64,000 bases of DNA from a virus. Positions 1 through 64,000 of the stretch are shown here, piece after piece. Where the stretch lies: the IMG/VR virus record IMGVR_UViG_3300049595_001870, positions 32,001 through 96,000 of that record. One strand, written 5' to 3'. The position numbers and the translations under genes were made by a program. How positions within the stretch are numbered: the first letter of the stretch is position 1; every line of letters starts with the position of its first letter. Below the pieces are notes generated by a model. It had not been told where the DNA came from and did no database searches. It saw nothing but the letters and a program-made list of their open reading frames with translations.

Positions 1-1143
1 CAAAACGGCTACCGCGTCGGCCCGCGTGTCTTCGACAACCAGGGATGGCGGCGCAGCGTAATCGCCTCCGGCAATGATCGTTACACCGGTCACGGCGCCA
101 GACGAAATCGTTGCCGAGGCCAGCCCGCCAAAGCCACTTGCGTCCGGCAAGGCTGGCCGAAAGGTCAACACTGGCGGCGTTGCATGCGACGTACCGCCGG
201 AGATCACCGTTGCGCCAGTGACGGTATAGCGCAGCGAGACGGCCAGAGATGCCCCGGAGCCATCGCCGCCGACAATGGAAGCCGTAACGCCTGTCGTAGT
301 GGCGCCAGTGCCGGCCGCCAGAACCTGGATGGCAGAGATCCTCCCCTGCTCATCTACTAGCGGAACGGCGTAAGCATTCGTCAGGCCTTGTGCCGTGCTG
401 AAGACGACGGTTGGGGATTTGGTTTCGTCGGAAACGTATCCCGCTCCGCCGCTGACAATCGAAACCGAATCCACTTTGCCGGAAACAGACAGGCCGAAGG
501 ATGGCTCGCTGGCAAAACCTCCATTAATAGTGACGCTCGGCTGCGACTTATACCCGGCGCCGGCCTCCTGAACGATCACCGCCTCCAGCCGCCCGTTACG
601 CATAACGGCTCGCCCGGTTGCGGCCTTGGTCGGCGTTCCGCCGCTGATGGTCACGCTCGGCGTGGAGTGATAGCCGATGCCGCTCCGGACGAGCTGGATG
701 GCGGCCACATGCCTGCCGGTCACCGTCGCCGCCGCCGTCACAGCCGGGGCCAAGGCGGGCTTCTGAACGCCAATGCTGATGGCCTGCGTGGCTCCGCAGT
801 CGATGCGAACCCCTCTCCCGGCACCATCGACGCCATAGACCTCGCCTGACCGCCCCTGAAAAAATGACATCGGCAGCAGGGTGCCGGAGAACACCGCCGC
901 GGTCGCCGCAGCCCCCGTTCCGCCGCCACCCGTGAAAGACACAGTCGGGGCGCTGCTGTATCCCGTCCCCTGATTGGTGATGACAATCGATTCAATCTGC
1001 GTGCCGGCCATGTGGGCGACGGCCGCTGCACCAGCGCCGCCGCCGCCGGAGAAACCGACGCTCGGCGGAGCCGTGTAGCCGGTGCCAGCGGCCGAAATGC
1101 CGGCTGCCACCACGCCACCGCTGGTCCTGGCTGCAAGCGTCAT
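1..1143 (-). CDS. Tail tubular/stabilisation-type protein, copy A (N-terminal part, runs off window)
   Basis: Not in ORF track. Manual translation from ATG at 1143 gives MTLAARTSGGVVAAG...GTGYTAPPSV...FFQGRSGEVYGVDGAGRG, collinear with 54857..57763 ([18 protein letters not shown]). Confidence 0.7.
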   Translation of the reverse strand, partial: MTLAARTSGGVVAAGISAAGTGYTAPPSVGFSGGGGAGAAAVAHMAGTQIESIVITNQGTGYSSAPTVSFTGGGGTGAAATAAVFSGTLLPMSFFQGRSGEVYGVDGAGRGVRIDCGATQAISIGVQKPALAPAVTAAATVTGRHVAAIQLVRSGIGYHSTPSVTISGGTPTKAATGRAVMRNGRLEAVIVQEAGAGYKSQPSVTINGGFASEPSFGLSVSGKVDSVSIVSGGAGYVSDETKSPTVVFSTAQGLTNAYAVPLVDEQGRISAIQVLAAGTGATTTGVTASIVGGDGSGASLAVSLRYTVTGATVISGGTSHATPPVLTFRPALPDASGFGGLASATISSGAVTGVTIIAGGDYAAPPSLVVEDTRADAVAVL

Positions 1144-1409
1144 GCTGGCCCTGTGCCTGCTCTCACAATGCCGGCCGCGTCCTGGTAAATCAGCCGCTCG
1201 CTTCCGCCGCAGGGTGCGCGGAACACACGCCTGACGGGCGATGTTCCAGCAGACAACGATGACCACGTAGCCGCCACCATGCCAGGCCGGACTGTCAGTT
1301 GGCCTGGGACGATGACCTGCACGTTGACTTGCGTCACCGCGGCACCGCTAGCAATGGCGTACGGAGAGGCGTTGGTGATCAGCCCTTGCCACTTGTCGAT
1401 GACGATCAT
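1140..1409 (-). CDS. Small conserved tail-region protein, copy A
   Basis: 89 aa; W.GL.TNASPYAI motif shared with 57763..58029; overlaps both neighbours by 4 nt. Confidence 0.6.
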   Translation of the reverse strand: MIVIDKWQGLITNASPYAIASGAAVTQVNVQVIVPGQLTVRPGMVAATWSSLSAGTSPVRRVFRAPCGGSERLIYQDAAGIVRAGTGPA

Positions 1410-2293
1410 CCTACGTCGGGCCTCAGCGGGCTGCGCCAGCCACCGTCATGCCATATCTCACGGGAACGTCCGGAAAGCGGGGCAAGCTGATCCTGTTCCA
1501 ATGCCAGCCGGAGATCACGCTGATAGAACTGGTATGCCTTGTCTTCGCCAGTCTTGCGGATTCGGGCCAGCCAATACTCAGCGGCGCTGTGCATGGCCGT
1601 GGACATGTGGGCCGGAATATCCAGGGCAGTGGCACTGTCTGGGGCCAGCGAGGAAATGTCCGTGGCGGAGCGGCGATACGTGAAGTCGATGGTTTCCTGC
1701 TTGGTCGGATAGCCGATCAGCTTAATGGCCCACCCGCCGGAGTCCGGGTCTTTGATGACCGTCCAGTGGTACGGCTCGCCAGAGGAGTTCGACACCCGTT
1801 CGATCTTCATGGCCTCGTCCGGAGTCACGTACAGGCCAGACCACCAGTTGTATTCGTCGCTCGGCTCGTCCATGTTTCGGAAGTCGGACGGCAGCGGGTA
1901 CACACTGCGGTACAGGGTGTAGGACTCGCCTGTGACATCAGCCTTCAGCTTCAGCGTTGAATCAAGGACGACCACACTCCCGGAGCTGCGGGTGGCCACG
2001 CGGCAGATTTCCTCGCCTACCTTCAGGTACGCCCCAGTAGCCGCCCATGTGGGCCACGTTCCGCCGGTCAGCGTGACGGTCACACCGCTAGAGGTGACCG
2101 TCCCGGTCGAATACGGGGCCTCCAAAATGACCCGCCCGTGGACATGGTAGTAGGACCAGTCCCGCATGGTGGTCAGCTCGTCGTAGGCCCGGATGATGGC
2201 CTGTTTAATGTCCTTCTGCTCTGCGTCCTGCGGGCCCCCGTAGGACGAGACAATGAGGTACTGGACGAGATTGGCGTAGGTGGTTGCAGGCAT
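1406..2293 (-). CDS. Head-tail adaptor / tail tubular protein A-like, copy A
   Basis: 295 aa; paralogue of 58026..59198 (GGAQDAEQ, Y.LP.DFRNMD); product inferred from position after portal and before large tail protein. Confidence 0.55.
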   Translation of the reverse strand: MPATTYANLVQYLIVSSYGGPQDAEQKDIKQAIIRAYDELTTMRDWSYYHVHGRVILEAPYSTGTVTSSGVTVTLTGGTWPTWAATGAYLKVGEEICRVATRSSGSVVVLDSTLKLKADVTGESYTLYRSVYPLPSDFRNMDEPSDEYNWWSGLYVTPDEAMKIERVSNSSGEPYHWTVIKDPDSGGWAIKLIGYPTKQETIDFTYRRSATDISSLAPDSATALDIPAHMSTAMHSAAEYWLARIRKTGEDKAYQFYQRDLRLALEQDQLAPLSGRSREIWHDGGWRSPLRPDVG

Positions 2294-2303
2294 GGCTCTA
2301 GGG

Positions 2304-2313
2304 ACTATTGCCC
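2304..2313 (-). promoter_or_regulatory. Putative phage late-promoter motif GGGCAATAGT
   Basis: Same or near-identical 10-mer upstream of virion genes at 5979, 54016, 59226 and 63672; variants at 7987 and 16856. Confidence 0.45.
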
Positions 2314-2318
2314 CAGAA

Positions 2319-2411
2319 CTAGGCCCGCAGAAACACCAGAAAACCGGCCATCATGGCGGCCAGGAAGGCGGCGGAGAGGACCATGAACAGGAGGAAATGG
2401 CGGAGGCTCAT
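2319..2411 (-). CDS. 30-aa single-pass membrane peptide
   Basis: Manual translation MSLRHFLLFMVLSAAFLAAMMAGFLVFLRA; ATGA overlap with upstream stop. Confidence 0.35.
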   Translation of the reverse strand: MSLRHFLLFMVLSAAFLAAMMAGFLVFLRA

Positions 2412-2719
2412 GGCGACGGCGCCACCGGCAGCAACGCCACCGCCTCTGCCAGCGGCACCACTTCGATCTCGTCAAACCGGGCCGCGTCCAAATGGCGGAA
2501 CCCACCGCAGACCAGCCCGCCCGGCAGGCACTCAGTCAGGATGTCGGCAGTGAGCATGAATCGCCCGTCTGTCAGGCTGCGTGGGCTTGGCACATGGCGC
2601 GGGTCGCCATGCTCGGCCTGTACGTCCGCAAGCCGCTGGGCCAGGGCAGCGTCGAACAGGAGAGCGTGAGCCACGCCCCATTCATAGGACACCGGAAGAG
2701 TCAGGTCGGAGAGCGTCAT
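2408..2719 (-). CDS. Hypothetical protein, possibly fibre-associated
   Basis: 103 aa, translationally coupled directly behind the lectin-fold protein. Confidence 0.5.
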   Translation of the reverse strand: MTLSDLTLPVSYEWGVAHALLFDAALAQRLADVQAEHGDPRHVPSPRSLTDGRFMLTADILTECLPGGLVCGGFRHLDAARFDEIEVVPLAEAVALLPVAPSP

Positions 2720-4200
2720 ATGGCTGCCTGTATTGCGGCGATGAGCGCATCGACCCGCGTCCGCAGCAACGCAAGGTCTAGCGACTCGCCTATCGAATAG
2801 AACGCTAGGCGTGCGTTGGTGCGCCCGGCCGTCTCAAAGACGCGGAAGTTTGCGTTGGCTGGCGTCTGACTAGCAACCGTCGCCGTGTAGTTGTTGGCAC
2901 CGATGCGATAGCCGTAAGAAGAGGACGACGAGCGAGACGCGCCCAGAAAAACTGCGCCGGTGTTGATGCTCAACGCCTGGGTGTCGGCGGTTGCCGTGTT
3001 GTGACGGAAATAGAACGCCCCGAAGCCAGAGTAGATGTGCGAGTGACCCGTGCCTGTGTCGTTGCTTCCGATCAGGCCGGAGTCATTCGTTGCTGCCACC
3101 GACCTGTAAACCGAAAAATGCTTGTTGTCTTGCGGATCAGCATTGTTGTTTCGCCCGGTGTCCAGCCACTTGGTTGATCCGTTGCCCACTAGCCCCGTTC
3201 TCCGGTCGTAGTCGCCCGCAACAAACGGCCCGTTGTTGGTCGGAGCCGCACCCTTTAGTGGCACCAATGCACCGGCAAGCGTGTCGGCTCCGGCCAAGAG
3301 AACCACCGACTTCATCGCGTCCCAGATGCCGTCAGCTTGGCAGCCAGCCACAAACGCGTTAACAGCGTTGGCGACCGGCTGAGACACCGTAGAGCCAGCG
3401 GCATAGACGCGGTTCACCCAGTCTTGGGCGTCGGCGTTGCTGACAGACGGCACCTGCGTGACGGCGATGCCCCACTTGCGGCCTAGGTAAAGTTCCACGG
3501 CGTTGCGCTCTGCCGACGTTAGGGCGCGGCTGTAGCACAAGATTTCACCGATCCAGCCTTGAAACTGAAACAGCGTGGATGAGTAGTAGCCGATACGCTT
3601 AATAGTCACTGACGCACTGGTTGTGAAGGACGCCTCGCTATTTACGCCGCTGATGCGTGCCGTGCCGTCAATGAAAACAAAACCACCGGAAGCCGCCGAT
3701 CTGACTACCGAACAGACAGCAGGCCCGAGAAGAGCCGAGGGTGAAACTGCATATACTGGCCTCAAACGGCCTACACCCTCCGTGAAACTGCCGAAGCAAG
3801 CTTCAAGAAACTTTGCTGCACCCTTAGTTGCGCTCATCCCCAGACCGTCGCCAGCATCGCTCAGAAACGAACGCTGCCCGGATTGATCTGCCGTCTGAGC
3901 AACAGCGCAGATCCACGTCTCATCCGTTCGCGCCGTGCCCGTAAAGTCCAAGCCGTCGTTAGTGCCGTCGAACAACAAAGCCGTCTTGCCGTTCACTGTG
4001 GTGGTAACGGGCCGGTTGTTGGCCGTGGTCTGCGTGGCGGCGCTCTTGAGTCCAGCCTTGCTCGTCCACGTTTCGACGGCACCGGAGTTCAGCGTCACCG
4101 TGGCGGCGTCGTTGGCATCCCACCAGTTGGCGAGGCCGAAGATGCTGGCCGGGTTGAAGCCGGAAGCCGTGGGCCGCAACAGGCGAGGGTTCATTGCCAT
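2716..4200 (-). CDS. Putative tail fibre / receptor-binding protein with LamG/concanavalin-like domain
   Basis: Likely start MAMNPRLLRP at 4200 (track start 4467 overlaps previous gene); WWDANDA, LLFDGTNDGL and IGEILCYSRALTSAER fit lectin-fold phage proteins. Confidence 0.55.
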   Translation of the reverse strand: MAMNPRLLRPTASGFNPASIFGLANWWDANDAATVTLNSGAVETWTSKAGLKSAATQTTANNRPVTTTVNGKTALLFDGTNDGLDFTGTARTDETWICAVAQTADQSGQRSFLSDAGDGLGMSATKGAAKFLEACFGSFTEGVGRLRPVYAVSPSALLGPAVCSVVRSAASGGFVFIDGTARISGVNSEASFTTSASVTIKRIGYYSSTLFQFQGWIGEILCYSRALTSAERNAVELYLGRKWGIAVTQVPSVSNADAQDWVNRVYAAGSTVSQPVANAVNAFVAGCQADGIWDAMKSVVLLAGADTLAGALVPLKGAAPTNNGPFVAGDYDRRTGLVGNGSTKWLDTGRNNNADPQDNKHFSVYRSVAATNDSGLIGSNDTGTGHSHIYSGFGAFYFRHNTATADTQALSINTGAVFLGASRSSSSSYGYRIGANNYTATVASQTPANANFRVFETAGRTNARLAFYSIGESLDLALLRTRVDALIAAIQAAI

Positions 4201-4234
4201 CGGGCTATGTCCGTAGAGTGGTGATGTGACGCCG

Positions 4235-4831
4235 TTACGGGCAGGACGGCGGCGGGTCGGGGACGAACGTGCCAGCCGTGCCTTCATCGTTGCAGGCAGA
4301 GCCGGTGAAGGTGGCCGTGCCGGTGACGTTGCCGTAGTTTTGCGAACTGTCGTTGAACGTCGCGTTGCCGCTGACGGTGCCATCGCTGCTGTTGGACGAA
4401 CTATCGTTGAACGTCGCGTTTCCGGTGACGGTGCCGCCGTTAGTCGAAGTGTCGTTAAACGTCGCATTGCCGGTTATCTGAGCAAAGTTGACGCTATTGT
4501 CGGTGAAAGACGTTGAACCTAAAACCGTGTACTGGCCATAGAACTCGTCACTACTGCTGACAGTCAGTGAAGCCAACACAACTGGGGATGCCGAAGTATA
4601 AACGGCACCTAGCACAACTGCGGAATCCACGGACGCCGGCAGGCGGCCGGCAGGCTCCGTCCCTGCCGCGTCCAGCCACCAGTTGCCGACCGTCGCCCAG
4701 TCGTTGTCCACGGCACCGTCGAAGTACAGCGTGGCCGCCGCCGAATACACCTGCACGGCCCCCAGATACGCCGCAACCGGCGTGCTGCCCAGGTACAGGC
4801 TCGCGTCGGTGCTTCCCAGTTTCACGCTCAT
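4235..4831 (-). CDS. Beta-solenoid-like repeat protein
   Basis: 198 aa with tandem G(N/T)ATF(N/T)(D/G)(S/T)S.N.G.V(T/S) repeats. Confidence 0.55.
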   Translation of the reverse strand: MSVKLGSTDASLYLGSTPVAAYLGAVQVYSAAATLYFDGAVDNDWATVGNWWLDAAGTEPAGRLPASVDSAVVLGAVYTSASPVVLASLTVSSSDEFYGQYTVLGSTSFTDNSVNFAQITGNATFNDTSTNGGTVTGNATFNDSSSNSSDGTVSGNATFNDSSQNYGNVTGTATFTGSACNDEGTAGTFVPDPPPSCP

Positions 4832-4849
4832 GTCGCTAGAGCCTCTCTG

Positions 4850-5113
4850 TCAGGACGTAATGATGTAGAGCGTCTCGGCGTCCGGCGTCAGCGCGTCATA
4901 CGCCGCCTGCGAGAGCGCGACGATGCGTTTGAAGCCAACGGCGCTCGGGAAGCCCTTCACAGTGGCGGCCGACTTGCAGTACAGCGTCCCATCCTGGGAG
5001 TTCACCGCCAGCTCGCCTTCGGCCAACTCATTCGCCACGGGCACTTCGGCCGCAACGACCGACTCCCGCAGCCGCACAGGGCCATTGGTTCCAGGAGCAA
5101 ACTCAAACGCCAT
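4850..5113 (-). CDS. Small tail-fibre-associated protein
   Basis: 87 aa; ELAEGELAVNSQDGTLYCK and LSQAAYDALTPDAETLYII are motifs typical of phage fibre termini. Confidence 0.5.
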   Translation of the reverse strand: MAFEFAPGTNGPVRLRESVVAAEVPVANELAEGELAVNSQDGTLYCKSAATVKGFPSAVGFKRIVALSQAAYDALTPDAETLYIITS

Positions 5114-5116
5114 TTC

Positions 5117-5446
5117 TCACCCCTTTGCCATCACGGTCATTGCACACGTTGTCCCGCCAACAACGACGGGAACCACATAGTTCACTGCGAAACAGGCGTC
5201 TGGCACGGGGATGATCCCAACCGTGACGGCGGAGGTGACGGCCGCTCCGTCCGAATAGATGGCCCGCGGAGTCACGGAAGGGTCCACGGTGCCGTGCCAG
5301 TTGATCTGCGTGCAGGAGTTGGTTGCGGCGATCATCACGCACGCACCGCCAAAACGGCCGAAAGGAATCATGCCTGCCGTTGTGGCGGCCGAGGAGTTGG
5401 CCGTAATCACCGAGCCGGGAGAAAAGTGCCGTGCAATCTCGTTCAT
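5117..5446 (-). CDS. Conserved virion-region protein, copy A
   Basis: 109 aa, clear paralogue of 60834..61160. Confidence 0.6.
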   Translation of the reverse strand: MNEIARHFSPGSVITANSSAATTAGMIPFGRFGGACVMIAATNSCTQINWHGTVDPSVTPRAIYSDGAAVTSAVTVGIIPVPDACFAVNYVVPVVVGGTTCAMTVMAKG

Positions 5447-5973
5447 AGTCTTCCCTTCACCTTGTATGCGTGCTTGTCAATGATCTTCTCTCGCAGCTCC
5501 CCGACCTTGGCGTTGGGGTTCTTGCGTTTCTCCTTGCGGAGTTCGTCGTTGATGATGCTCTCCGACAGCACCACGCGCTTCGGCGGGGCTTCGCCGGGGT
5601 CGTAGTTCACGCTTCCCGTAACGTGCAGGCGCCGCTTGCGGGCCACGCTGAGAACATCGTCGTTGCTGCTGACCCACGCTGCGGGGTCTTTCCAGCCGCG
5701 CTTGTCGGCTATCCCGGCGCAATAGTATTTCCCCGAGATGTTGATCCCTGCCTGCCGGGCCTCACGGGCGACGTACTGCGCCTGACGCTTCGGCATCTCG
5801 TCCAACTGCTCGTTGTTCTGCCGTCCCTGGAGAAACGCCCGGTCGCTGCCCTTGGTTCCAGGCGGCTGCTGAAGGGCGACCATAGCGGCCCACTTCTCCC
5901 CGTAGGGCAGGGCTTTCTCATAGCGGCTCTTGGCCCATTCGCCAGCGGCTTCGACTTCAGGAGGGTATGTCAT
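5443..5973 (-). CDS. Conserved hypothetical protein downstream of portal, copy A
   Basis: 176 aa, paralogue of 61157..61702 (PPGTKG.DRAF, AGINISGKYYC). Confidence 0.65.
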   Translation of the reverse strand: MTYPPEVEAAGEWAKSRYEKALPYGEKWAAMVALQQPPGTKGSDRAFLQGRQNNEQLDEMPKRQAQYVAREARQAGINISGKYYCAGIADKRGWKDPAAWVSSNDDVLSVARKRRLHVTGSVNYDPGEAPPKRVVLSESIINDELRKEKRKNPNAKVGELREKIIDKHAYKVKGRL

Positions 5974-5979
5974 ATACGA

Positions 5980-7971
5980 CTATTGGCCTTGGGGAGGGGC
6001 TTCGGGTGGGGCTTCAGGTGGCGGGCCGGGAGGAGGCGGCGGGGGAGGCGGGACCATGTACCGGCTGATGTCCACGTTCATCACCTCACCCCAGTCCTCC
6101 AACATGGCGTTGAAGATTTGCGGCTGACCGGCCTGCATCAGGCCCTGCGCCACGGGCATCATTATCTGCATGGCGTTGTTCATGTTCTCCACCTTGGTGG
6201 CGATATTCGGTTTGCGCGCCGAACCCGCCTCCACGCGGTAGGAGTATTCACGGACCACCGACTCAGGGTCTTCGCCCTGCACATGCAACTGCCACGCTTG
6301 GGCAGCCATCGGTCCCAGAATGGGAGCAACGTCCTGCGGGTAGACCATCCAGCGGGCGAGGAGCGCTTCCTTGCGAGCGACCTCGGACAGCGCGTCCTCC
6401 AGAATCGAAGCGTAATCGTCAGGCCGGACGCTGATCTGCTCCGACTTCACGGCGGCTTCAGCGGCACTTCTGAAACTCGCCCTGGTCATGCCGTAAATTA
6501 ACTCGGTCAAACCGACGCGGCGGTCGAACAGGTTCGTCACCTCGGCAATGATCTGGTACATGTCCTGGGTGACCCCAGGCATCTGGAAGACCGAGATCAC
6601 ATCGTTCACCGACCGCCCGACAGCCTCGGAGATTTCAACGATGTTGAACCCGCCCTCGTTCTTCTCCAGGATCTTGGCCTTGAGATCCGGGTCGGCATGC
6701 TTGGCCACACCGATGAGCGTCTGGCTGGAGGTGGCAATGCGGGTGGCGAGGAACGACATCGCCCAGTTGATGAATCGCAATTCCCCGATGCCAGGGCGGA
6801 TCAGCGAGATCGGCCAGGAGTAGCCCGGCTTGCCGTGCCACACCAGCGGCGTGAACGGCCAGCCGCTCGGCTCGGCCCAGAATGGGATCGGCCACTGGGC
6901 AGCCATGAACAGGGTAGGGGGGATGCCGGACTCATCGACCTCCTCCTGCATCATCGCCGGAGGAATGTTGAGCGGGAAATCCACACCCTCGGCAACGACG
7001 ATGTAGCAGTTGGGCCCGAGGGCGTCGAACTTGCCCCGCAGGTCTTGGCCGGCGTCCTTGAGCCTGTCGCCAAAGCCGGTCTTGGAATAAATCTCCCAGT
7101 AGACGATCAGGTCGTTCGTCTTCCCGGTCTTCTTCTCATGCTGATAGCCGCGGTCGGAGACATCGGCTTGCCGGGAGTAGGATTCGATACCGCCCTTCAG
7201 CTCTTCCCGAGACACCCCGAACTTGGCGGCCACTTCGTCGATGGGCTGGCATCGGCGGCGCGCGGCCCAGCGGATGTCCTCAAACTCGTCGGCGTCCGGA
7301 TCCCAGACAAGATTGTCGATGGTGTCGTAGAACGACCCGGCCATCTTCACCGTGCCGCCGGGAGGTGTGTACAGCTCATGCCACCACACACCCGCGCCCT
7401 TGATAAACGCCTCCTCCACCACCTTGCGTGAGTGCTGCTTGAGGTTGAGTTCGTTGGGCGTGTAGTTGAGGTAGTCCTCCAAGAGCTTGGCAACCACCTT
7501 GCGGCGCTCCAGCATCATCTGCTGCTGCTGGAGCATCTGCTGGTACTGCATCATCCCCGGATCGGGCATCATCACCGGCTGGCCGTCTGGGCCCATGACA
7601 GGCAGGCCATCCGGCCCCATCTGCGGGACTGGCGGCTGGGGGAAGATTCCCAGAAGCTGCGGGCCCAGGATGGGGTAGTCCTTGGGCGACACCGTCCGCG
7701 TCGGGTTGCGGTGGTGGATGACTGCCGTGAAGAGACGAACAGCCTCCCACACACGGTTGACCATCATGCGGAACGGGGGCGGGTCCATGCCCTTGATGTA
7801 TCCCCGCTCACCGCGAGCGTAGGAATCCTTCCACATAAAGTCGGGGTCACCGGCAAAGAACCCCATGGCTTCCGCGGCGTCCTCGGAGAAAGGCTTCTTG
7901 TACTTCTCGGCCTGCTTGATGCACTCAAGCCAGCGCTTGCAAATGGGGCGCAGCGGGTTCTCGTCAGCCAT
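5980..7971 (-). CDS. Portal protein, copy A
   Basis: 663 aa near terminase; size, helical character, Q/P-rich C-tail and DRRVGLTELIYG segment fit podoviral portals; paralogue at 61674..63656. Confidence 0.8.
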   Translation of the reverse strand: MADENPLRPICKRWLECIKQAEKYKKPFSEDAAEAMGFFAGDPDFMWKDSYARGERGYIKGMDPPPFRMMVNRVWEAVRLFTAVIHHRNPTRTVSPKDYPILGPQLLGIFPQPPVPQMGPDGLPVMGPDGQPVMMPDPGMMQYQQMLQQQQMMLERRKVVAKLLEDYLNYTPNELNLKQHSRKVVEEAFIKGAGVWWHELYTPPGGTVKMAGSFYDTIDNLVWDPDADEFEDIRWAARRRCQPIDEVAAKFGVSREELKGGIESYSRQADVSDRGYQHEKKTGKTNDLIVYWEIYSKTGFGDRLKDAGQDLRGKFDALGPNCYIVVAEGVDFPLNIPPAMMQEEVDESGIPPTLFMAAQWPIPFWAEPSGWPFTPLVWHGKPGYSWPISLIRPGIGELRFINWAMSFLATRIATSSQTLIGVAKHADPDLKAKILEKNEGGFNIVEISEAVGRSVNDVISVFQMPGVTQDMYQIIAEVTNLFDRRVGLTELIYGMTRASFRSAAEAAVKSEQISVRPDDYASILEDALSEVARKEALLARWMVYPQDVAPILGPMAAQAWQLHVQGEDPESVVREYSYRVEAGSARKPNIATKVENMNNAMQIMMPVAQGLMQAGQPQIFNAMLEDWGEVMNVDISRYMVPPPPPPPPGPPPEAPPEAPPQGQ

Positions 7972-7998
7972 GGAGTTCTCCTACCGACTAGTGTCCGG

Positions 7999-8319
7999 TC
8001 AAGCCTTTTTCGGGGCTGTAGCGGACACTTTCTTGTCCAACAGGCTGAGTTTCTCGCTCAGAATGGAGATCGTCGGATCCTTGGGCTTGTGTTCCCAGTA
8101 GCCATACCGCTTCCAATCGGGGAAGTCGTTGACCCCCGGGTCGGTCAGGTGGTGGACCGAGGGCTTCACCACGCCGCCCAGTTCGCCCGCAATCGCCCAG
8201 AGGGTGAGCGTGCGAGAGGCGACCACGGACACAATCGCCGGGACCGGGGTGGCCCCTTCATGGGCGTAGAACAGCACAATGTCGCCCAGGTCAGCCTTGG
8301 GCATGTCGTAGGAACTCAC
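7999..8319 (-). CDS. Conserved hypothetical protein between terminase and portal, copy A
   Basis: GTG start overlapping terminase stop; paralogue of 63673..63984 (DFPDWKRYGYWEHK). Confidence 0.6.
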   Translation of the reverse strand: MSSYDMPKADLGDIVLFYAHEGATPVPAIVSVVASRTLTLWAIAGELGGVVKPSVHHLTDPGVNDFPDWKRYGYWEHKPKDPTISILSEKLSLLDKKVSATAPKKA

Positions 8320-10004
8320 GGCAATCTCCTGCTGGGCCCGAGGTTGATGTGGGGGTCGGTGGACTCCCGCTGACGGCGCTTGCGCTCCGACAGCCACTTC
8401 ACCCACCAAGGATCGGGACCGTAAGTCCGCGGTGGGGCGTGGTACTTGGGTTCGTAGGCACAGAGGTACTCAAGCGACTGACAAGCGTGGACCTCGCCTC
8501 GGGTCTGCGGCTGGTCGGTGACGAACACCTGCCCGTTGACCGTCGTTGTCTTCTTGCGATACCGCTTCAGCTCCCGCAGCAGGTTGGGGCAGGAGCCCTC
8601 CAGAATCTTGAGCCGGGTTGTCCCGTCGCCTTGGATGTGCAGGAGCTGCCGGACGATGGCCGTTCTGGCGGGGATGTCATCGGAGCCAGGAATGAATCCG
8701 TGCCCGCCGATGGTGAAGCGGATCTTCCGCTTCTTCAGTTCTTCCGAATACAGCTCATGCGGCAGTCGGCCCGAGCCCAGGTCGCGGAGGAGGCCGCCGT
8801 GCATATCCATGATCGCTGCGTGGATGTGCTGCTCGCGGACCTTCTCATAGAACTGCTCGCCCCAGATCAGCGCGTTGCAGTTCCGGATGTACAGTTCGTC
8901 GTAGATCAGCATGAACCGCTCATGCGGTGGCACGGCGGCGAAGATGGTGGCCATGACTGCGTGGCCCGGGTCAATCGCCACGTACCGTGTCCAGTCCGGC
9001 GGGATGATCCCGTCCTTTAGCTCCGCCCGCGGCAGGATATGCACGCTGCGATTGAACGTCGGGTACATGAGCGTGGATTCGGTGGTGAACTCACCCTCGG
9101 CACGCATTCGGACCTCGTCGGCCCCCAGCGCACTCCACCGCTCTATGTTCTTTCGCTTTTCTTCCGAATCGATAAAAGCGTTATCCAAAAACCGGAACGT
9201 GAACTTCTTGATGATTGGAAGTTCTTGCCCCTCCTCCACTGCGCGGTCGGCCCGCTCGCATAGACCCAAGAGCGCATCATTCCGGCTCCACGGCATGGCC
9301 GACCACACAAAACGGCCCTTGCGATCTGCGAGCCGCGCTTGAGACTCACCGACGAAAGCCTCATTCGTTACGTCCTCGTCAATCCAAATAAGGTCGGCCT
9401 GATAGCCTTGCGGAGGCTCTCCCTCCGACGAGAAGCACCAGATCGTCCAGCCGTTGGTGAGTTCCAGCTTGTTGAGATACCCAGCGTTCTTCAGCACCCA
9501 AGACACATCCTTCACCAGCCGCGGCGGGATCAGCGGAGGCGCGGGCTTGCTCTTGCTCTTGTCATCGCCCTGGCGGATCGATCTCCATTGGCCAGTCTTC
9601 TCGTCCTTGATGATCCGAAACGCCCCGGCTTTTAGGAGGATGGGATAAATTACCAATCCAATGTGGGGCCAGTTCCGGCCGATGATGGCGAGGTTGCCGC
9701 CTTCCTTTGGGTACTTGCCGTAGGGATCCTGGCCCGTAGCCGCGCGGGCGGCTTCCACTGCAACCGCCAGCGTCTTGCCGCCGCGGTTACCCCCCAGAAC
9801 GATGCGCTCCGACGCCGTGCAGCGATGGAACTCGTCCTGGTGAGGCATGGGCTCATACAGCCGCAGGGCCTCCAGCCGCCGCTCCGTGAGAGCGACCTGA
9901 ACGTCCTTGAGCTGGCCGAGCTGGTGCTGGGTCATATCCCCCAGCGGCTCGTCAGGAGTTTGGGGCGGCTGAATTTGGCGGGGGTGTTTCTTCATATTCG
10001 CCAC
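8316..10004 (-). CDS. terL: Terminase large subunit
   Basis: Walker A GGNRGGKT, Walker B LIWIDED, RuvC-type nuclease motif VAIDPGH. Confidence 0.9.
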   Translation of the reverse strand: MANMKKHPRQIQPPQTPDEPLGDMTQHQLGQLKDVQVALTERRLEALRLYEPMPHQDEFHRCTASERIVLGGNRGGKTLAVAVEAARAATGQDPYGKYPKEGGNLAIIGRNWPHIGLVIYPILLKAGAFRIIKDEKTGQWRSIRQGDDKSKSKPAPPLIPPRLVKDVSWVLKNAGYLNKLELTNGWTIWCFSSEGEPPQGYQADLIWIDEDVTNEAFVGESQARLADRKGRFVWSAMPWSRNDALLGLCERADRAVEEGQELPIIKKFTFRFLDNAFIDSEEKRKNIERWSALGADEVRMRAEGEFTTESTLMYPTFNRSVHILPRAELKDGIIPPDWTRYVAIDPGHAVMATIFAAVPPHERFMLIYDELYIRNCNALIWGEQFYEKVREQHIHAAIMDMHGGLLRDLGSGRLPHELYSEELKKRKIRFTIGGHGFIPGSDDIPARTAIVRQLLHIQGDGTTRLKILEGSCPNLLRELKRYRKKTTTVNGQVFVTDQPQTRGEVHACQSLEYLCAYEPKYHAPPRTYGPDPWWVKWLSERKRRQRESTDPHINLGPSRRLP

Positions 10005-10137
10005 AGAAATCAGTGGGCATCGTCTCGGGGGAGCGATCCCAACCCCTCTGCCCGAGGAGCGTCGGCGGATACCGGTGACACTCCCCCTGCATCTCTTCCT
10101 CCACTGGAATCCACCAGCGGCAATCCTCGCACTTCAT
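9952..10137 (-). CDS. Small Cys-motif protein overlapping both neighbouring genes
   Basis: 61 aa; C..C.WW...GECHRYPP...FCGE pattern. Confidence 0.5.
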   Translation of the reverse strand: MKCEDCRWWIPVEEEMQGECHRYPPTLLGQRGWDRSPETMPTDFCGEYEETPPPNSAAPNS

Positions 10138-10636
10138 CTACGACCTCAATGTGTTTCATCTGCATGGCCGCTTCGATCACCTGCCGCCGCAGCTCGGCTT
10201 CCAACTCTTCCTCAGTCATCAGCTCCAAGGGCTTCTTGGCTCCGCCCATGGCCGTGTTGTCCTTCACTAGCCGGACCACGGTGTCCAGCATCTTGGTCCT
10301 GAACGCACCGCCGACCGGCGCATCGTAGAACTGCTTCATAAAGAGATTGGCGAACCCGCGGGTGCCGCCGAAATACTCCATCAGAACTTCTAGGAGTTCC
10401 GAGGAGTGCGGGATGGTCGCTCCACCCACGCGGGCCGCGGCAACGAAGTGCTTGACGGCGCCCTTCTCAATCTCGTCTAGCTTCTTGTTCCGCTTCCCCT
10501 TGCGGTCACCCCGGATCTTCTTGTTCCGGCACTTGCGACAGCGGGCGTGGAATCCATCCTTGGACTTGTGGAAGTGAGCCGTGGTGGCGGGCCACGCTAG
10601 CCCGCACTCTATGCAGACTTTCTCAGGCTCCGACAC
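10010..10636 (-). CDS. Zn-finger protein, candidate terminase small subunit
   Basis: N-terminal CIEC...CRKC; immediately upstream of terL; role inferred from position. Confidence 0.4.
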   Translation of the reverse strand: MSEPEKVCIECGLAWPATTAHFHKSKDGFHARCRKCRNKKIRGDRKGKRNKKLDEIEKGAVKHFVAAARVGGATIPHSSELLEVLMEYFGGTRGFANLFMKQFYDAPVGGAFRTKMLDTVVRLVKDNTAMGGAKKPLELMTEEELEAELRRQVIEAAMQMKHIEVVDEVRGLPLVDSSGGRDAGGVSPVSADAPRAEGLGSLPRDDAH

Positions 10637-12023
10637 TCGTCATCCACACGTTGCCTTCGACATGCGGGGTAATCCCGCAGTCCTTCACAGCCCGCTGAAC
10701 GTCGGGGAAGGAATGGTAATCATGGCCCGCCAAGATGTGCTTGGCCTTGGGCTTCCACGCTTCGATGTCAGCCTTCACGGATTCGTAGTCATGCTCGGCA
10801 TCGATGTAGACGATGTCGAACTCACCGTCCTTGAACCGCTCGGCGGCTTCCGGCGAACGGGCACAGCATGCCTGGATCGGAAGCCCCTGCGTGTTGCGGA
10901 GGAACACTTGGATGGGCGTGCCGCGGGAACCGTCGTATGCCTTGCACCCTTCGTCGTTCCCAGAGCCTTCCCACGTATCGATGCAGAGGACTTCCTTGGC
11001 CCCGGCCTTGGCCATGATTACGGCCGACTTGCCAGCCCAGGAGCCCACCTCGCACACCACCGGGGGGCGGCCGTGCGACTGCGTGAACTGCGTCACCATC
11101 GCCACCAGTGCGTTTGCGTCCCGGCCCGGAAGGTCCATGCCCATGCTGTCAAACGCGGGCTGGGCGGGAAGTTTCACGGAGGACTTGAACTCCACCAGCT
11201 TGGTGCCGGGTTCGACCTTGGCCTCCCAGCAGTCCTTCAGCTTGTGCGAGATGCCTTCGGCGGCGATCACCTGCGGCTTGCCGACGCACTTCGGCTTCCA
11301 GTGACCAGCCCACGCATCCCAGTTGCAGAAGACCGGGTTGTAGCCCAGCGTCTGGGAGCCGACCAAGGACAGGTCACGGGTCATGGTCACATCTTCGGTG
11401 GACGCCTTCTCGGCAGCGAAGCGGTCCTTCCACTCATAGTAGAACCAGGGCTTGTCGCCTTCCTTCTTCGGCTCCGTGAGATCGAAGGCCCGCATGTCGT
11501 ACATGATCAGGCCAGTCGGCAGGGCGGCACATTCCTGGATGCCCGCCATCTTTACGGCCGTGTGGCGGTCGTACATCTCCAACTGGAAGTCGGGGTTGGG
11601 GTTCTCAGAGGCCATGTTCTGCCAACGGAACACGTAGACGCACTCCACGGGCGGCGGCCCGCAGTACGGGGCACCGATCACCACCGGGCCCTTGTGGTAG
11701 TGGTTGACCAGGAAGTCGAAGGAGGTCTGGAAGAACGGCTTGGCGTCCGCATGGCCTGCGTATAGGTCAGGCTTCATGTCCGAATCGACCATCACCAGAA
11801 CATCAATATCGTTCTGGCGGGCCTGCATCACGGCCCGGTTGCGGGTCATGGTGATTGGCGTGTCCGCCAGGTTCCAGACACGCACCGCGTTAACGCGGGG
11901 ATCCTTGGAGATGTCCGCTACCAGCGGCACCATCCACTCACGGATGTCGGGCACCTCAGAGGAGATGCCGCCGTTGCCGCCGTACGAAAACGTAACGATG
12001 CCGATGTTGAACTTCTGCTGCAT
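10623..12023 (-). CDS. Glycosyltransferase (GT-A-like) fused to class I SAM methyltransferase
   Basis: N-half VMVDSDM DxD motif and late SEDxxxxR-like motif; C-half VCEVGSWAGKS, IDTWEGS and DIVYIDAEHDYESVKADI (Methyltransf_24-like). Confidence 0.7.
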   Translation of the reverse strand: MQQKFNIGIVTFSYGGNGGISSEVPDIREWMVPLVADISKDPRVNAVRVWNLADTPITMTRNRAVMQARQNDIDVLVMVDSDMKPDLYAGHADAKPFFQTSFDFLVNHYHKGPVVIGAPYCGPPPVECVYVFRWQNMASENPNPDFQLEMYDRHTAVKMAGIQECAALPTGLIMYDMRAFDLTEPKKEGDKPWFYYEWKDRFAAEKASTEDVTMTRDLSLVGSQTLGYNPVFCNWDAWAGHWKPKCVGKPQVIAAEGISHKLKDCWEAKVEPGTKLVEFKSSVKLPAQPAFDSMGMDLPGRDANALVAMVTQFTQSHGRPPVVCEVGSWAGKSAVIMAKAGAKEVLCIDTWEGSGNDEGCKAYDGSRGTPIQVFLRNTQGLPIQACCARSPEAAERFKDGEFDIVYIDAEHDYESVKADIEAWKPKAKHILAGHDYHSFPDVQRAVKDCGITPHVEGNVWMTSVGA

Positions 12024-12075
12024 GTGTCACCTCGGGGGGTAGGTAGACAAATATACACATAAGGCGGCCAAGCCG

Positions 12076-13875
12076 CTACCGCATCCAGATTTCATACGCA
12101 CGGCGATTCGCATCGCTGCCGTAGATGGCGTTGCGCTTGGCGACGGGCTGTTTCATGTACTCACGCCTCTGGGCGTTTTGCTTGGCCTGCCACTCCCGCC
12201 GCGCACCTTCGTAGTCATACGAGCCGTCTTCACGGCGGAAGTCGTCCATGCTCTTGGCTTGAGGCGGCTTGGCGGCGTTGGCGGCCCGCATCTCCGCCGA
12301 ACGCTTCATCTGATCCTGCCGGACCACATCGCTGTATGCCTGCTTGGCGGCGTTATCCCGCGGGTTCTCTTGCATGCGGGCTCCGGCAGCCATTACGTTT
12401 CGGTTGTCTTGGTGCTGCCTTAACGCCCAGTCAGCGCGCTCCCAAATGTCGGGCCGCTTCGGATGCGCGGCCCTTACCTCCCGCGACTTCGCAAGCAGCT
12501 CGTCCTTGCGGGTTTCCCACCAAGAATCGAAGTTGTCGGCGTTGCCCCACGGAGCAGCACCTGACCGCGGGGGAGTTCCTTGCGATTGCGGCGGGATCGG
12601 CTGGGCAGTGCCGGGCGAGACGGGGCCCGGATAATCTTCAGCCCCGCGGAGAACCGGAGCGGGCTCAGATGTCCGCTGCCGGCCGGAAGGCCTGCCTGGC
12701 CCCGTCTGGTCACGGTCATCCACCCTGTCGCCGTCACGGTCCCGGAAATCCCCAGTAAAAATGCGGTCAGGGTTCGCCAGTCTGTCGCCGTAACCTGTGG
12801 AGCCGCCCTGCTGCGGTGCGGTAGGCGTGTGCCCCCACCCGCCGCCCGGCTGGGCGTAGGTCACGGATGGCTGAATGCCGGCACGGCGAGCGCTACCTGG
12901 CTGGCCTGCCATCGGCGGCTGCGAGTCCAGAATGGCCCCAGGAGGCAGGCCGTTCATTAGGCCTTGCTGGCCAATGGCCTCCGGCCGGATGTCGCCGGCC
13001 ATCAGGTTGCGGATCTGGTTCTCAGATCCTCCGCCCGACGCAGCAAACGGATTCCTGAAGCCCTGCTGCGCCATTTGCCCAGCCTGTCCCCACATCTGCG
13101 GGAAGTTGAACTGCGGCGCCCCCATGCCAGGCTGCTGCCAGCTCTGGCCCTGCATCTGACCTAACTGGTTGTTGATCTGGCTGATGAAGGCGTCCCGCTG
13201 CTGGAAGTTGGGCATCTGGGACTGGGTGCCGTCGAAGTTCTGCGTGGTCGCCTGGAACGGTGGCGGGCGGTTGGCGTAGGGATTGTTGGCGACGTTGGGG
13301 TCAATCTGCCCCGGCGCAAACCTTGGCCTGCCGTCTCCTGCGTAGTGAACCAAGCCAGCGTTGGGGTCAATCAGTCCCGGCGTCAATAGCACACCTCCGC
13401 CGCCGCCACCTGCTGGAAGCCCGGGCTGGGACGGGCCAGGAGATGCAGCGGCTGGCTGGCGATAGCGCGGGTCGCGGAAGTCCACGCCAGCGTCGGATGG
13501 CGTAGGCACCTCGTACTGCTTCGGCGGCGCTGGCTGCTGCGGACGCTGAACGCCGTACGGAGAGCCCTGTGTCATGTACTGCTGGAAGGGCTGCTGCCGG
13601 GTCTGCTGCTGATTGGTGCCGCCCTGGTTCCACTGCGGCCCCATGGCCTGAGGCTTGCCGCCGTACGGAGTGGAGGAGCCGTAGGGATTCTGCTGGGGCT
13701 GCGCCTGACCAGGAGCGTAGGCGGAGAAGTTGCCGCCCTGCTGTTGAGCCCGCTGGCCGCGCATTCTGGGATCCCCTGCGATAGGCGTGCCATCGGCGGC
13801 AAAGCCAGCGCCGTCATAGCGATTGGTTATCCCTCCTGGAGAGCCAGTGCCAGGCTTGGGTGGGGTGGGAATCAT
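12076..13875 (-). CDS. Q/P/G-rich low-complexity protein
   Basis: 599-aa open frame, compositionally biased, no recognisable domain. Confidence 0.55.
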   Translation of the reverse strand: MIPTPPKPGTGSPGGITNRYDGAGFAADGTPIAGDPRMRGQRAQQQGGNFSAYAPGQAQPQQNPYGSSTPYGGKPQAMGPQWNQGGTNQQQTRQQPFQQYMTQGSPYGVQRPQQPAPPKQYEVPTPSDAGVDFRDPRYRQPAAASPGPSQPGLPAGGGGGGVLLTPGLIDPNAGLVHYAGDGRPRFAPGQIDPNVANNPYANRPPPFQATTQNFDGTQSQMPNFQQRDAFISQINNQLGQMQGQSWQQPGMGAPQFNFPQMWGQAGQMAQQGFRNPFAASGGGSENQIRNLMAGDIRPEAIGQQGLMNGLPPGAILDSQPPMAGQPGSARRAGIQPSVTYAQPGGGWGHTPTAPQQGGSTGYGDRLANPDRIFTGDFRDRDGDRVDDRDQTGPGRPSGRQRTSEPAPVLRGAEDYPGPVSPGTAQPIPPQSQGTPPRSGAAPWGNADNFDSWWETRKDELLAKSREVRAAHPKRPDIWERADWALRQHQDNRNVMAAGARMQENPRDNAAKQAYSDVVRQDQMKRSAEMRAANAAKPPQAKSMDDFRREDGSYDYEGARREWQAKQNAQRREYMKQPVAKRNAIYGSDANRRAYEIWMR

Positions 13876-14052
13876 CTAGCGGTCCTCCTGCGGCTCAGTG
13901 GTCATCGGCGCGCCCTGATACTGCACCATCCGGAGTCGCTGCATGTCCTCATACGGCACATCAGCCCGCGCCTCTGCGATCAGTTGACGCAGGAAGTCCA
14001 GGTTCTGGATGGCCGCTTGGTCATTCATCAGCGCGTAGATCAGGTCGTTCAT
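13876..14052 (-). CDS. Hypothetical 58-aa protein
   Basis: Manual translation MNDLIYALMNDQAAIQNLDFLRQLIAEARADV...; fills gap and abuts next ATG. Confidence 0.45.
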   Translation of the reverse strand: MNDLIYALMNDQAAIQNLDFLRQLIAEARADVPYEDMQRLRMVQYQGAPMTTEPQEDR

Positions 14053-14056
14053 ATGT

Positions 14057-14092
14057 GGAAACAGCCGGGGGAGGTTTCCCTCCGTCCGGCTG
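14057..14092 (-). terminator. Probable intrinsic terminator after the capsid genes
   Basis: Minus strand CAGCCGG...GGAGGGAAACCTCC..CCGGCTG followed by TTT. Confidence 0.5.
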
Positions 14093-14118
14093 CCCCCCGA
14101 ACCCCCGAAGGGGAAGAC

Positions 14119-14673
14119 TCAACTGCGGACCAGATTGACAATGGCAAGGACGTTCTGACCGGTCGTACCAGCCGACAGAGCCCGGCCGATGTAGCCGTTC
14201 TGAAGGAACGTGGCAGCGCCCGTCTGAGCCTGACCCGCCGTAGTGGACACCGTGCTGGTCGCCGCCGTGAGAGCCACCAGAACGGTGTTCACGGCCGCTT
14301 CCTGCGCCGGGCCGAGCTTGACCTCGGTCGGGCCGTCAATCGTAATCCAGAACACATCGTTGGCAGCCACACCCGCGGCAGGCAGATGCTCGTCCACCAC
14401 GCCAGCCGACGCTTGGTCGGTGACGTTGGTGTAGCCATCAACCTCCGTGATCGAACCGCTCTTGAACGTGACCACCCGCTTCGGCAGCAGGGCCACGCCC
14501 GAGGTGTTCCGCACGGCGATGCACTTCTTCACCCGGTTGCTGCGGATCTTGCCGGTGGCCGGATTCACATCCGGAAACACCTTGACCGCACCAACCCATC
14601 CACCGCCATCCGAAGCGGACGAGACGCCAAGCGTCTGACCAAGAGCGAACGGCGGATCAACGTACAGACTCAT
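14119..14673 (-). CDS. Putative capsid decoration/cement protein
   Basis: 184 aa, small-residue rich, directly after major capsid gene. Confidence 0.5.
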   Translation of the reverse strand: MSLYVDPPFALGQTLGVSSASDGGGWVGAVKVFPDVNPATGKIRSNRVKKCIAVRNTSGVALLPKRVVTFKSGSITEVDGYTNVTDQASAGVVDEHLPAAGVAANDVFWITIDGPTEVKLGPAQEAAVNTVLVALTAATSTVSTTAGQAQTGAATFLQNGYIGRALSAGTTGQNVLAIVNLVRS

Positions 14674-14691
14674 CTTCTTTGTTCTCCTTGG

Positions 14692-15804
14692 TCAGACGAT
14701 CAGCTTGAAGAAGTTGCGCGGCGACTTGAACTTAAGGTTGCCGAGCGTCGAAACCACATACCGAAATTGCTGGGTCAGCTCGTCGTAGAACGGACCCTCG
14801 CTCACCATGAGCTGGGACTCCATGCAGAGCAACTCAATATTCCCGACCGCCAGCCCGTAGCCGGTGTTAGCCGGAACCGAATTTTCCGCCGACACCTCCA
14901 CTCCGTCCAGCTCAAATACATCCGTGAAGCCGTAGCTCCGCAGACCGTTCTGGCGGCTGACAATCACACGCTCCTTGGTATCAAGCGTGTTCAGGAAGTC
15001 GATGAACAGCCGGCGGTCCAGAAGGACCATGTCCACCTGATCTTCCTTGGTGTCGTTGCGGCGGGTCTGGTGAAGCGCCTCGCGGACAGCCTTCACGCAG
15101 TTGTCCTTCCAGGTGCTGGCACCGAAGTAGGACGAATCCGCGTTGACGATAACCGGCGAGAAGAAGTCGAACTCCGGATCGCTGACGCCGTTGGGCCAGA
15201 AGCCCGTGGTCGTCGCACTGCCACCGTACGCACCGAGGACGGTCGAAAGACCGGCATAGGTGTCGTTGGGGGCGAAGAACGGGTCAGCCGCGTTGGACGA
15301 GCGCGGGCTGTAGCCCGTGGCAGTCGAATCAATCGTCTGGGTCGCACCCATGAACGATTCGATGCCGTGGAACCGCAGCTCATTGCCCGACGCATAACCG
15401 TCCTGCACCCACTCCTTGGCGAGGTACTGCTCCATCGAAGTGAGCAGACGGCTCGCCATCTTGCCAGCGACCTGGACCAGAGCCTGGGCCGAACGGTTCT
15501 CAAGCATTTCACGCTTGTAGATCGCGTCGGTGACCTGCGCTCCCCGGTACTCCAACTCCAATTTCTTCCAGAGATTCTCGCGTGCGAAGCTGCGAGGAGT
15601 CTCACCATTGTTACCACTGGGATTGTGGTTCCGGTACTGGATTTCCCAGTCGAAACCACGGCCACTCATGTTGGTCCGGATCTGCCCGGCACCTTCCAGA
15701 GCGGCGAAAAACTTATACTTACGAAGCGATGCAATTTCCTCTTCCCGGAGGTGATTTACAATCGTCGTAGCAATTGAACGAGCCCAGTCAACACTACTGC
15801 TCAT
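14692..15804 (-). CDS. Major capsid protein
   Basis: 370 aa after scaffold-like gene; DGYASGNELRFHGIESF and GFTDVFELDG fit HK97-fold podoviral capsid proteins. Confidence 0.8.
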   Translation of the reverse strand: MSSSVDWARSIATTIVNHLREEEIASLRKYKFFAALEGAGQIRTNMSGRGFDWEIQYRNHNPSGNNGETPRSFARENLWKKLELEYRGAQVTDAIYKREMLENRSAQALVQVAGKMASRLLTSMEQYLAKEWVQDGYASGNELRFHGIESFMGATQTIDSTATGYSPRSSNAADPFFAPNDTYAGLSTVLGAYGGSATTTGFWPNGVSDPEFDFFSPVIVNADSSYFGASTWKDNCVKAVREALHQTRRNDTKEDQVDMVLLDRRLFIDFLNTLDTKERVIVSRQNGLRSYGFTDVFELDGVEVSAENSVPANTGYGLAVGNIELLCMESQLMVSEGPFYDELTQQFRYVVSTLGNLKFKSPRNFFKLIV

Positions 15805-16826
15805 CAGATGACTCCATCAGTTACGAGCTGGCTTTTCAGCCGGTCTTCAAAACTCATCCTCTGGCGCGGTGCCCGAGGCTCACTGGTTCCTGCACTCCGA
15901 TTCGGGGTACGGGTTGCACGCTCCCGAAGGAACTGCATGTTCTGTTGTGCCACTGGGTCAGCCGGGGGTGCCTGTGGCGCGGCAGGCTCGGCAAAACCCT
16001 GCGCCATGGCGGGCGGGGCAGATGACAACTGCTGGTAGCGGAGATTCAGAAGATCCCGTTGCAGCATCGAAGTGGCGTACTTCCAGCGGGCCTCGGGGTT
16101 GGAAATCCCGATCTCGGAAGCCTGCTGGATATACGCCTGAATGGCTTGGCCTTCACGGCTGATGTTTCCGGACTGGTCGTACAGCCAGTCGGAGTTCTGC
16201 TGCTCAAGCGACTGAACGTAGTTCTTCGCCGTGTACTGCCCGAGCTGGGCCTGAACAAGTTCCTCGGCCTTCTGCCGCGCCACATCCTCAATGAAGGGCT
16301 TCAGCGTGTTCTCGGGATCGGTGACGAACTTGCGGGCGAAGTCGGCGGTGTACGCCTGATACTTCTGGAGGGCGACCTTGGCCTCATAGGGAGCATCGGG
16401 GGCGATGATTTCCTTGCCCGTGGAAGGGTCGCGGATGATCCAGGACTTGTAGGAATCATCGACCGAGGGCGGGTTCCACCACTTCGGCTTCTCGGCGGGC
16501 TTGGGCGCCTGGGCCTGCGCCTGGGCGGCCTTCCACTGCTCATACGCCTGCTTGTTCTGGAGGTATTCCGTGGCGTGCGGAATGATGTTCTGGTACTGCT
16601 GGAGCTGCCGCTGGGCTTCGCCGTACCCGCTGTATGCCTGATACAGGTTGCGGGCGATGGCCAGATCGTCCTGGCCCTGGAAGTCCGGCAGCGCCTTGAA
16701 CGCGGAATAGGGCGTGTCGAAACCGCCGTACTCAGCCGGAGCGCTTTGCGGGGCCTCGGAGACAGGGGCTTCGGGAGCCTCTGATACCGGCGCGTCGTTC
16801 AGAACGTCTTCGTCAGCCATGGTCAT
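15804..16826 (-). CDS. Putative capsid scaffolding protein
   Basis: 340 aa, acidic/Pro N-terminus, Q/A-rich coiled coil, stop overlaps capsid ATG. Confidence 0.55.
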   Translation of the reverse strand: MTMADEDVLNDAPVSEAPEAPVSEAPQSAPAEYGGFDTPYSAFKALPDFQGQDDLAIARNLYQAYSGYGEAQRQLQQYQNIIPHATEYLQNKQAYEQWKAAQAQAQAPKPAEKPKWWNPPSVDDSYKSWIIRDPSTGKEIIAPDAPYEAKVALQKYQAYTADFARKFVTDPENTLKPFIEDVARQKAEELVQAQLGQYTAKNYVQSLEQQNSDWLYDQSGNISREGQAIQAYIQQASEIGISNPEARWKYATSMLQRDLLNLRYQQLSSAPPAMAQGFAEPAAPQAPPADPVAQQNMQFLRERATRTPNRSAGTSEPRAPRQRMSFEDRLKSQLVTDGVI

Positions 16827-16874
16827 CCTAGATCGGGGGTTGGGGGATCTAGAAGACCAATGTCTAGCAGGGGC

Positions 16875-17114
16875 CTAACTTGTTACGGGCGCCTCGTCGG
16901 CCACTTCAACGGGAGCCTCTGTCTCAACCCACACCCGGGCTCCGCAGGACAACGGGTGGTCTGGCTCATACCGGATCACGCAGGGGCCGTCGATTCGCAC
17001 CGAGTGGCCGTAGCGGTTCGACTTGTAGTTCTTGACCGTGATCACCGGCTCGCGCTCGCCGGTCTTTTGGTTCCGGCGGATAACGTGCTGGTTGATGTGG
17101 ATGATGTGCTTCAT
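16875..17114 (-). CDS. Conserved small phage protein
   Basis: 79 aa; IHINQHVIRRN...PLSCGARVWVET is a family I recognise from phage genomes. Confidence 0.55.
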   Translation of the reverse strand: MKHIIHINQHVIRRNQKTGEREPVITVKNYKSNRYGHSVRIDGPCVIRYEPDHPLSCGARVWVETEAPVEVADEAPVTS

Positions 17115-17941
17115 TGCTCGCCCTGCATGCCGCTGGCAGCCCCCGCGCCGATAGCACCGGGAACGGCGTACTTGCGGAGGATGCGGATGGAGTCTTCGGT
17201 GCCGGGGAACATGACGTAGTTAAGCGACCCAGTGCCGCGCTGTCGCGGGTCGAAGTCTGGGTATTTAATTCCCGGGATGCCGCTTAGAGACATTTCGTAG
17301 GCTGCTTGCAATGGCGACCGACTTCCAGCCTTTACGTTGTTCCACAGCCTTGCACCATCACCCGGCTCGTCCAGCATGCCTCGGTAGGAACCTCCTCGGC
17401 CTGCATACGCCTTCTTCACTGCTTCCGGCTGCAAAGACATGGGAGCCTCCCAGTCCAGCAAGTCTCTTTCTGGGTGCTGTATCTCCACTTCGTAAGAGTG
17501 GCCGGGGCGGCGTGGCAGCGGCTGGCGATAATCAACGCCGTATAGGTGCCCCATCACATCGCCCCATAGGTCGGCAGCATCTTCATTCGGAAGGCTCTTC
17601 GCCCTCGCCATAGCCCCTTCGGCGTAATCCATGGCATCCAGCAACGCTCGCTTGGGGTCGCCAGACATTTCGGCATGCCGACGCCAAAGCTCCAGTGCCT
17701 CTTCCTCTGGCGTGCGGTTCAAGGCAGACAGACTTCTGCGATATGTATCAGCAGTGCTTTCCGCGCCAGCGAAGTTGTATCCGTAGCCATAGCGGGCCGC
17801 CCCTTGCCCGGTGCCGATCTTGCTGGCATCAAACCTGTCAAAGTCATACGGGCTGCCGTGGTAGGCCCGGATGTACTTGGGCTGCTCGGCCTGCCCAGCG
17901 ATGGCTCGCAGTACGTCATCGACTGCTCCCGGTCCTGCCAT
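17111..17941 (-). CDS. Polyvalent-protein-type domain, possibly ADP-ribosyltransferase fold
   Basis: AYHGSPYDFDRFDASKIGTGQG...YGYGYNF and GIPGIKY...NYVMF resemble the domain common in large phage polyvalent proteins. Confidence 0.5.
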   Translation of the reverse strand: MAGPGAVDDVLRAIAGQAEQPKYIRAYHGSPYDFDRFDASKIGTGQGAARYGYGYNFAGAESTADTYRRSLSALNRTPEEEALELWRRHAEMSGDPKRALLDAMDYAEGAMARAKSLPNEDAADLWGDVMGHLYGVDYRQPLPRRPGHSYEVEIQHPERDLLDWEAPMSLQPEAVKKAYAGRGGSYRGMLDEPGDGARLWNNVKAGSRSPLQAAYEMSLSGIPGIKYPDFDPRQRGTGSLNYVMFPGTEDSIRILRKYAVPGAIGAGAASGMQGEQ

Positions 17942-19146
17942 TACCGCAACCTCCCAATCAGTGCGTCCTGCCTCGCCTGATCTTCCAACTGCTTGGCACG
18001 GATCTGTGCGGCCATGCTCATGCCGGTCATCACTTGACCGGGAGCGAACTCAATGCCGATCTGCTTGGCGATGGGGAGTAGCTTTCCGGACTTGCTCGCG
18101 GCTGCGATCCCAGGAGCGTCAAACACGGGGTTGAAGAGATCGTCGGTCGCCATGCCCAGGAAGTACGCCGGGGTTTCCGGCACCCCCTGGCCCATGAAGT
18201 AGTCCTTGCCCTCCTGGAGATCGACGCTCTGCGCCTCGTCAGACAGGCCGCCATACTGCATGGCGTCGTACATGGTCGTTCCGTAGGGCGTTGGGTTGTA
18301 TCCCATCTGCCCCCAGTTCACCCCGGCATCAAAATCCTGCCGCGTATCCTTCATGTCCGACCACGCGGAGTGACCTTCGCCTGCCTGCGGCGCGTAGCCG
18401 ACAGCCTCGGCCATCGCTTGCCCCGGAGCCGTGAGAGTGTTGGCGGCATATGCCAGATTCTTTCCCGCGTCTGGGAACTGAACGCCAGGAGTTCCGCCCA
18501 TCGCCTTGCTCGTCACATAGTCCGCGGCGTTGCCGACGTTTTCCCCAATGGCATACAGCGTGGACGGGAGCGACTGCCCCCATGTCAACGCAGTGTTGAC
18601 GGGAGAACCCTCACCCAAGACTCCCGTAGTTTCTGTCGGACTTGTCAGGCGATCCCTATACCCGTCTTGGTTGGCGGCATAGGCGTACATGTCCAGCGCC
18701 AGCTCCTCGGGCAACTGTCGCCAAGCCGAAGGAAACATGCCGTTCACCGGCTTGCCGTACGCCGCGAGCATCTGCTCCATCATCTCCGCCTGCTGAAGGC
18801 CAGACTGCCTCGCCTGCGGGAGCTTGGGTCGCTGGAACGGGCTCTGAAACCCAGCCGTCTCTTGCGCCGCAGGGGTTGGGACGCCAGCGGAAACGTCTTG
18901 GACCAGCGCCTCCACATATCGGCCGAGCTGCCGCTGCGGGTCAAAGCGGTATGCCGCCGAACCCTCCTGTGTGTTCAACTGCGGGTTGATGGCATCCGCC
19001 GCAGCCTGCCGGGCACGGTCCTCCGAGGCAGCCTGACTCTGGTAATACCAGTCAGTCACATCTTCCGTGATGTTGCCGAGCGAGAAGTTGCGGCTAGAGC
19101 GAGGAAACCACGGGCGATTCCCGGCACGGAGTTCATCGGCCATCAC
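17941..19146 (-). CDS. Hypothetical protein, possibly internal virion
   Basis: 401-aa coupled ORF, A/G/Q rich. Confidence 0.55.
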   Translation of the reverse strand: MMADELRAGNRPWFPRSSRNFSLGNITEDVTDWYYQSQAASEDRARQAAADAINPQLNTQEGSAAYRFDPQRQLGRYVEALVQDVSAGVPTPAAQETAGFQSPFQRPKLPQARQSGLQQAEMMEQMLAAYGKPVNGMFPSAWRQLPEELALDMYAYAANQDGYRDRLTSPTETTGVLGEGSPVNTALTWGQSLPSTLYAIGENVGNAADYVTSKAMGGTPGVQFPDAGKNLAYAANTLTAPGQAMAEAVGYAPQAGEGHSAWSDMKDTRQDFDAGVNWGQMGYNPTPYGTTMYDAMQYGGLSDEAQSVDLQEGKDYFMGQGVPETPAYFLGMATDDLFNPVFDAPGIAAASKSGKLLPIAKQIGIEFAPGQVMTGMSMAAQIRAKQLEDQARQDALIGRLR

Positions 19147-19418
19147 CAGCTCCAGTTGCAGGACCAGTAACCGGGCTTTAGCTTGTCGGTCTTCTCGTCG
19201 CAGTTATGCCGGGCTTTGAAGTTGGCCCGACGCCCCTCATCCCCATGCCCGCGGTCAGAGGAGCCTTCCTTGTAGTGCCCCATGCTGGAGTCCCCGAATC
19301 GGACCAGCCGCTCCTGATCCCCCACCTTGGCGCGGACAACAAACTTCTTGCCGCCCTGCGTGTCCCTGACGGGACGGTTGGGAATCAGACTACGAATCTT
19401 GTCGCCGTCCCTGTCCAC
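19143..19418 (-). CDS. Small basic conserved phage protein
   Basis: 91 aa; VRFGD...FKARHNC...YWSC..W motif. Confidence 0.55.
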   Translation of the reverse strand: MDRDGDKIRSLIPNRPVRDTQGGKKFVVRAKVGDQERLVRFGDSSMGHYKEGSSDRGHGDEGRRANFKARHNCDEKTDKLKPGYWSCNWSW

Positions 19419-19557
19419 TCAGCTTCCTCCACTGCTTCTTGTCGGGGTAGTCCTTGTCCCCAGGCTTGGCAGGAGCCTCACCACGCTCCCGCTTGGCACG
19501 GATGTTGTCCCACAACCCGCGCCGCAACTGCCGGACCTTGTCGCCGTCCTTATCCAC
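19390..19557 (-). CDS. Small basic conserved phage protein (55 aa)
   Basis: Manual translation from GTG: MDKDGDKVRQLRRGLWDNIRAKRERGEAPAKPGDKDYP... Confidence 0.5.
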   Translation of the reverse strand: MDKDGDKVRQLRRGLWDNIRAKRERGEAPAKPGDKDYPDKKQWRKLSGQGRRQDS

Positions 19558-19864
19558 GGCGGTTGTCTTCGGTGTAGCTGTAGGTCTGGTTCCCCTGCGC
19601 TGGCTGCTGCGGCGGCGTGAACTGGAAGGTGCTGCGGCCTTCCTTGCGGGCGAGCTGATCCAAGAGCTGGCGGATCATCTGACCTTGCGGATCGCTCGCG
19701 GACGCATCCGCCTCCAGGCCCGAATGCACCGCGCGGGTGGCAGCGAATTCCCCGGGCCCCATGTACATCATGCCAGGGCCGGTATACACCGTCCGACCGG
19801 CGGCGTCGGTCCCGGCGCCTGATCGGGCAATAAAGTTATTCAACCGAGCATTGGGGCTATCCAT
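19550..19864 (-). CDS. Hypothetical protein
   Basis: 104 aa, coupled to neighbours. Confidence 0.5.
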   Translation of the reverse strand: MDSPNARLNNFIARSGAGTDAAGRTVYTGPGMMYMGPGEFAATRAVHSGLEADASASDPQGQMIRQLLDQLARKEGRSTFQFTPPQQPAQGNQTYSYTEDNRRG

Positions 19865-20310
19865 CAGGCTCTCCTTTTGTAGTTACCAGTCTTATAGGTG
19901 CCGTCTGCACGGGCACGCTTGATTCGCTCTAACAAATAATCAACGCCTTCCTGGCTGCCTTGCGAAGCCAGCGAAGCGCCCGCGGGATTGTGCATGCCAA
20001 ACCGCCGCTCATACGCCTGCCGGGCACGTTCCATGCGAAGCTGCCGCATGGCCTCTTGCGGATCCATCGGCGGTGGCGAGCTGGAGGGCAAGCCGGGGAA
20101 GATGTCATTAACGTCCAAGGTCGGCTTGGCTGCGTTCGTTGCCACCGGACGGACAACGGCTCCTTGTGGCCCGATCATCGCCGGAACGGCAGGCCAAGAA
20201 GCGACCTCGGCATCGGCGGCCGTCTCTGGGAGCCCCGCACCTAGATCCTCTGGGAACAACTGGTACGGCCTGTAGCCCTTCAGCCGCTCTTCGTTGAACT
20301 GCATATTCAT
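19864..20310 (-). CDS. Hypothetical protein
   Basis: Likely start MNMQFNEERL at 20310 (ATGA overlap with upstream stop); track ORF start is further upstream. Confidence 0.5.
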   Translation of the reverse strand: MNMQFNEERLKGYRPYQLFPEDLGAGLPETAADAEVASWPAVPAMIGPQGAVVRPVATNAAKPTLDVNDIFPGLPSSSPPPMDPQEAMRQLRMERARQAYERRFGMHNPAGASLASQGSQEGVDYLLERIKRARADGTYKTGNYKRRA

Positions 20311-20984
20311 ACTGAACCATTGCCCTTCTTCCTGGCCCGGCGAATCGCCAAGCGGATCAACATCTTGCCCGCCGCATGCACGTACGGGAGGTTCCTCTTC
20401 TTGGCCTCCTCTTCCAACCAGCCGGAGATGGTGTCGATGTTCTCTTCGCACCAATCGCAGCCGCGCTCATTCATCACCTTGGCCCGCTGGTTACAGGGGC
20501 AAGAGGGCGTGGCTGTGATGCCGAGATAACTCAGCAGCGACTTCAGCTCCGCGCCGGGGCCAAACTCCACGGCCAGCGGACCAGACGAAGAACTACATGG
20601 AGTCTCATACGGAGTCTCCTGAAAGGGATACGCCTCGGTTCCCACATCTTCCACAGTCGGCTCGTCGCAGGCGCAGCCCTCATTGCAGCCCGCCAGAAGC
20701 TCCCAGCCGTTCTCCCAGAATCCACCAACCCAGACCGGCTGCCACTGGCAAGGCCCGCCGCAGCCATCGCCCGGCACGCATTCCCCGTCCACGCAGACGC
20801 AGCCCTCAGAACAGTCAGCGTCCTCGTCGCAAGTCCCGCTACAGCACGGACTGGGCTCGCACACCCCCGAGCAGCAATACTCGCCCTCCTGGCAGCACTC
20901 GCCATAGATGCCACCGCAGCAGCACTTGCCTTCCTGGCCTTCAGTGCAGTCCACATTCCCGCAGCAGCACTTACAGCAGGTCAT
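20307..20984 (-). CDS. Cysteine-rich protein
   Basis: 225 aa from MTCCKCCCG, about 30 Cys; C-terminal GPGAELKSLL...CPCNQRA..M...G.DWC domain. Confidence 0.6.
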   Translation of the reverse strand: MTCCKCCCGNVDCTEGQEGKCCCGGIYGECCQEGEYCCSGVCEPSPCCSGTCDEDADCSEGCVCVDGECVPGDGCGGPCQWQPVWVGGFWENGWELLAGCNEGCACDEPTVEDVGTEAYPFQETPYETPCSSSSGPLAVEFGPGAELKSLLSYLGITATPSCPCNQRAKVMNERGCDWCEENIDTISGWLEEEAKKRNLPYVHAAGKMLIRLAIRRARKKGNGSV

Positions 20985-21373
20985 CGTCTTCCCAATCCAG
21001 CCAGACGATGTCGGTGAGCAGAGACTCCATACCGACCATTGCGACACAGAGGCCCGAGAGCAGGCGGAGAACGGCGATTCCACGCGAGCGACACACGGCG
21101 ACAAAAGGCCGCGACACACGGGGGAGAGCGGGAAACGACATGTGGGGGCTAGTAGGGTGAAAAAATCCAGGGGTGGATATGACCTGATACGCGCGACGCG
21201 CTGGGGGGCCTCGGGGGGTGCGTCTCTTCGCTCCTGCCCGTGTCGTAACCCCTTTGCCTGCAACGGGTTACGCTTGCGGGATATTGGCGGAACGGGCATC
21301 CCGCCCTCAGTCTCATTTTGAGACAGCCCACAATCGACACTGCGACATGTCGGGATGCATCGACACTTCAACG

Positions 21374-21412
21374 AAAAAAACCCCGGGAAGCCCGCAAGCC
21401 CCCCGGGGTTCG
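21374..21412 (-). terminator. Rho-independent terminator
   Basis: Minus strand AACCCCGGG...CCCGGGG stem followed by T7, just after 21433..22071. Confidence 0.75.
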
Positions 21413-21432
21413 ATGATCGCCCTATGCCGCTG

Positions 21433-22071
21433 TCACTCCGCCGAGAACCCGCAAGCCTCACGGACCAACTCCCGGACCCCGGGAAGCCCAAGACGCTTGG
21501 CCAAGCGGTACGCCTTCCGGCCTAACGCGGGGCTTGTGGCGATCCTCTCCACCGCTTCGGCCACACTGGCGGGTCCGAAGGCGGCCCGGGCTTTCGCCCT
21601 CTCCCGGGCTTGAATCTCGCCCGCTGCAATCTTGGCCACACTCATTTTGACGGGCTTGCCATCGCTCCCCCGGGGAACCCGCTTGGCGGTCGATTGACGC
21701 CGGTTGCCGGTGAACCCGTGCCATCCTGACCGCCGAGCGTACGCCCGTACGCTGTAGTAAGCCCGGGCATGATCCCCCCGGGGAATCTGGCGGGCTCCCC
21801 AGTTACGCCCCAGCCAGTGAAGATAGAACGCGCTGGCCGCTTCCTGCGCCGCATCCTCGGAAAGCCCGTCCCGCTGGGCGTCACGGGCGAAGCGGTCGCG
21901 GATCGTCAGATGATCCTCGGGCGGAAGGTCCGTCGGATCGTAGGGCCGCATTGGCCATTCGCAGGAAGCCCCGTTGTGGGCGAAATACAGGCTAATCGGT
22001 TGCATGGTCAAACCCTCGGGAAGTGTTACCCCCGGGAGACAGTCCCCCGGGCGGTCCGTTGAATGTAGCAC
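21433..22071 (-). CDS. Hypothetical protein divergent from the early operon
   Basis: Up to 212 aa, start uncertain, followed by a terminator. Confidence 0.5.
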   Translation of the reverse strand: MLHSTDRPGDCLPGVTLPEGLTMQPISLYFAHNGASCEWPMRPYDPTDLPPEDHLTIRDRFARDAQRDGLSEDAAQEAASAFYLHWLGRNWGARQIPRGDHARAYYSVRAYARRSGWHGFTGNRRQSTAKRVPRGSDGKPVKMSVAKIAAGEIQARERAKARAAFGPASVAEAVERIATSPALGRKAYRLAKRLGLPGVRELVREACGFSAE

Positions 22072-22118
22072 AATCGGACCCCGTTACAATCGGCCGATTT
22101 CCCGGGCGAAAGTAGTAA

Positions 22119-22402
22119 AAAGATTTTTCCCAAGATTTTTTTCGCCGTCCCGCTGTATAGGTGTTGTGAGAGTGAGTGAGTGAGTGTGAGTGAGTGAGTG
22201 AGTGAGTGAGCCTTTCGCTCGCTTGTTCGCTTGTTCGCTCGCTTGTTCGATTCACGGGCATTCTCCCGGTTTTCCGGGGGTGTGCCGCTCACACTGGCGC
22301 AGATTCTGTCTGCGGTCAGCGTACGAAAAAAATCCTTCCGTGCGAAAGATTTTTTTGTGCGTCCCGCTGTATATGTTGTGCGGTGAGTGTGAGTGTGAGT
22401 GT
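22119..22402 (+). repeat. Two copies of AAGATTTTTT-N4-CGTCCCGCTGTATA, each followed by GTGAGT/GAGT microsatellite, plus GCTTGTTC x3
   Basis: CGTCCCGCTGTATA at 22146 and 22360 with identical spacing to AAGATTTTTT; (GAGT)n about 22166-22210; GCTTGTTC in 22221-22248. Confidence 0.85.
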
Positions 22403-22468
22403 AACGCTCGCAATGCGGGGAGTAACGTATTACTCTATCCGCATGCGGGCAGCATATGAGGTGACACT

Positions 22469-22648
22469 ATGGACGATGAGGATCGTTCGCAGTTCGCCCG
22501 GCCTGGGTCTGCGTTGCGTCGGGCCACCAAGGGGAATCCTCGGATTCACCCGTGCCCAACGTGCAAAGAGCCCAACAGACTGACCCCCGCGGATGTTCGC
22601 CGGGGATACCAGTGTGATGCCTGTGCGGACAGGGATGAAGGTGTGTGA
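22469..22648 (+). CDS. Small Zn-ribbon protein, first early gene
   Basis: Manual translation MDDEDRSQFARPGSALRRATKGNPRIHPCPTC...YQCDAC; GAGGTG SD. Confidence 0.6.
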   Translation: MDDEDRSQFARPGSALRRATKGNPRIHPCPTCKEPNRLTPADVRRGYQCDACADRDEGV

Positions 22649-22751
22649 CGGGATCCGATCCCGGGCAGTGACAGCCCCTCCGGGGGTTATTCCGTGTTGC
22701 TGTCCGGGTTCGGCTGCCGTTCGGTAGTCGGTTCTATCAACGGAGGTGCGT

Positions 22752-23501
22752 ATGCGACTGGCATATGCACCGGCCAACGCCAAGCTCCGCCGTCTTCAGG
22801 AGCGTTTGGGCGTCAAGGTCTACTCCTTTGACATGCTGTCAGGAGTGACCTGTCCCGCAGCCAAGGACTGTAAGTCTTGGGCTGTGGAGTACGGACGCGG
22901 CAAACGCAAGATTCAAGACGGGAAGCACACGTTGTTCCGGTGCTTTTCGGCCTCGCAAGAGGCTCAGTACACGGATGTGTACAAGTTTCGTAAGGCCAAC
23001 ATGGATGCGGCCCTGTCGCTTGCGGCAGAGTCGCCCATGAAGTGTGCCTCGGCTCTGGTTGAGGCTCTGCCTGACCGGGCAGCGGTGATTCGCATCCATG
23101 TGGCTGGGGATTTCAAGATCCTCAACTACTTCGATGCGTGGCTGGAGGTGTGCGAACGCAGGCCCGACCTGCGGCTGTATGCCTACACCAAGATGTTGTC
23201 GTTCTGGCAGAAGCGGCGGGACATCCTGCCTGCGAATCTGGCCCTGACTGCCAGCAGGGGTGGTCGGTTCGACCATCTGATCGACAGCGAGGGATTCCGT
23301 GAGTCGGTAGTGGTCTACAGCGAGGCCAAGGCCAAACGGCTGCGGCTGGCTATCGACCATGATGACAGCCATGCGTACTCGCTCACTGGCGGGTCGTTTG
23401 CCCTGCTGATCCACGGCACTCAACCGCCGGGCAGCGAGGCTGGCAAGGCCGTGCGGGCCTTGCGCGGGAAGGGTTCCTACAACCGGAAAGTGAAGGTGTG
23501 A
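22752..23501 (+). CDS. Gp88-like phage protein
   Basis: GVTCPAAKDC...CF, IRIHVAGDF and LYAYTK motifs; GGAGGTG SD before ATG at 22752. Confidence 0.6.
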   Translation: MRLAYAPANAKLRRLQERLGVKVYSFDMLSGVTCPAAKDCKSWAVEYGRGKRKIQDGKHTLFRCFSASQEAQYTDVYKFRKANMDAALSLAAESPMKCASALVEALPDRAAVIRIHVAGDFKILNYFDAWLEVCERRPDLRLYAYTKMLSFWQKRRDILPANLALTASRGGRFDHLIDSEGFRESVVVYSEAKAKRLRLAIDHDDSHAYSLTGGSFALLIHGTQPPGSEAGKAVRALRGKGSYNRKVKV

Positions 23502-24225
23502 CATGCGGACAAGTCTGACCGGCCGCCTTGTGCGTGCGGCCGACGACTTGCGGAGGCTGCGGTCTGATCTGAACAGCCTGGCCGTGGCACTGCTGACGGA
23601 TGACAACGGCATATCACAAGAGTCCTACGGACTGCTGCGGTCAGTGTTTGCCCGTGTCGGCGGCATGCCGGCCCTGAACGTCGATGCGACGGACGGGCGG
23701 TTCTACATTCCGGAGGAGGTGTGACATGAACAAAGATTTTGGCGAGACAGTCGCCAAGTACTTTTACGGCGAGGGGAAGTGGGTGTCGGTCTATGCGTGC
23801 TACCCAGACATGGAGGCTTACGACAATCGAACGCCGGACTACTGGGATGTGTACGACGAGAACGGAGCATGCCTCAACGAGGGTGAGGCGTTCTATGCGA
23901 TGCCCACTTGGGGCGATGTGCTGAAGTCCTACATCAAGCAGGAGGTGTGACATGCGGAAGCTGAGCGATGAGCCTTTGGTCTGGCAGTACGGCCTCCACC
24001 GCGTCGTCAATGGCGTACCGCAGTGGCTGTCTGTAGATGGCGATTGGCTGCCTGACTCTAACACCGAAAACTTACGCATCCGCAGGTTCCTCTCGCTGGC
24101 GGCAGCGAAGCGAGCGTGGGAGGACGAGATGCCGCATGCGCTGGATGCGTGGGCTCGCTCCATTGGTATTTTCCAGGGGAAGCGAGATGTGACAGAGGCC
24201 CTTTATCGCGGGGAGGTGTGACATG
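23492..24225 (+). repeat. Repeated gene-junction motif G(G/A)AGGTGTGACATG (SD + stop + start) x4
   Basis: At 23492, 23715, 23941 and 24212; the last three are identical 14-mers. Confidence 0.85.
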
Positions 24226-27200
24226 GTGGCGATTGTGACCAAGTATCACGGCCCGACCAACACGCGGGGTTCCCGTGTGTCTGCGTCTGCCAACGGGCAC
24301 CGCGTTGAGGTGACCCATGAGTCTGCTCTGGACTCCGAGGCCAACCATCGCCAGGCATTGCGTGCCCTATGCGACAAGCTGGGGTGGGATGAGGACAGGT
24401 TCTACGGCGGTGCCATGGACGATGGCAGGTGGGCCTGGGTGCCTGTCTTTACCTACGACTGGGAGCAGCGACACAAGGAGCAAGCCAATGCAAACTGACC
24501 TGTACAAGGGTGTGGACTGGGCCCCGCATGTGCGTGAGTTCTATGCGGAGTGGCTCAGATTCACTGGCCTGCGGGCGGATAGTCGCCGGTCTTTCGACCG
24601 ATTCGTAGCCCTGATGGAGGAACGCATGGGCGACTTCCTGATGGATCAGTGTGCGGACTTTTCTGGGATGGGTCTTATCCGGGAGGAGGTGAGCGATGCG
24701 ACTGCGTGATCGGTTCAATGCCTGGGTCCAGGCCCGGGTGGATGCGGTGCTGCTGCCGCGTGTGCGGCGGTGCGTGCAGGCTGAGGCCCAGCCTATCGAC
24801 TTCCAGCGGCTGGCGCTGGAAACGTCCACCTTGCGTGGGTTCAGCAAGGAGGTGGCGGATGCGCTGGAGCTGGACAACGACTTCTGCCGGCGGCTGGCAG
24901 AGGAGATTCCGGCCAGCGACATCGCATACCACATCGACGCCGAGGAGGTGGCCAAGGAGGTGGAGGTGGACATCTGCGTGTCCGATGTGGCCGAGAGTCT
25001 GGACATGTCGGAGCTGGCCGGGGAGATCGATTACGAGGCGCTGGCGGCGGCGCTCGTTCGCATGGCAGCAAAGGGGGTGACCAAGTGAGACATGTGGAAT
25101 TCCGCAAGTTGGTGGACGCTGTCATCGAAGCCCACTGCGGGCTGGGGTCCATGGATCTGCCCGACTTCGATCTGTGGAGCTACTTCGACGAGGACATGAC
25201 ATCCGAAGAGGCGCAGGAGGCGGCGCGTGATGCCGCCATCGACCTGCTGGTGGAAGAGGGCTTTCCGTTTGAGGAGGGTGCGTGATGCAGAAGTGGGTGG
25301 CCCATGCGATTGCGTCTCACGGCCCGTCTCTGGACGAGCGATGGGTTGGTGATGTGACTGCCGGCGTGGCGGGCGATCTGCCGGCGTTCATTGCGGCAGC
25401 GGCGACGGCGGCGCGTGAGTTGGCCGACGAGCAGTTGGCCGAAGAGTTCTTGGATGCCTTGGCGGCAGTCAATATCGACCGTGTGTTGGGGAAGACCGTC
25501 TTCTACTAGGGGGTGCGTGATGAGCTATCGACCGATGGTGAAGGTGGGCAATGAGTGGGCTGGCAATGGCATTCGCTTTGCCACCCGGGCAGAGGCCGAG
25601 GCTTCCGCCCGTGATCTGTACGGACGATGGACCCTGTGTGTGGATCACCGGGCAGATGAGTCCGATGATCAGGTAAACTGTGAGTGGGATTCGTCCCGTG
25701 GCAATGTGCATTTGGAGGTGGTCAATGCCTGAGATTCCAAACATCCCGCAGTCCGTGCGGATATACGTGGCTCCTGTCGGCACAGTGGACTCCCCTGTTC
25801 ATGGCTGCATTCCGTTCGTCGTTCGGGCCTACGACAACACCCGCACTGGCGAGGTGATGTGGCGGGGCAGCTACTACCAGAACGTCAATGGCTTCCCAAT
25901 GTACGTCGCCGCTAGGCAGGCGGCCGAGCGTGAATGCGGCGTGCGTAACTGGCACATCGTCAACCCAGAGGAGGTGAGCAGTGCCTAGGCACAGACGTTC
26001 TCGCACCGACTACCCGGCTGGCGTGATTGCCATCTATGACAACTGCGGCAAGACCATCGACCGATACGAGGTGGTGTTCTCGCCTGCGTCCAGTGATGGG
26101 GTGCAGTTCTTTCCCATCCTGTACATGAGCCCCGATCCGTTCCATCCGCAGGGCGTGGGGCAGCATTCCGAAACGCTGTTCCGCCCGACGCGGATGCCCG
26201 ATCAGCGCGTGATTGATTGGGCCGATCTCCCTGAACGATGCAAGCAGTGTGTTCTGCAAGACTTGGAGGTGACCAATGCCTAAACAGCGGCGGCGGTATG
26301 CCGTGATCGGCTGGTGTGCCGTCGATGTCCTGGAGCATAGGCCGGGCTGGACCCGCAAGCAGTGCAACGAGTTTCTGGAGGCCAACGAGGATCACGTCCA
26401 GTTGGCGATGATTGAGGCTGGCAATGCGGCGATCAGGGAGTGCCTGCCGCCGGGGAACGATGAGGACACAGAGGAGGTGGTCAATGCCTAACCCAAACGT
26501 CAGTCAGAGCCACTTCGCCAAGGCTGCTGCCGGCAAGGCGGCGACGTTTTGCGAAGAGGCCAAGAGCGAGGCAAGCCTAGCCGTTATTGCCCGCATGGTA
26601 CTGGAGGAGTTCGACACGGCCCCCAAGTCGCAGGAGTACCTAGCCCTCGCGGCTGCGTTCAGCAAGTCGCATGGCAAGAACGAATGGGTGATAGTGGACG
26701 ACATTGTCCGTGCGTTCAAATGGTTTCGGAGGTGACGACATGACATCCGGTGACCTCGCCAAGATGGCCCGTGCCGCAGCCGTCATTGAGTCTGTGCTGG
26801 GCCGGGACTTTGTGTGCTACACCCGGTCAGAGTTCGATGGTGAGTACGGCAAGGGTGCCTTGCTCATCCTGCAACATGAGAGCTGCGATCCGCTGTACCC
26901 GTATGTGAACTACGACGGTTTGCAATACGGCAAGATCGAACAGTTGTCCGATGCGTTGTCGGCTGCTGGGTTCTGGGTGGAGGACTGCACGGGGTGGTAC
27001 TCCGGTGTCTATGAGAAGGAGGTGGCGTAATGCGAGTGCGATATGCGGCTGGCGAAATTGTTGATGTGGACTCCGGCGTGTTCACTGCCTCGCCCATTCG
27101 CGGCGAGGGCTGGGTGCGATGCGAGGTGGTGTGCGACACCGACAACGTGGATCAGACGTACATCAGCCCCCTCCCGCCGCACCTTGGCTCGCCCCTATAC

Positions 27201-37453: not shown

Positions 37454-37892
37454 TGGACGCCGGTTCGTTCCTATCGGATTTGCTTCTGCTTACTGGACGA
37501 CGGCTCGTCCTTGCTGCCCGCTTCGGGGGCCGCCTCTTGCCGCCAGTTCTCCACGCCCTCATGGAAATGCCACGCCGCTCACGCATGATGCCGACAAGAA
37601 GCTGGTACTTAATCCGTGTATCAAGCACCCTCTTGCCTCCTGCCCACTCAACATCGGCGTGGCACTCCCCGCACAAGCTGATCAGGCTCGTCAGCCTTTT
37701 GCCACGGAGCGTCTTGGCGTGGTAGTCGATGTGATGGACGCACACGGCCTCGCGCCCGCAGCACTGACAGGTGTGTTGATCCCTGATTCGGACTCGGGCG
37801 CGTATGGAATGCCAGAGCGGTGATGCCAAGTACTCCGCATAGGTGCGAATACCGTTTGGAAAGCTATTCAAAACGGGCATCGCACAACTCAT
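37371..37892 (-). CDS. HNH endonuclease
   Basis: YLASPLW...RDQHTCQCCG...VHHIDY...LISLCGECH. Confidence 0.75.
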   Translation of the reverse strand: MSCAMPVLNSFPNGIRTYAEYLASPLWHSIRARVRIRDQHTCQCCGREAVCVHHIDYHAKTLRGKRLTSLISLCGECHADVEWAGGKRVLDTRIKYQLLVGIMRERRGISMRAWRTGGKRRPPKRAARTSRRPVSRSKSDRNEPASSDPAVDERLAFWRGMEDWQRRNWLAAE

Positions 37893-38466
37893 CCCAGTCC
37901 GGCACAGCCTCCCGGCATTGCGCCAGGATCTCTCGGCAGAAGTCCCTCAGTGCCTCATGGTCATAGCCATCACAGCTCTGCGACATGCGGTACAGCACCT
38001 GCGCGTAGCCGGCCATGAGCGCGCAGTACGTCACCGTCTCGCGGCGGCGCTCCAGCCCAAGCTCCTGGCGGATCTGGCAGCCGCGTAGGTACGCCACCCA
38101 CTCGTCCAAGATCATCAGGGCGTTGGACTCCCAGTACTTGTCGCCGGCCTGCATCAGGTAGGTCTTGTAGATCGCACCCCTGTGATCCGGCGGAATCTGG
38201 GCGAACACCTGCGCCGTCAGCAGCGGCGGAATAGGCAGGTACTCACGCTCGCCGTGGAGCATGTAGATGCCGTGCCAGCCGGCACGCCGGCCGGTGGCCA
38301 GGAAGTGCGAACTCTCATGCCCCCACGTGACCGGGCACGGTTCCCAGGCAGGGCAGTCCTCCGGCAGGCGAGACACCAAATCCCGGAGCGTTGGCGGCAT
38401 CGCCTCGGCCGGCTCCCAGAGAACCGGCAGCTCAATAGCGACGGCAAGCATCATGGCGCCCCACAT
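37864..38466 (-). CDS. Hypothetical protein
   Basis: 200 aa; TWGHESSH may be a metal-binding motif. Confidence 0.5.
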   Translation of the reverse strand: MWGAMMLAVAIELPVLWEPAEAMPPTLRDLVSRLPEDCPAWEPCPVTWGHESSHFLATGRRAGWHGIYMLHGEREYLPIPPLLTAQVFAQIPPDHRGAIYKTYLMQAGDKYWESNALMILDEWVAYLRGCQIRQELGLERRRETVTYCALMAGYAQVLYRMSQSCDGYDHEALRDFCREILAQCREAVPDWDELCDARFE

Positions 38467-39146
38467 ACAGGACCATTGCTCGCCAAGGGCCCTGGCGTGC
38501 GTTCAGACGGCCGTTCGCCCTGGACGGGTGTCCACAGGCCGGGGACTGAGATCGGGCCGTACGCCCACTCTGAGGAGCCGCTGGCGTCGAAGGACGACGA
38601 CTCCGATCGGTAGACCTCCTCCTGCACCCGGTAGCCACGGGAGCGTGGGTCTGGGCTGTCTCCAACAAAGTACCCATCCTTCCACGCCACACGGTTTGTC
38701 GGCAGGGCCGCCAGCCTGCCCGTCGCCAAGGCCAGTACATGTGCGCACTTGGCCTGCTCGGGGCGGGCCAGCCAGCCCGGCGCCGACAGTGAGTCGGGAA
38801 GCCAATCGACAGTGAACAGGTACTCGCCTGGGATCGGGCCACGCCGCGTGTAGCACACGGCCTCATGCTCCAGCAGGTAGGCAAAGACCGTCACCACCGG
38901 GCGAAATGAAAAACAATCCCAGAGCTGGCAGTTCTCCAATTCCTCAGTCGCTGCGCCCTCACGCAGGGCCAGTGCATGGATCGGTAGATTGCGGAAGTGC
39001 GCGCCGCTCTTGAGCATTACATGAAATGCCAGGGCCCTGGCCGGGTAGCTCTGTATGGCGAATGCGTAGCCCTCCTCCTGGCCAGGGCAGCCAGTGGTAA
39101 AGCTGTTGTCTACCCAGACTCGCAGGTATGGGATGTCAGCGTTCAT
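38451..39146 (-). CDS. Conserved phage hypothetical protein
   Basis: Start MNADIPYL at 39146; FHVMLKSGAHFRNLPIHAL and QLWDCFS motifs. Confidence 0.55.
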   Translation of the reverse strand: MNADIPYLRVWVDNSFTTGCPGQEEGYAFAIQSYPARALAFHVMLKSGAHFRNLPIHALALREGAATEELENCQLWDCFSFRPVVTVFAYLLEHEAVCYTRRGPIPGEYLFTVDWLPDSLSAPGWLARPEQAKCAHVLALATGRLAALPTNRVAWKDGYFVGDSPDPRSRGYRVQEEVYRSESSSFDASGSSEWAYGPISVPGLWTPVQGERPSERTPGPLASNGPVCGAP

Positions 39147-39420
39147 ACGTAATCGGCCGTATTGATCCGTGTTTCGTCCGCTCCAGCAGTCCGTCGATGA
39201 CCGCCGCGATCTTGTTGCACTGCACATCGTCCTCGTAGGCGTATATGTCTCGCACTTCCCGCAGGACGGACCGCTCCGCGTCGGTGAGCCGCAGCCGCCT
39301 TATTTCTTCTTGCAGCCATGTGTTCGCCGCCGACAGCCTCGCCGTAGCCATGTGCGTGTTGTGAGAACCAGCGGATGCAAGAGACGGCTCGGCCGCGTCT
39401 CGCGTGTTGTCAGTGTCCAT
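39136..39420 (-). CDS. Small protein starting inside attC-like site 1
   Basis: 94 aa; AGGAG SD and ATG lie within the repeat; N-terminus MDTDNTRDAAEPSLASAGS. Confidence 0.6.
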   Translation of the reverse strand: MDTDNTRDAAEPSLASAGSHNTHMATARLSAANTWLQEEIRRLRLTDAERSVLREVRDIYAYEDDVQCNKIAAVIDGLLERTKHGSIRPITYER

Positions 39421-39454
39421 ATCTCGCCGCTCCTGATCCTTGGCGTTCTGTGGC
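39361..39454 (+). repeat. attC-like recombination site 1
   Basis: GTGAGAAC-cagcg-GATgCAAGAGaCGGC...GCCGCTCCTGATC-cttggc-GTTCTGTGGC; 86 bp AGAAC to GTTCT; two extrahelical bases; 5/6-nt unpaired spacer. Confidence 0.8.
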
Positions 39455-39705
39455 TACTTGCGAGCCTCGCGGATCGCCTTTGCCATCGCATCTTGGATAC
39501 GCGGCGGTATCGGCACAGCCTGCGACTGAATCGCCTTCGGCTTCCTGCCGTAGACCAAAGGCCACACTCTCCAGTCGGCTCTGGTGTCTGCAATCAGCAT
39601 TCGCGCAACAGCATCGGCGTCCTCTTCGCAGCGAAATATCTCATGGTGGTGAAAACGCTCGCCAACGCGAACCACTGCATACGCAACGGGGGTGCGATCA
39701 CTCAT
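39454..39705 (-). CDS. Cassette A cargo protein (hypothetical)
   Basis: 83 aa; stop codon abuts site 1; start coupled to the site-2 leader peptide. Confidence 0.6.
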   Translation of the reverse strand: MSDRTPVAYAVVRVGERFHHHEIFRCEEDADAVARMLIADTRADWRVWPLVYGRKPKAIQSQAVPIPPRIQDAMAKAIREARK

Positions 39706-39707
39706 GT

Positions 39708-39782
39708 CTATACTCCGTTCGCCACAGAACCAGCGGATGCAAGAGACGGCTCGGCATCGTCCTGCGTGTTGTCATCGCTCAT
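39708..39782 (-). CDS. 24-aa leader peptide encoded within attC-like site 2
   Basis: Manual translation MSDDNTQDDAEPSLASAGSVANGV; AGGAG SD; TAG-AC-ATG coupling to 39705. Confidence 0.5.
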   Translation of the reverse strand: MSDDNTQDDAEPSLASAGSVANGV

Positions 39783-39815
39783 AGTTCGCCGCTCCTGATC
39801 CTTGGCGTTCTCACG
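39721..39815 (+). repeat. attC-like recombination site 2
   Basis: GCCACAGAAC...GTTCTCACG; first 30 and last 26 nt of the 86-bp core identical to site 1. Confidence 0.8.
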
Positions 39816-40221
39816 TTGTATCGCCGGTGCCCGGCACGGGTCGCGTCACGGGTTTATCAGTCCCGCCGCTGCCGTGTCCGCCACCGGGTTCCCCAGTTGC
39901 GGAATCTGTTCGGGCTGTCGCCGCCGGCGCGGCGTCATGATTTGTGTCAGAAAAACTCATGCGGTTTTCTTTCGGCGTGAGAACCACGCGCTGCAGCGGA
40001 CCCGCGATGGCGTCGGTTGGTTGTGGTTTCGTCAGCGGTCGCGGGCCGCTGATCTTTGGCGTTCTGTGGCTCACCTCGTCATCCACATGAGGCCAAGATT
40101 CGCTGTGCTGTAGCTCATCCACACCAGAAAGCCAGCCGGCGATCCTCGCCACAACTGTTCGATAGCGACGACGAAGTAGATGATGGCGACGATGAACACT
40201 AGTGGCGCGCTCATTCATCAC
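39811..40221 (-). CDS. ORF reading through site 3 (or 49-aa cassette B peptide from ATG at 39960)
   Basis: 136-aa open frame; TGA stop lies in the outer end of site 2. Confidence 0.4.
   Translation of the reverse strand: MMNERATSVHRRHHLLRRRYRTVVARIAGWLSGVDELQHSESWPHVDDEVSHRTPKISGPRPLTKPQPTDAIAGPLQRVVLTPKENRMSFSDTNHDAAPAATARTDSATGEPGGGHGSGGTDKPVTRPVPGTGDTT
39976..40070 (+). repeat. attC-like recombination site 3
   Basis: CGTGAGAAC-cacgc-GCTgCAGCGGaCCCGCG...CGCGGGCCGCTGATC-tttggc-GTTCTGTGGC; diverged stem but same 86-bp length and extrahelical G/A positions. Confidence 0.8.
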
Positions 40222-40229
40222 CCCACGTG

Positions 40230-40838
40230 CTAATTAGCTTTGCCTTCGCCATCGCCAGCTCCCTCTCCAGCTTTGCTATCCTCTCCCGCAACGTAGCGTT
40301 CAACTGTTTCAGTCGCTCCACCTCCCGCTGCGAATGCTCCTGCCTCTCCATCAATCAGTCCCAGCTTGTGACGCGGATAAAGAATCTCCAACAACGCGCT
40401 TGCCGGCCGTAAGAATTTCTTCGGAGCCTCCAGAATCGGCACCTCATGGCCACGCTCTCGGTCGGTCGTCTTTCCCTCTTTCCATGAGTCGTCTCTGTCC
40501 AAGATCGTCAGCCACACCCATGCCCCGGTCGGCTTGGAAAGAAACACGTAGATCAGATTGATGTGGCTTTCACGCTTCATGCCGCGCAAGTCATCGACAT
40601 ACACGGTGTCATACGGAAAGGACTCCGGCCCATCGAACTTCAGCGACCGCTCTTTCACTTCGATCGCCACCACGGCTGCGGCGTCTGGCGTATCGACATG
40701 TCCGGTGCGCTTGCAGTGCCTCTTGGCGACGATCTTGCGACCATGCGCCACCGCGCACCCGATCTTGCGCATCGTTTCCACCCACTTGCGTTCCGCGCGC
40801 TGGCCTTTAGCCAGCGCTACGGAAAATGAGCGCGCCAT
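40230..40838 (-). CDS. PD-(D/E)XK-like nuclease-fold protein
   Basis: KGQRAERK...TPD...IEVKER pattern; start assumed at MARSF. Confidence 0.45.
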   Translation of the reverse strand: MARSFSVALAKGQRAERKWVETMRKIGCAVAHGRKIVAKRHCKRTGHVDTPDAAAVVAIEVKERSLKFDGPESFPYDTVYVDDLRGMKRESHINLIYVFLSKPTGAWVWLTILDRDDSWKEGKTTDRERGHEVPILEAPKKFLRPASALLEILYPRHKLGLIDGEAGAFAAGGGATETVERYVAGEDSKAGEGAGDGEGKAN

Positions 40839-41376
40839 TGCGATTGGCTCCGAAGAATTGCCGAATGGCAGGATTCGTCTGGCAGACATCACGCCCACGG
40901 AGTACGCCCATCGCCTGCACCCTGGCGCAGCGATGACGAATCACATCTGGCATCGGATCGGTCTTGGTTATGTGACCGACGAACCAGCAAAGCTCCTCCG
41001 GGATTGGCTCGGCCTCCTCAAACTCGGCGCGGTGCGCACGCACCTGAAAGCCCCAGCGGGTGGTCCGGCCAAAGATGTCGCCGATGTCTTCATCCGTGAG
41101 AGTCGGATCGTTCATGGCTATGCAGGCCAGGCGCTCGTCGCTCGGGCAGCGACGGCAGTGCAGGTGGATGCGGATGATGGACTCAAACGCCTGCTCGGCT
41201 TGCTGGCACTGCTCGGCAACTTTTGACACACCCTCACGGTTGATCAGCACGCGGCGAAACACCTCGCGTGCGAAACCCAAGCAGTGATCCAATCGCCTCT
41301 CGCCACGTTCGCTTTTTTGCACGGGGACCCTCCTTGTTTTCGACCTGCGGAGCCGCCGGCCACGCATGATCGACAT
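40807..41376 (-). CDS. Hypothetical protein, possible HTH
   Basis: 189 aa; LTDEDIGDIFGRTTRW segment. Confidence 0.45.
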   Translation of the reverse strand: MSIMRGRRLRRSKTRRVPVQKSERGERRLDHCLGFAREVFRRVLINREGVSKVAEQCQQAEQAFESIIRIHLHCRRCPSDERLACIAMNDPTLTDEDIGDIFGRTTRWGFQVRAHRAEFEEAEPIPEELCWFVGHITKTDPMPDVIRHRCARVQAMGVLRGRDVCQTNPAIRQFFGANRNGALIFRSAG

Positions 41377-41426
41377 CGAACACCTCCCGAAGAATCACAT
41401 CAGCCGTCTGGTCCAGCAGCAGGTCG

Positions 41427-42323
41427 TTACGCTGTTCGTCCATCGATCGCATCTCCTATGCTGGTCACGCCACGCTTGCGCTCCTTGGAACGCACGTACT
41501 CGTCTCGCATGCGGGCGCGCTTCCAAGACTCGTATTCGCCCGCTGTCATCTCGCGGCCGGCGTCTGGCCGGAACACGGCACGCGGCGCCGCAGGAGCAGG
41601 CTCCGCCTCCGCGTACTCCTGAGCGCGGGACAGCCACGCCTTGAGGGCTCGGTTCCAGTCCGTCTTGCGTGCGTAGCCGCGGTTGCTCACGGCGTGCGCG
41701 TGGCACCGGGCCAGCTCGCGGTCGATGTCCACACGCGGGAAGGCTGCCCTCCAAGCCGACCGGGAGATTTCGCAGACCCCCTCAAAGCCGCCTGCCGCCG
41801 TCCAAGAAATCTTTGCAGCAGCGGGCGGACGGATTTTCGTCCGCCTCCTAATACTCTTAAGAGTATCTGGTTCTGGTTCTGGTTCTGGTTGCAGGTTGTT
41901 GACAGGGTTGACAACAGGGTTGTTGACAGGGTTGTTGACAGGGTTGACAACAAGGTTGACAACAGGGCTGGCGGGCAGTCCTTTGGCCGACCTAGCCTTG
42001 GCGACGGCCGATACCTTGCGGTCATAGGCACCCTGCTGCTTGGCCCGCTCTGCCTCCAGCCGGGGGTGCGACAGCCGCTCCTCGCTGGTGCCAGCGTCTA
42101 GGACCACCAGACGCCGCCTACAGACCGCCCAGTCTTCTGGCGACATGCCGCCCGCGATCCGGCAGCACGCCTCCATATCGTTCGGGAGGCCGCTGGAATC
42201 CCAGGCGTACAACAAGAGCCGCATGTACCCCCCAAACTGGGAGCAGGTCATGTCGGCGCAACTGGCCAGGATGTCGCGGGTGTAGACCGGCATCCAATTG
42301 AGTCCCATATCACAGTCCTCCAT
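41427..42323 (-). CDS. DUF1376/YdaU-type replication initiator
   Basis: WMPVYTRDILASCADMT...GGYMRLLLYAW...LPND N-terminus; (NPV)-repeat and PEPEPE linker. Confidence 0.75.
   Translation of the reverse strand: MEDCDMGLNWMPVYTRDILASCADMTCSQFGGYMRLLLYAWDSSGLPNDMEACCRIAGGMSPEDWAVCRRRLVVLDAGTSEERLSHPRLEAERAKQQGAYDRKVSAVAKARSAKGLPASPVVNLVVNPVNNPVNNPVVNPVNNLQPEPEPEPDTLKSIRRRTKIRPPAAAKISWTAAGGFEGVCEISRSAWRAAFPRVDIDRELARCHAHAVSNRGYARKTDWNRALKAWLSRAQEYAEAEPAPAAPRAVFRPDAGREMTAGEYESWKRARMRDEYVRSKERKRGVTSIGDAIDGRTA
41894..41965. repeat. Six 12-bp tandem repeats (GGTTGTTGACAG / GGTTGACAACAG), putative iterons
   Basis: Inside initiator gene, next to palindrome ATACTCTTAAGAGTAT (41851-41866) and hairpin GGCGGACG-N6-CGTCCGCC (41824-41845). 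Confidence 0.7.
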
Positions 42324-42331
42324 GGTGAATG

Positions 42332-42388
42332 AAACCCCCGGGGGCGCAGGAGGTAGGGGAGGCGAAACCTCCGCGCCGCACCCGGGGG
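42332..42388 (-). terminator. Branched GC hairpin between ssb and initiator (terminator or attenuator)
   Basis: CCCCCGGG outer stem with inner GGAGG-TTTCG-CCTCC; only a short U-tract. Confidence 0.45.
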
Positions 42389-42391
42389 AGT

Positions 42392-42778
42392 TCAGAAAGG
42401 GATTCCGCCGTCGTCTTCCTCAAACTTTGGCAACGCCTTTGTGGCGGCCGGCTTTGCTGGCGCAGCAGCCTTGGGTGGCGGCGGCGACATGATCTGCACA
42501 GACTGGACGGTGCAGACAAACGCAGACTTCTCCGCGCCGTCCTTGCCAGTCCACTTCTGCTCTTCAATGCGGCCGGTGAAGGCGACGCGCTGCCCCTTGG
42601 TGAGCAAGGCCAGAAGCCCTGCCGGGCACTCCCAATGCTCACAAGTCAGCCAAGTCGTCTGGTCATTCCGGCCGCCGATCGCCACGCGATAACGGCTCTT
42701 GGTCTTGCCGTTGATGTCCCGGCTCTCTGCGTCACCGCCCAGCCGCCCGGTGAAACAGCACACGTTCATGTCAGCCAT
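42392..42778 (-). CDS. ssb: Single-stranded DNA-binding protein
   Basis: MNVCCFTGRLGGDAE, TTWLTCEHW, LTKGQRVAFTGRI and acidic tail DDGGIPF. Confidence 0.92.
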   Translation of the reverse strand: MADMNVCCFTGRLGGDAESRDINGKTKSRYRVAIGGRNDQTTWLTCEHWECPAGLLALLTKGQRVAFTGRIEEQKWTGKDGAEKSAFVCTVQSVQIMSPPPPKAAAPAKPAATKALPKFEEDDGGIPF

Positions 42779-43403
42779 TGACCACCTCCTCGGCAAAAGC
42801 CCGCTCGTACGCCTGCTCCGCACGGTGGAGCAGCTCCTGATCGACCTCGCCCCGCTTGGCGAACAAACGGAACTTGTCCAGCAGCCGCTGCGACAACTCC
42901 GCGTTGCGTTCCGCCAACGCCTTGCGCAGTTCGTTCTCCGTCGCAGCCGCCTCCAGCACGGCCCGTGGGTTCTTCGCCGCCGGCTTCACTTCTTGCGGCT
43001 GAGACACGGCGTTGGCGTCGTCGTCGTCGCAGCCACTCAGGGCCCCGGTGAGGCAGATCAGCAGCATGCGATGGGCGTAGGTCAGCGCGCTTTTAAAGCC
43101 CTGCATGTCCTGCTTGGAGAAAAACAGCGGTACCGACGCATTGATCTCCTCGCCGCTCCTGTGCCGCAGGCACCCCTCCGCAAACCACAGGCCGTCCACC
43201 AGCCGAGGATGGACGGTCATCGGAGCGAAGCCGTTGGCCGTCAGCGCCTCGGAGATGGCCGCATCGATGTCGCCAACCGTGCTATACGGAGTACCGCGTG
43301 GGTTGGACGGACCTTTGAAAAACGTGTTCAGCCCGCTCTGCTTGGGCTGCCGGAACTGCTGCTTGGCCTTGGCCAGGGCAGCGACGATTGCCTTCTCCTC
43401 CAT
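42771..43403 (-). CDS. ERF-family ssDNA annealing protein
   Basis: ALAKAKQQF...N.FF...YSTVGDI and QGFKSALTYAHR...DDDDAN. Confidence 0.8.
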   Translation of the reverse strand: MEEKAIVAALAKAKQQFRQPKQSGLNTFFKGPSNPRGTPYSTVGDIDAAISEALTANGFAPMTVHPRLVDGLWFAEGCLRHRSGEEINASVPLFFSKQDMQGFKSALTYAHRMLLICLTGALSGCDDDDANAVSQPQEVKPAAKNPRAVLEAAATENELRKALAERNAELSQRLLDKFRLFAKRGEVDQELLHRAEQAYERAFAEEVVNG

Positions 43404-44251
43404 CAGTACACCTCCTCCTTGTTGCGAACCCACGCCGGAATCTCCAGCTCCCTGATCTCCCCGTGATCCAGCGGCAGGTACTCACCTGTCGCCCTCCGCA
43501 GACGAATCAACTCCATCGTTGACAGCATTCGCTCGCCGCACTCAGCGACGTAGTCATGCGGCAGGTAGTACACATGGCATGCGTACGGAGCCGCCGTCTG
43601 GACAAACACAAACGGCATCCGGAACGGACCCATTCCGATGGCCATGGCGCCGTTGACATACAGCCATTCCTGCTCGCCGTAGCCGTAGTCAAAGACCGAG
43701 CGATAGAGCTGGTCCCACTTGGCACTGGTGGTTTTTAGATCCCACCACCTGTCCTGGCAGCAGCCGTCCGGACGAACCTTCAGTCGGTGGCCCTCAAGAT
43801 CAAAGAACACGCTGACCTGCGTCTCGGTGGTGTTCTCCACCAGATCGCGGGCGGCGCTGTTGGCCATGAGCGAGTCCAGCATCTTGCTGTACTGCTCGCA
43901 CTGATCCTGCGTGCAGACGATCACGCCGATCTGCTCGGCCTCCCACGCCTTGTAGGCGTTGGTGCTGCGCGATCCGTTGGACCCCAGCACCTCTTTCGGC
44001 GGGACGCGGATCTGCTCCGCAAGGGTCTTGCCCTCGCAGACGCCTTGGACGATCTGATCGAACTCGCTGCCTCGCCTAGTGGCAGAGTTGCCTGAGAAGA
44101 GCGAGTTGCCTGCGTCCATCCACTGCTGTACCTCGCCGCCACCTTTGGCCACCGCCGAGATGAATGAGCGGCTGTCGAATCCCTTCAGTCGGTGGTATTC
44201 TTCCCCCGGCATGCCGATGACCTTAGTCGGCAGCTTGTCAATGCTGTGCAT
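43403..44251 (-). CDS. Exonuclease VIII-like PD-(D/E)XK nuclease (RecE/DUF3799 type)
   Basis: EEYH, SRS, TETQVS, KVRPDG...WDLKTT, YGEQ..Y; paired with ERF. Confidence 0.8.
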   Translation of the reverse strand: MHSIDKLPTKVIGMPGEEYHRLKGFDSRSFISAVAKGGGEVQQWMDAGNSLFSGNSATRRGSEFDQIVQGVCEGKTLAEQIRVPPKEVLGSNGSRSTNAYKAWEAEQIGVIVCTQDQCEQYSKMLDSLMANSAARDLVENTTETQVSVFFDLEGHRLKVRPDGCCQDRWWDLKTTSAKWDQLYRSVFDYGYGEQEWLYVNGAMAIGMGPFRMPFVFVQTAAPYACHVYYLPHDYVAECGERMLSTMELIRLRRATGEYLPLDHGEIRELEIPAWVRNKEEVY

Positions 44252-44543
44252 TTATGCACTCCCCCTAGAAAAAGAAGCCCCGTCCATGGGGCGAGAAAGC
44301 GATCCGTCAGCCCCTCCGTAGGCGGCGGCCCTCCATGAACCAGCGGACGAACACGGGCAGCTCGCCCAGTGCGATGAGCGTCAGAACGACGCCAGTCATT
44401 TTCACAGTCAGAGCTGCGAAAATGGCGGCCATGAGGAGGCCGCGTAAGATCAGGTAGAGGCGACCAGTGCCGTGGCCAATTGAGCCACGGGCGCTTAGTG
44501 GGTAGAACCCCTCCACGGCCGGCGCTTCTCCCGGAGGAACGCC

Positions 44544-45368
44544 ATGACGATCGCGGAGCTTGCCAACAAATACTGCACCAGAGTCGGAGCCAAGGCCAGC
44601 TACGCCCACCAGTTCCGTGTCCTGACCAGACGCCTGCCTTGGCAGGTCGCCCAACTGTCCGAGGACCGAATCGACGCCTACCTGACCGATGCCCTGGGAC
44701 ATCTCGCGCCCTCCACCGTGGCCAAGCACAGAAGGATGCTGGCCTGCCTCCTCCAGTTCGCACGTAGCGAACGCCTCCTGAACAAACGCACAGTACCACG
44801 CCCCCTGCGAAGGGTCAAGTGCCCCCCGCCCAATCCGCGGGCGTGGAGCCACGCGGACATCCGTGCGCTGCTGTCGGTAGCCGAGCATCTGAAGGGCGGT
44901 ACGCGGCAATGCGCGTACTCGCTGATTGTGCCGGCGTGGATACTGGCTGCGTACAGCACAGGGCTGCGGCGCCAGGATCTGCTGGATCTGCGACATGACG
45001 CCATCCGTGGGTCTAGAGCAGCTGTTCGTCAGGCCAAAACTGGCTGGCCGCATGTCGTCAACCTTGATCCAGCCTCCATTGCTGCGATCAGACGACTCCC
45101 CCGAAAAGGACCGCGCGTGTTTGGCGATCTGATTTCGGCGGTGCAGATCGTAAGGGTAATGCGGAGACTTGTCAAGCAAGCCGGCCTGGACGGCACCGGC
45201 AAATGGCTCAGACGTAGTGGCGCAACGTATTGCGAGGCCGCGGGATACGACGCAAGCGGCCATCTCGGGCACAAGTCGCCGGGCATGAAGATCCACTACA
45301 TCGACCGGCTGCTGCTCGCGGAGATCAGGCCAGACGAGCCGCGCGTGCCGCCGGTGCTAGCTACCTAG
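44544..45368 (+). CDS. Tyrosine recombinase / integrase
   Basis: YSTGLR (R), QAKTG (K), KWLRRS (variant of HxLR), GHLGH (H), HY (Y); GGAGG SD. Confidence 0.85.
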   Translation: MTIAELANKYCTRVGAKASYAHQFRVLTRRLPWQVAQLSEDRIDAYLTDALGHLAPSTVAKHRRMLACLLQFARSERLLNKRTVPRPLRRVKCPPPNPRAWSHADIRALLSVAEHLKGGTRQCAYSLIVPAWILAAYSTGLRRQDLLDLRHDAIRGSRAAVRQAKTGWPHVVNLDPASIAAIRRLPRKGPRVFGDLISAVQIVRVMRRLVKQAGLDGTGKWLRRSGATYCEAAGYDASGHLGHKSPGMKIHYIDRLLLAEIRPDEPRVPPVLAT

Positions 45369-48300
45369 CAGCAGCGCCATCGGATCCTGCTGATCGCGCT
45401 GGCGGGCGCGTTTCGCGGCATCGGACTGGATCGTCCTGTACAGCAAGTACAGGCGCCTTTGGTCTGGCGTCAGGCGATCCAGAGCGTCCTCGGGCACGGT
45501 GATGTTCTCGTACGTCCGGACGCCCGGGGTGGTGGAGAGCGTGGCGTTAAGGACTTGGCGGGCCGCCTGCTGGCGGGCGCGATCCTCATCCACATCGCTC
45601 AACTTTAATCCGGCCAACAGATTGAACGCGGTCTTCATCAGCGCATCGCCGGGCGTTAGCCGATCGTCGGTGAGCTGTCGGTAGGTGCTGATGGCGCGCG
45701 ACCCAAACGGAATGAAATTACTGGCGAACTGCTCCAGCGGGCGGCCGATCGGTCCCAGTCCCTGCTCCAAGACCGAATACAGGTCGGACAGATCGCGGCC
45801 AGAATACAGTTGGCGATTGGTGGCGTATTCGATCGGCGCTTTGATGAGCGGCGTCGTCTGTCCGAGGATGTTGCTGCCTGTCTTGGCAAGCGTGTCGGCA
45901 AAAACGGCCGCCGCAGTTCCGCCTGCCCCAGGCGTGAAGAGGTTAATGGACTCAAACGGCAAGTCGATGTTGGTCAGATACCGCTGGAGCCCCTCGCCGG
46001 GCGACCAGCCTTCCGGCAAAGGGATCGCGGCCGTCTGCCGCAGATGCTCGGGGACGAAGTTTTCTTCGCTCGGCTCCGACGCCCGGGAGATGGCGCGGAT
46101 GCTCTGACCTTGCAGTCCGCCCGGCTGATACAAAAGCCGATCAGCGATCTGCGGGATAATTCGTCGCTGAAAGCTATAGAAGGGCAGGATTTTCTTCAGC
46201 CAGCGGCTCTCAAAATCGCTGAAGCTGGCCGGGCTGTAATCCAACTGAGCAAGGCGAACGGCGTCTCCGGCGGCGCCCGGGTCCGTGCCTCGCCGTATCT
46301 GCGTGAGGAACGCGCCGGTTCTGAGCGTGTCTTCGACCGCGCTTCCGACGGCGTCGTTGATCTTAAGTATCGGGTTTGTGTTCGTCGGGCGCGGCCTGCG
46401 CAAGACGCCGACGCCTCGCAAAGAGGTGAAGTCGTTGAAGAAGTCCAGCCAACTTCTTCCGGTCTGGCCACGCAACTCACCAACGGTGCTGGAGATTGTG
46501 TCGGACTGTCCGCCAGTGTAGGTGGACCGCATCGCCTCTTCGGGGATCGACAAGTCGTCGATGACGTTTCCGCTGGCCATGCGCTGTCCGCCGGTCTGCG
46601 CAAGGAATTCGCGGATGCGTTCTGCGTCTGTGAGCTGTTCGTAACCAGGCGCACGGCGAAGCCTTCGGGCAAGCGGCTGGTAGTTGCCCTGGCTGGCGCG
46701 GTAGGCTGCGAACTGATCTAGTGGGTTGAACATCCCAAACGCGGCGTTGGAGAATTCGCCGCTGTACAAATTGCGCGTGTGGAACGCCGGGTTCGCCAGT
46801 GCGCCGACTTTGAATGCATTGGTGAACTGCTGTATGGCGCCCAGCAGCCCGGCCTCGGCTTCCGGAACACGCGGGCGCACTGCCAGAGTCTGGAGGGATT
46901 GCACAAGCCTGTCTGGTACGGACACGGCCGCCGGGTCCGAGCTGACCTGCGATTGCCACATGGCTTTGAACGACTCTCGGTTAAACCCGAGCGCCTCGGC
47001 GGCATCCAGCACGCTTTGCGCGCCGCCGCCCGGCACGGAGGTTGGCGGCAACGGAATGACGGCCTCTTGCAGCGCCGGCACTATCTCGGCCACGTTGGAT
47101 GTGACACGCATGCGCCCTTGCTCATAGCGGCGCAGGCGATCCATGTAGTTGGTGTCAAAGAGTCCCGTGCCGGTTTCTGCAAACTGCCTGTCGGCGTCAC
47201 GCAAGAGATCAACGAGGGCCGTTTCCTTGCGTTCGATGTCCTCCGTCACCCGCTGCATCATCCGCCTTTGACGGCGAGGCGTGGCGTTGAGGTAGTCCGG
47301 AGAGTTCTGGAGCCGGCGCAACTGCGCCTGGTACGGCCTCTCTACGTTGAGCGTGTCGAAAGCCTGCCGCAGTAGCACGCGGGCGTTTGTGTCGTCGGCG
47401 GCCAGGAGACTGTCCTGCAATTGCCGGGCGTTCAGGTTCGGATCGCCGCCCGTAAGCCTGCGGAAAGTCCGACTGGCGCCTGGGATGTCGGTGTAGTCCC
47501 GCCTGCCACGGCCGAAGTTGTCGTTGGTGGCGAGCAGCACATTGCCAGGAGAGTACGGGCTGGCGGTGCGCTGGGCGGCGTTCGCTCGCTCTGGAACCTG
47601 TGGGTCCAGCCACTGCTTTACTTGGCGCACAAACCAATTCTCGCCCGTGGACCCACGCCAGCCATCCAGCTCTAGCCCTAAGTCTCTGGCCAGACGCTCC
47701 ATTTCTGGCCCGACTTGTACGCCGGCGTCCCGGAGGACACGGAACTCAGGCACGTTCTCTAGAACCCAGTCGGCAACCGGGTCATAGCTTGTGCGGCCCA
47801 GCGGAGCGCCGGACATCGACGGCCCTAGCAGGTCTGGCGACTCCACGTAGTCCGTGAGCGCGTTTTGAATTGTCCGGTTGTTGAAGTTGCGGTACGCCTC
47901 TGGTATCGGAGTACCGTTCGGCATCACATCCGGAACCTGCGCGTTCATTGCATCGTAAAGCTGGCGCGTCCGCAGCGTGCCCGCCTCCTCCTGCAAAATG
48001 CGCTCGGTATTGCGGGCTACCCGGTTACGCCACTGGATCGCTGGATCCATGACGGGGCCCGCATCGGCGGTCAGCAGCGCGCGGGCGCCGGACACCAACG
48101 GGCCGATGCCTGGGGCGCTTTTGCTTGCCTCGCCTGTGCGATCTAAGAACCGCGCCAGAGAGTCGCCGGCCTGGGACATTGTTCCCGTGCCGCCGGCCTC
48201 ACCGACCGTCCAGCCAAGATTGGTGCCTGGCACACGCACATCCATCAGTGCGGCGGCGCGCTGCGTCAGATCGTCCGGATCGACTCCGAAGCGCTCGGCA

Positions 48301-49016
48301 TTGCGGCGCCACCGAGCCATCATGGCAGGATCGCTCTGGTTCAGCAGAGCGGCCGGGGTGGCTGCTTGGCTGCGAAGGTATTCCCGCACCCCCATCGAAC
48401 CGCGCGTGCCCTGCTGGTACGCCTCAACAGCAGGGTTGCGCAGGAGTCCTGTGGCACGCAGTGCTTTGCCTGTTGGCGTGATGGCGCCGCGGCCCAGGAT
48501 GGCCGCGGGGTTCACCAGCAGCAAAGGATCCAGCAGCACCTCGGCTGCCAAGCCGCCTGCGAAGTTGCTCCAGTTGTCTTCGTCACCGGCCAAGTTGTAA
48601 GAGCGCAAAAGGTCACGCCCAGACACTCGCTCGTCGGAAGTGTCCCAGAGAGCGGACAGCGCTTTGCTTGGCCCTTCCGACAGTAAGCCGCGCAACATGG
48701 CGCCTGGCGTGTCAAGTAGCCAGCCGGCCGCCGAGAGCCCCGATGCGCCGGTCTGAGCCAGCGTATTGAGGAGTGACGACTTCTCCTCGGCCGGCATCAG
48801 GTCCGAGAGCGTTAGCTTCCGACGGCCGAAAGACGGAACCCCGAATTCGTCTACGTCGGACTCATCCGGCAGCAGGCCCATCTGGGCCTGCATCTCCAGC
48901 TCGCCGTACGGATCGTAGTAGTCGAAAAGTGGCGAGCGCGCCATGGGCCTACATGCTTTGATGTTCTGGGACGCGCGGCACCCGCGGAGCAGCTTCCTCC
49001 ATTGGCACTTGGCCAA
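45357..49016 (-). CDS. Large internal virion / DNA-ejection protein
   Basis: 1219 aa, last gene of virion block; C-terminal PLIKAPIEYATNRQLYSGRDL recalls LPD38-like segments. Confidence 0.55.
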   Translation of the reverse strand: MAKCQWRKLLRGCRASQNIKACRPMARSPLFDYYDPYGELEMQAQMGLLPDESDVDEFGVPSFGRRKLTLSDLMPAEEKSSLLNTLAQTGASGLSAAGWLLDTPGAMLRGLLSEGPSKALSALWDTSDERVSGRDLLRSYNLAGDEDNWSNFAGGLAAEVLLDPLLLVNPAAILGRGAITPTGKALRATGLLRNPAVEAYQQGTRGSMGVREYLRSQAATPAALLNQSDPAMMARWRRNAERFGVDPDDLTQRAAALMDVRVPGTNLGWTVGEAGGTGTMSQAGDSLARFLDRTGEASKSAPGIGPLVSGARALLTADAGPVMDPAIQWRNRVARNTERILQEEAGTLRTRQLYDAMNAQVPDVMPNGTPIPEAYRNFNNRTIQNALTDYVESPDLLGPSMSGAPLGRTSYDPVADWVLENVPEFRVLRDAGVQVGPEMERLARDLGLELDGWRGSTGENWFVRQVKQWLDPQVPERANAAQRTASPYSPGNVLLATNDNFGRGRRDYTDIPGASRTFRRLTGGDPNLNARQLQDSLLAADDTNARVLLRQAFDTLNVERPYQAQLRRLQNSPDYLNATPRRQRRMMQRVTEDIERKETALVDLLRDADRQFAETGTGLFDTNYMDRLRRYEQGRMRVTSNVAEIVPALQEAVIPLPPTSVPGGGAQSVLDAAEALGFNRESFKAMWQSQVSSDPAAVSVPDRLVQSLQTLAVRPRVPEAEAGLLGAIQQFTNAFKVGALANPAFHTRNLYSGEFSNAAFGMFNPLDQFAAYRASQGNYQPLARRLRRAPGYEQLTDAERIREFLAQTGGQRMASGNVIDDLSIPEEAMRSTYTGGQSDTISSTVGELRGQTGRSWLDFFNDFTSLRGVGVLRRPRPTNTNPILKINDAVGSAVEDTLRTGAFLTQIRRGTDPGAAGDAVRLAQLDYSPASFSDFESRWLKKILPFYSFQRRIIPQIADRLLYQPGGLQGQSIRAISRASEPSEENFVPEHLRQTAAIPLPEGWSPGEGLQRYLTNIDLPFESINLFTPGAGGTAAAVFADTLAKTGSNILGQTTPLIKAPIEYATNRQLYSGRDLSDLYSVLEQGLGPIGRPLEQFASNFIPFGSRAISTYRQLTDDRLTPGDALMKTAFNLLAGLKLSDVDEDRARQQAARQVLNATLSTTPGVRTYENITVPEDALDRLTPDQRRLYLLYRTIQSDAAKRARQRDQQDPMALLLGS

Positions 49017-50343
49017 ACAGCCAGTTCGATAGCGATTGGCCAGACCTCTTCTTAGCTATATCATCTACGATACGCTGAGCCTTCTCAAGCGAATACTTCT
49101 TCACATTGACTAGATAGTCGATAGTCGCCTGCTGTTCCGCAATTGTAAAATGTGAAGTGGTTCCAAACGATCCCATCGAAGACGAGTACCGTTGCGAGAC
49201 ATAGTCTTCCGCGGCAGCCATTTCGGACGGATGCACTGCTTCATCATTAACGTGCAGATCCGCCTGCTGTTCTGGGGGCAATTGGTTTTCTTGTGCGCGC
49301 CGAGCTGCGTCCATCGCCGCCGCCTGCGCTGGGTCTAATGGCTTTCCGCCGCCTCCTTGCAGATAGCGTTCACCAAGACGCTGCAAGCCTTCGTTCTGCC
49401 TAGCCTGCATTTCAATCGGCGTAAATCCGGAAGATCCGACCAGTTTTCGGGCAAGCACCATCTTGGACCAAGGGTCCACATCCTCCCTGTTCAGGTATTC
49501 CAGTGGGTTGTACGCCGCCTGCGCGCGTCTGGTGAGGATGTCCCTAGCGTTGGCCTTCTGCGCCATCCGCTTGTCCACCACGCCCTCCATGCCGGAGAGT
49601 TCAATGCGAGCTGCATCCGTCGCCTGCGCGACGTTGGCGAGCGACAGCGGGCCGCCACCCTTGCCGGCTAGCCCCTGGACCGCATTGTCATACGCAGCTT
49701 TGGCAACGGCTTCGCTCACGCCCATTCGCATGGCCAGCTCTTTCACTCGCCGCGTGACGGCGCGCGGGTCGTTTGCCCTGCTCACAGATTCCAAGCGGGC
49801 GTTTGCGCGTGCCGCCAACTGTTCAATAGTCGGCGAATCAGAGCCGTACCCAAACTGCTCCTCGTCCCGCCGATTCATCCATTGCACGCCGGCTAGGCGT
49901 GCGGCCTCGCGCTGCGCGGCCTGGGCGGCTTTGACATCGCCGAGACTGTACATTTGCCTGCCGCCGCCGCCTTTGATGACGGGCACTTCAACACCGTCAA
50001 CCATCTGAGTCGGCGTGAGCGAGCCTGCCATCGGCGCGCCACGCTCGGCCCGCATGTCGTTGTAGTCCTGCTCCATGGCAAGCTGCTGCTGGATCCGGGC
50101 GTCCTGCTTCTCTCTGACTCGCGCCGCGTCGCGAGCGACCCGATCAGCAATCAGTTGCTGAACCCTCAGAACAGGGTCATCGGCGATCGGCGTGGCCGCA
50201 GCCTCCAAGTTGCCGTCCACGTACGGATCTCCCCAAACCATGCCAGCTTTCGCCAGCATGGAACGCGCGGCCATTCGGCGGCCCGGCGTCTCGTTTGGGT
50301 CAGTGGCGATGGCTTGAGCTAGTTCCATATCCATGTCGGTCAC
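48949..50343 (-). CDS. Putative internal virion protein
   Basis: 464 aa, A/Q/R-rich helical; position. Confidence 0.5.
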   Translation of the reverse strand: MTDMDMELAQAIATDPNETPGRRMAARSMLAKAGMVWGDPYVDGNLEAAATPIADDPVLRVQQLIADRVARDAARVREKQDARIQQQLAMEQDYNDMRAERGAPMAGSLTPTQMVDGVEVPVIKGGGGRQMYSLGDVKAAQAAQREAARLAGVQWMNRRDEEQFGYGSDSPTIEQLAARANARLESVSRANDPRAVTRRVKELAMRMGVSEAVAKAAYDNAVQGLAGKGGGPLSLANVAQATDAARIELSGMEGVVDKRMAQKANARDILTRRAQAAYNPLEYLNREDVDPWSKMVLARKLVGSSGFTPIEMQARQNEGLQRLGERYLQGGGGKPLDPAQAAAMDAARRAQENQLPPEQQADLHVNDEAVHPSEMAAAEDYVSQRYSSSMGSFGTTSHFTIAEQQATIDYLVNVKKYSLEKAQRIVDDIAKKRSGQSLSNWLFGQVPMEEAAPRVPRVPEHQSM

Positions 50344-51656
50344 CCTGCGTTCCTGAGTTGATCAGCCATGCCTTGGAGCCGACGCACTTCGGCCATGATC
50401 TGCTGCGCCTGCGGGACTTCGCCGCCGGCCTCGCGCCGCATATCGTTGAGGCGGTTGATCAGGTTCTGCGCCTGCTGTCGGTATCGGCTGGCTTTGTCGC
50501 CCGGCCGGAAGTCTGGCTGCCTTACTTGTTCATTGCCCTTGGCCAGCAGGCGATTGATCTCCGCCATCATCTGCGGTGCCTGTGGCACTTCGCCGCCGGC
50601 CTTACGCCGCATGTCGTTGAGCCTGTCGATGAGGATGCGAGCCTGGAGCGAACCGTCCTCGGCGCGCCTCTGCTCCCGGTCGGTGAACTGCCGCTTAAAC
50701 CGATCGGTGAATTCATCCTCGGCCGACGCCACTGCTGGCGGTGGCGATGATTCGGCGGCGAGATCAGCCGTGCCGGCCGTGCCATCAACGGACGGCGTGT
50801 CCTGATTCATCAGCGACAGGCCGGCGCCAACGGCACCAGCCCCTGCCGCCAGTGCGGCGGCCGGTCGATAATCGAATGAGCGGGCTGGAGGGTCAGCCAA
50901 CGCCTGACGCGGCGGCTCTGGCAAGTCGTCTGGTGTCGCCACCGGCCGCGGGGTTCGCATGCCGGCCAAATCGCCCTCAATGCCTCGCAGCTCGGCGGCC
51001 AGCCGATCACCCTCTTCTGCTAGGTATCGATTGGCGCTGCCCCAGAGGTCCGGGTCAGCGGAACGTGGCTGATTCATGGCGGCACTCCGGCCGTATGACA
51101 GCGTCGAAGCGCCGGGCGCCGTAGCCCGAGACGGCATCACATCGGCCCGGAAGGTCGCGTCAAACTGATCGGCGATTGACGGAGTCGGCCGAGCCATCTC
51201 GCGGATGGAATCCTCAACCGTTGCCGGCCGACGGCGAGAAGGCGACCGCTTCGGCGCCTTGCCGGCACTGTCGCCTCGGTCAACCAACATGCGATACGCT
51301 TCGTACAGGGCCTCCGTGTCCCCCTGCTCCACGCGCGCCGCCAATTCGGGCGGCATGGCGCCCATCTGCGATCGCACCTCTTGTCCGATGCGGCTCTCAG
51401 GACGGGCCGACCACTCACGGCCAGACAAGGCTTCTCCCTTGGCGACAGGTGGCGTGCGCGTCTCCGGTATGGCCGGACTCCGCTCCCAGGTCAGGTCGGC
51501 CAACGTCTTGCGCAGCGTGCGTCCACCATCTTCCATGGCGGCGGCTTCAACAATCTTTTGAGCAATCGACGGATCCCTGCCGGCCATGCGGACGATGTCG
51601 TCGGCGCGGGCGCCGGTCAGGATTCCGGAGATGGCCTGCTCAACGAGCCTCTTCAT
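50340..51656 (-). CDS. Putative internal virion protein with duplicated C-terminal helix repeat
   Basis: 438 aa; LI(D/N)RLNDMRR(K/E)AGGEVPQA.Q.MAE occurs twice. Confidence 0.55.
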   Translation of the reverse strand: MKRLVEQAISGILTGARADDIVRMAGRDPSIAQKIVEAAAMEDGGRTLRKTLADLTWERSPAIPETRTPPVAKGEALSGREWSARPESRIGQEVRSQMGAMPPELAARVEQGDTEALYEAYRMLVDRGDSAGKAPKRSPSRRRPATVEDSIREMARPTPSIADQFDATFRADVMPSRATAPGASTLSYGRSAAMNQPRSADPDLWGSANRYLAEEGDRLAAELRGIEGDLAGMRTPRPVATPDDLPEPPRQALADPPARSFDYRPAAALAAGAGAVGAGLSLMNQDTPSVDGTAGTADLAAESSPPPAVASAEDEFTDRFKRQFTDREQRRAEDGSLQARILIDRLNDMRRKAGGEVPQAPQMMAEINRLLAKGNEQVRQPDFRPGDKASRYRQQAQNLINRLNDMRREAGGEVPQAQQIMAEVRRLQGMADQLRNAG

Positions 51657-51901
51657 TTCTTCTTCGCCTTCCTGGGAACCTCGGGAAGCTCCTCGCCGTC
51701 CTCGGGGAGGTCGTCGTCCTCAACCTCCGGCGTGTTGGGCTTGCCGTGCATCTCCTCGTCCAAGTCGGCCAAGTCGTTCTTGCCGTCTAGCTTGGACAGG
51801 ATCTTCCGCTCGTCGGACTCGTTGGCACTCAGGAGCTGCTGCACCAGCCGCTTGAACACGGCATTTGTGATGTCGTCAAGACCCAGGTCGATTTTCGCCA
51901 T
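51653..51901 (-). CDS. Small acidic protein
   Basis: 82 aa, coupled. Confidence 0.5.
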   Translation of the reverse strand: MAKIDLGLDDITNAVFKRLVQQLLSANESDERKILSKLDGKNDLADLDEEMHGKPNTPEVEDDDLPEDGEELPEVPRKAKKK

Positions 51902-52314
51902 TAGTCGGTCAACCCTCCGAGGAGGCTCCCTGCCAGGTTCATAATTGCCTGCTGCCGTTGCAGCCTCGCCATCTGCTGTGCGTATGCCTCTTGCTGCTGA
52001 AGACTGGCGAGCGCTTGGGCCTGACGCTCCTGCGTCTGCTGGTTCTGGAGCGTGAGGTTGGCGTTGTACTTCTGGTCGTCCATCGCGCCTTGGTATGCCT
52101 CGGAGATTCCTTCGGCCATAGCCTGCGCGGCGTTGATGCCGGCTTGGTTGCGCTGAGCGCCGCCGCGCGAGAATCCGGCGCGGTCCAAATTCTTCATTTG
52201 GAAACGCGGATCACCCATCGCCAGAGCCTGTGCCATGCGCTGGCTGTAGGCGGCCTGCTGCTGCCGGTCAGTGAAGCCGGAAGGCGGTACTTGGTTCAGT
52301 TCGATGCTGTTCAT
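51901..52314 (-). CDS. Q-rich putative ejection protein
   Basis: 137 aa, ends NLAGSLLGGLTD. Confidence 0.5.
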   Translation of the reverse strand: MNSIELNQVPPSGFTDRQQQAAYSQRMAQALAMGDPRFQMKNLDRAGFSRGGAQRNQAGINAAQAMAEGISEAYQGAMDDQKYNANLTLQNQQTQERQAQALASLQQQEAYAQQMARLQRQQAIMNLAGSLLGGLTD

Positions 52315-52649
52315 CGCAACAGGTTCCCGAGCAACTGTGACTGGAAACCAAGCATGTTCTGCAAGCGAGTGTTAGAAAGGTTTTGCCGGTTCTGCCTGTC
52401 GTTCGCCAGTTGCTCAAGGCCAGCCAACGCCGACTGCATACTCGCCTGCTGCTGCTGTTGGGCGTAGGTGTCCTGCATCTGCTGGGCGTAGCGGTCCATG
52501 TCCACCGACCGCTGCTGGAGCAGGTTGTCCATGACATCTCGGTGGTTTTGATTGTAGGACCACGGAGACTGGATCTGCTGCATCTGCTGCAACAGTTGAT
52601 CTGTCTGCGGCGGACTGTTCTGGATGCCGGTTTTGTACTGGTAGTTCAT
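52311..52649 (-). CDS. Q-rich putative ejection protein
   Basis: 112 aa, ends SQLLGNLLR. Confidence 0.5.
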   Translation of the reverse strand: MNYQYKTGIQNSPPQTDQLLQQMQQIQSPWSYNQNHRDVMDNLLQQRSVDMDRYAQQMQDTYAQQQQQASMQSALAGLEQLANDRQNRQNLSNTRLQNMLGFQSQLLGNLLR

Positions 52650-54001
52650 ATCGCCCTCCGCCCGCCAATCATCATGTTCTTACGAGCCAGAGGTATCGAA
52701 TTGTGTTGTGCCATGCGCGAGGCAACGACACGTTGCCAACCCGGATCGGACTGCTTGTCCAGTTCGGCGAGCAGGCGGTCGGACTTGCTATCACGCTTCA
52801 TCGCCGCACCTAATGCGCGGCCGTCCGCGTACCGCTCGCTTTCCGTTGGCGCCAGTCGCCGCAGGAGCCCAGACATGCCAGTCATGCCAGAGTTGTTGGC
52901 CTCGCGCATTCCGGAACCCATCTGATTCGCCAAGCCAGCCAGCACGCCCAAGCTGCCGCTGTAGTCTTGGGTCATGCGACCGCCAACGTCGCGGATGTCT
53001 CGGCTGCTCTGGTTGAATCCCTGCCGCGCCTGGTCCATGTAGGCTTGGAAGTTGGGCCGATTCTGCGACACATTGCCGTAGAAGTCGCTCATGCCTTGGC
53101 GCAAGGATCCGGCACCCTCGCGGCCCATTGCCAGCATGCCCATCAATCCCTGGCCAAACATGTTGGAATAGTCTTGGCGATACAGGTCCTGCTGGCGATC
53201 CAGGCGATCACGGGCCTCCATGTCGGAGTCGGCCAACTGTGCCAGGACGGAGTTGTCCATCAGTGCGTCCATGTAGGGCGACATGCTTGCGCCCTCACGC
53301 CGCATGCTGCCGCTCATGCCCGCATCGCCGCCGCCTCCACCGCCGTAGCTTCCAGATGCGATGGGACCACCTGGGCCAGTGGCCTCAAACCCCACACCGC
53401 CGCTGCCGCCACCACCGCCGAAATCAAACGACACGTTGGAGATCGCGTCCGCGGCACCCAGCCGGCCGATGTTATCCAGTCGCTTCTGGCCGTAGCCGCT
53501 GACCGCGGACTGATTGGCGCCCTGCATGCCGGCGAGCGCCTGCTGGTAGCCCGTCTGGCCGCGCCCCATGCCCTCCGCGAGCGCATTGCCCATGCCGCCG
53601 AGGCTGGACAGCGCCTGCGTCCAGATATTGGACAACGCAGATTGGTTGGCCCCGGCCGCACCACCCAAGGATTGGTAGTAGCCGATCGCGTCCTTGGCGG
53701 CGGCGTCGGCGATGCCAGTTGTGGCATTGCCAAATGCGCCGTAGTTCTGGGCCATGGCGTTGCCCAGTCCGGACAAGGCGGATGAGTGCTGGCCCGCCAT
53801 GCCGCCGATGGACTGGCCAATGCCGCCCAGGCCGCCTGTCATAGATGCATAGTTCTGGGCTGTGCTTTGCAGCATTTGCCCTGGTAGCTGGTACAGAACG
53901 CCGGAAGGATCCTGATACTGCTGCTGTTGCGGCGCCCAGAAGGTCTGCGAGCCGCCAGGGAACGTGATGGTCTTGCCGGACTGATGCAGTGCAGTGGCCA
54001 T
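52646..54001 (-). CDS. G/Q/M-rich DNA-transfer (pilot)-like protein
   Basis: 451 aa low-complexity glycine-rich; preceded by GAGCAATAGC motif. Confidence 0.5.
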   Translation of the reverse strand: MATALHQSGKTITFPGGSQTFWAPQQQQYQDPSGVLYQLPGQMLQSTAQNYASMTGGLGGIGQSIGGMAGQHSSALSGLGNAMAQNYGAFGNATTGIADAAAKDAIGYYQSLGGAAGANQSALSNIWTQALSSLGGMGNALAEGMGRGQTGYQQALAGMQGANQSAVSGYGQKRLDNIGRLGAADAISNVSFDFGGGGGSGGVGFEATGPGGPIASGSYGGGGGGDAGMSGSMRREGASMSPYMDALMDNSVLAQLADSDMEARDRLDRQQDLYRQDYSNMFGQGLMGMLAMGREGAGSLRQGMSDFYGNVSQNRPNFQAYMDQARQGFNQSSRDIRDVGGRMTQDYSGSLGVLAGLANQMGSGMREANNSGMTGMSGLLRRLAPTESERYADGRALGAAMKRDSKSDRLLAELDKQSDPGWQRVVASRMAQHNSIPLARKNMMIGGRRAI

Positions 54002-54035
54002 GTGATCTCCTACAGGCTATTGCTCACGGAGCAGG

Positions 54036-54857
54036 TTATGGCGCTAGCGGATTTTCGCCGGGCATCGGAAAATTGCCGCCCACGTTCTGAGTGCTCAAGA
54101 CGCGGATTTTTTTGCGTGTCAGCTCCAGCCCAACAGCCTCCCATACCTCTTCGTACTGTGGCTCAACGACTAACTCTCCTTCGTCGGAGCAGTACACAAT
54201 GACATCGGAAAGGCGTTCGACGTTGTTCCAGAGGATGTCTGCATCGACGACGACTTTGATGTCCTGTGTTCGGATGGGTCCAGTAGTTGGCGGCCGGACA
54301 ACTATGATGCCAATGCCAAATGCGCCCGGGGGCCCGGCAGGACCCATAGGGCCTGGAGGCCCGAGCTGGCCAGGCGGACCTGCTGGCCCTTCTAGGCCGC
54401 CGATGAATACTGTGCCGCCAGGCCGACCGTCTGCGCCACGCTCGCCGGGCGTCCCCTGATCTCCACGCTCCCCACGCTCCCCACGCTCTCCACGCTGGCC
54501 GGGCGGGTTGTTGATGATGTTGGTGACGTTGCCTTCAAAGGTGTTGAAAATCCGATTATCAAAAAACGTCTGGAAGGTGGGAGTTGAAAAATCGCGCTGG
54601 TCGATGTCGTTGAAGACATTGTTGTCGCCAGCCACATTGTTGATTATGCTACTAAAATCCCTGTAATCGTAATAATCTCCGTTGTACATGCCTCCAGCAC
54701 CGCCGCCAGGCGGCATGGAAGGCGTAAACGCAACGGGGCCGCGATGCTCTAGCGGTTGATTGCAATTGCCAAGCGCTTGCATCATGGCCCGCATGTCTTG
54801 CGGACTGAGTGCGTTACCAAGCGCCTTTGAAAGCGCTGGCATAAGCTGTGTTAGCAT
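54036..54857 (-). CDS. Collagen-like repeat protein
   Basis: Two Gly-X-Y tracts ([25 protein letters not shown]; [22 protein letters not shown]). Confidence 0.7.
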
Positions 54858-57763
54858 TACTCTGCTCCCTGAACGCCTTCGACAAGAACACCATGGATGA
54901 CGACCGCGTCTGCGGCCTGCGTGCCGGCCAACGCGACGGCCACATGCTTGTCCGATCCAGCACTCCTGTCATTGCGACGGCCACCAAACGCCGCGCGCGC
55001 CATGCCATTGGCGTCACCCAATGCACTGCGGGCGAGCTTCATGTCCAGTTCAGCAACGGTCGCACCTTGCTCGGCCACAAAGCCCGCGCCAACATCTGTT
55101 CTGATGGCGTTTGCTCGCGGCGTATCTGAGTTGTTGTAGTGCAGGCCAACTTGCAGCTTGGCCGTGCCGGCTGTCGGCTTGTACACCACACTGATCGCTC
55201 CGGCGTCTTCCTCCCCCAAGACCAGCGGCCCGGTGCGGAAGGCATACGGAACGGCCGTTCCTGCATCAGACAGCCCTCCGGACTTCAGAAGCCCGCCCGA
55301 GGCGGTAGCACTGACTTGCACCCAGCGGTTGCCAAGCAACGACAGATTGGAGGCCGTGACCGCCACGGGGTACGTTTCCTCCCACCATGCCTTGGTGGCC
55401 ACGCAATAGCACAGAGCCCGCACCGGCTGCGTGTCTCCCGGCGCGCAATAGTGGAATCGCACGGTCTTCGTCAGCCAGTCGGACGACACGTGGAACTTGT
55501 CGGCTTGGCTGAAATCAATTGAGTTGTCTCGCCACTTGTCGTCTATGGCTGCTGATATCGCCTCATCCTTCTGACCGTCGAAAGCGTAGACGCCGTTGGA
55601 GTCGGCAAGAAACAATACGCCCCCGAGGACGGTCCAGCAGCGGCTGTTCATCACGCCGCGGTAGGCGACCAGCGTGATGCTTGCGTCGATAATCGGCTGC
55701 GACACGTACATCAACTTATAGATATGCGATTGCTGGATTACCAGCAGCATCGGCCCCAGCGGCGCCAAGGCGACAACCTTGTCCGGCGTTGAGCTGTTTT
55801 CTTGGACGATCAGCTCGTTGTCGGCGCTGACGCTTTCCGGTTCGTCAATTTCTGAAAAGTACAGAGTGTTCGGCCGCAGGCCCAAGGCATCCACGGCATA
55901 CCACGCGCGGTCTTGGAACATGGTCGCCACAGCAAACTCGCCGGGCGGCACAGCGAACCTCCGCGCGTTAGCCTGTCCACTTGGCAGCGTGACGGGCATC
56001 AGGCCATAGTTGTCGCGGCTGGTGTCCGCCAGATCGATGTCGGTTATGGATTCGACGTACGTGCCGCTCCATTGCGCGTCCGTCTTTTTGATGGTTCCGA
56101 CACGGAACAGGATGGTTCTCTGATCGGGCGTGGTGCGCCACAGCTCCATGCCGACCACGCGGTCGTCCACGCCGTAGTGGCGGAATTTCCACGTGAGGCT
56201 CGCGGCCCCGTCCCCGCAATCCACTTCCACCAGATCCGAAATGGAGGAGTACACGGGGCCGTTCTCTTCCTCCGGCGTGTCGTCAAAGTAACGTATGCAA
56301 CAGTAGTAGACTCCGCGCAGCGTATCGCGCAGGGTGGCTTGCGCGCGTGCCTCAGAGTCGGAGACATACGCCGTCGGAAACTCAGAGTATTCGCCGCGAC
56401 TCACCACGGTGGCTGCTGTCACGCGACCATTGGCCACGGCCGCCTCCGCTGTGGCGTCAACTGTTTCCGTGTCGGCGACGTTTCGGCGAATCGTAACCAC
56501 GGGCGGTGTGTAGTAGCCGTCTCCGGAGTTGCCGACTGTAAGCGAAGAGATGCCGAATCGCATGCCGACCGCAACCGCTGCGCCGGATCCACTCAGGCTG
56601 TTGATGGTTGCGGTCACACCAGAGGTGGTTGCGCCAGTGCCGGACTCCAATACGACGAGCCCGATCACTTGGCCGTTGGAGTTGACGACTACCCGTGCCG
56701 AGGCTCCTGTCAGTCCCTGCGCCGTGCTGAAAGTCAGTGTTGCGGCGTATGTGCCGGATGATGTGTAGCCGGTGCCTCCGGCCAGCACGCTCAAACTATT
56801 TACGCCGCCGACCATGCCGACATTGAATGTCGCTCCAGTCCCAACGCCGCCTGACACGGTGACGGTCGGCGTGTCTTGGTAGCCGGCGCCTTGGTCGGTC
56901 ACAATGATGCGATCGACCCTGCCATTGGCGACGACGGCCCTGGCTGTGGCTGGCCGGTCGGGCGTCCCGCCGGTCAGCGTAACCGTCGGCAGGCCATGGT
57001 AGCCCGCCCCGCCACGCACCATCTGAATCGCGGAGATGTATTTTCCGCCGGCCGTGCTTGCGGCCGATACAGTAGGCCCGATCGCAGGCTTGTTGAGGCC
57101 AATCGGCACAATAGACGGAACGAAATCACTGCCCACCAAAAGCTGCTGACCGGATGGCGTAACGACGGCCTCGCCAGCGTTAGTGACAAGAATGCCCTGC
57201 ATGCTGTATTCGCCCTCACGGAACGAATACCGAAAACCACGCCCGCCGCCGTCTACGCCGTAAACGTCGTTGAAGCGGCCACGGAAAAAGCTCACCGGGC
57301 GCAGCGGCCCCGTGGCTGCGTACGCAACGGCAAAGGCGCCTGTGCCGTACTCCAGCAGAGTCACCGCGCCGATCGCCGACGTAGTGGCTGCTAGAACTGC
57401 CTGGGTTGAACTGACCCAGTTCTGGATCAGCGCGGTTGTCCCGGCCGACAGGATCGGCCATGTGGTGGCCGTCAGCGATGCGGCAAACGTGATGGTCGCC
57501 GTGCTTGTGCCGGCGGTCACTGATGCAACAGTCGCAGCCTGCGAGGGGACGCGCAGTGCCACTGTTGGGTTGCTGGTGTACCCGGTTCCAGCCGACGTAA
57601 CGACAATCGACTCCACCTTGCCGCCAGCAAGATGCGCTTGCGCCGCAGCACCCGCGCCGCCTCCACCAGACAAGATGACGTTTGGCGGTGAGGTGTAGTT
57701 AGTGCCGCCGCTGGTGACGACAAATTTCACCAAGCCGCCATTGGTCCGTGCGCCAATTTGCAT
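54857..57763 (-). CDS. Tail tubular/stabilisation-type protein with repeated G.GY modules, copy B
   Basis: 968 aa; N-terminal repeats such as [15 protein letters not shown]; C-terminal [11 protein letters not shown] and YCVATKAWW. Confidence 0.65.
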
Positions 57764-58029
57764 TAGCTAGGCCCTAGCGCGGCGCGGATCACTCCGTCGT
57801 CTGACTGATACAGCACGGCCTCCGTGTGAGCCGGGTAGCGAAACGAGTGCCAGATCCTGGCCGTGGAGCCGGTATGCAGCGTGAAGGACACGGCCTGCGT
57901 GCCCGGACGAACCGCCAGCTCTCCAGGGGCCAGAATCTGGAGATTCACCTGCGTCACCGCTGCGCCTGGTTTGATGGCGTACGGCGAAGCGTTGGTGACT
58001 AAGCCAGACCACTGCTCTATTGCGATCAT
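57763..58029 (-). CDS. Small conserved tail-region protein, copy B
   Basis: 88 aa, paralogue of 1140..1409. Confidence 0.6.
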   Translation of the reverse strand: MIAIEQWSGLVTNASPYAIKPGAAVTQVNLQILAPGELAVRPGTQAVSFTLHTGSTARIWHSFRYPAHTEAVLYQSDDGVIRAALGPS

Positions 58030-59198
58030 CCGTTATCCGGGCCGCTTGGCGCCATGCGGATTGCCGTGCTGTAGGACACCTCCGGGTTGCCGAAGAGCGC
58101 GCTGCGACGGCCCGAGATCGGCGACATCTGGTCGGCCTCCATGGCCATGCGAAGGTCCCGCATGTAGATGGCCGCAGACTTTTCGACATCGCCCTTCCGC
58201 ATCCGTGCCAGCCACAGCTCCGCTCCGGACAGGAGGGCAGAGAACATGCCGTCCGACAAATCCAGAAGGCTGCTCACAACGTACTTGCGATCCGTGTACG
58301 TGCCGGTCAAAGCGTCCTTCAGGGTCAACGACGTTCCGCTGGCGATCGACTGAATGACGGACTGCTCTTGGTAGGGATACACGCCGGCCAGCGGCTCCGG
58401 GTAATTGACTCCGGAGTCGATGATGCGGAGAACACATCCAGCCATGTCAGCCTTGAACTGCGTATTGGTTCCCGTGACAGAACTTGAGGCGGCACACGCC
58501 GCCGTGCCGGCCCTGGCACCCTGCTCGTACCCGGTGTACCTGGGCATCGTTACCTTGCGACGGTACGTGTAGTCCAACGTCTCGGCCGCATCGGGATAGC
58601 CGCAGACCCGAACCGCCCATTTGTCAGGCACGGTGGACTGCTCGTCCCGCATGATCGTCCAATACACCGGATCGCCAGAGAGCAGGATCGACCGTTCGAT
58701 CCGCGCCCACTCCGTCGGCGAGACGTACGATGTGATGCTGGTACGGTCCTGCGTGATCAGCGCGTCCATGTTCCGGAAGTCGGCCGGCAACTGATATGTG
58801 TTGCGGTACAGGATCACCTGCTTGCCGGCGCCGTCGAACGTAGACGGGAATTTGAATGTGCTGCTCAGAGTCAGGACCGTGTTGGATGTCCTGGCAGCGA
58901 CCTGGGCCACCACGCCGCCGCTGTGGGCGCGGTAGGAGGTGGCGTTTGACGGCCAAGACCCTGATGCTCGCGTAAGGGTGGTCCCAGAGCCACCAATGGT
59001 GACCGTTACCGTCTCGGCCGGCTCCAGCATGAGGCGGCTCTGAGTGACATGCCACGCCCAGTCCTTGGCGTTCACCAAGTCACGGTAGGCGTGATGGACG
59101 GCCGATCGCAGCTCCCGCTGCTCGGCGTCCTGCGCCCCGCCGCCCGACACGGAAATCAGGTGGTCAATGACATCTTGGACGGCGTAGTAGGACCCCAC
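58026..59198 (-). CDS. Head-tail adaptor / tail tubular protein A-like, copy B
   Basis: 390 aa, paralogue of 1406..2293 with a roughly 95-aa insertion. Confidence 0.55.
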   Translation of the reverse strand: MGSYYAVQDVIDHLISVSGGGAQDAEQRELRSAVHHAYRDLVNAKDWAWHVTQSRLMLEPAETVTVTIGGSGTTLTRASGSWPSNATSYRAHSGGVVAQVAARTSNTVLTLSSTFKFPSTFDGAGKQVILYRNTYQLPADFRNMDALITQDRTSITSYVSPTEWARIERSILLSGDPVYWTIMRDEQSTVPDKWAVRVCGYPDAAETLDYTYRRKVTMPRYTGYEQGARAGTAACAASSSVTGTNTQFKADMAGCVLRIIDSGVNYPEPLAGVYPYQEQSVIQSIASGTSLTLKDALTGTYTDRKYVVSSLLDLSDGMFSALLSGAELWLARMRKGDVEKSAAIYMRDLRMAMEADQMSPISGRRSALFGNPEVSYSTAIRMAPSGPDNG

Positions 59199-59279
59199 GG
59201 CTTCTCCTTGGTTGATGGCCTACTAACTATTGCCCTCGGCGGCACAGCGAAAAATCACCCTGCCGTCAGCCGCCAAATG

Positions 59280-59627
59280 TCAGGAAATAGCGCAGTCCGC
59301 CTGCACCTCGGCGCTCCACGCGCTGGATCCGTAGCTGTTGACAGCCTTCACCCTGTAATACGCCTGCCCGCCAAAGCCCTCAACGTCTAAGTTTGTTGAA
59401 GTGCCAGCACCGGAAAATGCCTCAGTGAACGAACCGCCGGACGCAAACGACCACTCCAGAACATACGATGTCGCGCCGGACACGCTGTCCCAGGATATCG
59501 TTCCGGTGCCAGTGCTGGTGTCACAGGCCGTCTGCGCGAGGCCAGTCGGAGTGGCAGGGGCAGATCCACCACCACCGCCGCCCGATTCTGTCGTTCGCGG
59601 GACAAGCATGAGCAATGGGTGCGCCAT
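59280..59627 (-). CDS. Fibronectin type III-like domain protein
   Basis: PATPTGL, ISWDSVSGATSYVLEWS, YYRVKAVNSYGSSAWS; likely start MAHPLL at 59627. Confidence 0.7.
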   Translation of the reverse strand: MAHPLLMLVPRTTESGGGGGGSAPATPTGLAQTACDTSTGTGTISWDSVSGATSYVLEWSFASGGSFTEAFSGAGTSTNLDVEGFGGQAYYRVKAVNSYGSSAWSAEVQADCAIS

Positions 59628-60832
59628 CAGATCGCCCTCCACCGAGATTCCGAAGTGTCATAGACCAGAAGGACGGCGTGCCCGTTGGCCGTGACGGCGT
59701 AGTCTGTGGCGCCCTTGGCCAGCACCCGGTTGGCTTCTGCGGAGCTGGTGTGCGCGTGCTTCACCGTGATGGTGTAGGTCGCGCCGGTGTTTACCAACAG
59801 CACGGCAACGCCTGTTGACCCACCTGTGAATCCTGTGAGGTCCCTGTTGGTGGTGGCCGCAGAAATGCGCACCACATCCAAAGCTCCCAGAGACAAATTG
59901 TGCGTGTCCTGCGTCAGGGCCGACACGCTCCCCATGACGATCAGGTACGGATCCGTTCCTCCACGCATATGCTGCGATGCGTGCGTTGCGCCAGCCGCGC
60001 CGACCGACGCTGCACTGAGCGACACCGCACCTGTAACGCCGTTGACCGACGCCACTGGGCCGGTGGTGCCGGCGATCAGCGCAACAGCCGTGACGAAATT
60101 ATCAACTGCCGTCGTCGCATGAGTATGCACCGTCGGCGCCGCACCGACCGAAGTGGCGCTGAGCGACACGGCACCCGTGACGCCGTTGACCGACGAAACG
60201 TCGCCGCCGCCGCCACCGCCCGAAATCGTCACTGCGCCCGTAAGCCCATTGACCGAGGTCACGGGCGCAGCAGTTGCAGCGATCGCCACCACGGCAGCGC
60301 CAAAATTGACGATGTCTCCGGTCGAATGATTGTGCGAGGCTGTTGCAGCGCCGACCGAAGCTGCGGCAAGGCTCACCGCACCAGTGAGGCCATTGACTGA
60401 AGCGACCGGAGTTGCCGTACCAATGACAGTCACCACGGCCGTGCTGAAGTCGCTGATGTCCTTGGCCACATGCCCGTGAGACGCCAAGGCAGCGCCGACT
60501 GCCGTGGCGTTGAGTGACACGGCGCCAGTCTGCCCGTTGACGGACGACACAGGCGCGGCCGTGGCCGCAATAGCAACGACGGCTGTGTTGAAGTTGCTAA
60601 TGTCGCCAGTCGCATGATTGTGCGATGCGGGCGCCGCGCCAACTGAAGTAGCGGCAAGGCTGACCGCACCGCTTAGACCGTTCACGCTCGCCACGGGGCC
60701 GGACAAAGCCGCCAACGCACCAGCCGTGCCCTGGTAGGTGGTTTTGCTGTCGCTGCTGTTGAACAGCACTACGGAATCGATCGCCACCGTCCCGGCCGGC
60801 AGCGAGTTGATTTTGATTTGCGTGACGGACAT
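59627..60832 (-). CDS. Tail fibre with SVNG / HxH repeats
   Basis: Six V.SVNG.(T/S)GAV motifs, roughly 48-aa period with SHxH; HASQH..GGTDP. Confidence 0.7.
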   Translation of the reverse strand: MSVTQIKINSLPAGTVAIDSVVLFNSSDSKTTYQGTAGALAALSGPVASVNGLSGAVSLAATSVGAAPASHNHATGDISNFNTAVVAIAATAAPVSSVNGQTGAVSLNATAVGAALASHGHVAKDISDFSTAVVTVIGTATPVASVNGLTGAVSLAAASVGAATASHNHSTGDIVNFGAAVVAIAATAAPVTSVNGLTGAVTISGGGGGGDVSSVNGVTGAVSLSATSVGAAPTVHTHATTAVDNFVTAVALIAGTTGPVASVNGVTGAVSLSAASVGAAGATHASQHMRGGTDPYLIVMGSVSALTQDTHNLSLGALDVVRISAATTNRDLTGFTGGSTGVAVLLVNTGATYTITVKHAHTSSAEANRVLAKGATDYAVTANGHAVLLVYDTSESRWRAI

Positions 60833-60833
60833 C

Positions 60834-61160
60834 TCATCCCTTCAGGCAAACGGTCATGGAGCAAGAGGTGGCGCCAACCACCACCGGCACAACAAACGGC
60901 AGGGCGAATGTCTGGTCGGGGAACGGAATGGCTCCGACGACAATCGCGGATGTGACAGCCGCGCCGCTGGCTTGCAGCGGCAGCGGAGTCCCTTCTGCGC
61001 TGGCGGCTCCGTGCCAGTTGATCTGCGTGCAACCGCCCGTGTTTGCTACCAGCACCACGCCGGAAGCGAAGGGGCCAAAGGCAACCCGCGGAGCCACGGA
61101 ATTGGCGGAACTACTGGCGACGATGGCGGCTGTGGAAAAGTGGCGTGCGATGTCGTTCAT
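60834..61160 (-). CDS. Conserved virion-region protein, copy B
   Basis: 108 aa, paralogue of 5117..5446. Confidence 0.6.
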   Translation of the reverse strand: MNDIARHFSTAAIVASSSANSVAPRVAFGPFASGVVLVANTGGCTQINWHGAASAEGTPLPLQASGAAVTSAIVVGAIPFPDQTFALPFVVPVVVGATSCSMTVCLKG

Positions 61161-61702
61161 ACGTTCCTCCCCTTAACTTTGTAGGCGTGCTGGGCGATGA
61201 TCTTCTCTCTCAGTTCCCCGACCTTGGCTCGGGGATGTTTCTTACGCTCCTTGCGCAGCTCGTCACGGATGATCGACTCCGAAAGCAGCACGCGCTTCGG
61301 CGGCGCTAGCCCCGGATCGTAGTTTACGCTGCCCTCCACCTTGCGACTACGCCGCTTGGCCACTCGCAGTACATCGTCGGAAGACGACACCCACGCTTCA
61401 GGATCGCGCCAGCCGCGGCTGTCAGCCAAGCCGCCGCAGTAATACTTTCCGGAGATGTTAATGCCGGCGGCCCGCGCCTCGCGCGCCAGCCACTTGGCCT
61501 GAAGCGGAGGCATGTCGTCCAACTGCTGCTGGTTCATGCGGCCCTCCATGAACGCGCGGTCGGTGCCCTTTGTCCCTGGGGGGGTCTGTAAGGCGACCAT
61601 GAGGGCCCACCGCTCACCATGCGGCAGTGCGGCTAGATACACCCGCTGAACCTCGGGGCTGGCTTCAGCGATCTCAGGCGGGAGCTTGCTGCGGTTCTTC
61701 AT
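61157..61702 (-). CDS. Conserved hypothetical protein downstream of portal, copy B
   Basis: Paralogue of 5443..5973; likely start MKNRSK. Confidence 0.6.
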   Translation of the reverse strand: MKNRSKLPPEIAEASPEVQRVYLAALPHGERWALMVALQTPPGTKGTDRAFMEGRMNQQQLDDMPPLQAKWLAREARAAGINISGKYYCGGLADSRGWRDPEAWVSSSDDVLRVAKRRSRKVEGSVNYDPGLAPPKRVLLSESIIRDELRKERKKHPRAKVGELREKIIAQHAYKVKGRNV

Positions 61703-63656
61703 TTTGTGGTGGGGGTGGAGGTGGCGGGGGCGGGACCATGAACTCGGAAACATCCATCTGATTAACCTTGCCCCATTGCGCCATCACGCCATTGAACAGC
61801 TCCGGCCTGCCGGCCTGGAGCAGGCCCTGGGCAACCGGCATGATGACCTGCATGAAGTTGTTCAGGTTTTCCGTCTTGGTGGCGATGTTGGGCTTGCGGG
61901 CTGACCCGGCTTCGACGCGGTAGGCGTATTCCCGGACGATGGACTCCGGGTCTTCGTTCTGCACGTGCATCTGCCACGCTTGAGCAGCCATAGGTCCAAG
62001 GAGAGGAGCAACGTCCTGTGGGTACACCATCCAACGGGCCAGCAGGGCTTCCTTGCGAGCCACCTCGGATAAAGCGTCTTCCAGCGTATTGGCATAGTCG
62101 TCGGGGCGGACGCTGATCTGTTCCGCCTTCACGTTTGCTTCTGCCGCCGACCGGAACTGTGCCCGCGTCATGCCGTAAATAAGCTCGGTCAGCCCAACCC
62201 GTCTATCAAAGAGATTGGTCACCTCCGAGATGATGTTGTACATGTCTTGCGACACGCCGGGCATTTGGAAGACGCTGATGACATCGTTGACAGAGCGGCC
62301 GATGGCCTCGCTGATCTCAACGACGTTGAAGCCATTTTCCGATTTGTTGTCTAGGATCTTGGCCTTGATATCCGGATCGGCCGCCTTCGCCACGCCGACG
62401 AGCGTCTGTGAAGAGGTGGCAATGCGGGTGGCGAGAAAGCTCATCGCCCAGTTGATGAACCGCAGCTCTCCAATTCCGGGTTTTATAATGCTCACCGGCC
62501 AGGAGTAGCCCGGCTGCCCGTGCCAAGCAAGGAGCGTGAATGGCCAGCCGTTCGGCTCGGCCCAGAATGGGATCGGCCACTGTGCCGCCATGAACATCGC
62601 CTGCGGCACGCCGGAATCATCGACCGGCTCCTGCAACATGGCCGGCGGCACGTTCAGCGGAAACTCCACGCCCTCGGCGACGACGATGTAACAGTTGGGC
62701 CCCATCGCGTCGAATACGCCGCGCAGGTCCTTGTCGGCGTCCTTCAAACGATCTCCGAAGCCCGTCTTGCTGTAGATTTCCCAGTAGCAGATCAGGTCGT
62801 TGGTCTTGCCGTTCTTCTTCTTGTGCAGATAGCCGCGGTCGTTCTGGTCGGCCCGGGAAGAATAGGATTCGATGTGACCCTTGAGATCGTCCCGAGACAG
62901 GCCGAATTTGGCGGCCACCTCATCAATCGGCTGCACCCGCTTGCGGGCGGCCCAGCGGATGTCCTCGTACTCGTCGGCATCCGGGTCCCAGACCAAATTG
63001 TCGATGGAGTCGAAGAACGATCCGGCCATCCGCACCTGGGCGCCGGGTGGGGCGTACAGCTCATGCCACCAGACCGACGCACCCTTGATGAAAGCCTCTT
63101 CCACCACCTTGCGGGAGTGGCGCTTCAGGTCTAGCTCGTTGGGTGTGTAATTCAGGTAATCCTGCAAAAGCTGGCTGATGAGCTTGCGCCGCTCAAACAG
63201 CATGCCCTGCTGCTGCATCATCTGCTGGTACATCTGCTCGCCAGGGTCTGGCATCATCACCGGCTGGCCGTCTGGGCCCATCACTGGCTGGCCGTCTGGG
63301 CCCATCTGCGGAGTGGGTGGCTGCGGGAAGATGCCCAAGAGCTGGGGGCCGATGATGGGGTATTCCTTCGGCGTCACCGCCCGCACTGGATTCCGGTGGT
63401 GAATCACCGCCGTAAACAGCCGGACGGCCTCCCAAACGCGGTTGACGACCATCCGGAAGGACGGCATGGTCAGGCCGCGGTTGTAGCCACGCACCCCGCT
63501 GGCGGCCTCCGTGCCCCACATGGCGTCGGGATCGGAGGAATAGAAGCCCATAGCCTCCTTGGCGTCCAAGGAGAATGGCTTCTTGTGTTCCTCGGCCTGC
63601 TTAATGCACTCCAGCCAACGGGTGACAATGGGGCGCAGCGGGTTTTCGTCGGGCAT
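61674..63656 (-). CDS. Portal protein, copy B
   Basis: 660 aa, collinear with 5980..7971 throughout but with many substitutions. Confidence 0.8.
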   Translation of the reverse strand: MPDENPLRPIVTRWLECIKQAEEHKKPFSLDAKEAMGFYSSDPDAMWGTEAASGVRGYNRGLTMPSFRMVVNRVWEAVRLFTAVIHHRNPVRAVTPKEYPIIGPQLLGIFPQPPTPQMGPDGQPVMGPDGQPVMMPDPGEQMYQQMMQQQGMLFERRKLISQLLQDYLNYTPNELDLKRHSRKVVEEAFIKGASVWWHELYAPPGAQVRMAGSFFDSIDNLVWDPDADEYEDIRWAARKRVQPIDEVAAKFGLSRDDLKGHIESYSSRADQNDRGYLHKKKNGKTNDLICYWEIYSKTGFGDRLKDADKDLRGVFDAMGPNCYIVVAEGVEFPLNVPPAMLQEPVDDSGVPQAMFMAAQWPIPFWAEPNGWPFTLLAWHGQPGYSWPVSIIKPGIGELRFINWAMSFLATRIATSSQTLVGVAKAADPDIKAKILDNKSENGFNVVEISEAIGRSVNDVISVFQMPGVSQDMYNIISEVTNLFDRRVGLTELIYGMTRAQFRSAAEANVKAEQISVRPDDYANTLEDALSEVARKEALLARWMVYPQDVAPLLGPMAAQAWQMHVQNEDPESIVREYAYRVEAGSARKPNIATKTENLNNFMQVIMPVAQGLLQAGRPELFNGVMAQWGKVNQMDVSEFMVPPPPPPPPPQNEEPQQAPA

Positions 63657-63671
63657 GGAGGGCTCCTAACT

Positions 63672-63681
63672 ACTATTGCCC
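63672..63681 (-). promoter_or_regulatory. Putative late-promoter motif GGGCAATAGT before portal B
   Basis: Identical to motifs at 2304 and 59226. Confidence 0.45.
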
Positions 63682-63984
63682 CTCGGCCTTCTTCAGGCCC
63701 ACCTTCCGCTCCAGCAGAGAAACCCGCTCAGACAGGGCCGCAATGTCCGTCTGTCGCTTGTGTTCCCAGTACCCGTACCGCTTCCAGTCCGGGAAATCCT
63801 CCACGCCGGGGTCATCGACATGATGCGCGGACGGCTTGTCCACCGGCCCGCCGATGCCGAAGGCCACCAGATTCAGCGTCCGGGACGACGCCGTGACGAC
63901 CAGGGCCGGCACGGGATCGGCCTCCTTGTGCGGGTAGAAGAGAACCCAGTCGCCGACGACGGCCTTGGGCATGACGTAGCTCAT
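63673..63984 (-). CDS. Conserved hypothetical protein upstream of portal, copy B
   Basis: 103 aa, paralogue of 7999..8319. Confidence 0.6.
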   Translation of the reverse strand: MSYVMPKAVVGDWVLFYPHKEADPVPALVVTASSRTLNLVAFGIGGPVDKPSAHHVDDPGVEDFPDWKRYGYWEHKRQTDIAALSERVSLLERKVGLKKAEGQ

Positions 63985-64000
63985 TTTTGCAGGCTCCTAG

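Follow-up and report, generated by a model that had tools for sequence, protein, structure and literature searches.

What are three repeats of exactly the same length doing between the small genes of a phage early operon? The repeats lie in a stretch of 64,000 nucleotides, hereafter the window, which covers positions 32,001 to 96,000 of the 117.8-kb IMG/VR virus record IMGVR_UViG_3300049595_001870 (G000). In the window they are surrounded by minus-strand genes for a PDDEXK exonuclease, an Erf annealing protein, a DUF1376 replication protein, several small ORFs, a PHROG 'ferredoxin' family protein and HNH endonucleases, which together form the phage early region. An earlier note, made from the letters of this stretch, had proposed that the repeats are attC-like sites bounding integron-like cassettes, and that the array serves to capture and shuffle accessory genes.

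Each of the three units that the note described was recovered as an 86-nt element running from AGAAC to GTTCT, and all three were matched by R1, a covariance model that we built only from phage sites, with E values of 1e-19 to 1e-24 (Table 1). A 17-mer from the arm occurs three times in the window compared to an expectation of 0.21. On the minus (coding) strand, each unit opens at or just past the stop codon of the preceding gene. The stop codon of the 47-aa membrane-protein gene abuts the left flank of site 3, and we thus place the upstream border of the array at this gene. Sites 1 and 2 contain AGGAG and an ATG in their central part, and site 3 contains neither. The loop ATG of site 2 opens a leader ORF of 24 codons that ends at 39708, 2 nt ahead of the ATG of the 83-aa gene. 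The 83-aa protein is itself a mosaic: its core matches proteins of 62–66 aa (P0002-P0007) and its last ~27 residues recur at the ends of four others (P0008-P0011), the N-terminal parts of which resemble the 94-aa protein of the window, attC-encoded leader included.

Table 1. Positions of the predicted attC sites, their cassettes and related genes in the window.
Feature	Position	Strand	Description
Predicted attC site 1	39364..39449	-	R1 covariance model 89.2 bits, E 9e-24; loop with SD and ATG (39420) of the 94-aa ORF
Predicted attC site 2	39726..39811	-	R1 86.9 bits; loop ATG at 39782
Predicted attC site 3	39980..40065	-	R1 75.1 bits; loop without SD or ATG
Predicted cassette A, 362 bp	39446..39807	-	Site 2 hairpin, leader ORF and 83-aa gene (39454-39705)
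Predicted cassette B, 254 bp	39808..40061	-	Site 3 hairpin and 49-aa ORF (39811-39960), 58 aa if the start is the GTG at 39987
94-aa ORF	39136..39420	-	First ~19 codons encoded by site 1
47-aa membrane-protein gene	40071..40214	-	Stop codon touches the left flank of site 3
Small Xer-like tyrosine recombinase	44544..45368	+	Pfam PF00589, 27.1 bits

When the window sites were folded singly, site 3 was weakly better than shuffled sequence (z -1.5 to -2.0) and sites 1 and 2 were no better (z +0.9 to -0.1), so that the claim of a palindrome rests on the family to which the sites belong. An exact-pattern scan of IMG/VR followed by nhmmer detected this family in ~20 contigs, in which the longest array has 8 sites; extension of the loci brought the largest array to ~14 sites, and later searches added another dozen contigs. 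More than 100 copies are present in at least 25 IMG/VR phage contigs, and in a group of phages, arrays of 3 to about 14 cassettes occupy one position in the early operon. These relatives carry the same site family with different cargo in a different order. A blastn search of the INPHARED phage collection and a search of Rfam gave no match, and a pattern scan of genome contigs returned mostly chance single matches, with two real loci among the matches listed.

The fold was assessed on an alignment of 57 long copies, with slid pairing partners and 500 shuffles as controls. In this alignment 89% of stem cells are paired, compared to 30-46% in the slid controls, and 15 of the 17 stem pairs show compensatory changes (182 cells), a result reached by none of the 500 shuffles; RNAalifold independently recovers the same fold from the family alignment. 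Read on the minus strand from the base upward, the hairpin begins with a 5-bp box in which AGAAC pairs with GTTCT, followed by an internal loop whose 5' and 3' sides have 6 and 5 nt, then 3 bp, a bulged C, 6 bp and a bulged T, and is topped by a stem of 4-7 bp with a variable loop. The 6/5-nt internal loop is found throughout and the same two bulged columns are unpaired in all 57 copies. The attC architecture read from the window in the earlier note, with its AAC/GTT core, 5- versus 6-nt spacer and two extrahelical bases, is thereby seen to hold across the 57 copies, the extrahelical G and A of the plus strand being the bulged C and T of the minus strand. Site 3 was correctly described as having another stem sequence on the same geometry, and of the window sites it is the one most like the attC sites of Pirellulales chromosomes. 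The AAC and GTT triplets vary little or not at all across all 57 phage sites, and the R box is mostly AGAAC/GTTCT, not RYYYAAC/GTTRRRY.

Within the family of phage sites, length is highly uniform. Of 59 full phage sites, 33 are 86 nt long and the others are 81-88 nt, except for two of 45 nt; with chromosomal members included, lengths fall at 45-54 and 81-103 nt and the loop is variable. The short variants of 45-54 nt (L073 11195-11239, L073 14577-14621 and L231 3919-3972) keep the R box, the spacer, the L box and both bulges and lack the upper stem and loop. G-U pairs are more frequent when the minus strand is read, 10 versus 2, which, since many copies are related, supports that strand weakly. 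The layout of the hairpin is what we take, from comparison with attCaadA7, to be the bottom-strand geometry of attC, and the minus strand is presumably the recombinogenic one. Canonical attC sites have a conserved G at the proximal bulge, where the phage sites have a C on the presumed bottom strand. The features listed for attC sites are extrahelical bases, an unpaired central spacer and a variable terminal structure, with only three conserved nucleotides (PMC5371416).

The repeats might instead have arisen by local tandem duplication of a gene start, which would have produced paralogous N-termini and would have no wider meaning. Sites 1 and 2, which are 88% identical and each begin an ORF, have the look of such an origin. 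The more than 100 copies in many phages and in bacterial chromosomes do not; moreover, the 5' arm, which is not translated, covaries with the 3' arm, and site 3 is not translated in the frame concerned. With the family so widely spread and its stems covarying, we consider tandem duplication refuted and give it virtually no weight.

Further evidence for an integron-like origin comes from the ends of the units. The earlier note had observed that the outer ends of a single site mismatch but that facing ends of neighbouring sites match. In the window, the right end of site 1, GTTCTGTGGC at 39445-39454, is indeed the reverse complement of 39721-39730, and the right end of site 2, GTTCTCACG at 39807-39815, is that of 39976-39984. 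We tested this rule on 48 consecutive site pairs from 13 non-redundant phage arrays, using 10,000 permutations. The right core of one site is complementary to the left core of the next in 48 of 48 neighbouring pairs, and five variant cores obey the same rule (four GTTAT/ATAAC pairs and one GTTCG/CGAAC pair). Past the core, complementarity extends over 3.19 nt compared to 1.03 in the permutations, none of which reached the observed value. The two ends of one and the same site match at chance (0.98), and its own cores are perfect in 42 of 59 cases. We attribute the complementary neighbouring cores to a crossover that lies inside the core, as in integrons. End matching in other arrays had been named beforehand as a point on which the reading could fail; it holds for all 48 phage core pairs and extends to chromosomal arrays, where complementarity is 2.56 versus 0.82.

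We also compared the cassettes themselves between phages. The 362-bp cassette A that the end rule predicts in the window was recovered as a discrete block in other phages: it is present in five other viral contigs, and in contigs that have it, similarity to the window spans exactly 39813-39445. In L242, L243 and L246 the block is 94.7-96.4% identical to the window, and L242 and L243 are 100% identical to each other inside it over 358 nt. Outside the block the sequences are unrelated: the 60 nt on each side reach 48-80% identity, mostly 48-65%. The upstream core varies by context (AGAAC, ATAAC or GGGAC), four different downstream neighbours were seen, and the breakpoints are at the cores. Judged from these alignments, the mobile unit is a hairpin together with the gene downstream of it on the coding strand, and its limits agree with a predicted crossover between AA and C on the bottom strand. 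On this comparative evidence, individual cassettes move from phage to phage. Homologues of cassette B in other phage contigs are 51-86% identical, more diverged than those of cassette A, and some lie directly behind an attC and some do not adjoin any.

The record also contains a counterpart of the locus without an array. G000 consists of two collinear phage-like units of ~59 kb that are 65-68% identical (10.9-21.1 kb compared with 68-78 kb, the latter being 36000-46000 of the window). Sites are found only in the window unit, and its sibling has a bare junction at genome 14270-14250. There, the membrane-protein gene and the homologue of the 94-aa gene that comes after it are immediate neighbours and no attC separates them; this junction is an empty site. 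The sibling homologue of the 94-aa protein lacks the attC-encoded leader. Elsewhere, in L242, L244 and L245, the end of the array beyond its last AGAAC contains two direct repeats of GTATAAC (4258-4330 in L242), and the region downstream of a host intI (L206 1340-1608) has four GCATAA repeats. Both sets of repeats may be attI-like integrase-binding repeats, for which we put them forward as candidates.

Integrons in Planctomycetes are already on record (PMC2426708), and it is to these bacteria that the site family leads. R1 identified 13 sites in one Pirellulales MAG, which also encodes an integron integrase (TIGR02249, 436 bits versus a cut-off of 265). One contig of this MAG is a phage related to L079, and other sites are at the ends of ordinary chromosomal contigs. 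The L079-related phage G012 contig C24 (L213, L214; 42.8 kb), binned in the Pirellulales MAG, has attC sites at both ends, suggesting a circular or circularly permuted genome with an assembly broken at the array. Among the 151 Pirellulales genomes sampled, R1 matches occur in 49, with at least 26 in the richest genome among the matches listed, and IntI occurs in 30, of which 24 also have sites (Fisher p = 2e-9). IntI is detectable in only 24 of the 49 site-bearing genomes, most of these being incomplete MAGs. We fetched eight IntI-containing loci, and in every one of them the distance between sites and a TIGR02249-positive intI is 0.5-5 kb. In five of these loci (L230-L237) the array lies upstream of the 5' end of intI and in the other three downstream of its 3' end, and both the canonical divergent and the inverted intI arrangement occur within Pirellulales.

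The model has good specificity, giving in 754 kb of unrelated loci only two Pirellulales/Pirellula matches and one 24-bit match, and in a phylum-wide sample it matched 23 of 151 genomes, at lower scores. Chromosomal cores vary, and the canonical CTAAC/GTTAG is among them. The GTTCT core that the earlier note had set apart from GTTRRRY is accordingly real for the phage sites, and is better described as one variant in a family whose chromosomal members also have the canonical GTTAG. A tblastn search with the phage cassette proteins against a small sample of chromosomal arrays found no homologue, and hence no sign of exchange with host integrons in that sample. MAG bins and the one phage-like contig in a MAG point indirectly to a phage host in the Planctomycetota, probably in the Pirellulales.

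Which enzyme recombines the sites? The absence of an adjacent IntI, remarked on in the earlier note, extends to the whole record. We searched 11 array-bearing phage records for IntI and none encodes it, and none of the 11 has a complete integron, with intI, attI and Pc adjoining the array. With no IntI in the phage records, the phage array is a CALIN, a kind of element already known in general (PMC4889954). The sites could in principle be attC-like elements recombined by the phage's own Xer-like tyrosine recombinase (44544-45368), independently of any host IntI, and indeed every reasonably complete array-bearing record encodes a small Xer-type recombinase without an arm-binding domain, no phage encodes IntI, and the cassette pool looks phage-specific. 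We nevertheless think this improbable. The recombinases of the array phages are mutually only 26-31% identical, except for one at 58%, are encoded 4.5-30 kb away from the arrays and resemble ordinary phage integrases; the IntI model matches none of them, and in NCBIfam the one at 44544-45368 has weak Xer matches only and none to TIGR02249. Furthermore, the site family adjoins genuine IntI genes in host chromosomes. Of the two enzymes that the earlier note had named for an excision assay, an integron integrase and the recombinase at 44544, the likely one is thus an IntI, in the form of that of the host. As a separate observation, the gene at 44544-45368, on the plus strand, is antisense within the early operon and is overlapped by a 329-aa open frame on the minus strand, and its 58%-identical homologue in G009 is ~5 kb from an attC site.

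In one respect the phage arrays depart from what is usual in integrons, namely in the direction of their genes. With intI and the chromosomal cassette ORFs as the reference, the model strand, which is the minus strand of the window, is the bottom strand. Chromosomal ORFs run opposite to it in 44 of 48 segments when judged by frame length and in 41 of 48 when judged by GC3-GC2, whereas phage ORFs are on it in 35 of 48 segments by GC3-GC2 (p = 1e-8 versus chromosomal). A longest-open-frame test was uninformative for the phage segments, which are GC-rich (26 versus 22), and GC3-GC2 and family matches were used instead. The model-strand ORFs of the phages match phage families, with DUF551 in 9 of 48 and, in addition, HNH and Dam. 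Phage cassette genes are thus encoded by the bottom strand. They sit downstream of their own cassette's hairpin, and many start inside it; the canonical layout, a top-strand gene upstream of its attC and expressed from Pc, was not found among the phage cassettes.

Start signals follow the same division. In 38 of the 57 phage sites an ATG in the loop starts a frame of at least 60 codons, and 37 of these 38 also have an SD; only 4 of 59 chromosomal sites have such an ATG, in each case without an SD (p = 5e-12 versus phage). The ORF from the loop ATG reads the 3' arm in one fixed frame, giving a short leader rich in serine and alanine, and in phage arrays the left core is overlapped by stop codons. 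Because the genes are on the bottom strand of attC, the early transcript would read through the hairpins, and because most sites have an SD and an ATG in the loop, a site would also be a portable translation start. The SD is in the stem of many sites, so that a ribosome terminating on the upstream gene could open the hairpin, and we infer that the hairpin modulates translation.

These signals raise the question of whether the hairpins are RNA-level elements in the first place, for translation initiation or coupling or for processing, which ordinary homologous recombination between the repeats, and no site-specific process, would have spread and shuffled in the manner proposed for the PeSL elements of T4-type phages. 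The SD and ATG in the loop, the stop codons over the left core and the excess of G-U pairs on the coding strand (10 versus 2) would all fit such elements, and the phages encode Erf and an exonuclease. An RNA origin leaves unexplained, however, the complementary ends of gene segments, variant cores included, the position of the breakpoints at the core and the proximity of the family to IntI, and site 3 and the chromosomal members keep the fold although they have no SD or ATG. The core breakpoints and the complementary ends point towards an exchange that is site-specific, and we hold a purely RNA-level origin to be very unlikely; a role in RNA is probably an added function of the sites and not their origin.

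Taken together, we consider it highly probable that the three repeats are attC sites of a Pirellulales integron family that form a CALIN in the early/replication operon of the phage, with host IntI as the presumed recombinase. The earlier proposal of accessory-gene capture and shuffling gains support from the different cargo in relatives, the mobility of the 362-bp block and the integron integrases that the family adjoins. In the mechanism we propose, each site would fold on one strand as an imperfect hairpin made up of a 5-bp R box, a 6/5-nt spacer, an L-box stem of 3 bp and 6 bp split by one bulge, a second bulged base, an upper stem and a variable loop. Crossover inside the AAC/GTT core would excise and insert units of one hairpin and one gene, with host IntI most probably acting on the sites during infection or lysogeny. 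The attC site would double as a portable translation start, and its 3' arm would encode the short leader peptide.

We also lean slightly towards the broader view that a lineage of planctomycete phages maintains its own pool of inverted cassettes, which it exchanges by means of host IntI or, less likely, a phage Xer-like recombinase. If this is true, integron recombination, and not only homologous or illegitimate recombination, drives the mosaicism of early accessory genes in these phages. Integrons are usually seen as bacterial devices, and here a whole phage group carries cassette arrays. The inverted layout would make one attC both a recombination site in DNA and a translation start in mRNA, and would put the presumed recombinogenic strand on the non-template strand of a strongly transcribed operon. 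Inverted phage cassettes that entered a host integron would be antisense to Pc and therefore probably unexpressed from it, though they are expressed in the phage. Together, these features open a testable route to accessory-gene mosaicism and a new source of cassette diversity, and such sites are a natural setting in which to ask how attC folding copes with coding and translation signals.

How do the phage arrays compare with known systems? They are most like the chromosomal attC arrays of the Pirellulales/Planctomycetota family: one covariance model fits both, and both have an R box with AAC/GTT, a 6/5-nt spacer, two bulges 6 bp apart on one arm, a variable loop, hybrid R boxes within arrays and a uniform length within the family. 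They differ from chromosomal integrons in having no IntI or recognised attI, in having bottom-strand genes that start inside the hairpin, and in their cargo, which is of phage type (DUF551, HNH, Dam). The R box is nearly always AGAAC/GTTCT in the phages, whereas it is varied in the chromosomes (CTAAC, CGAAC, ATAAC and others).

Two systems of phage repeats are also similar in some respects. The PeSL 'mobile regulatory cassettes' of T4-type phages, described by Arbiol et al. in 2010, are reportedly units of a promoter and a stem-loop that are shuffled by homologous recombination. Like the phage array, they are repeated intergenic stem-loops with expression signals that flank small accessory genes in a plastic region; unlike it, they lack attC geometry and complementary cassette ends, and nothing links them to an integron integrase. 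The SAS/ESAS elements of Cluster K mycobacteriophages, described by Pope et al. in 2011, are said to be 13 bp long and defined by sequence. They resemble the phage sites as conserved repeats over the translation starts of many genes, but lack a covarying 86-nt hairpin and the cassette end signature.

The closest precedent is in phages as well. Using a canonical attC model, Qi et al. (2023, PMC9892861) found 17 CALINs in phage genomes, and phage-borne attC clusters have so far been described only as rare, small cases (PMC9892861). Those clusters share with the present arrays the lack of an integrase and a methyltransferase cargo. That report (PMC9892861) does not describe phage arrays reaching up to ~14 sites in one lineage, nor cassettes that are inverted, attC sites that contain a start codon, or one cassette common to different phages. 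Three things appear to be new here: long arrays that one phage lineage has at the same place in its early operon, cassette genes that are systematically inverted and have their start signals inside attC, and direct evidence, from comparison, that cassettes pass between phages.

Follow-up and report, generated by a model that had tools for sequence, protein, structure and literature searches.

Inverted attC-family sites with in-site translation start signals in a phage genome

Genes and sites at the array

The window analysed in this study, a stretch of 64,000 nt from a phage record (IMGVR_UViG_3300049595_001870, positions 32,001 to 96,000), carries three attC sites interspersed with small genes on the minus strand, and a tyrosine recombinase gene on the plus strand. 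Scores refer to R1, a covariance model built from phage copies of the site, and X and Y denote predicted cassettes.

39136-39420, minus: 94-aa gene, consisting of a 19-aa attC-encoded leader, HNTH and a body from MATARLSAANTW
39364-39449, minus: attC site 1, with AGGAG at 39434-39430 and ATG at 39420; R1 94.6 bits on minus, 6.4 on plus
39446-39807, minus: predicted cassette X, 362 nt, with the site 2 body and 24-aa leader, the 83-aa gene and TAGCCACAGAA
39454-39705, minus: 83-aa cargo gene of cassette X, its TAG lying in the flank of the R' half-site of site 1
39708-39782, minus: 24-aa leader ORF starting in the loop of site 2, with a TAG-AC-ATG junction to the 83-aa gene
39726-39811, minus: attC site 2, with AGGAG at 39796-39792 and ATG at 39782; R1 94.2 bits on minus, 7.4 on plus
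39808-40061, minus: predicted cassette Y, 254 nt, beginning with the C behind AGAA in site 3 and ending with AGAA of site 2
39811-39960, minus: possible 49-aa ORF of cassette Y, its TGA overlapping the first A of site 2
39980-40065, minus: attC site 3; R1 70.0 bits on minus
40071-40214, minus: 47-aa gene, membrane-like, immediately upstream of the array and kept in the array-less sister genome copy
44544-45368, plus: 274-aa tyrosine recombinase (PF00589, 27.7 bits), not an integron integrase

Sites 1 and 2 are 86-nt direct repeats with 88% identity, and all three sites share the outline AGAAC...GGTTCT. A 17-mer from the 5' end (minus strand) of sites 1 and 2 occurs three times in the window (with 0, 0 and 1 mismatch) against 0.21 copies expected, the third copy being site 3; beyond these three, no further copies of the site were found in the whole 117,778-nt record. 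In site 2 the AGGAG lies in the 5' arm and the ATG in the loop, and the 3' arm is translated as ..EPSLASAGS. The centre of site 3 is GC-rich, non-coding and devoid of an ATG, and closely resembles chromosomal attCs of Planctomycetota.

A previous sequence-only reading of this DNA had described AGGAG and ATG on the minus strand of sites 1 and 2 with similar leaders, and our coordinates agree with it. The leader of site 1 (MDTDNTRDAAEPSLASAGS) opens the 94-aa ORF and is fused to it, as had been proposed, while that of site 2 (MSDDNTQDDAEPSLASAGS) lies within the 24-aa ORF, which is joined through TAG-AC-ATG to the 83-aa ORF and may thus be translationally coupled to it; an identical junction recurs in another locus, L203. 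The stops described upstream of both sites were likewise located, TAG 39454-39456 standing 4 nt before site 1, within the flank of its R' half-site, and TGA 39811-39813 overlapping the first base of site 2. At site 3 the TGA of the 47-aa gene (40071-40073) stands 5 nt before the site and is followed by GCCAC. The same reading had site 3 read through in frame, and a 136-aa frame (39811-40221, minus) is indeed open through it; this is probably due to chance, since another frame of the 3' arm is used than in the leaders and the frame overlaps the conserved 47-aa gene.

The 94-aa gene has 267 relatives, most of which are called with a leader, and several leader types occur among them. Its internal ATG at 39351 lacks an SD, and the in-site start is the only SD-preceded one; its stop codon shares bases with the start of the following gene, which is a phrog_3704 homologue. 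Searches of Pfam and PHROG returned no family match for the 83-aa cargo gene, nor for the 49-aa ORF, whose low complexity and weak SD make it a doubtful gene. The idea that the 49-aa ORF, which follows site 3, starts with a decayed leader was rejected, its alignment score being no higher than that of shuffles.

A sister genome in the same record carries a homologue of the site 1 gene with its own SD and no attC; hence the array represents an insertion/deletion difference of about 700 nt between both genomes. Within 34000-46000, conservation with related phage contigs is limited to the attC sites and the 5' part of the gene of site 1. A blastn search with 37000-43000 found no match among 50,697 deposited phage genomes. 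An exact scan of IMG/VR with the 17-mer returned 60 loci, of which only 17 held the element, the rest being chance matches in unrelated genes. The inverted, start-carrying form was found in more than 119 IMG/VR stretches, with up to 15 sites in 4.8 kb, and minimal site forms of 45 nt are present in related phages.

Membership in the integron attC family, strand and cassette-end scars

An attC site, as the term is applied here, is an imperfect palindrome whose R''/R' boxes keep the AAC...GTT triplets. According to Bouvier 2009 (PMC2727003), it also has a central spacer that stays unpaired, two or three extrahelical bases restricted to one of the arms, and a terminal structure that varies. The aligned copies display each of these elements: the AAC/GTT R box is paired in 40-41 of 41 copies, with a G after AAC in most, the spacer forms an unpaired 5x4-nt internal loop, two single-base bulges (alignment columns 68 and 75, 6 nt apart) share the 3' arm of the folded strand, and the terminal loop measures anywhere between 5 and about 40 nt. 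Compensatory changes affect 9 of the 17 stem pairs, and 98.4% of the cells in the stem alignment are paired, compared with 84% in shuffles and 29-50% when the partners are slid. Wobble pairs are confined to the sense strand of the phage (9 G.U, 0 A.C). Single-sequence folding energies, computed for both ssDNA and RNA, were not significant (z from +0.8 to -1.9), sites 1 and 2 folding no better than their shuffles, and the case for structure therefore relies on covariation.

In bacterial genomes R1 produced 325 matches at 80 genome loci, nearly all of them in Planctomycetota, a phylum for which an attC covariance model has been published (Ghaly et al. 2021, PMC8352920). A manually written regular expression proved too insensitive for the chromosomal sites, and the covariance model was used in its place. 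All five genomes tested contained full-length TIGR02249 integrases (362-433 bits, cut-off 265 bits), with one to three such IntI genes per genome alongside the same site family, and in 4/4 loci the attC arrays adjoin the 5' side of intI on its coding strand. By this comparison the three sites of the window belong to the integron attC family, and the minus (coding) strand of the phage corresponds to the attC bottom strand, the recombinogenic one in its folded state. The plus strand had already been taken as the top strand of attC-like sites with genes on the minus strand, which is borne out by the intI-adjacent arrays and by plus-strand R1 scores of only 6-7 bits at the three window sites. The classical core consensus GTTRRRY / RYYYAAC is not matched, the top-strand R' reading GTTCTGT or GTTCTCA with only GTT in agreement. 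Chromosomal Planctomycetota sites adjoining intI deviate likewise (GTTCG, GTTAG, GTTAT, GTTCT), and the deviation looks like a phylum-level variant rather than a ground for exclusion. The likely host phylum is Planctomycetota, for which the attC family and a handful of MAG labels are the sole grounds.

The orientation of the cassettes is reversed in the phages. In chromosomal arrays the longest ORF runs opposite to the model strand in 55 of 67 cassettes, whereas genes, SDs, ATGs and stops of the phage arrays are all found on the model strand. The canonical polarity, a top-strand gene with attC at its 3' end, is thus absent from the phage array, and the features read on the mRNA place attC 5' of the gene and not 3'. 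As a strand test the longest open frame is weak in these GC-rich short phage cassettes (the model strand is open in 50/57 and the other strand in 33/57), and the strand call accordingly relies on the SD, ATG and stop features.

Successive sites bear the scar of integron crossover in the sequence of their flanks. In 41/57 and 34/62 pairs, the right flank of a site complements the left flank of the next one for 3 nt or more past the core, as against 7/72 (10%) and 12/149 (8%) when both flanks are taken from the same site and 9-11% for random pairs. Variant cores match the next site in 11 of 13 cases (e.g., GTTAT followed by ATAAC). At the locus itself, the ends of cassette X (GTTCTGTGGC / GCCACAGAAC) are exact complements, and so are the ends of cassette Y (GTTCTCACG / CGTGAGAAC); a search for a remnant partner half-site at the outermost ends of the array yielded nothing above chance. 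RNase III-type processing sites, REP/RAYT elements, MITEs and homologous-recombination 'linkers' were also considered as identities for the repeats and set aside, given the intI-adjacent arrays and the cassette-end scars.

Duplicated chromosomal cassettes provided the position of the crossover that was used to delimit cassettes X and Y. Body and right flank only are shared in 22 pairs of duplicates, body and left flank only in none, and the first two bases of xxAAC vary; the crossover is therefore placed between AGAA and C (AGAA/C), upstream of the SD, in keeping with the integron crossover at G/TT, which on the bottom strand is AA/C. Pairs of phage sites with identical body and one shared flank were sought for the same purpose, and 65 of 66 near-identical pairs share neither flank, so that in phages this position is taken by homology with the chromosomal arrays. 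A cassette moved by an integrase with this crossover would keep its own leader and form a self-contained translation unit, and shuffling would alter only the stop-bearing end of the preceding gene. This result contradicts the earlier proposal that each site supplies a start to whatever follows it and that rearrangement would create new fusions. The several leader types on one gene family would call for recombination inside the conserved arms and not for the canonical crossover.

Translation starts within the sites

Our survey of the phage sites revealed a start pattern that is specific to phages and fixed in frame. An SD and an ATG in the leader frame, open to the end of the site, occur in 35 of 55 unique long phage sites compared with 0/148 chromosomal sites; the other two frames of the same 55 sites score 2-3. 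In a separate set of 71 loci outside model building, 96 of 134 long sites carry SD and ATG in the leader frame, against 13 and 4 in the others. The same frame is kept by at least 8 different loop sequences. As a sequence pattern the start module is real, and the claim that the sites carry an SD and a start has been upheld well beyond the window.

Whether the leader occurs on one protein family only was a check set beforehand. The 35 distinct leader ORFs include 31 bodies, which fall into at least 15 unrelated clusters, so that the leader is not confined to a single family and the refuting outcome did not arise. Short leaders that are coupled to the next start make up 4/35 and 8/92, and they stop at or beside the following ATG. 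Leader residues outside the arms vary freely; the leader peptide itself therefore seems unselected. The SD is paired within the hairpin, which in terms of regulation could equally mean that initiation is repressed.

These observations can be combined into a proposed mechanism. The three sites would bound two complete cassettes and stand in front of a third gene in the early region of the phage. The variable loop and the adjoining stem were presumably recoded in the phage lineage to hold SD and ATG. The reading frame set by this ATG crosses the 3' arm (..A-S-A-G-S) and then continues directly as the cargo gene, or else it ends as a short leader with coupling to the start of the cargo itself; the stop of the cargo falls in or beside the far R' half-site. 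If the leaders are translated, a ribosome terminating at the base of the hairpin might open the stem and free the next SD. A cassette of this kind could be moved, presumably by a host IntI if recombination is still going on, to any position in a polycistronic early transcript and would still be translated.

Competing explanations, related systems and implications

We found no integron integrase (TIGR02249) in this record or in five related phage records. On this ground the phage array is classed as a CALIN, a cluster of attC sites without an integrase, and the enzyme for recombination would have to come from the host or be of another kind. The reading that we consider probable is that of a phage attC CALIN with mirror-image, start-carrying cassettes, each of them a self-contained translation unit and presumably movable by host IntI. 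A candidate within the phage is the 274-aa tyrosine recombinase (44544-45368), which has weak Xer-like matches and no match to TIGR02249, and whose homologues accompany the array in 5/5 related array-bearing phage records. With no IntI found in phages, this co-occurrence would suit a phage-specific cassette system in which the sites are recombined by the phage enzyme and not by host IntI. A role of this enzyme at the sites is possible but unsupported, and we regard such a system as highly unlikely: a paralogue is also encoded by the sister genome of this record, which has no attC, so that the enzyme does not track the sites, the protein is without any TIGR02249 signal and may be a lysogeny or resolution enzyme common to the lineage, and the host genomes combine full-length IntI genes with the same site family.

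The missing integrase in the six phage records would also agree with sites that are derived from attC but are no longer recombined and act at the RNA level only, as translation-coupling or gating hairpins or as hairpins that stabilise or process the long early mRNA. Sequestration of the SD in the stem and stops at the hairpin base are classic features of coupling, the wobble pairs favour the sense strand, i.e., the mRNA, and expression of integron arrays has been reported to depend on translation of the upstream cassette (PMC11511950). Against this, the flank and core complementarity (41/57, 34/62 and 11/13) joins the two ends of a cassette and not those of one site, which makes sense only for an excised circular cassette and not for an RNA hairpin; moreover, phage copies show no variation in the R box, spacer and bulges that IntI requires, and only one of the two sister genomes has the array. 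An RNA-only function is on this evidence unlikely. Conversely, the sites may work as attC while the in-site SD, ATG and leaders are idle, genes starting further downstream and the open frame being a by-product of GC-richness. The 3' arm is stop-free in every frame, leaders differ in their residues outside the arms, the SD is concealed by the hairpin, and site 3, the 45-nt sites and other start-less sites precede genes with their own SD, all of which would be expected if the starts were not used. We nevertheless judge this quite unlikely, because SD and ATG stand in one frame in 35/55 and 96/134 sites, against 2-13 in the other frames and 0/148 in chromosomes, and at least 8 different loop sequences maintain that frame; the gene of site 1 has no alternative SD-preceded start, in contrast to its attC-less homologue, and short leaders end at or beside the ATG that follows.

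The start-carrying phage CALIN shares with the sedentary chromosomal integrons of Planctomycetota the covarying hairpin with R box, spacer, two one-arm bulges and variable loop, the complementarity of cassette ends and the crossover AGAA/C, and site 3 comes close to the chromosomal consensus. It differs from them in having its genes on the bottom-strand side with attC 5' of the gene, in lacking intI and attI, in short cassettes of about 250-450 nt and in loops with SD and ATG (0/148 in chromosomes). Phage CALINs have been published by Qi, Rajabal, Ghaly, Tetu and Gillings (2023, PMC9892861), whose account likewise describes attC clusters in phage genomes devoid of an integrase and reports that IntI1 recombined 5 of 6 phage attCs tested. 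Two arrays of virulent phages are described there with cassettes in the direction typical of bacteria and another with divergent attC directions; the array section of that paper makes no mention of inverted polarity, in-site starts or leaders, which in our data extend across a lineage. We found no published description of the inverted, start-carrying attC form.

An analogous start is known from ORF-11 and ORF-18 in attI1 of class 1 integrons (Hanau-Bercot et al. 2002, reviewed in PMC8876359). ORF-11 is a small reading frame, equipped with an SD and an ATG, inside a recombination site; it delivers ribosomes to the next cassette by coupling (PMC8876359), as the phage leaders would do if translated. 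Each integron has a single ORF-11, which lies in attI across the crossover and serves the cassette that happens to be inserted first, whereas the phage start is located in attC, once per cassette, downstream of the predicted crossover, and would stay with its own gene. Cassette arrays have further been described as polycistronic mRNAs in which expression depends on translation of the upstream cassette (Carvalho et al. 2024, PMC11511950); there attC lies 3' of the gene and lacks initiation signals. A start in every phage cassette would secure the upstream translation on which arrays of that type depend.

It is about equally plausible as its contrary that widespread, probably Planctomycetota-infecting phages keep small early genes as mirror-image cassettes, in which attC would be both the recombination site and a portable 5' initiation module composed of SD, ATG and flexible linker.

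Integrons are usually viewed as bacterial devices whose cassettes consist of a promoterless gene followed by attC. In the phages considered here attC would be used in reverse and be dual-coded for translation. If this is true, host integrases could shuffle accessory genes between phages, every cassette being translatable in a phage operon but antisense, and hence silent, in a host integron. A polarity barrier is predicted from this arrangement, as phage cassettes in host integrons, and host cassettes in phages, would be antisense to the resident promoter. It would also show that an attC hairpin can accommodate an SD in the stem and translation through its 3' arm, which would help in designing synthetic cassettes. 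The arrays would then explain in concrete terms how phage early regions come to be mosaic gene by gene, and would link the accessory-gene pools of phages to the integron integrases of their hosts.

Hairpin sites of the array and of related phages

Three attC-type sites lie in the window, and no further copy was found across the 117,778-nt virus record.

39364-39449, minus strand: site 1, 86-nt repeat, 88% identical to site 2
39726-39811, minus strand: site 2, 86-nt repeat, 88% identical to site 1
39980-40065, minus strand: site 3, third 86-nt copy, with only its ends in common with sites 1 and 2

The common ends read AGAACGCCAA[AG]GATCAG ... GGTTCT, and the centre of site 3 is different and GC-rich. 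Genes around the array are all on the minus strand and include an Erf-like annealing protein, an SSB, a DUF1376 replication protein, a RecE-like exonuclease and a phrog_3704 homologue, a content usual for an early or replication region of a phage. The DUF1376 gene contains a 12-nt tandem repeat (GGTTGTTGACAG-like, window 41894-41977) coding for an NPV-type repeat run, and two small ORFs with HNH-type Cys/His motifs stand side by side about 1.5 kb downstream of the array (window 36986-37892, minus strand). A 144-nt unit repeated five times with 65-73% identity (window 59981-60697) lies within a 401-aa minus-strand ORF, which may encode a repeat-domain structural protein.

Pattern and regular-expression searches of IMG/VR revealed 41 distinct copies of the hairpin on 17 viral contigs, comprising bare hairpins of 45 nt, sites of 84-87 nt with a non-coding centre and sites of 85-87 nt with a Shine-Dalgarno sequence (SD) and an ATG in the centre. 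The stem derived from the alignment consists of AAC/GTT, a 5x4-nt internal loop, 4 bp, a one-base bulge, 6 bp, a further one-base bulge, at least 4 bp and a variable loop. Compensatory double changes occurred at 9 of 17 stem pairs and 98.4% of cells were paired, compared with 84% in shuffles and 29-50% with the partners slid; single-sequence folding energies had no significance taken alone. When 12 kb of the window were compared with the 17 contigs, matches fell only at the sites and in the 5' portion of the gene behind site 1. The hairpin covaries and is conserved well above its surroundings. The related viral contig L013 (IMGVR_UViG_3300045999_007667, 249-5058) carries 15 co-oriented sites in 4.8 kb, nearly one per small gene, and its 45-nt minimal sites have a loop of just 5 nt, below every chromosomal site examined.

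Relation to Planctomycetota integrons and site polarity

A gapped pattern scan over 185,579 species genomes returned at least 120 matching stretches, and almost all of the matches listed belonged to Pirellulaceae, Planctomycetaceae, Kuenenia and their relatives. R1, the covariance model built from the phage copies, detected 325 copies in 80 of the loci listed, which form co-oriented arrays with a spacing of roughly 170-1,700 nt. Full-length integron integrases were present in all five genomes tested (TIGR02249, 362-433 bits, cut-off 265 bits); at all four integrase loci having an R1 match a few hundred bases separated the start of the array from the intI 5' end, and in one genome each of two intI genes is flanked on a single side by sites extending over about 30 kb. 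Hairpin anatomy agrees with the attC definition of Bouvier et al. 2009 (PMC2727003): the central spacer is unpaired, extrahelical bases are confined to one arm, the terminal structure varies, and on the bottom strand AAC is followed by G. The phage sites deviate from the classical GTTRRRY consensus, as do the chromosomal sites adjoining intI. The hairpin is a member of the attC family found in Planctomycetota integrons; for Planctomycetes attCs a model had been published earlier (PMC8352920). Phage-type arrays (high scores, start-carrying or 45-nt sites) were also present on short MAG-binned contigs (L087, L113, L114, L124, L141, L142), which are probably mis-binned phage contigs, since several of these MAGs are not Planctomycetota (Methylocystis, Beijerinckiaceae).

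At every integrase locus the intI coding strand is the strand matched by R1, and the longest ORF of chromosomal cassettes is opposite to it in 55 of 67; the matched strand is therefore the attC bottom strand. R1 scored 94.6, 94.2 and 70.0 bits on the minus strand of the window, on which the window genes are coded, and 6-7 bits on the plus strand. The backward orientation of the sites with respect to their genes, proposed in the sequence-only reading, is therefore correct, and the match of R1 to the coding strand provides independent comparative evidence for this polarity. Between chromosomal duplicate cassettes, the site body and right flank were common to 22 pairs and the left flank to none, and the first two bases of xxAAC varied, which places the crossover at xxAA|C, the position of the canonical bottom-strand cut.

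Cassette ends, the sister genome and the putative recombining enzyme

The right flank of site 3, GTTCTCACG, is the exact complement of the left flank of site 2, CGTGAGAAC, and the right flank of site 2, GTTCTGTGGC, is complementary to the left flank of site 1, GCCACAGAAC; within any one window site, left and right flank do not match. Based on this complementarity, the window contains a site heading the 94-aa gene and two complete cassettes:

40061-39808, minus strand: complete cassette between sites 3 and 2
39807-39446, minus strand: complete cassette between sites 2 and 1

In phage arrays, complementarity of at least 3 nt past the core was found in 41 of 57 successive pairs, against 7 of 72 same-site flanks and 11% of random pairs. 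In 11 of 13 cases a variant core recurred in complementary form at the following site (GTTAT then ATAAC, GTTAG then CTAAC, GTTCG then CGAAC), and 71 additional viral loci outside model building gave 34 complementary pairs among 62 successive ones (controls 8-9%). An excised circular cassette requires such end-to-end pairing, and a function in RNA only leaves it unexplained.

The same record holds a second, related genome copy without attC, where a homologue of the body of the 94-aa gene, with an SD of its own, comes directly after the 47-aa membrane gene; the array is therefore an insertion/deletion difference of about 700 nt between sister genomes. The two genomes are in tandem (window 5450-8172 versus 61167-63843; G000:C1:4000-22000, L306, versus window 36000-46000) with a repeat period of about 55.7-57 kb and 65-81% DNA identity of shared genes, the attC array being in the second copy only.

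No integron integrase was found in this record or in five related phage records, all of which encode a small divergent tyrosine recombinase, here the following:

44544-45368, plus strand: tyrosine recombinase, 274 aa, on the opposite strand, flanked by the exonuclease gene and a gene of 1,219 aa

This protein is weakly Xer-like (27 bits), with homologues of 26-31% identity in 5 of 5 related phage records, and it does not track the sites, because the attC-less sister genome has one too. The simplest reading of these gene contents would be a host IntI acting in trans.

Putative translation starts within the sites and the fate of the leader

Sites 1 and 2 contain an ATG preceded by AGGAG at 9 nt. 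The 94-aa ORF, which has no alternative start with an SD, is fused to the 19-aa leader of site 1, and site 2 has a leader ORF of 24 aa, its TAG being separated by AC from the ATG of the 83-aa ORF. The upstream ORF's stop codon lies 0-5 nt ahead of each of the three sites. All features listed in the sequence-only reading (SD, ATG, two 19-aa leaders, fusion, coupling junction and stops) were thus recovered.

In the set of unique sites 70 nt or longer, a start module (SD-preceded ATG, 3' arm read ..A-S-[A/R]-G-S and open to the site end) was present in 35 of 55 phage sites versus none of 148 chromosomal ones, the other two frames giving 2-3 matches. The independent 71 viral loci carried it in 96 of 134 sites (other frames 13 and 4). 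Of the 92 complete ORFs in these loci, 84 lead into a body no shorter than 15 aa, and the other 8 are short leaders that in some cases end in a TAG-AC-ATG, TAATG or ATGA junction. A stop lies within 12 nt ahead of the site or overlaps its start at 123 of 136 sites. The same frame is kept by at least 8 different loop sequences. In the first set, the bodies of the 35 ORFs with a leader form at least 15 clusters, among them, judged by eye, DUF551-like, methyltransferase-like and membrane proteins, so the leader is not confined to one protein family, which was the outcome named in the sequence-only reading as refuting it.

The SD of sites 1 and 2 is paired within the stem, which a ribosome stopping at the hairpin base could plausibly open. 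ORF-11 in attI1 (PMC8876359) is the closest analogue in translation, and expression of integron arrays depends on upstream-cassette translation (PMC11511950).

In the protein collection the family of site 1's gene is made up of 267 clusters, one of them with the label Planctomycetia, and 73 of the 120 proteins listed bear an ASxGS-type leader, of several types, within the first 35 residues. Its members (window 39136-39351, proteins P0001-P0120) combine a nearly invariant N-terminal stretch, MATARLSAANTWLQEEIKRLRLTD.ER, with very different C-terminal halves, which suggests recombination within the gene too. In L055 (278-352) a decayed site before this family has lost 12 nt of the 3' arm and still supplies the in-frame ATG; it appears to be an attC surviving merely as a gene start.

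Since the crossover is upstream of the SD, a cassette moved by integrase retains the hairpin body, SD, ATG and leader of its gene, and canonical rearrangement would alter only which stop-bearing gene end comes ahead of the hairpin, contrary to the proposal that rearrangement creates new fusions. The finding of one gene family with several leader types, once with a site short of 12 nt in the 3' arm, implies occasional exchange within the conserved arms, for which homologous recombination would be the simplest putative route; Erf, SSB and an exonuclease are encoded by the phage. The frame said to read through site 3 is open; it is probably a product of chance in 62% GC DNA, as it uses a different frame of the 3' arm and overlaps the conserved 47-aa gene, which stops just before the site.

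As a whole, the earlier observation is confirmed and its interpretation partly supported, in polarity and start module and not in fusions arising from rearrangement; the function of the phage sites is inferred from sequence patterns alone. Phage-borne attC clusters are known from the 17 attC clusters without integrase (CALINs) reported by Qi et al. 2023 (PMC9892861), who also report recombination of 5 of 6 tested phage attCs by IntI1. A full-text literature search found no description of inverted cassettes having the gene's start in attC.
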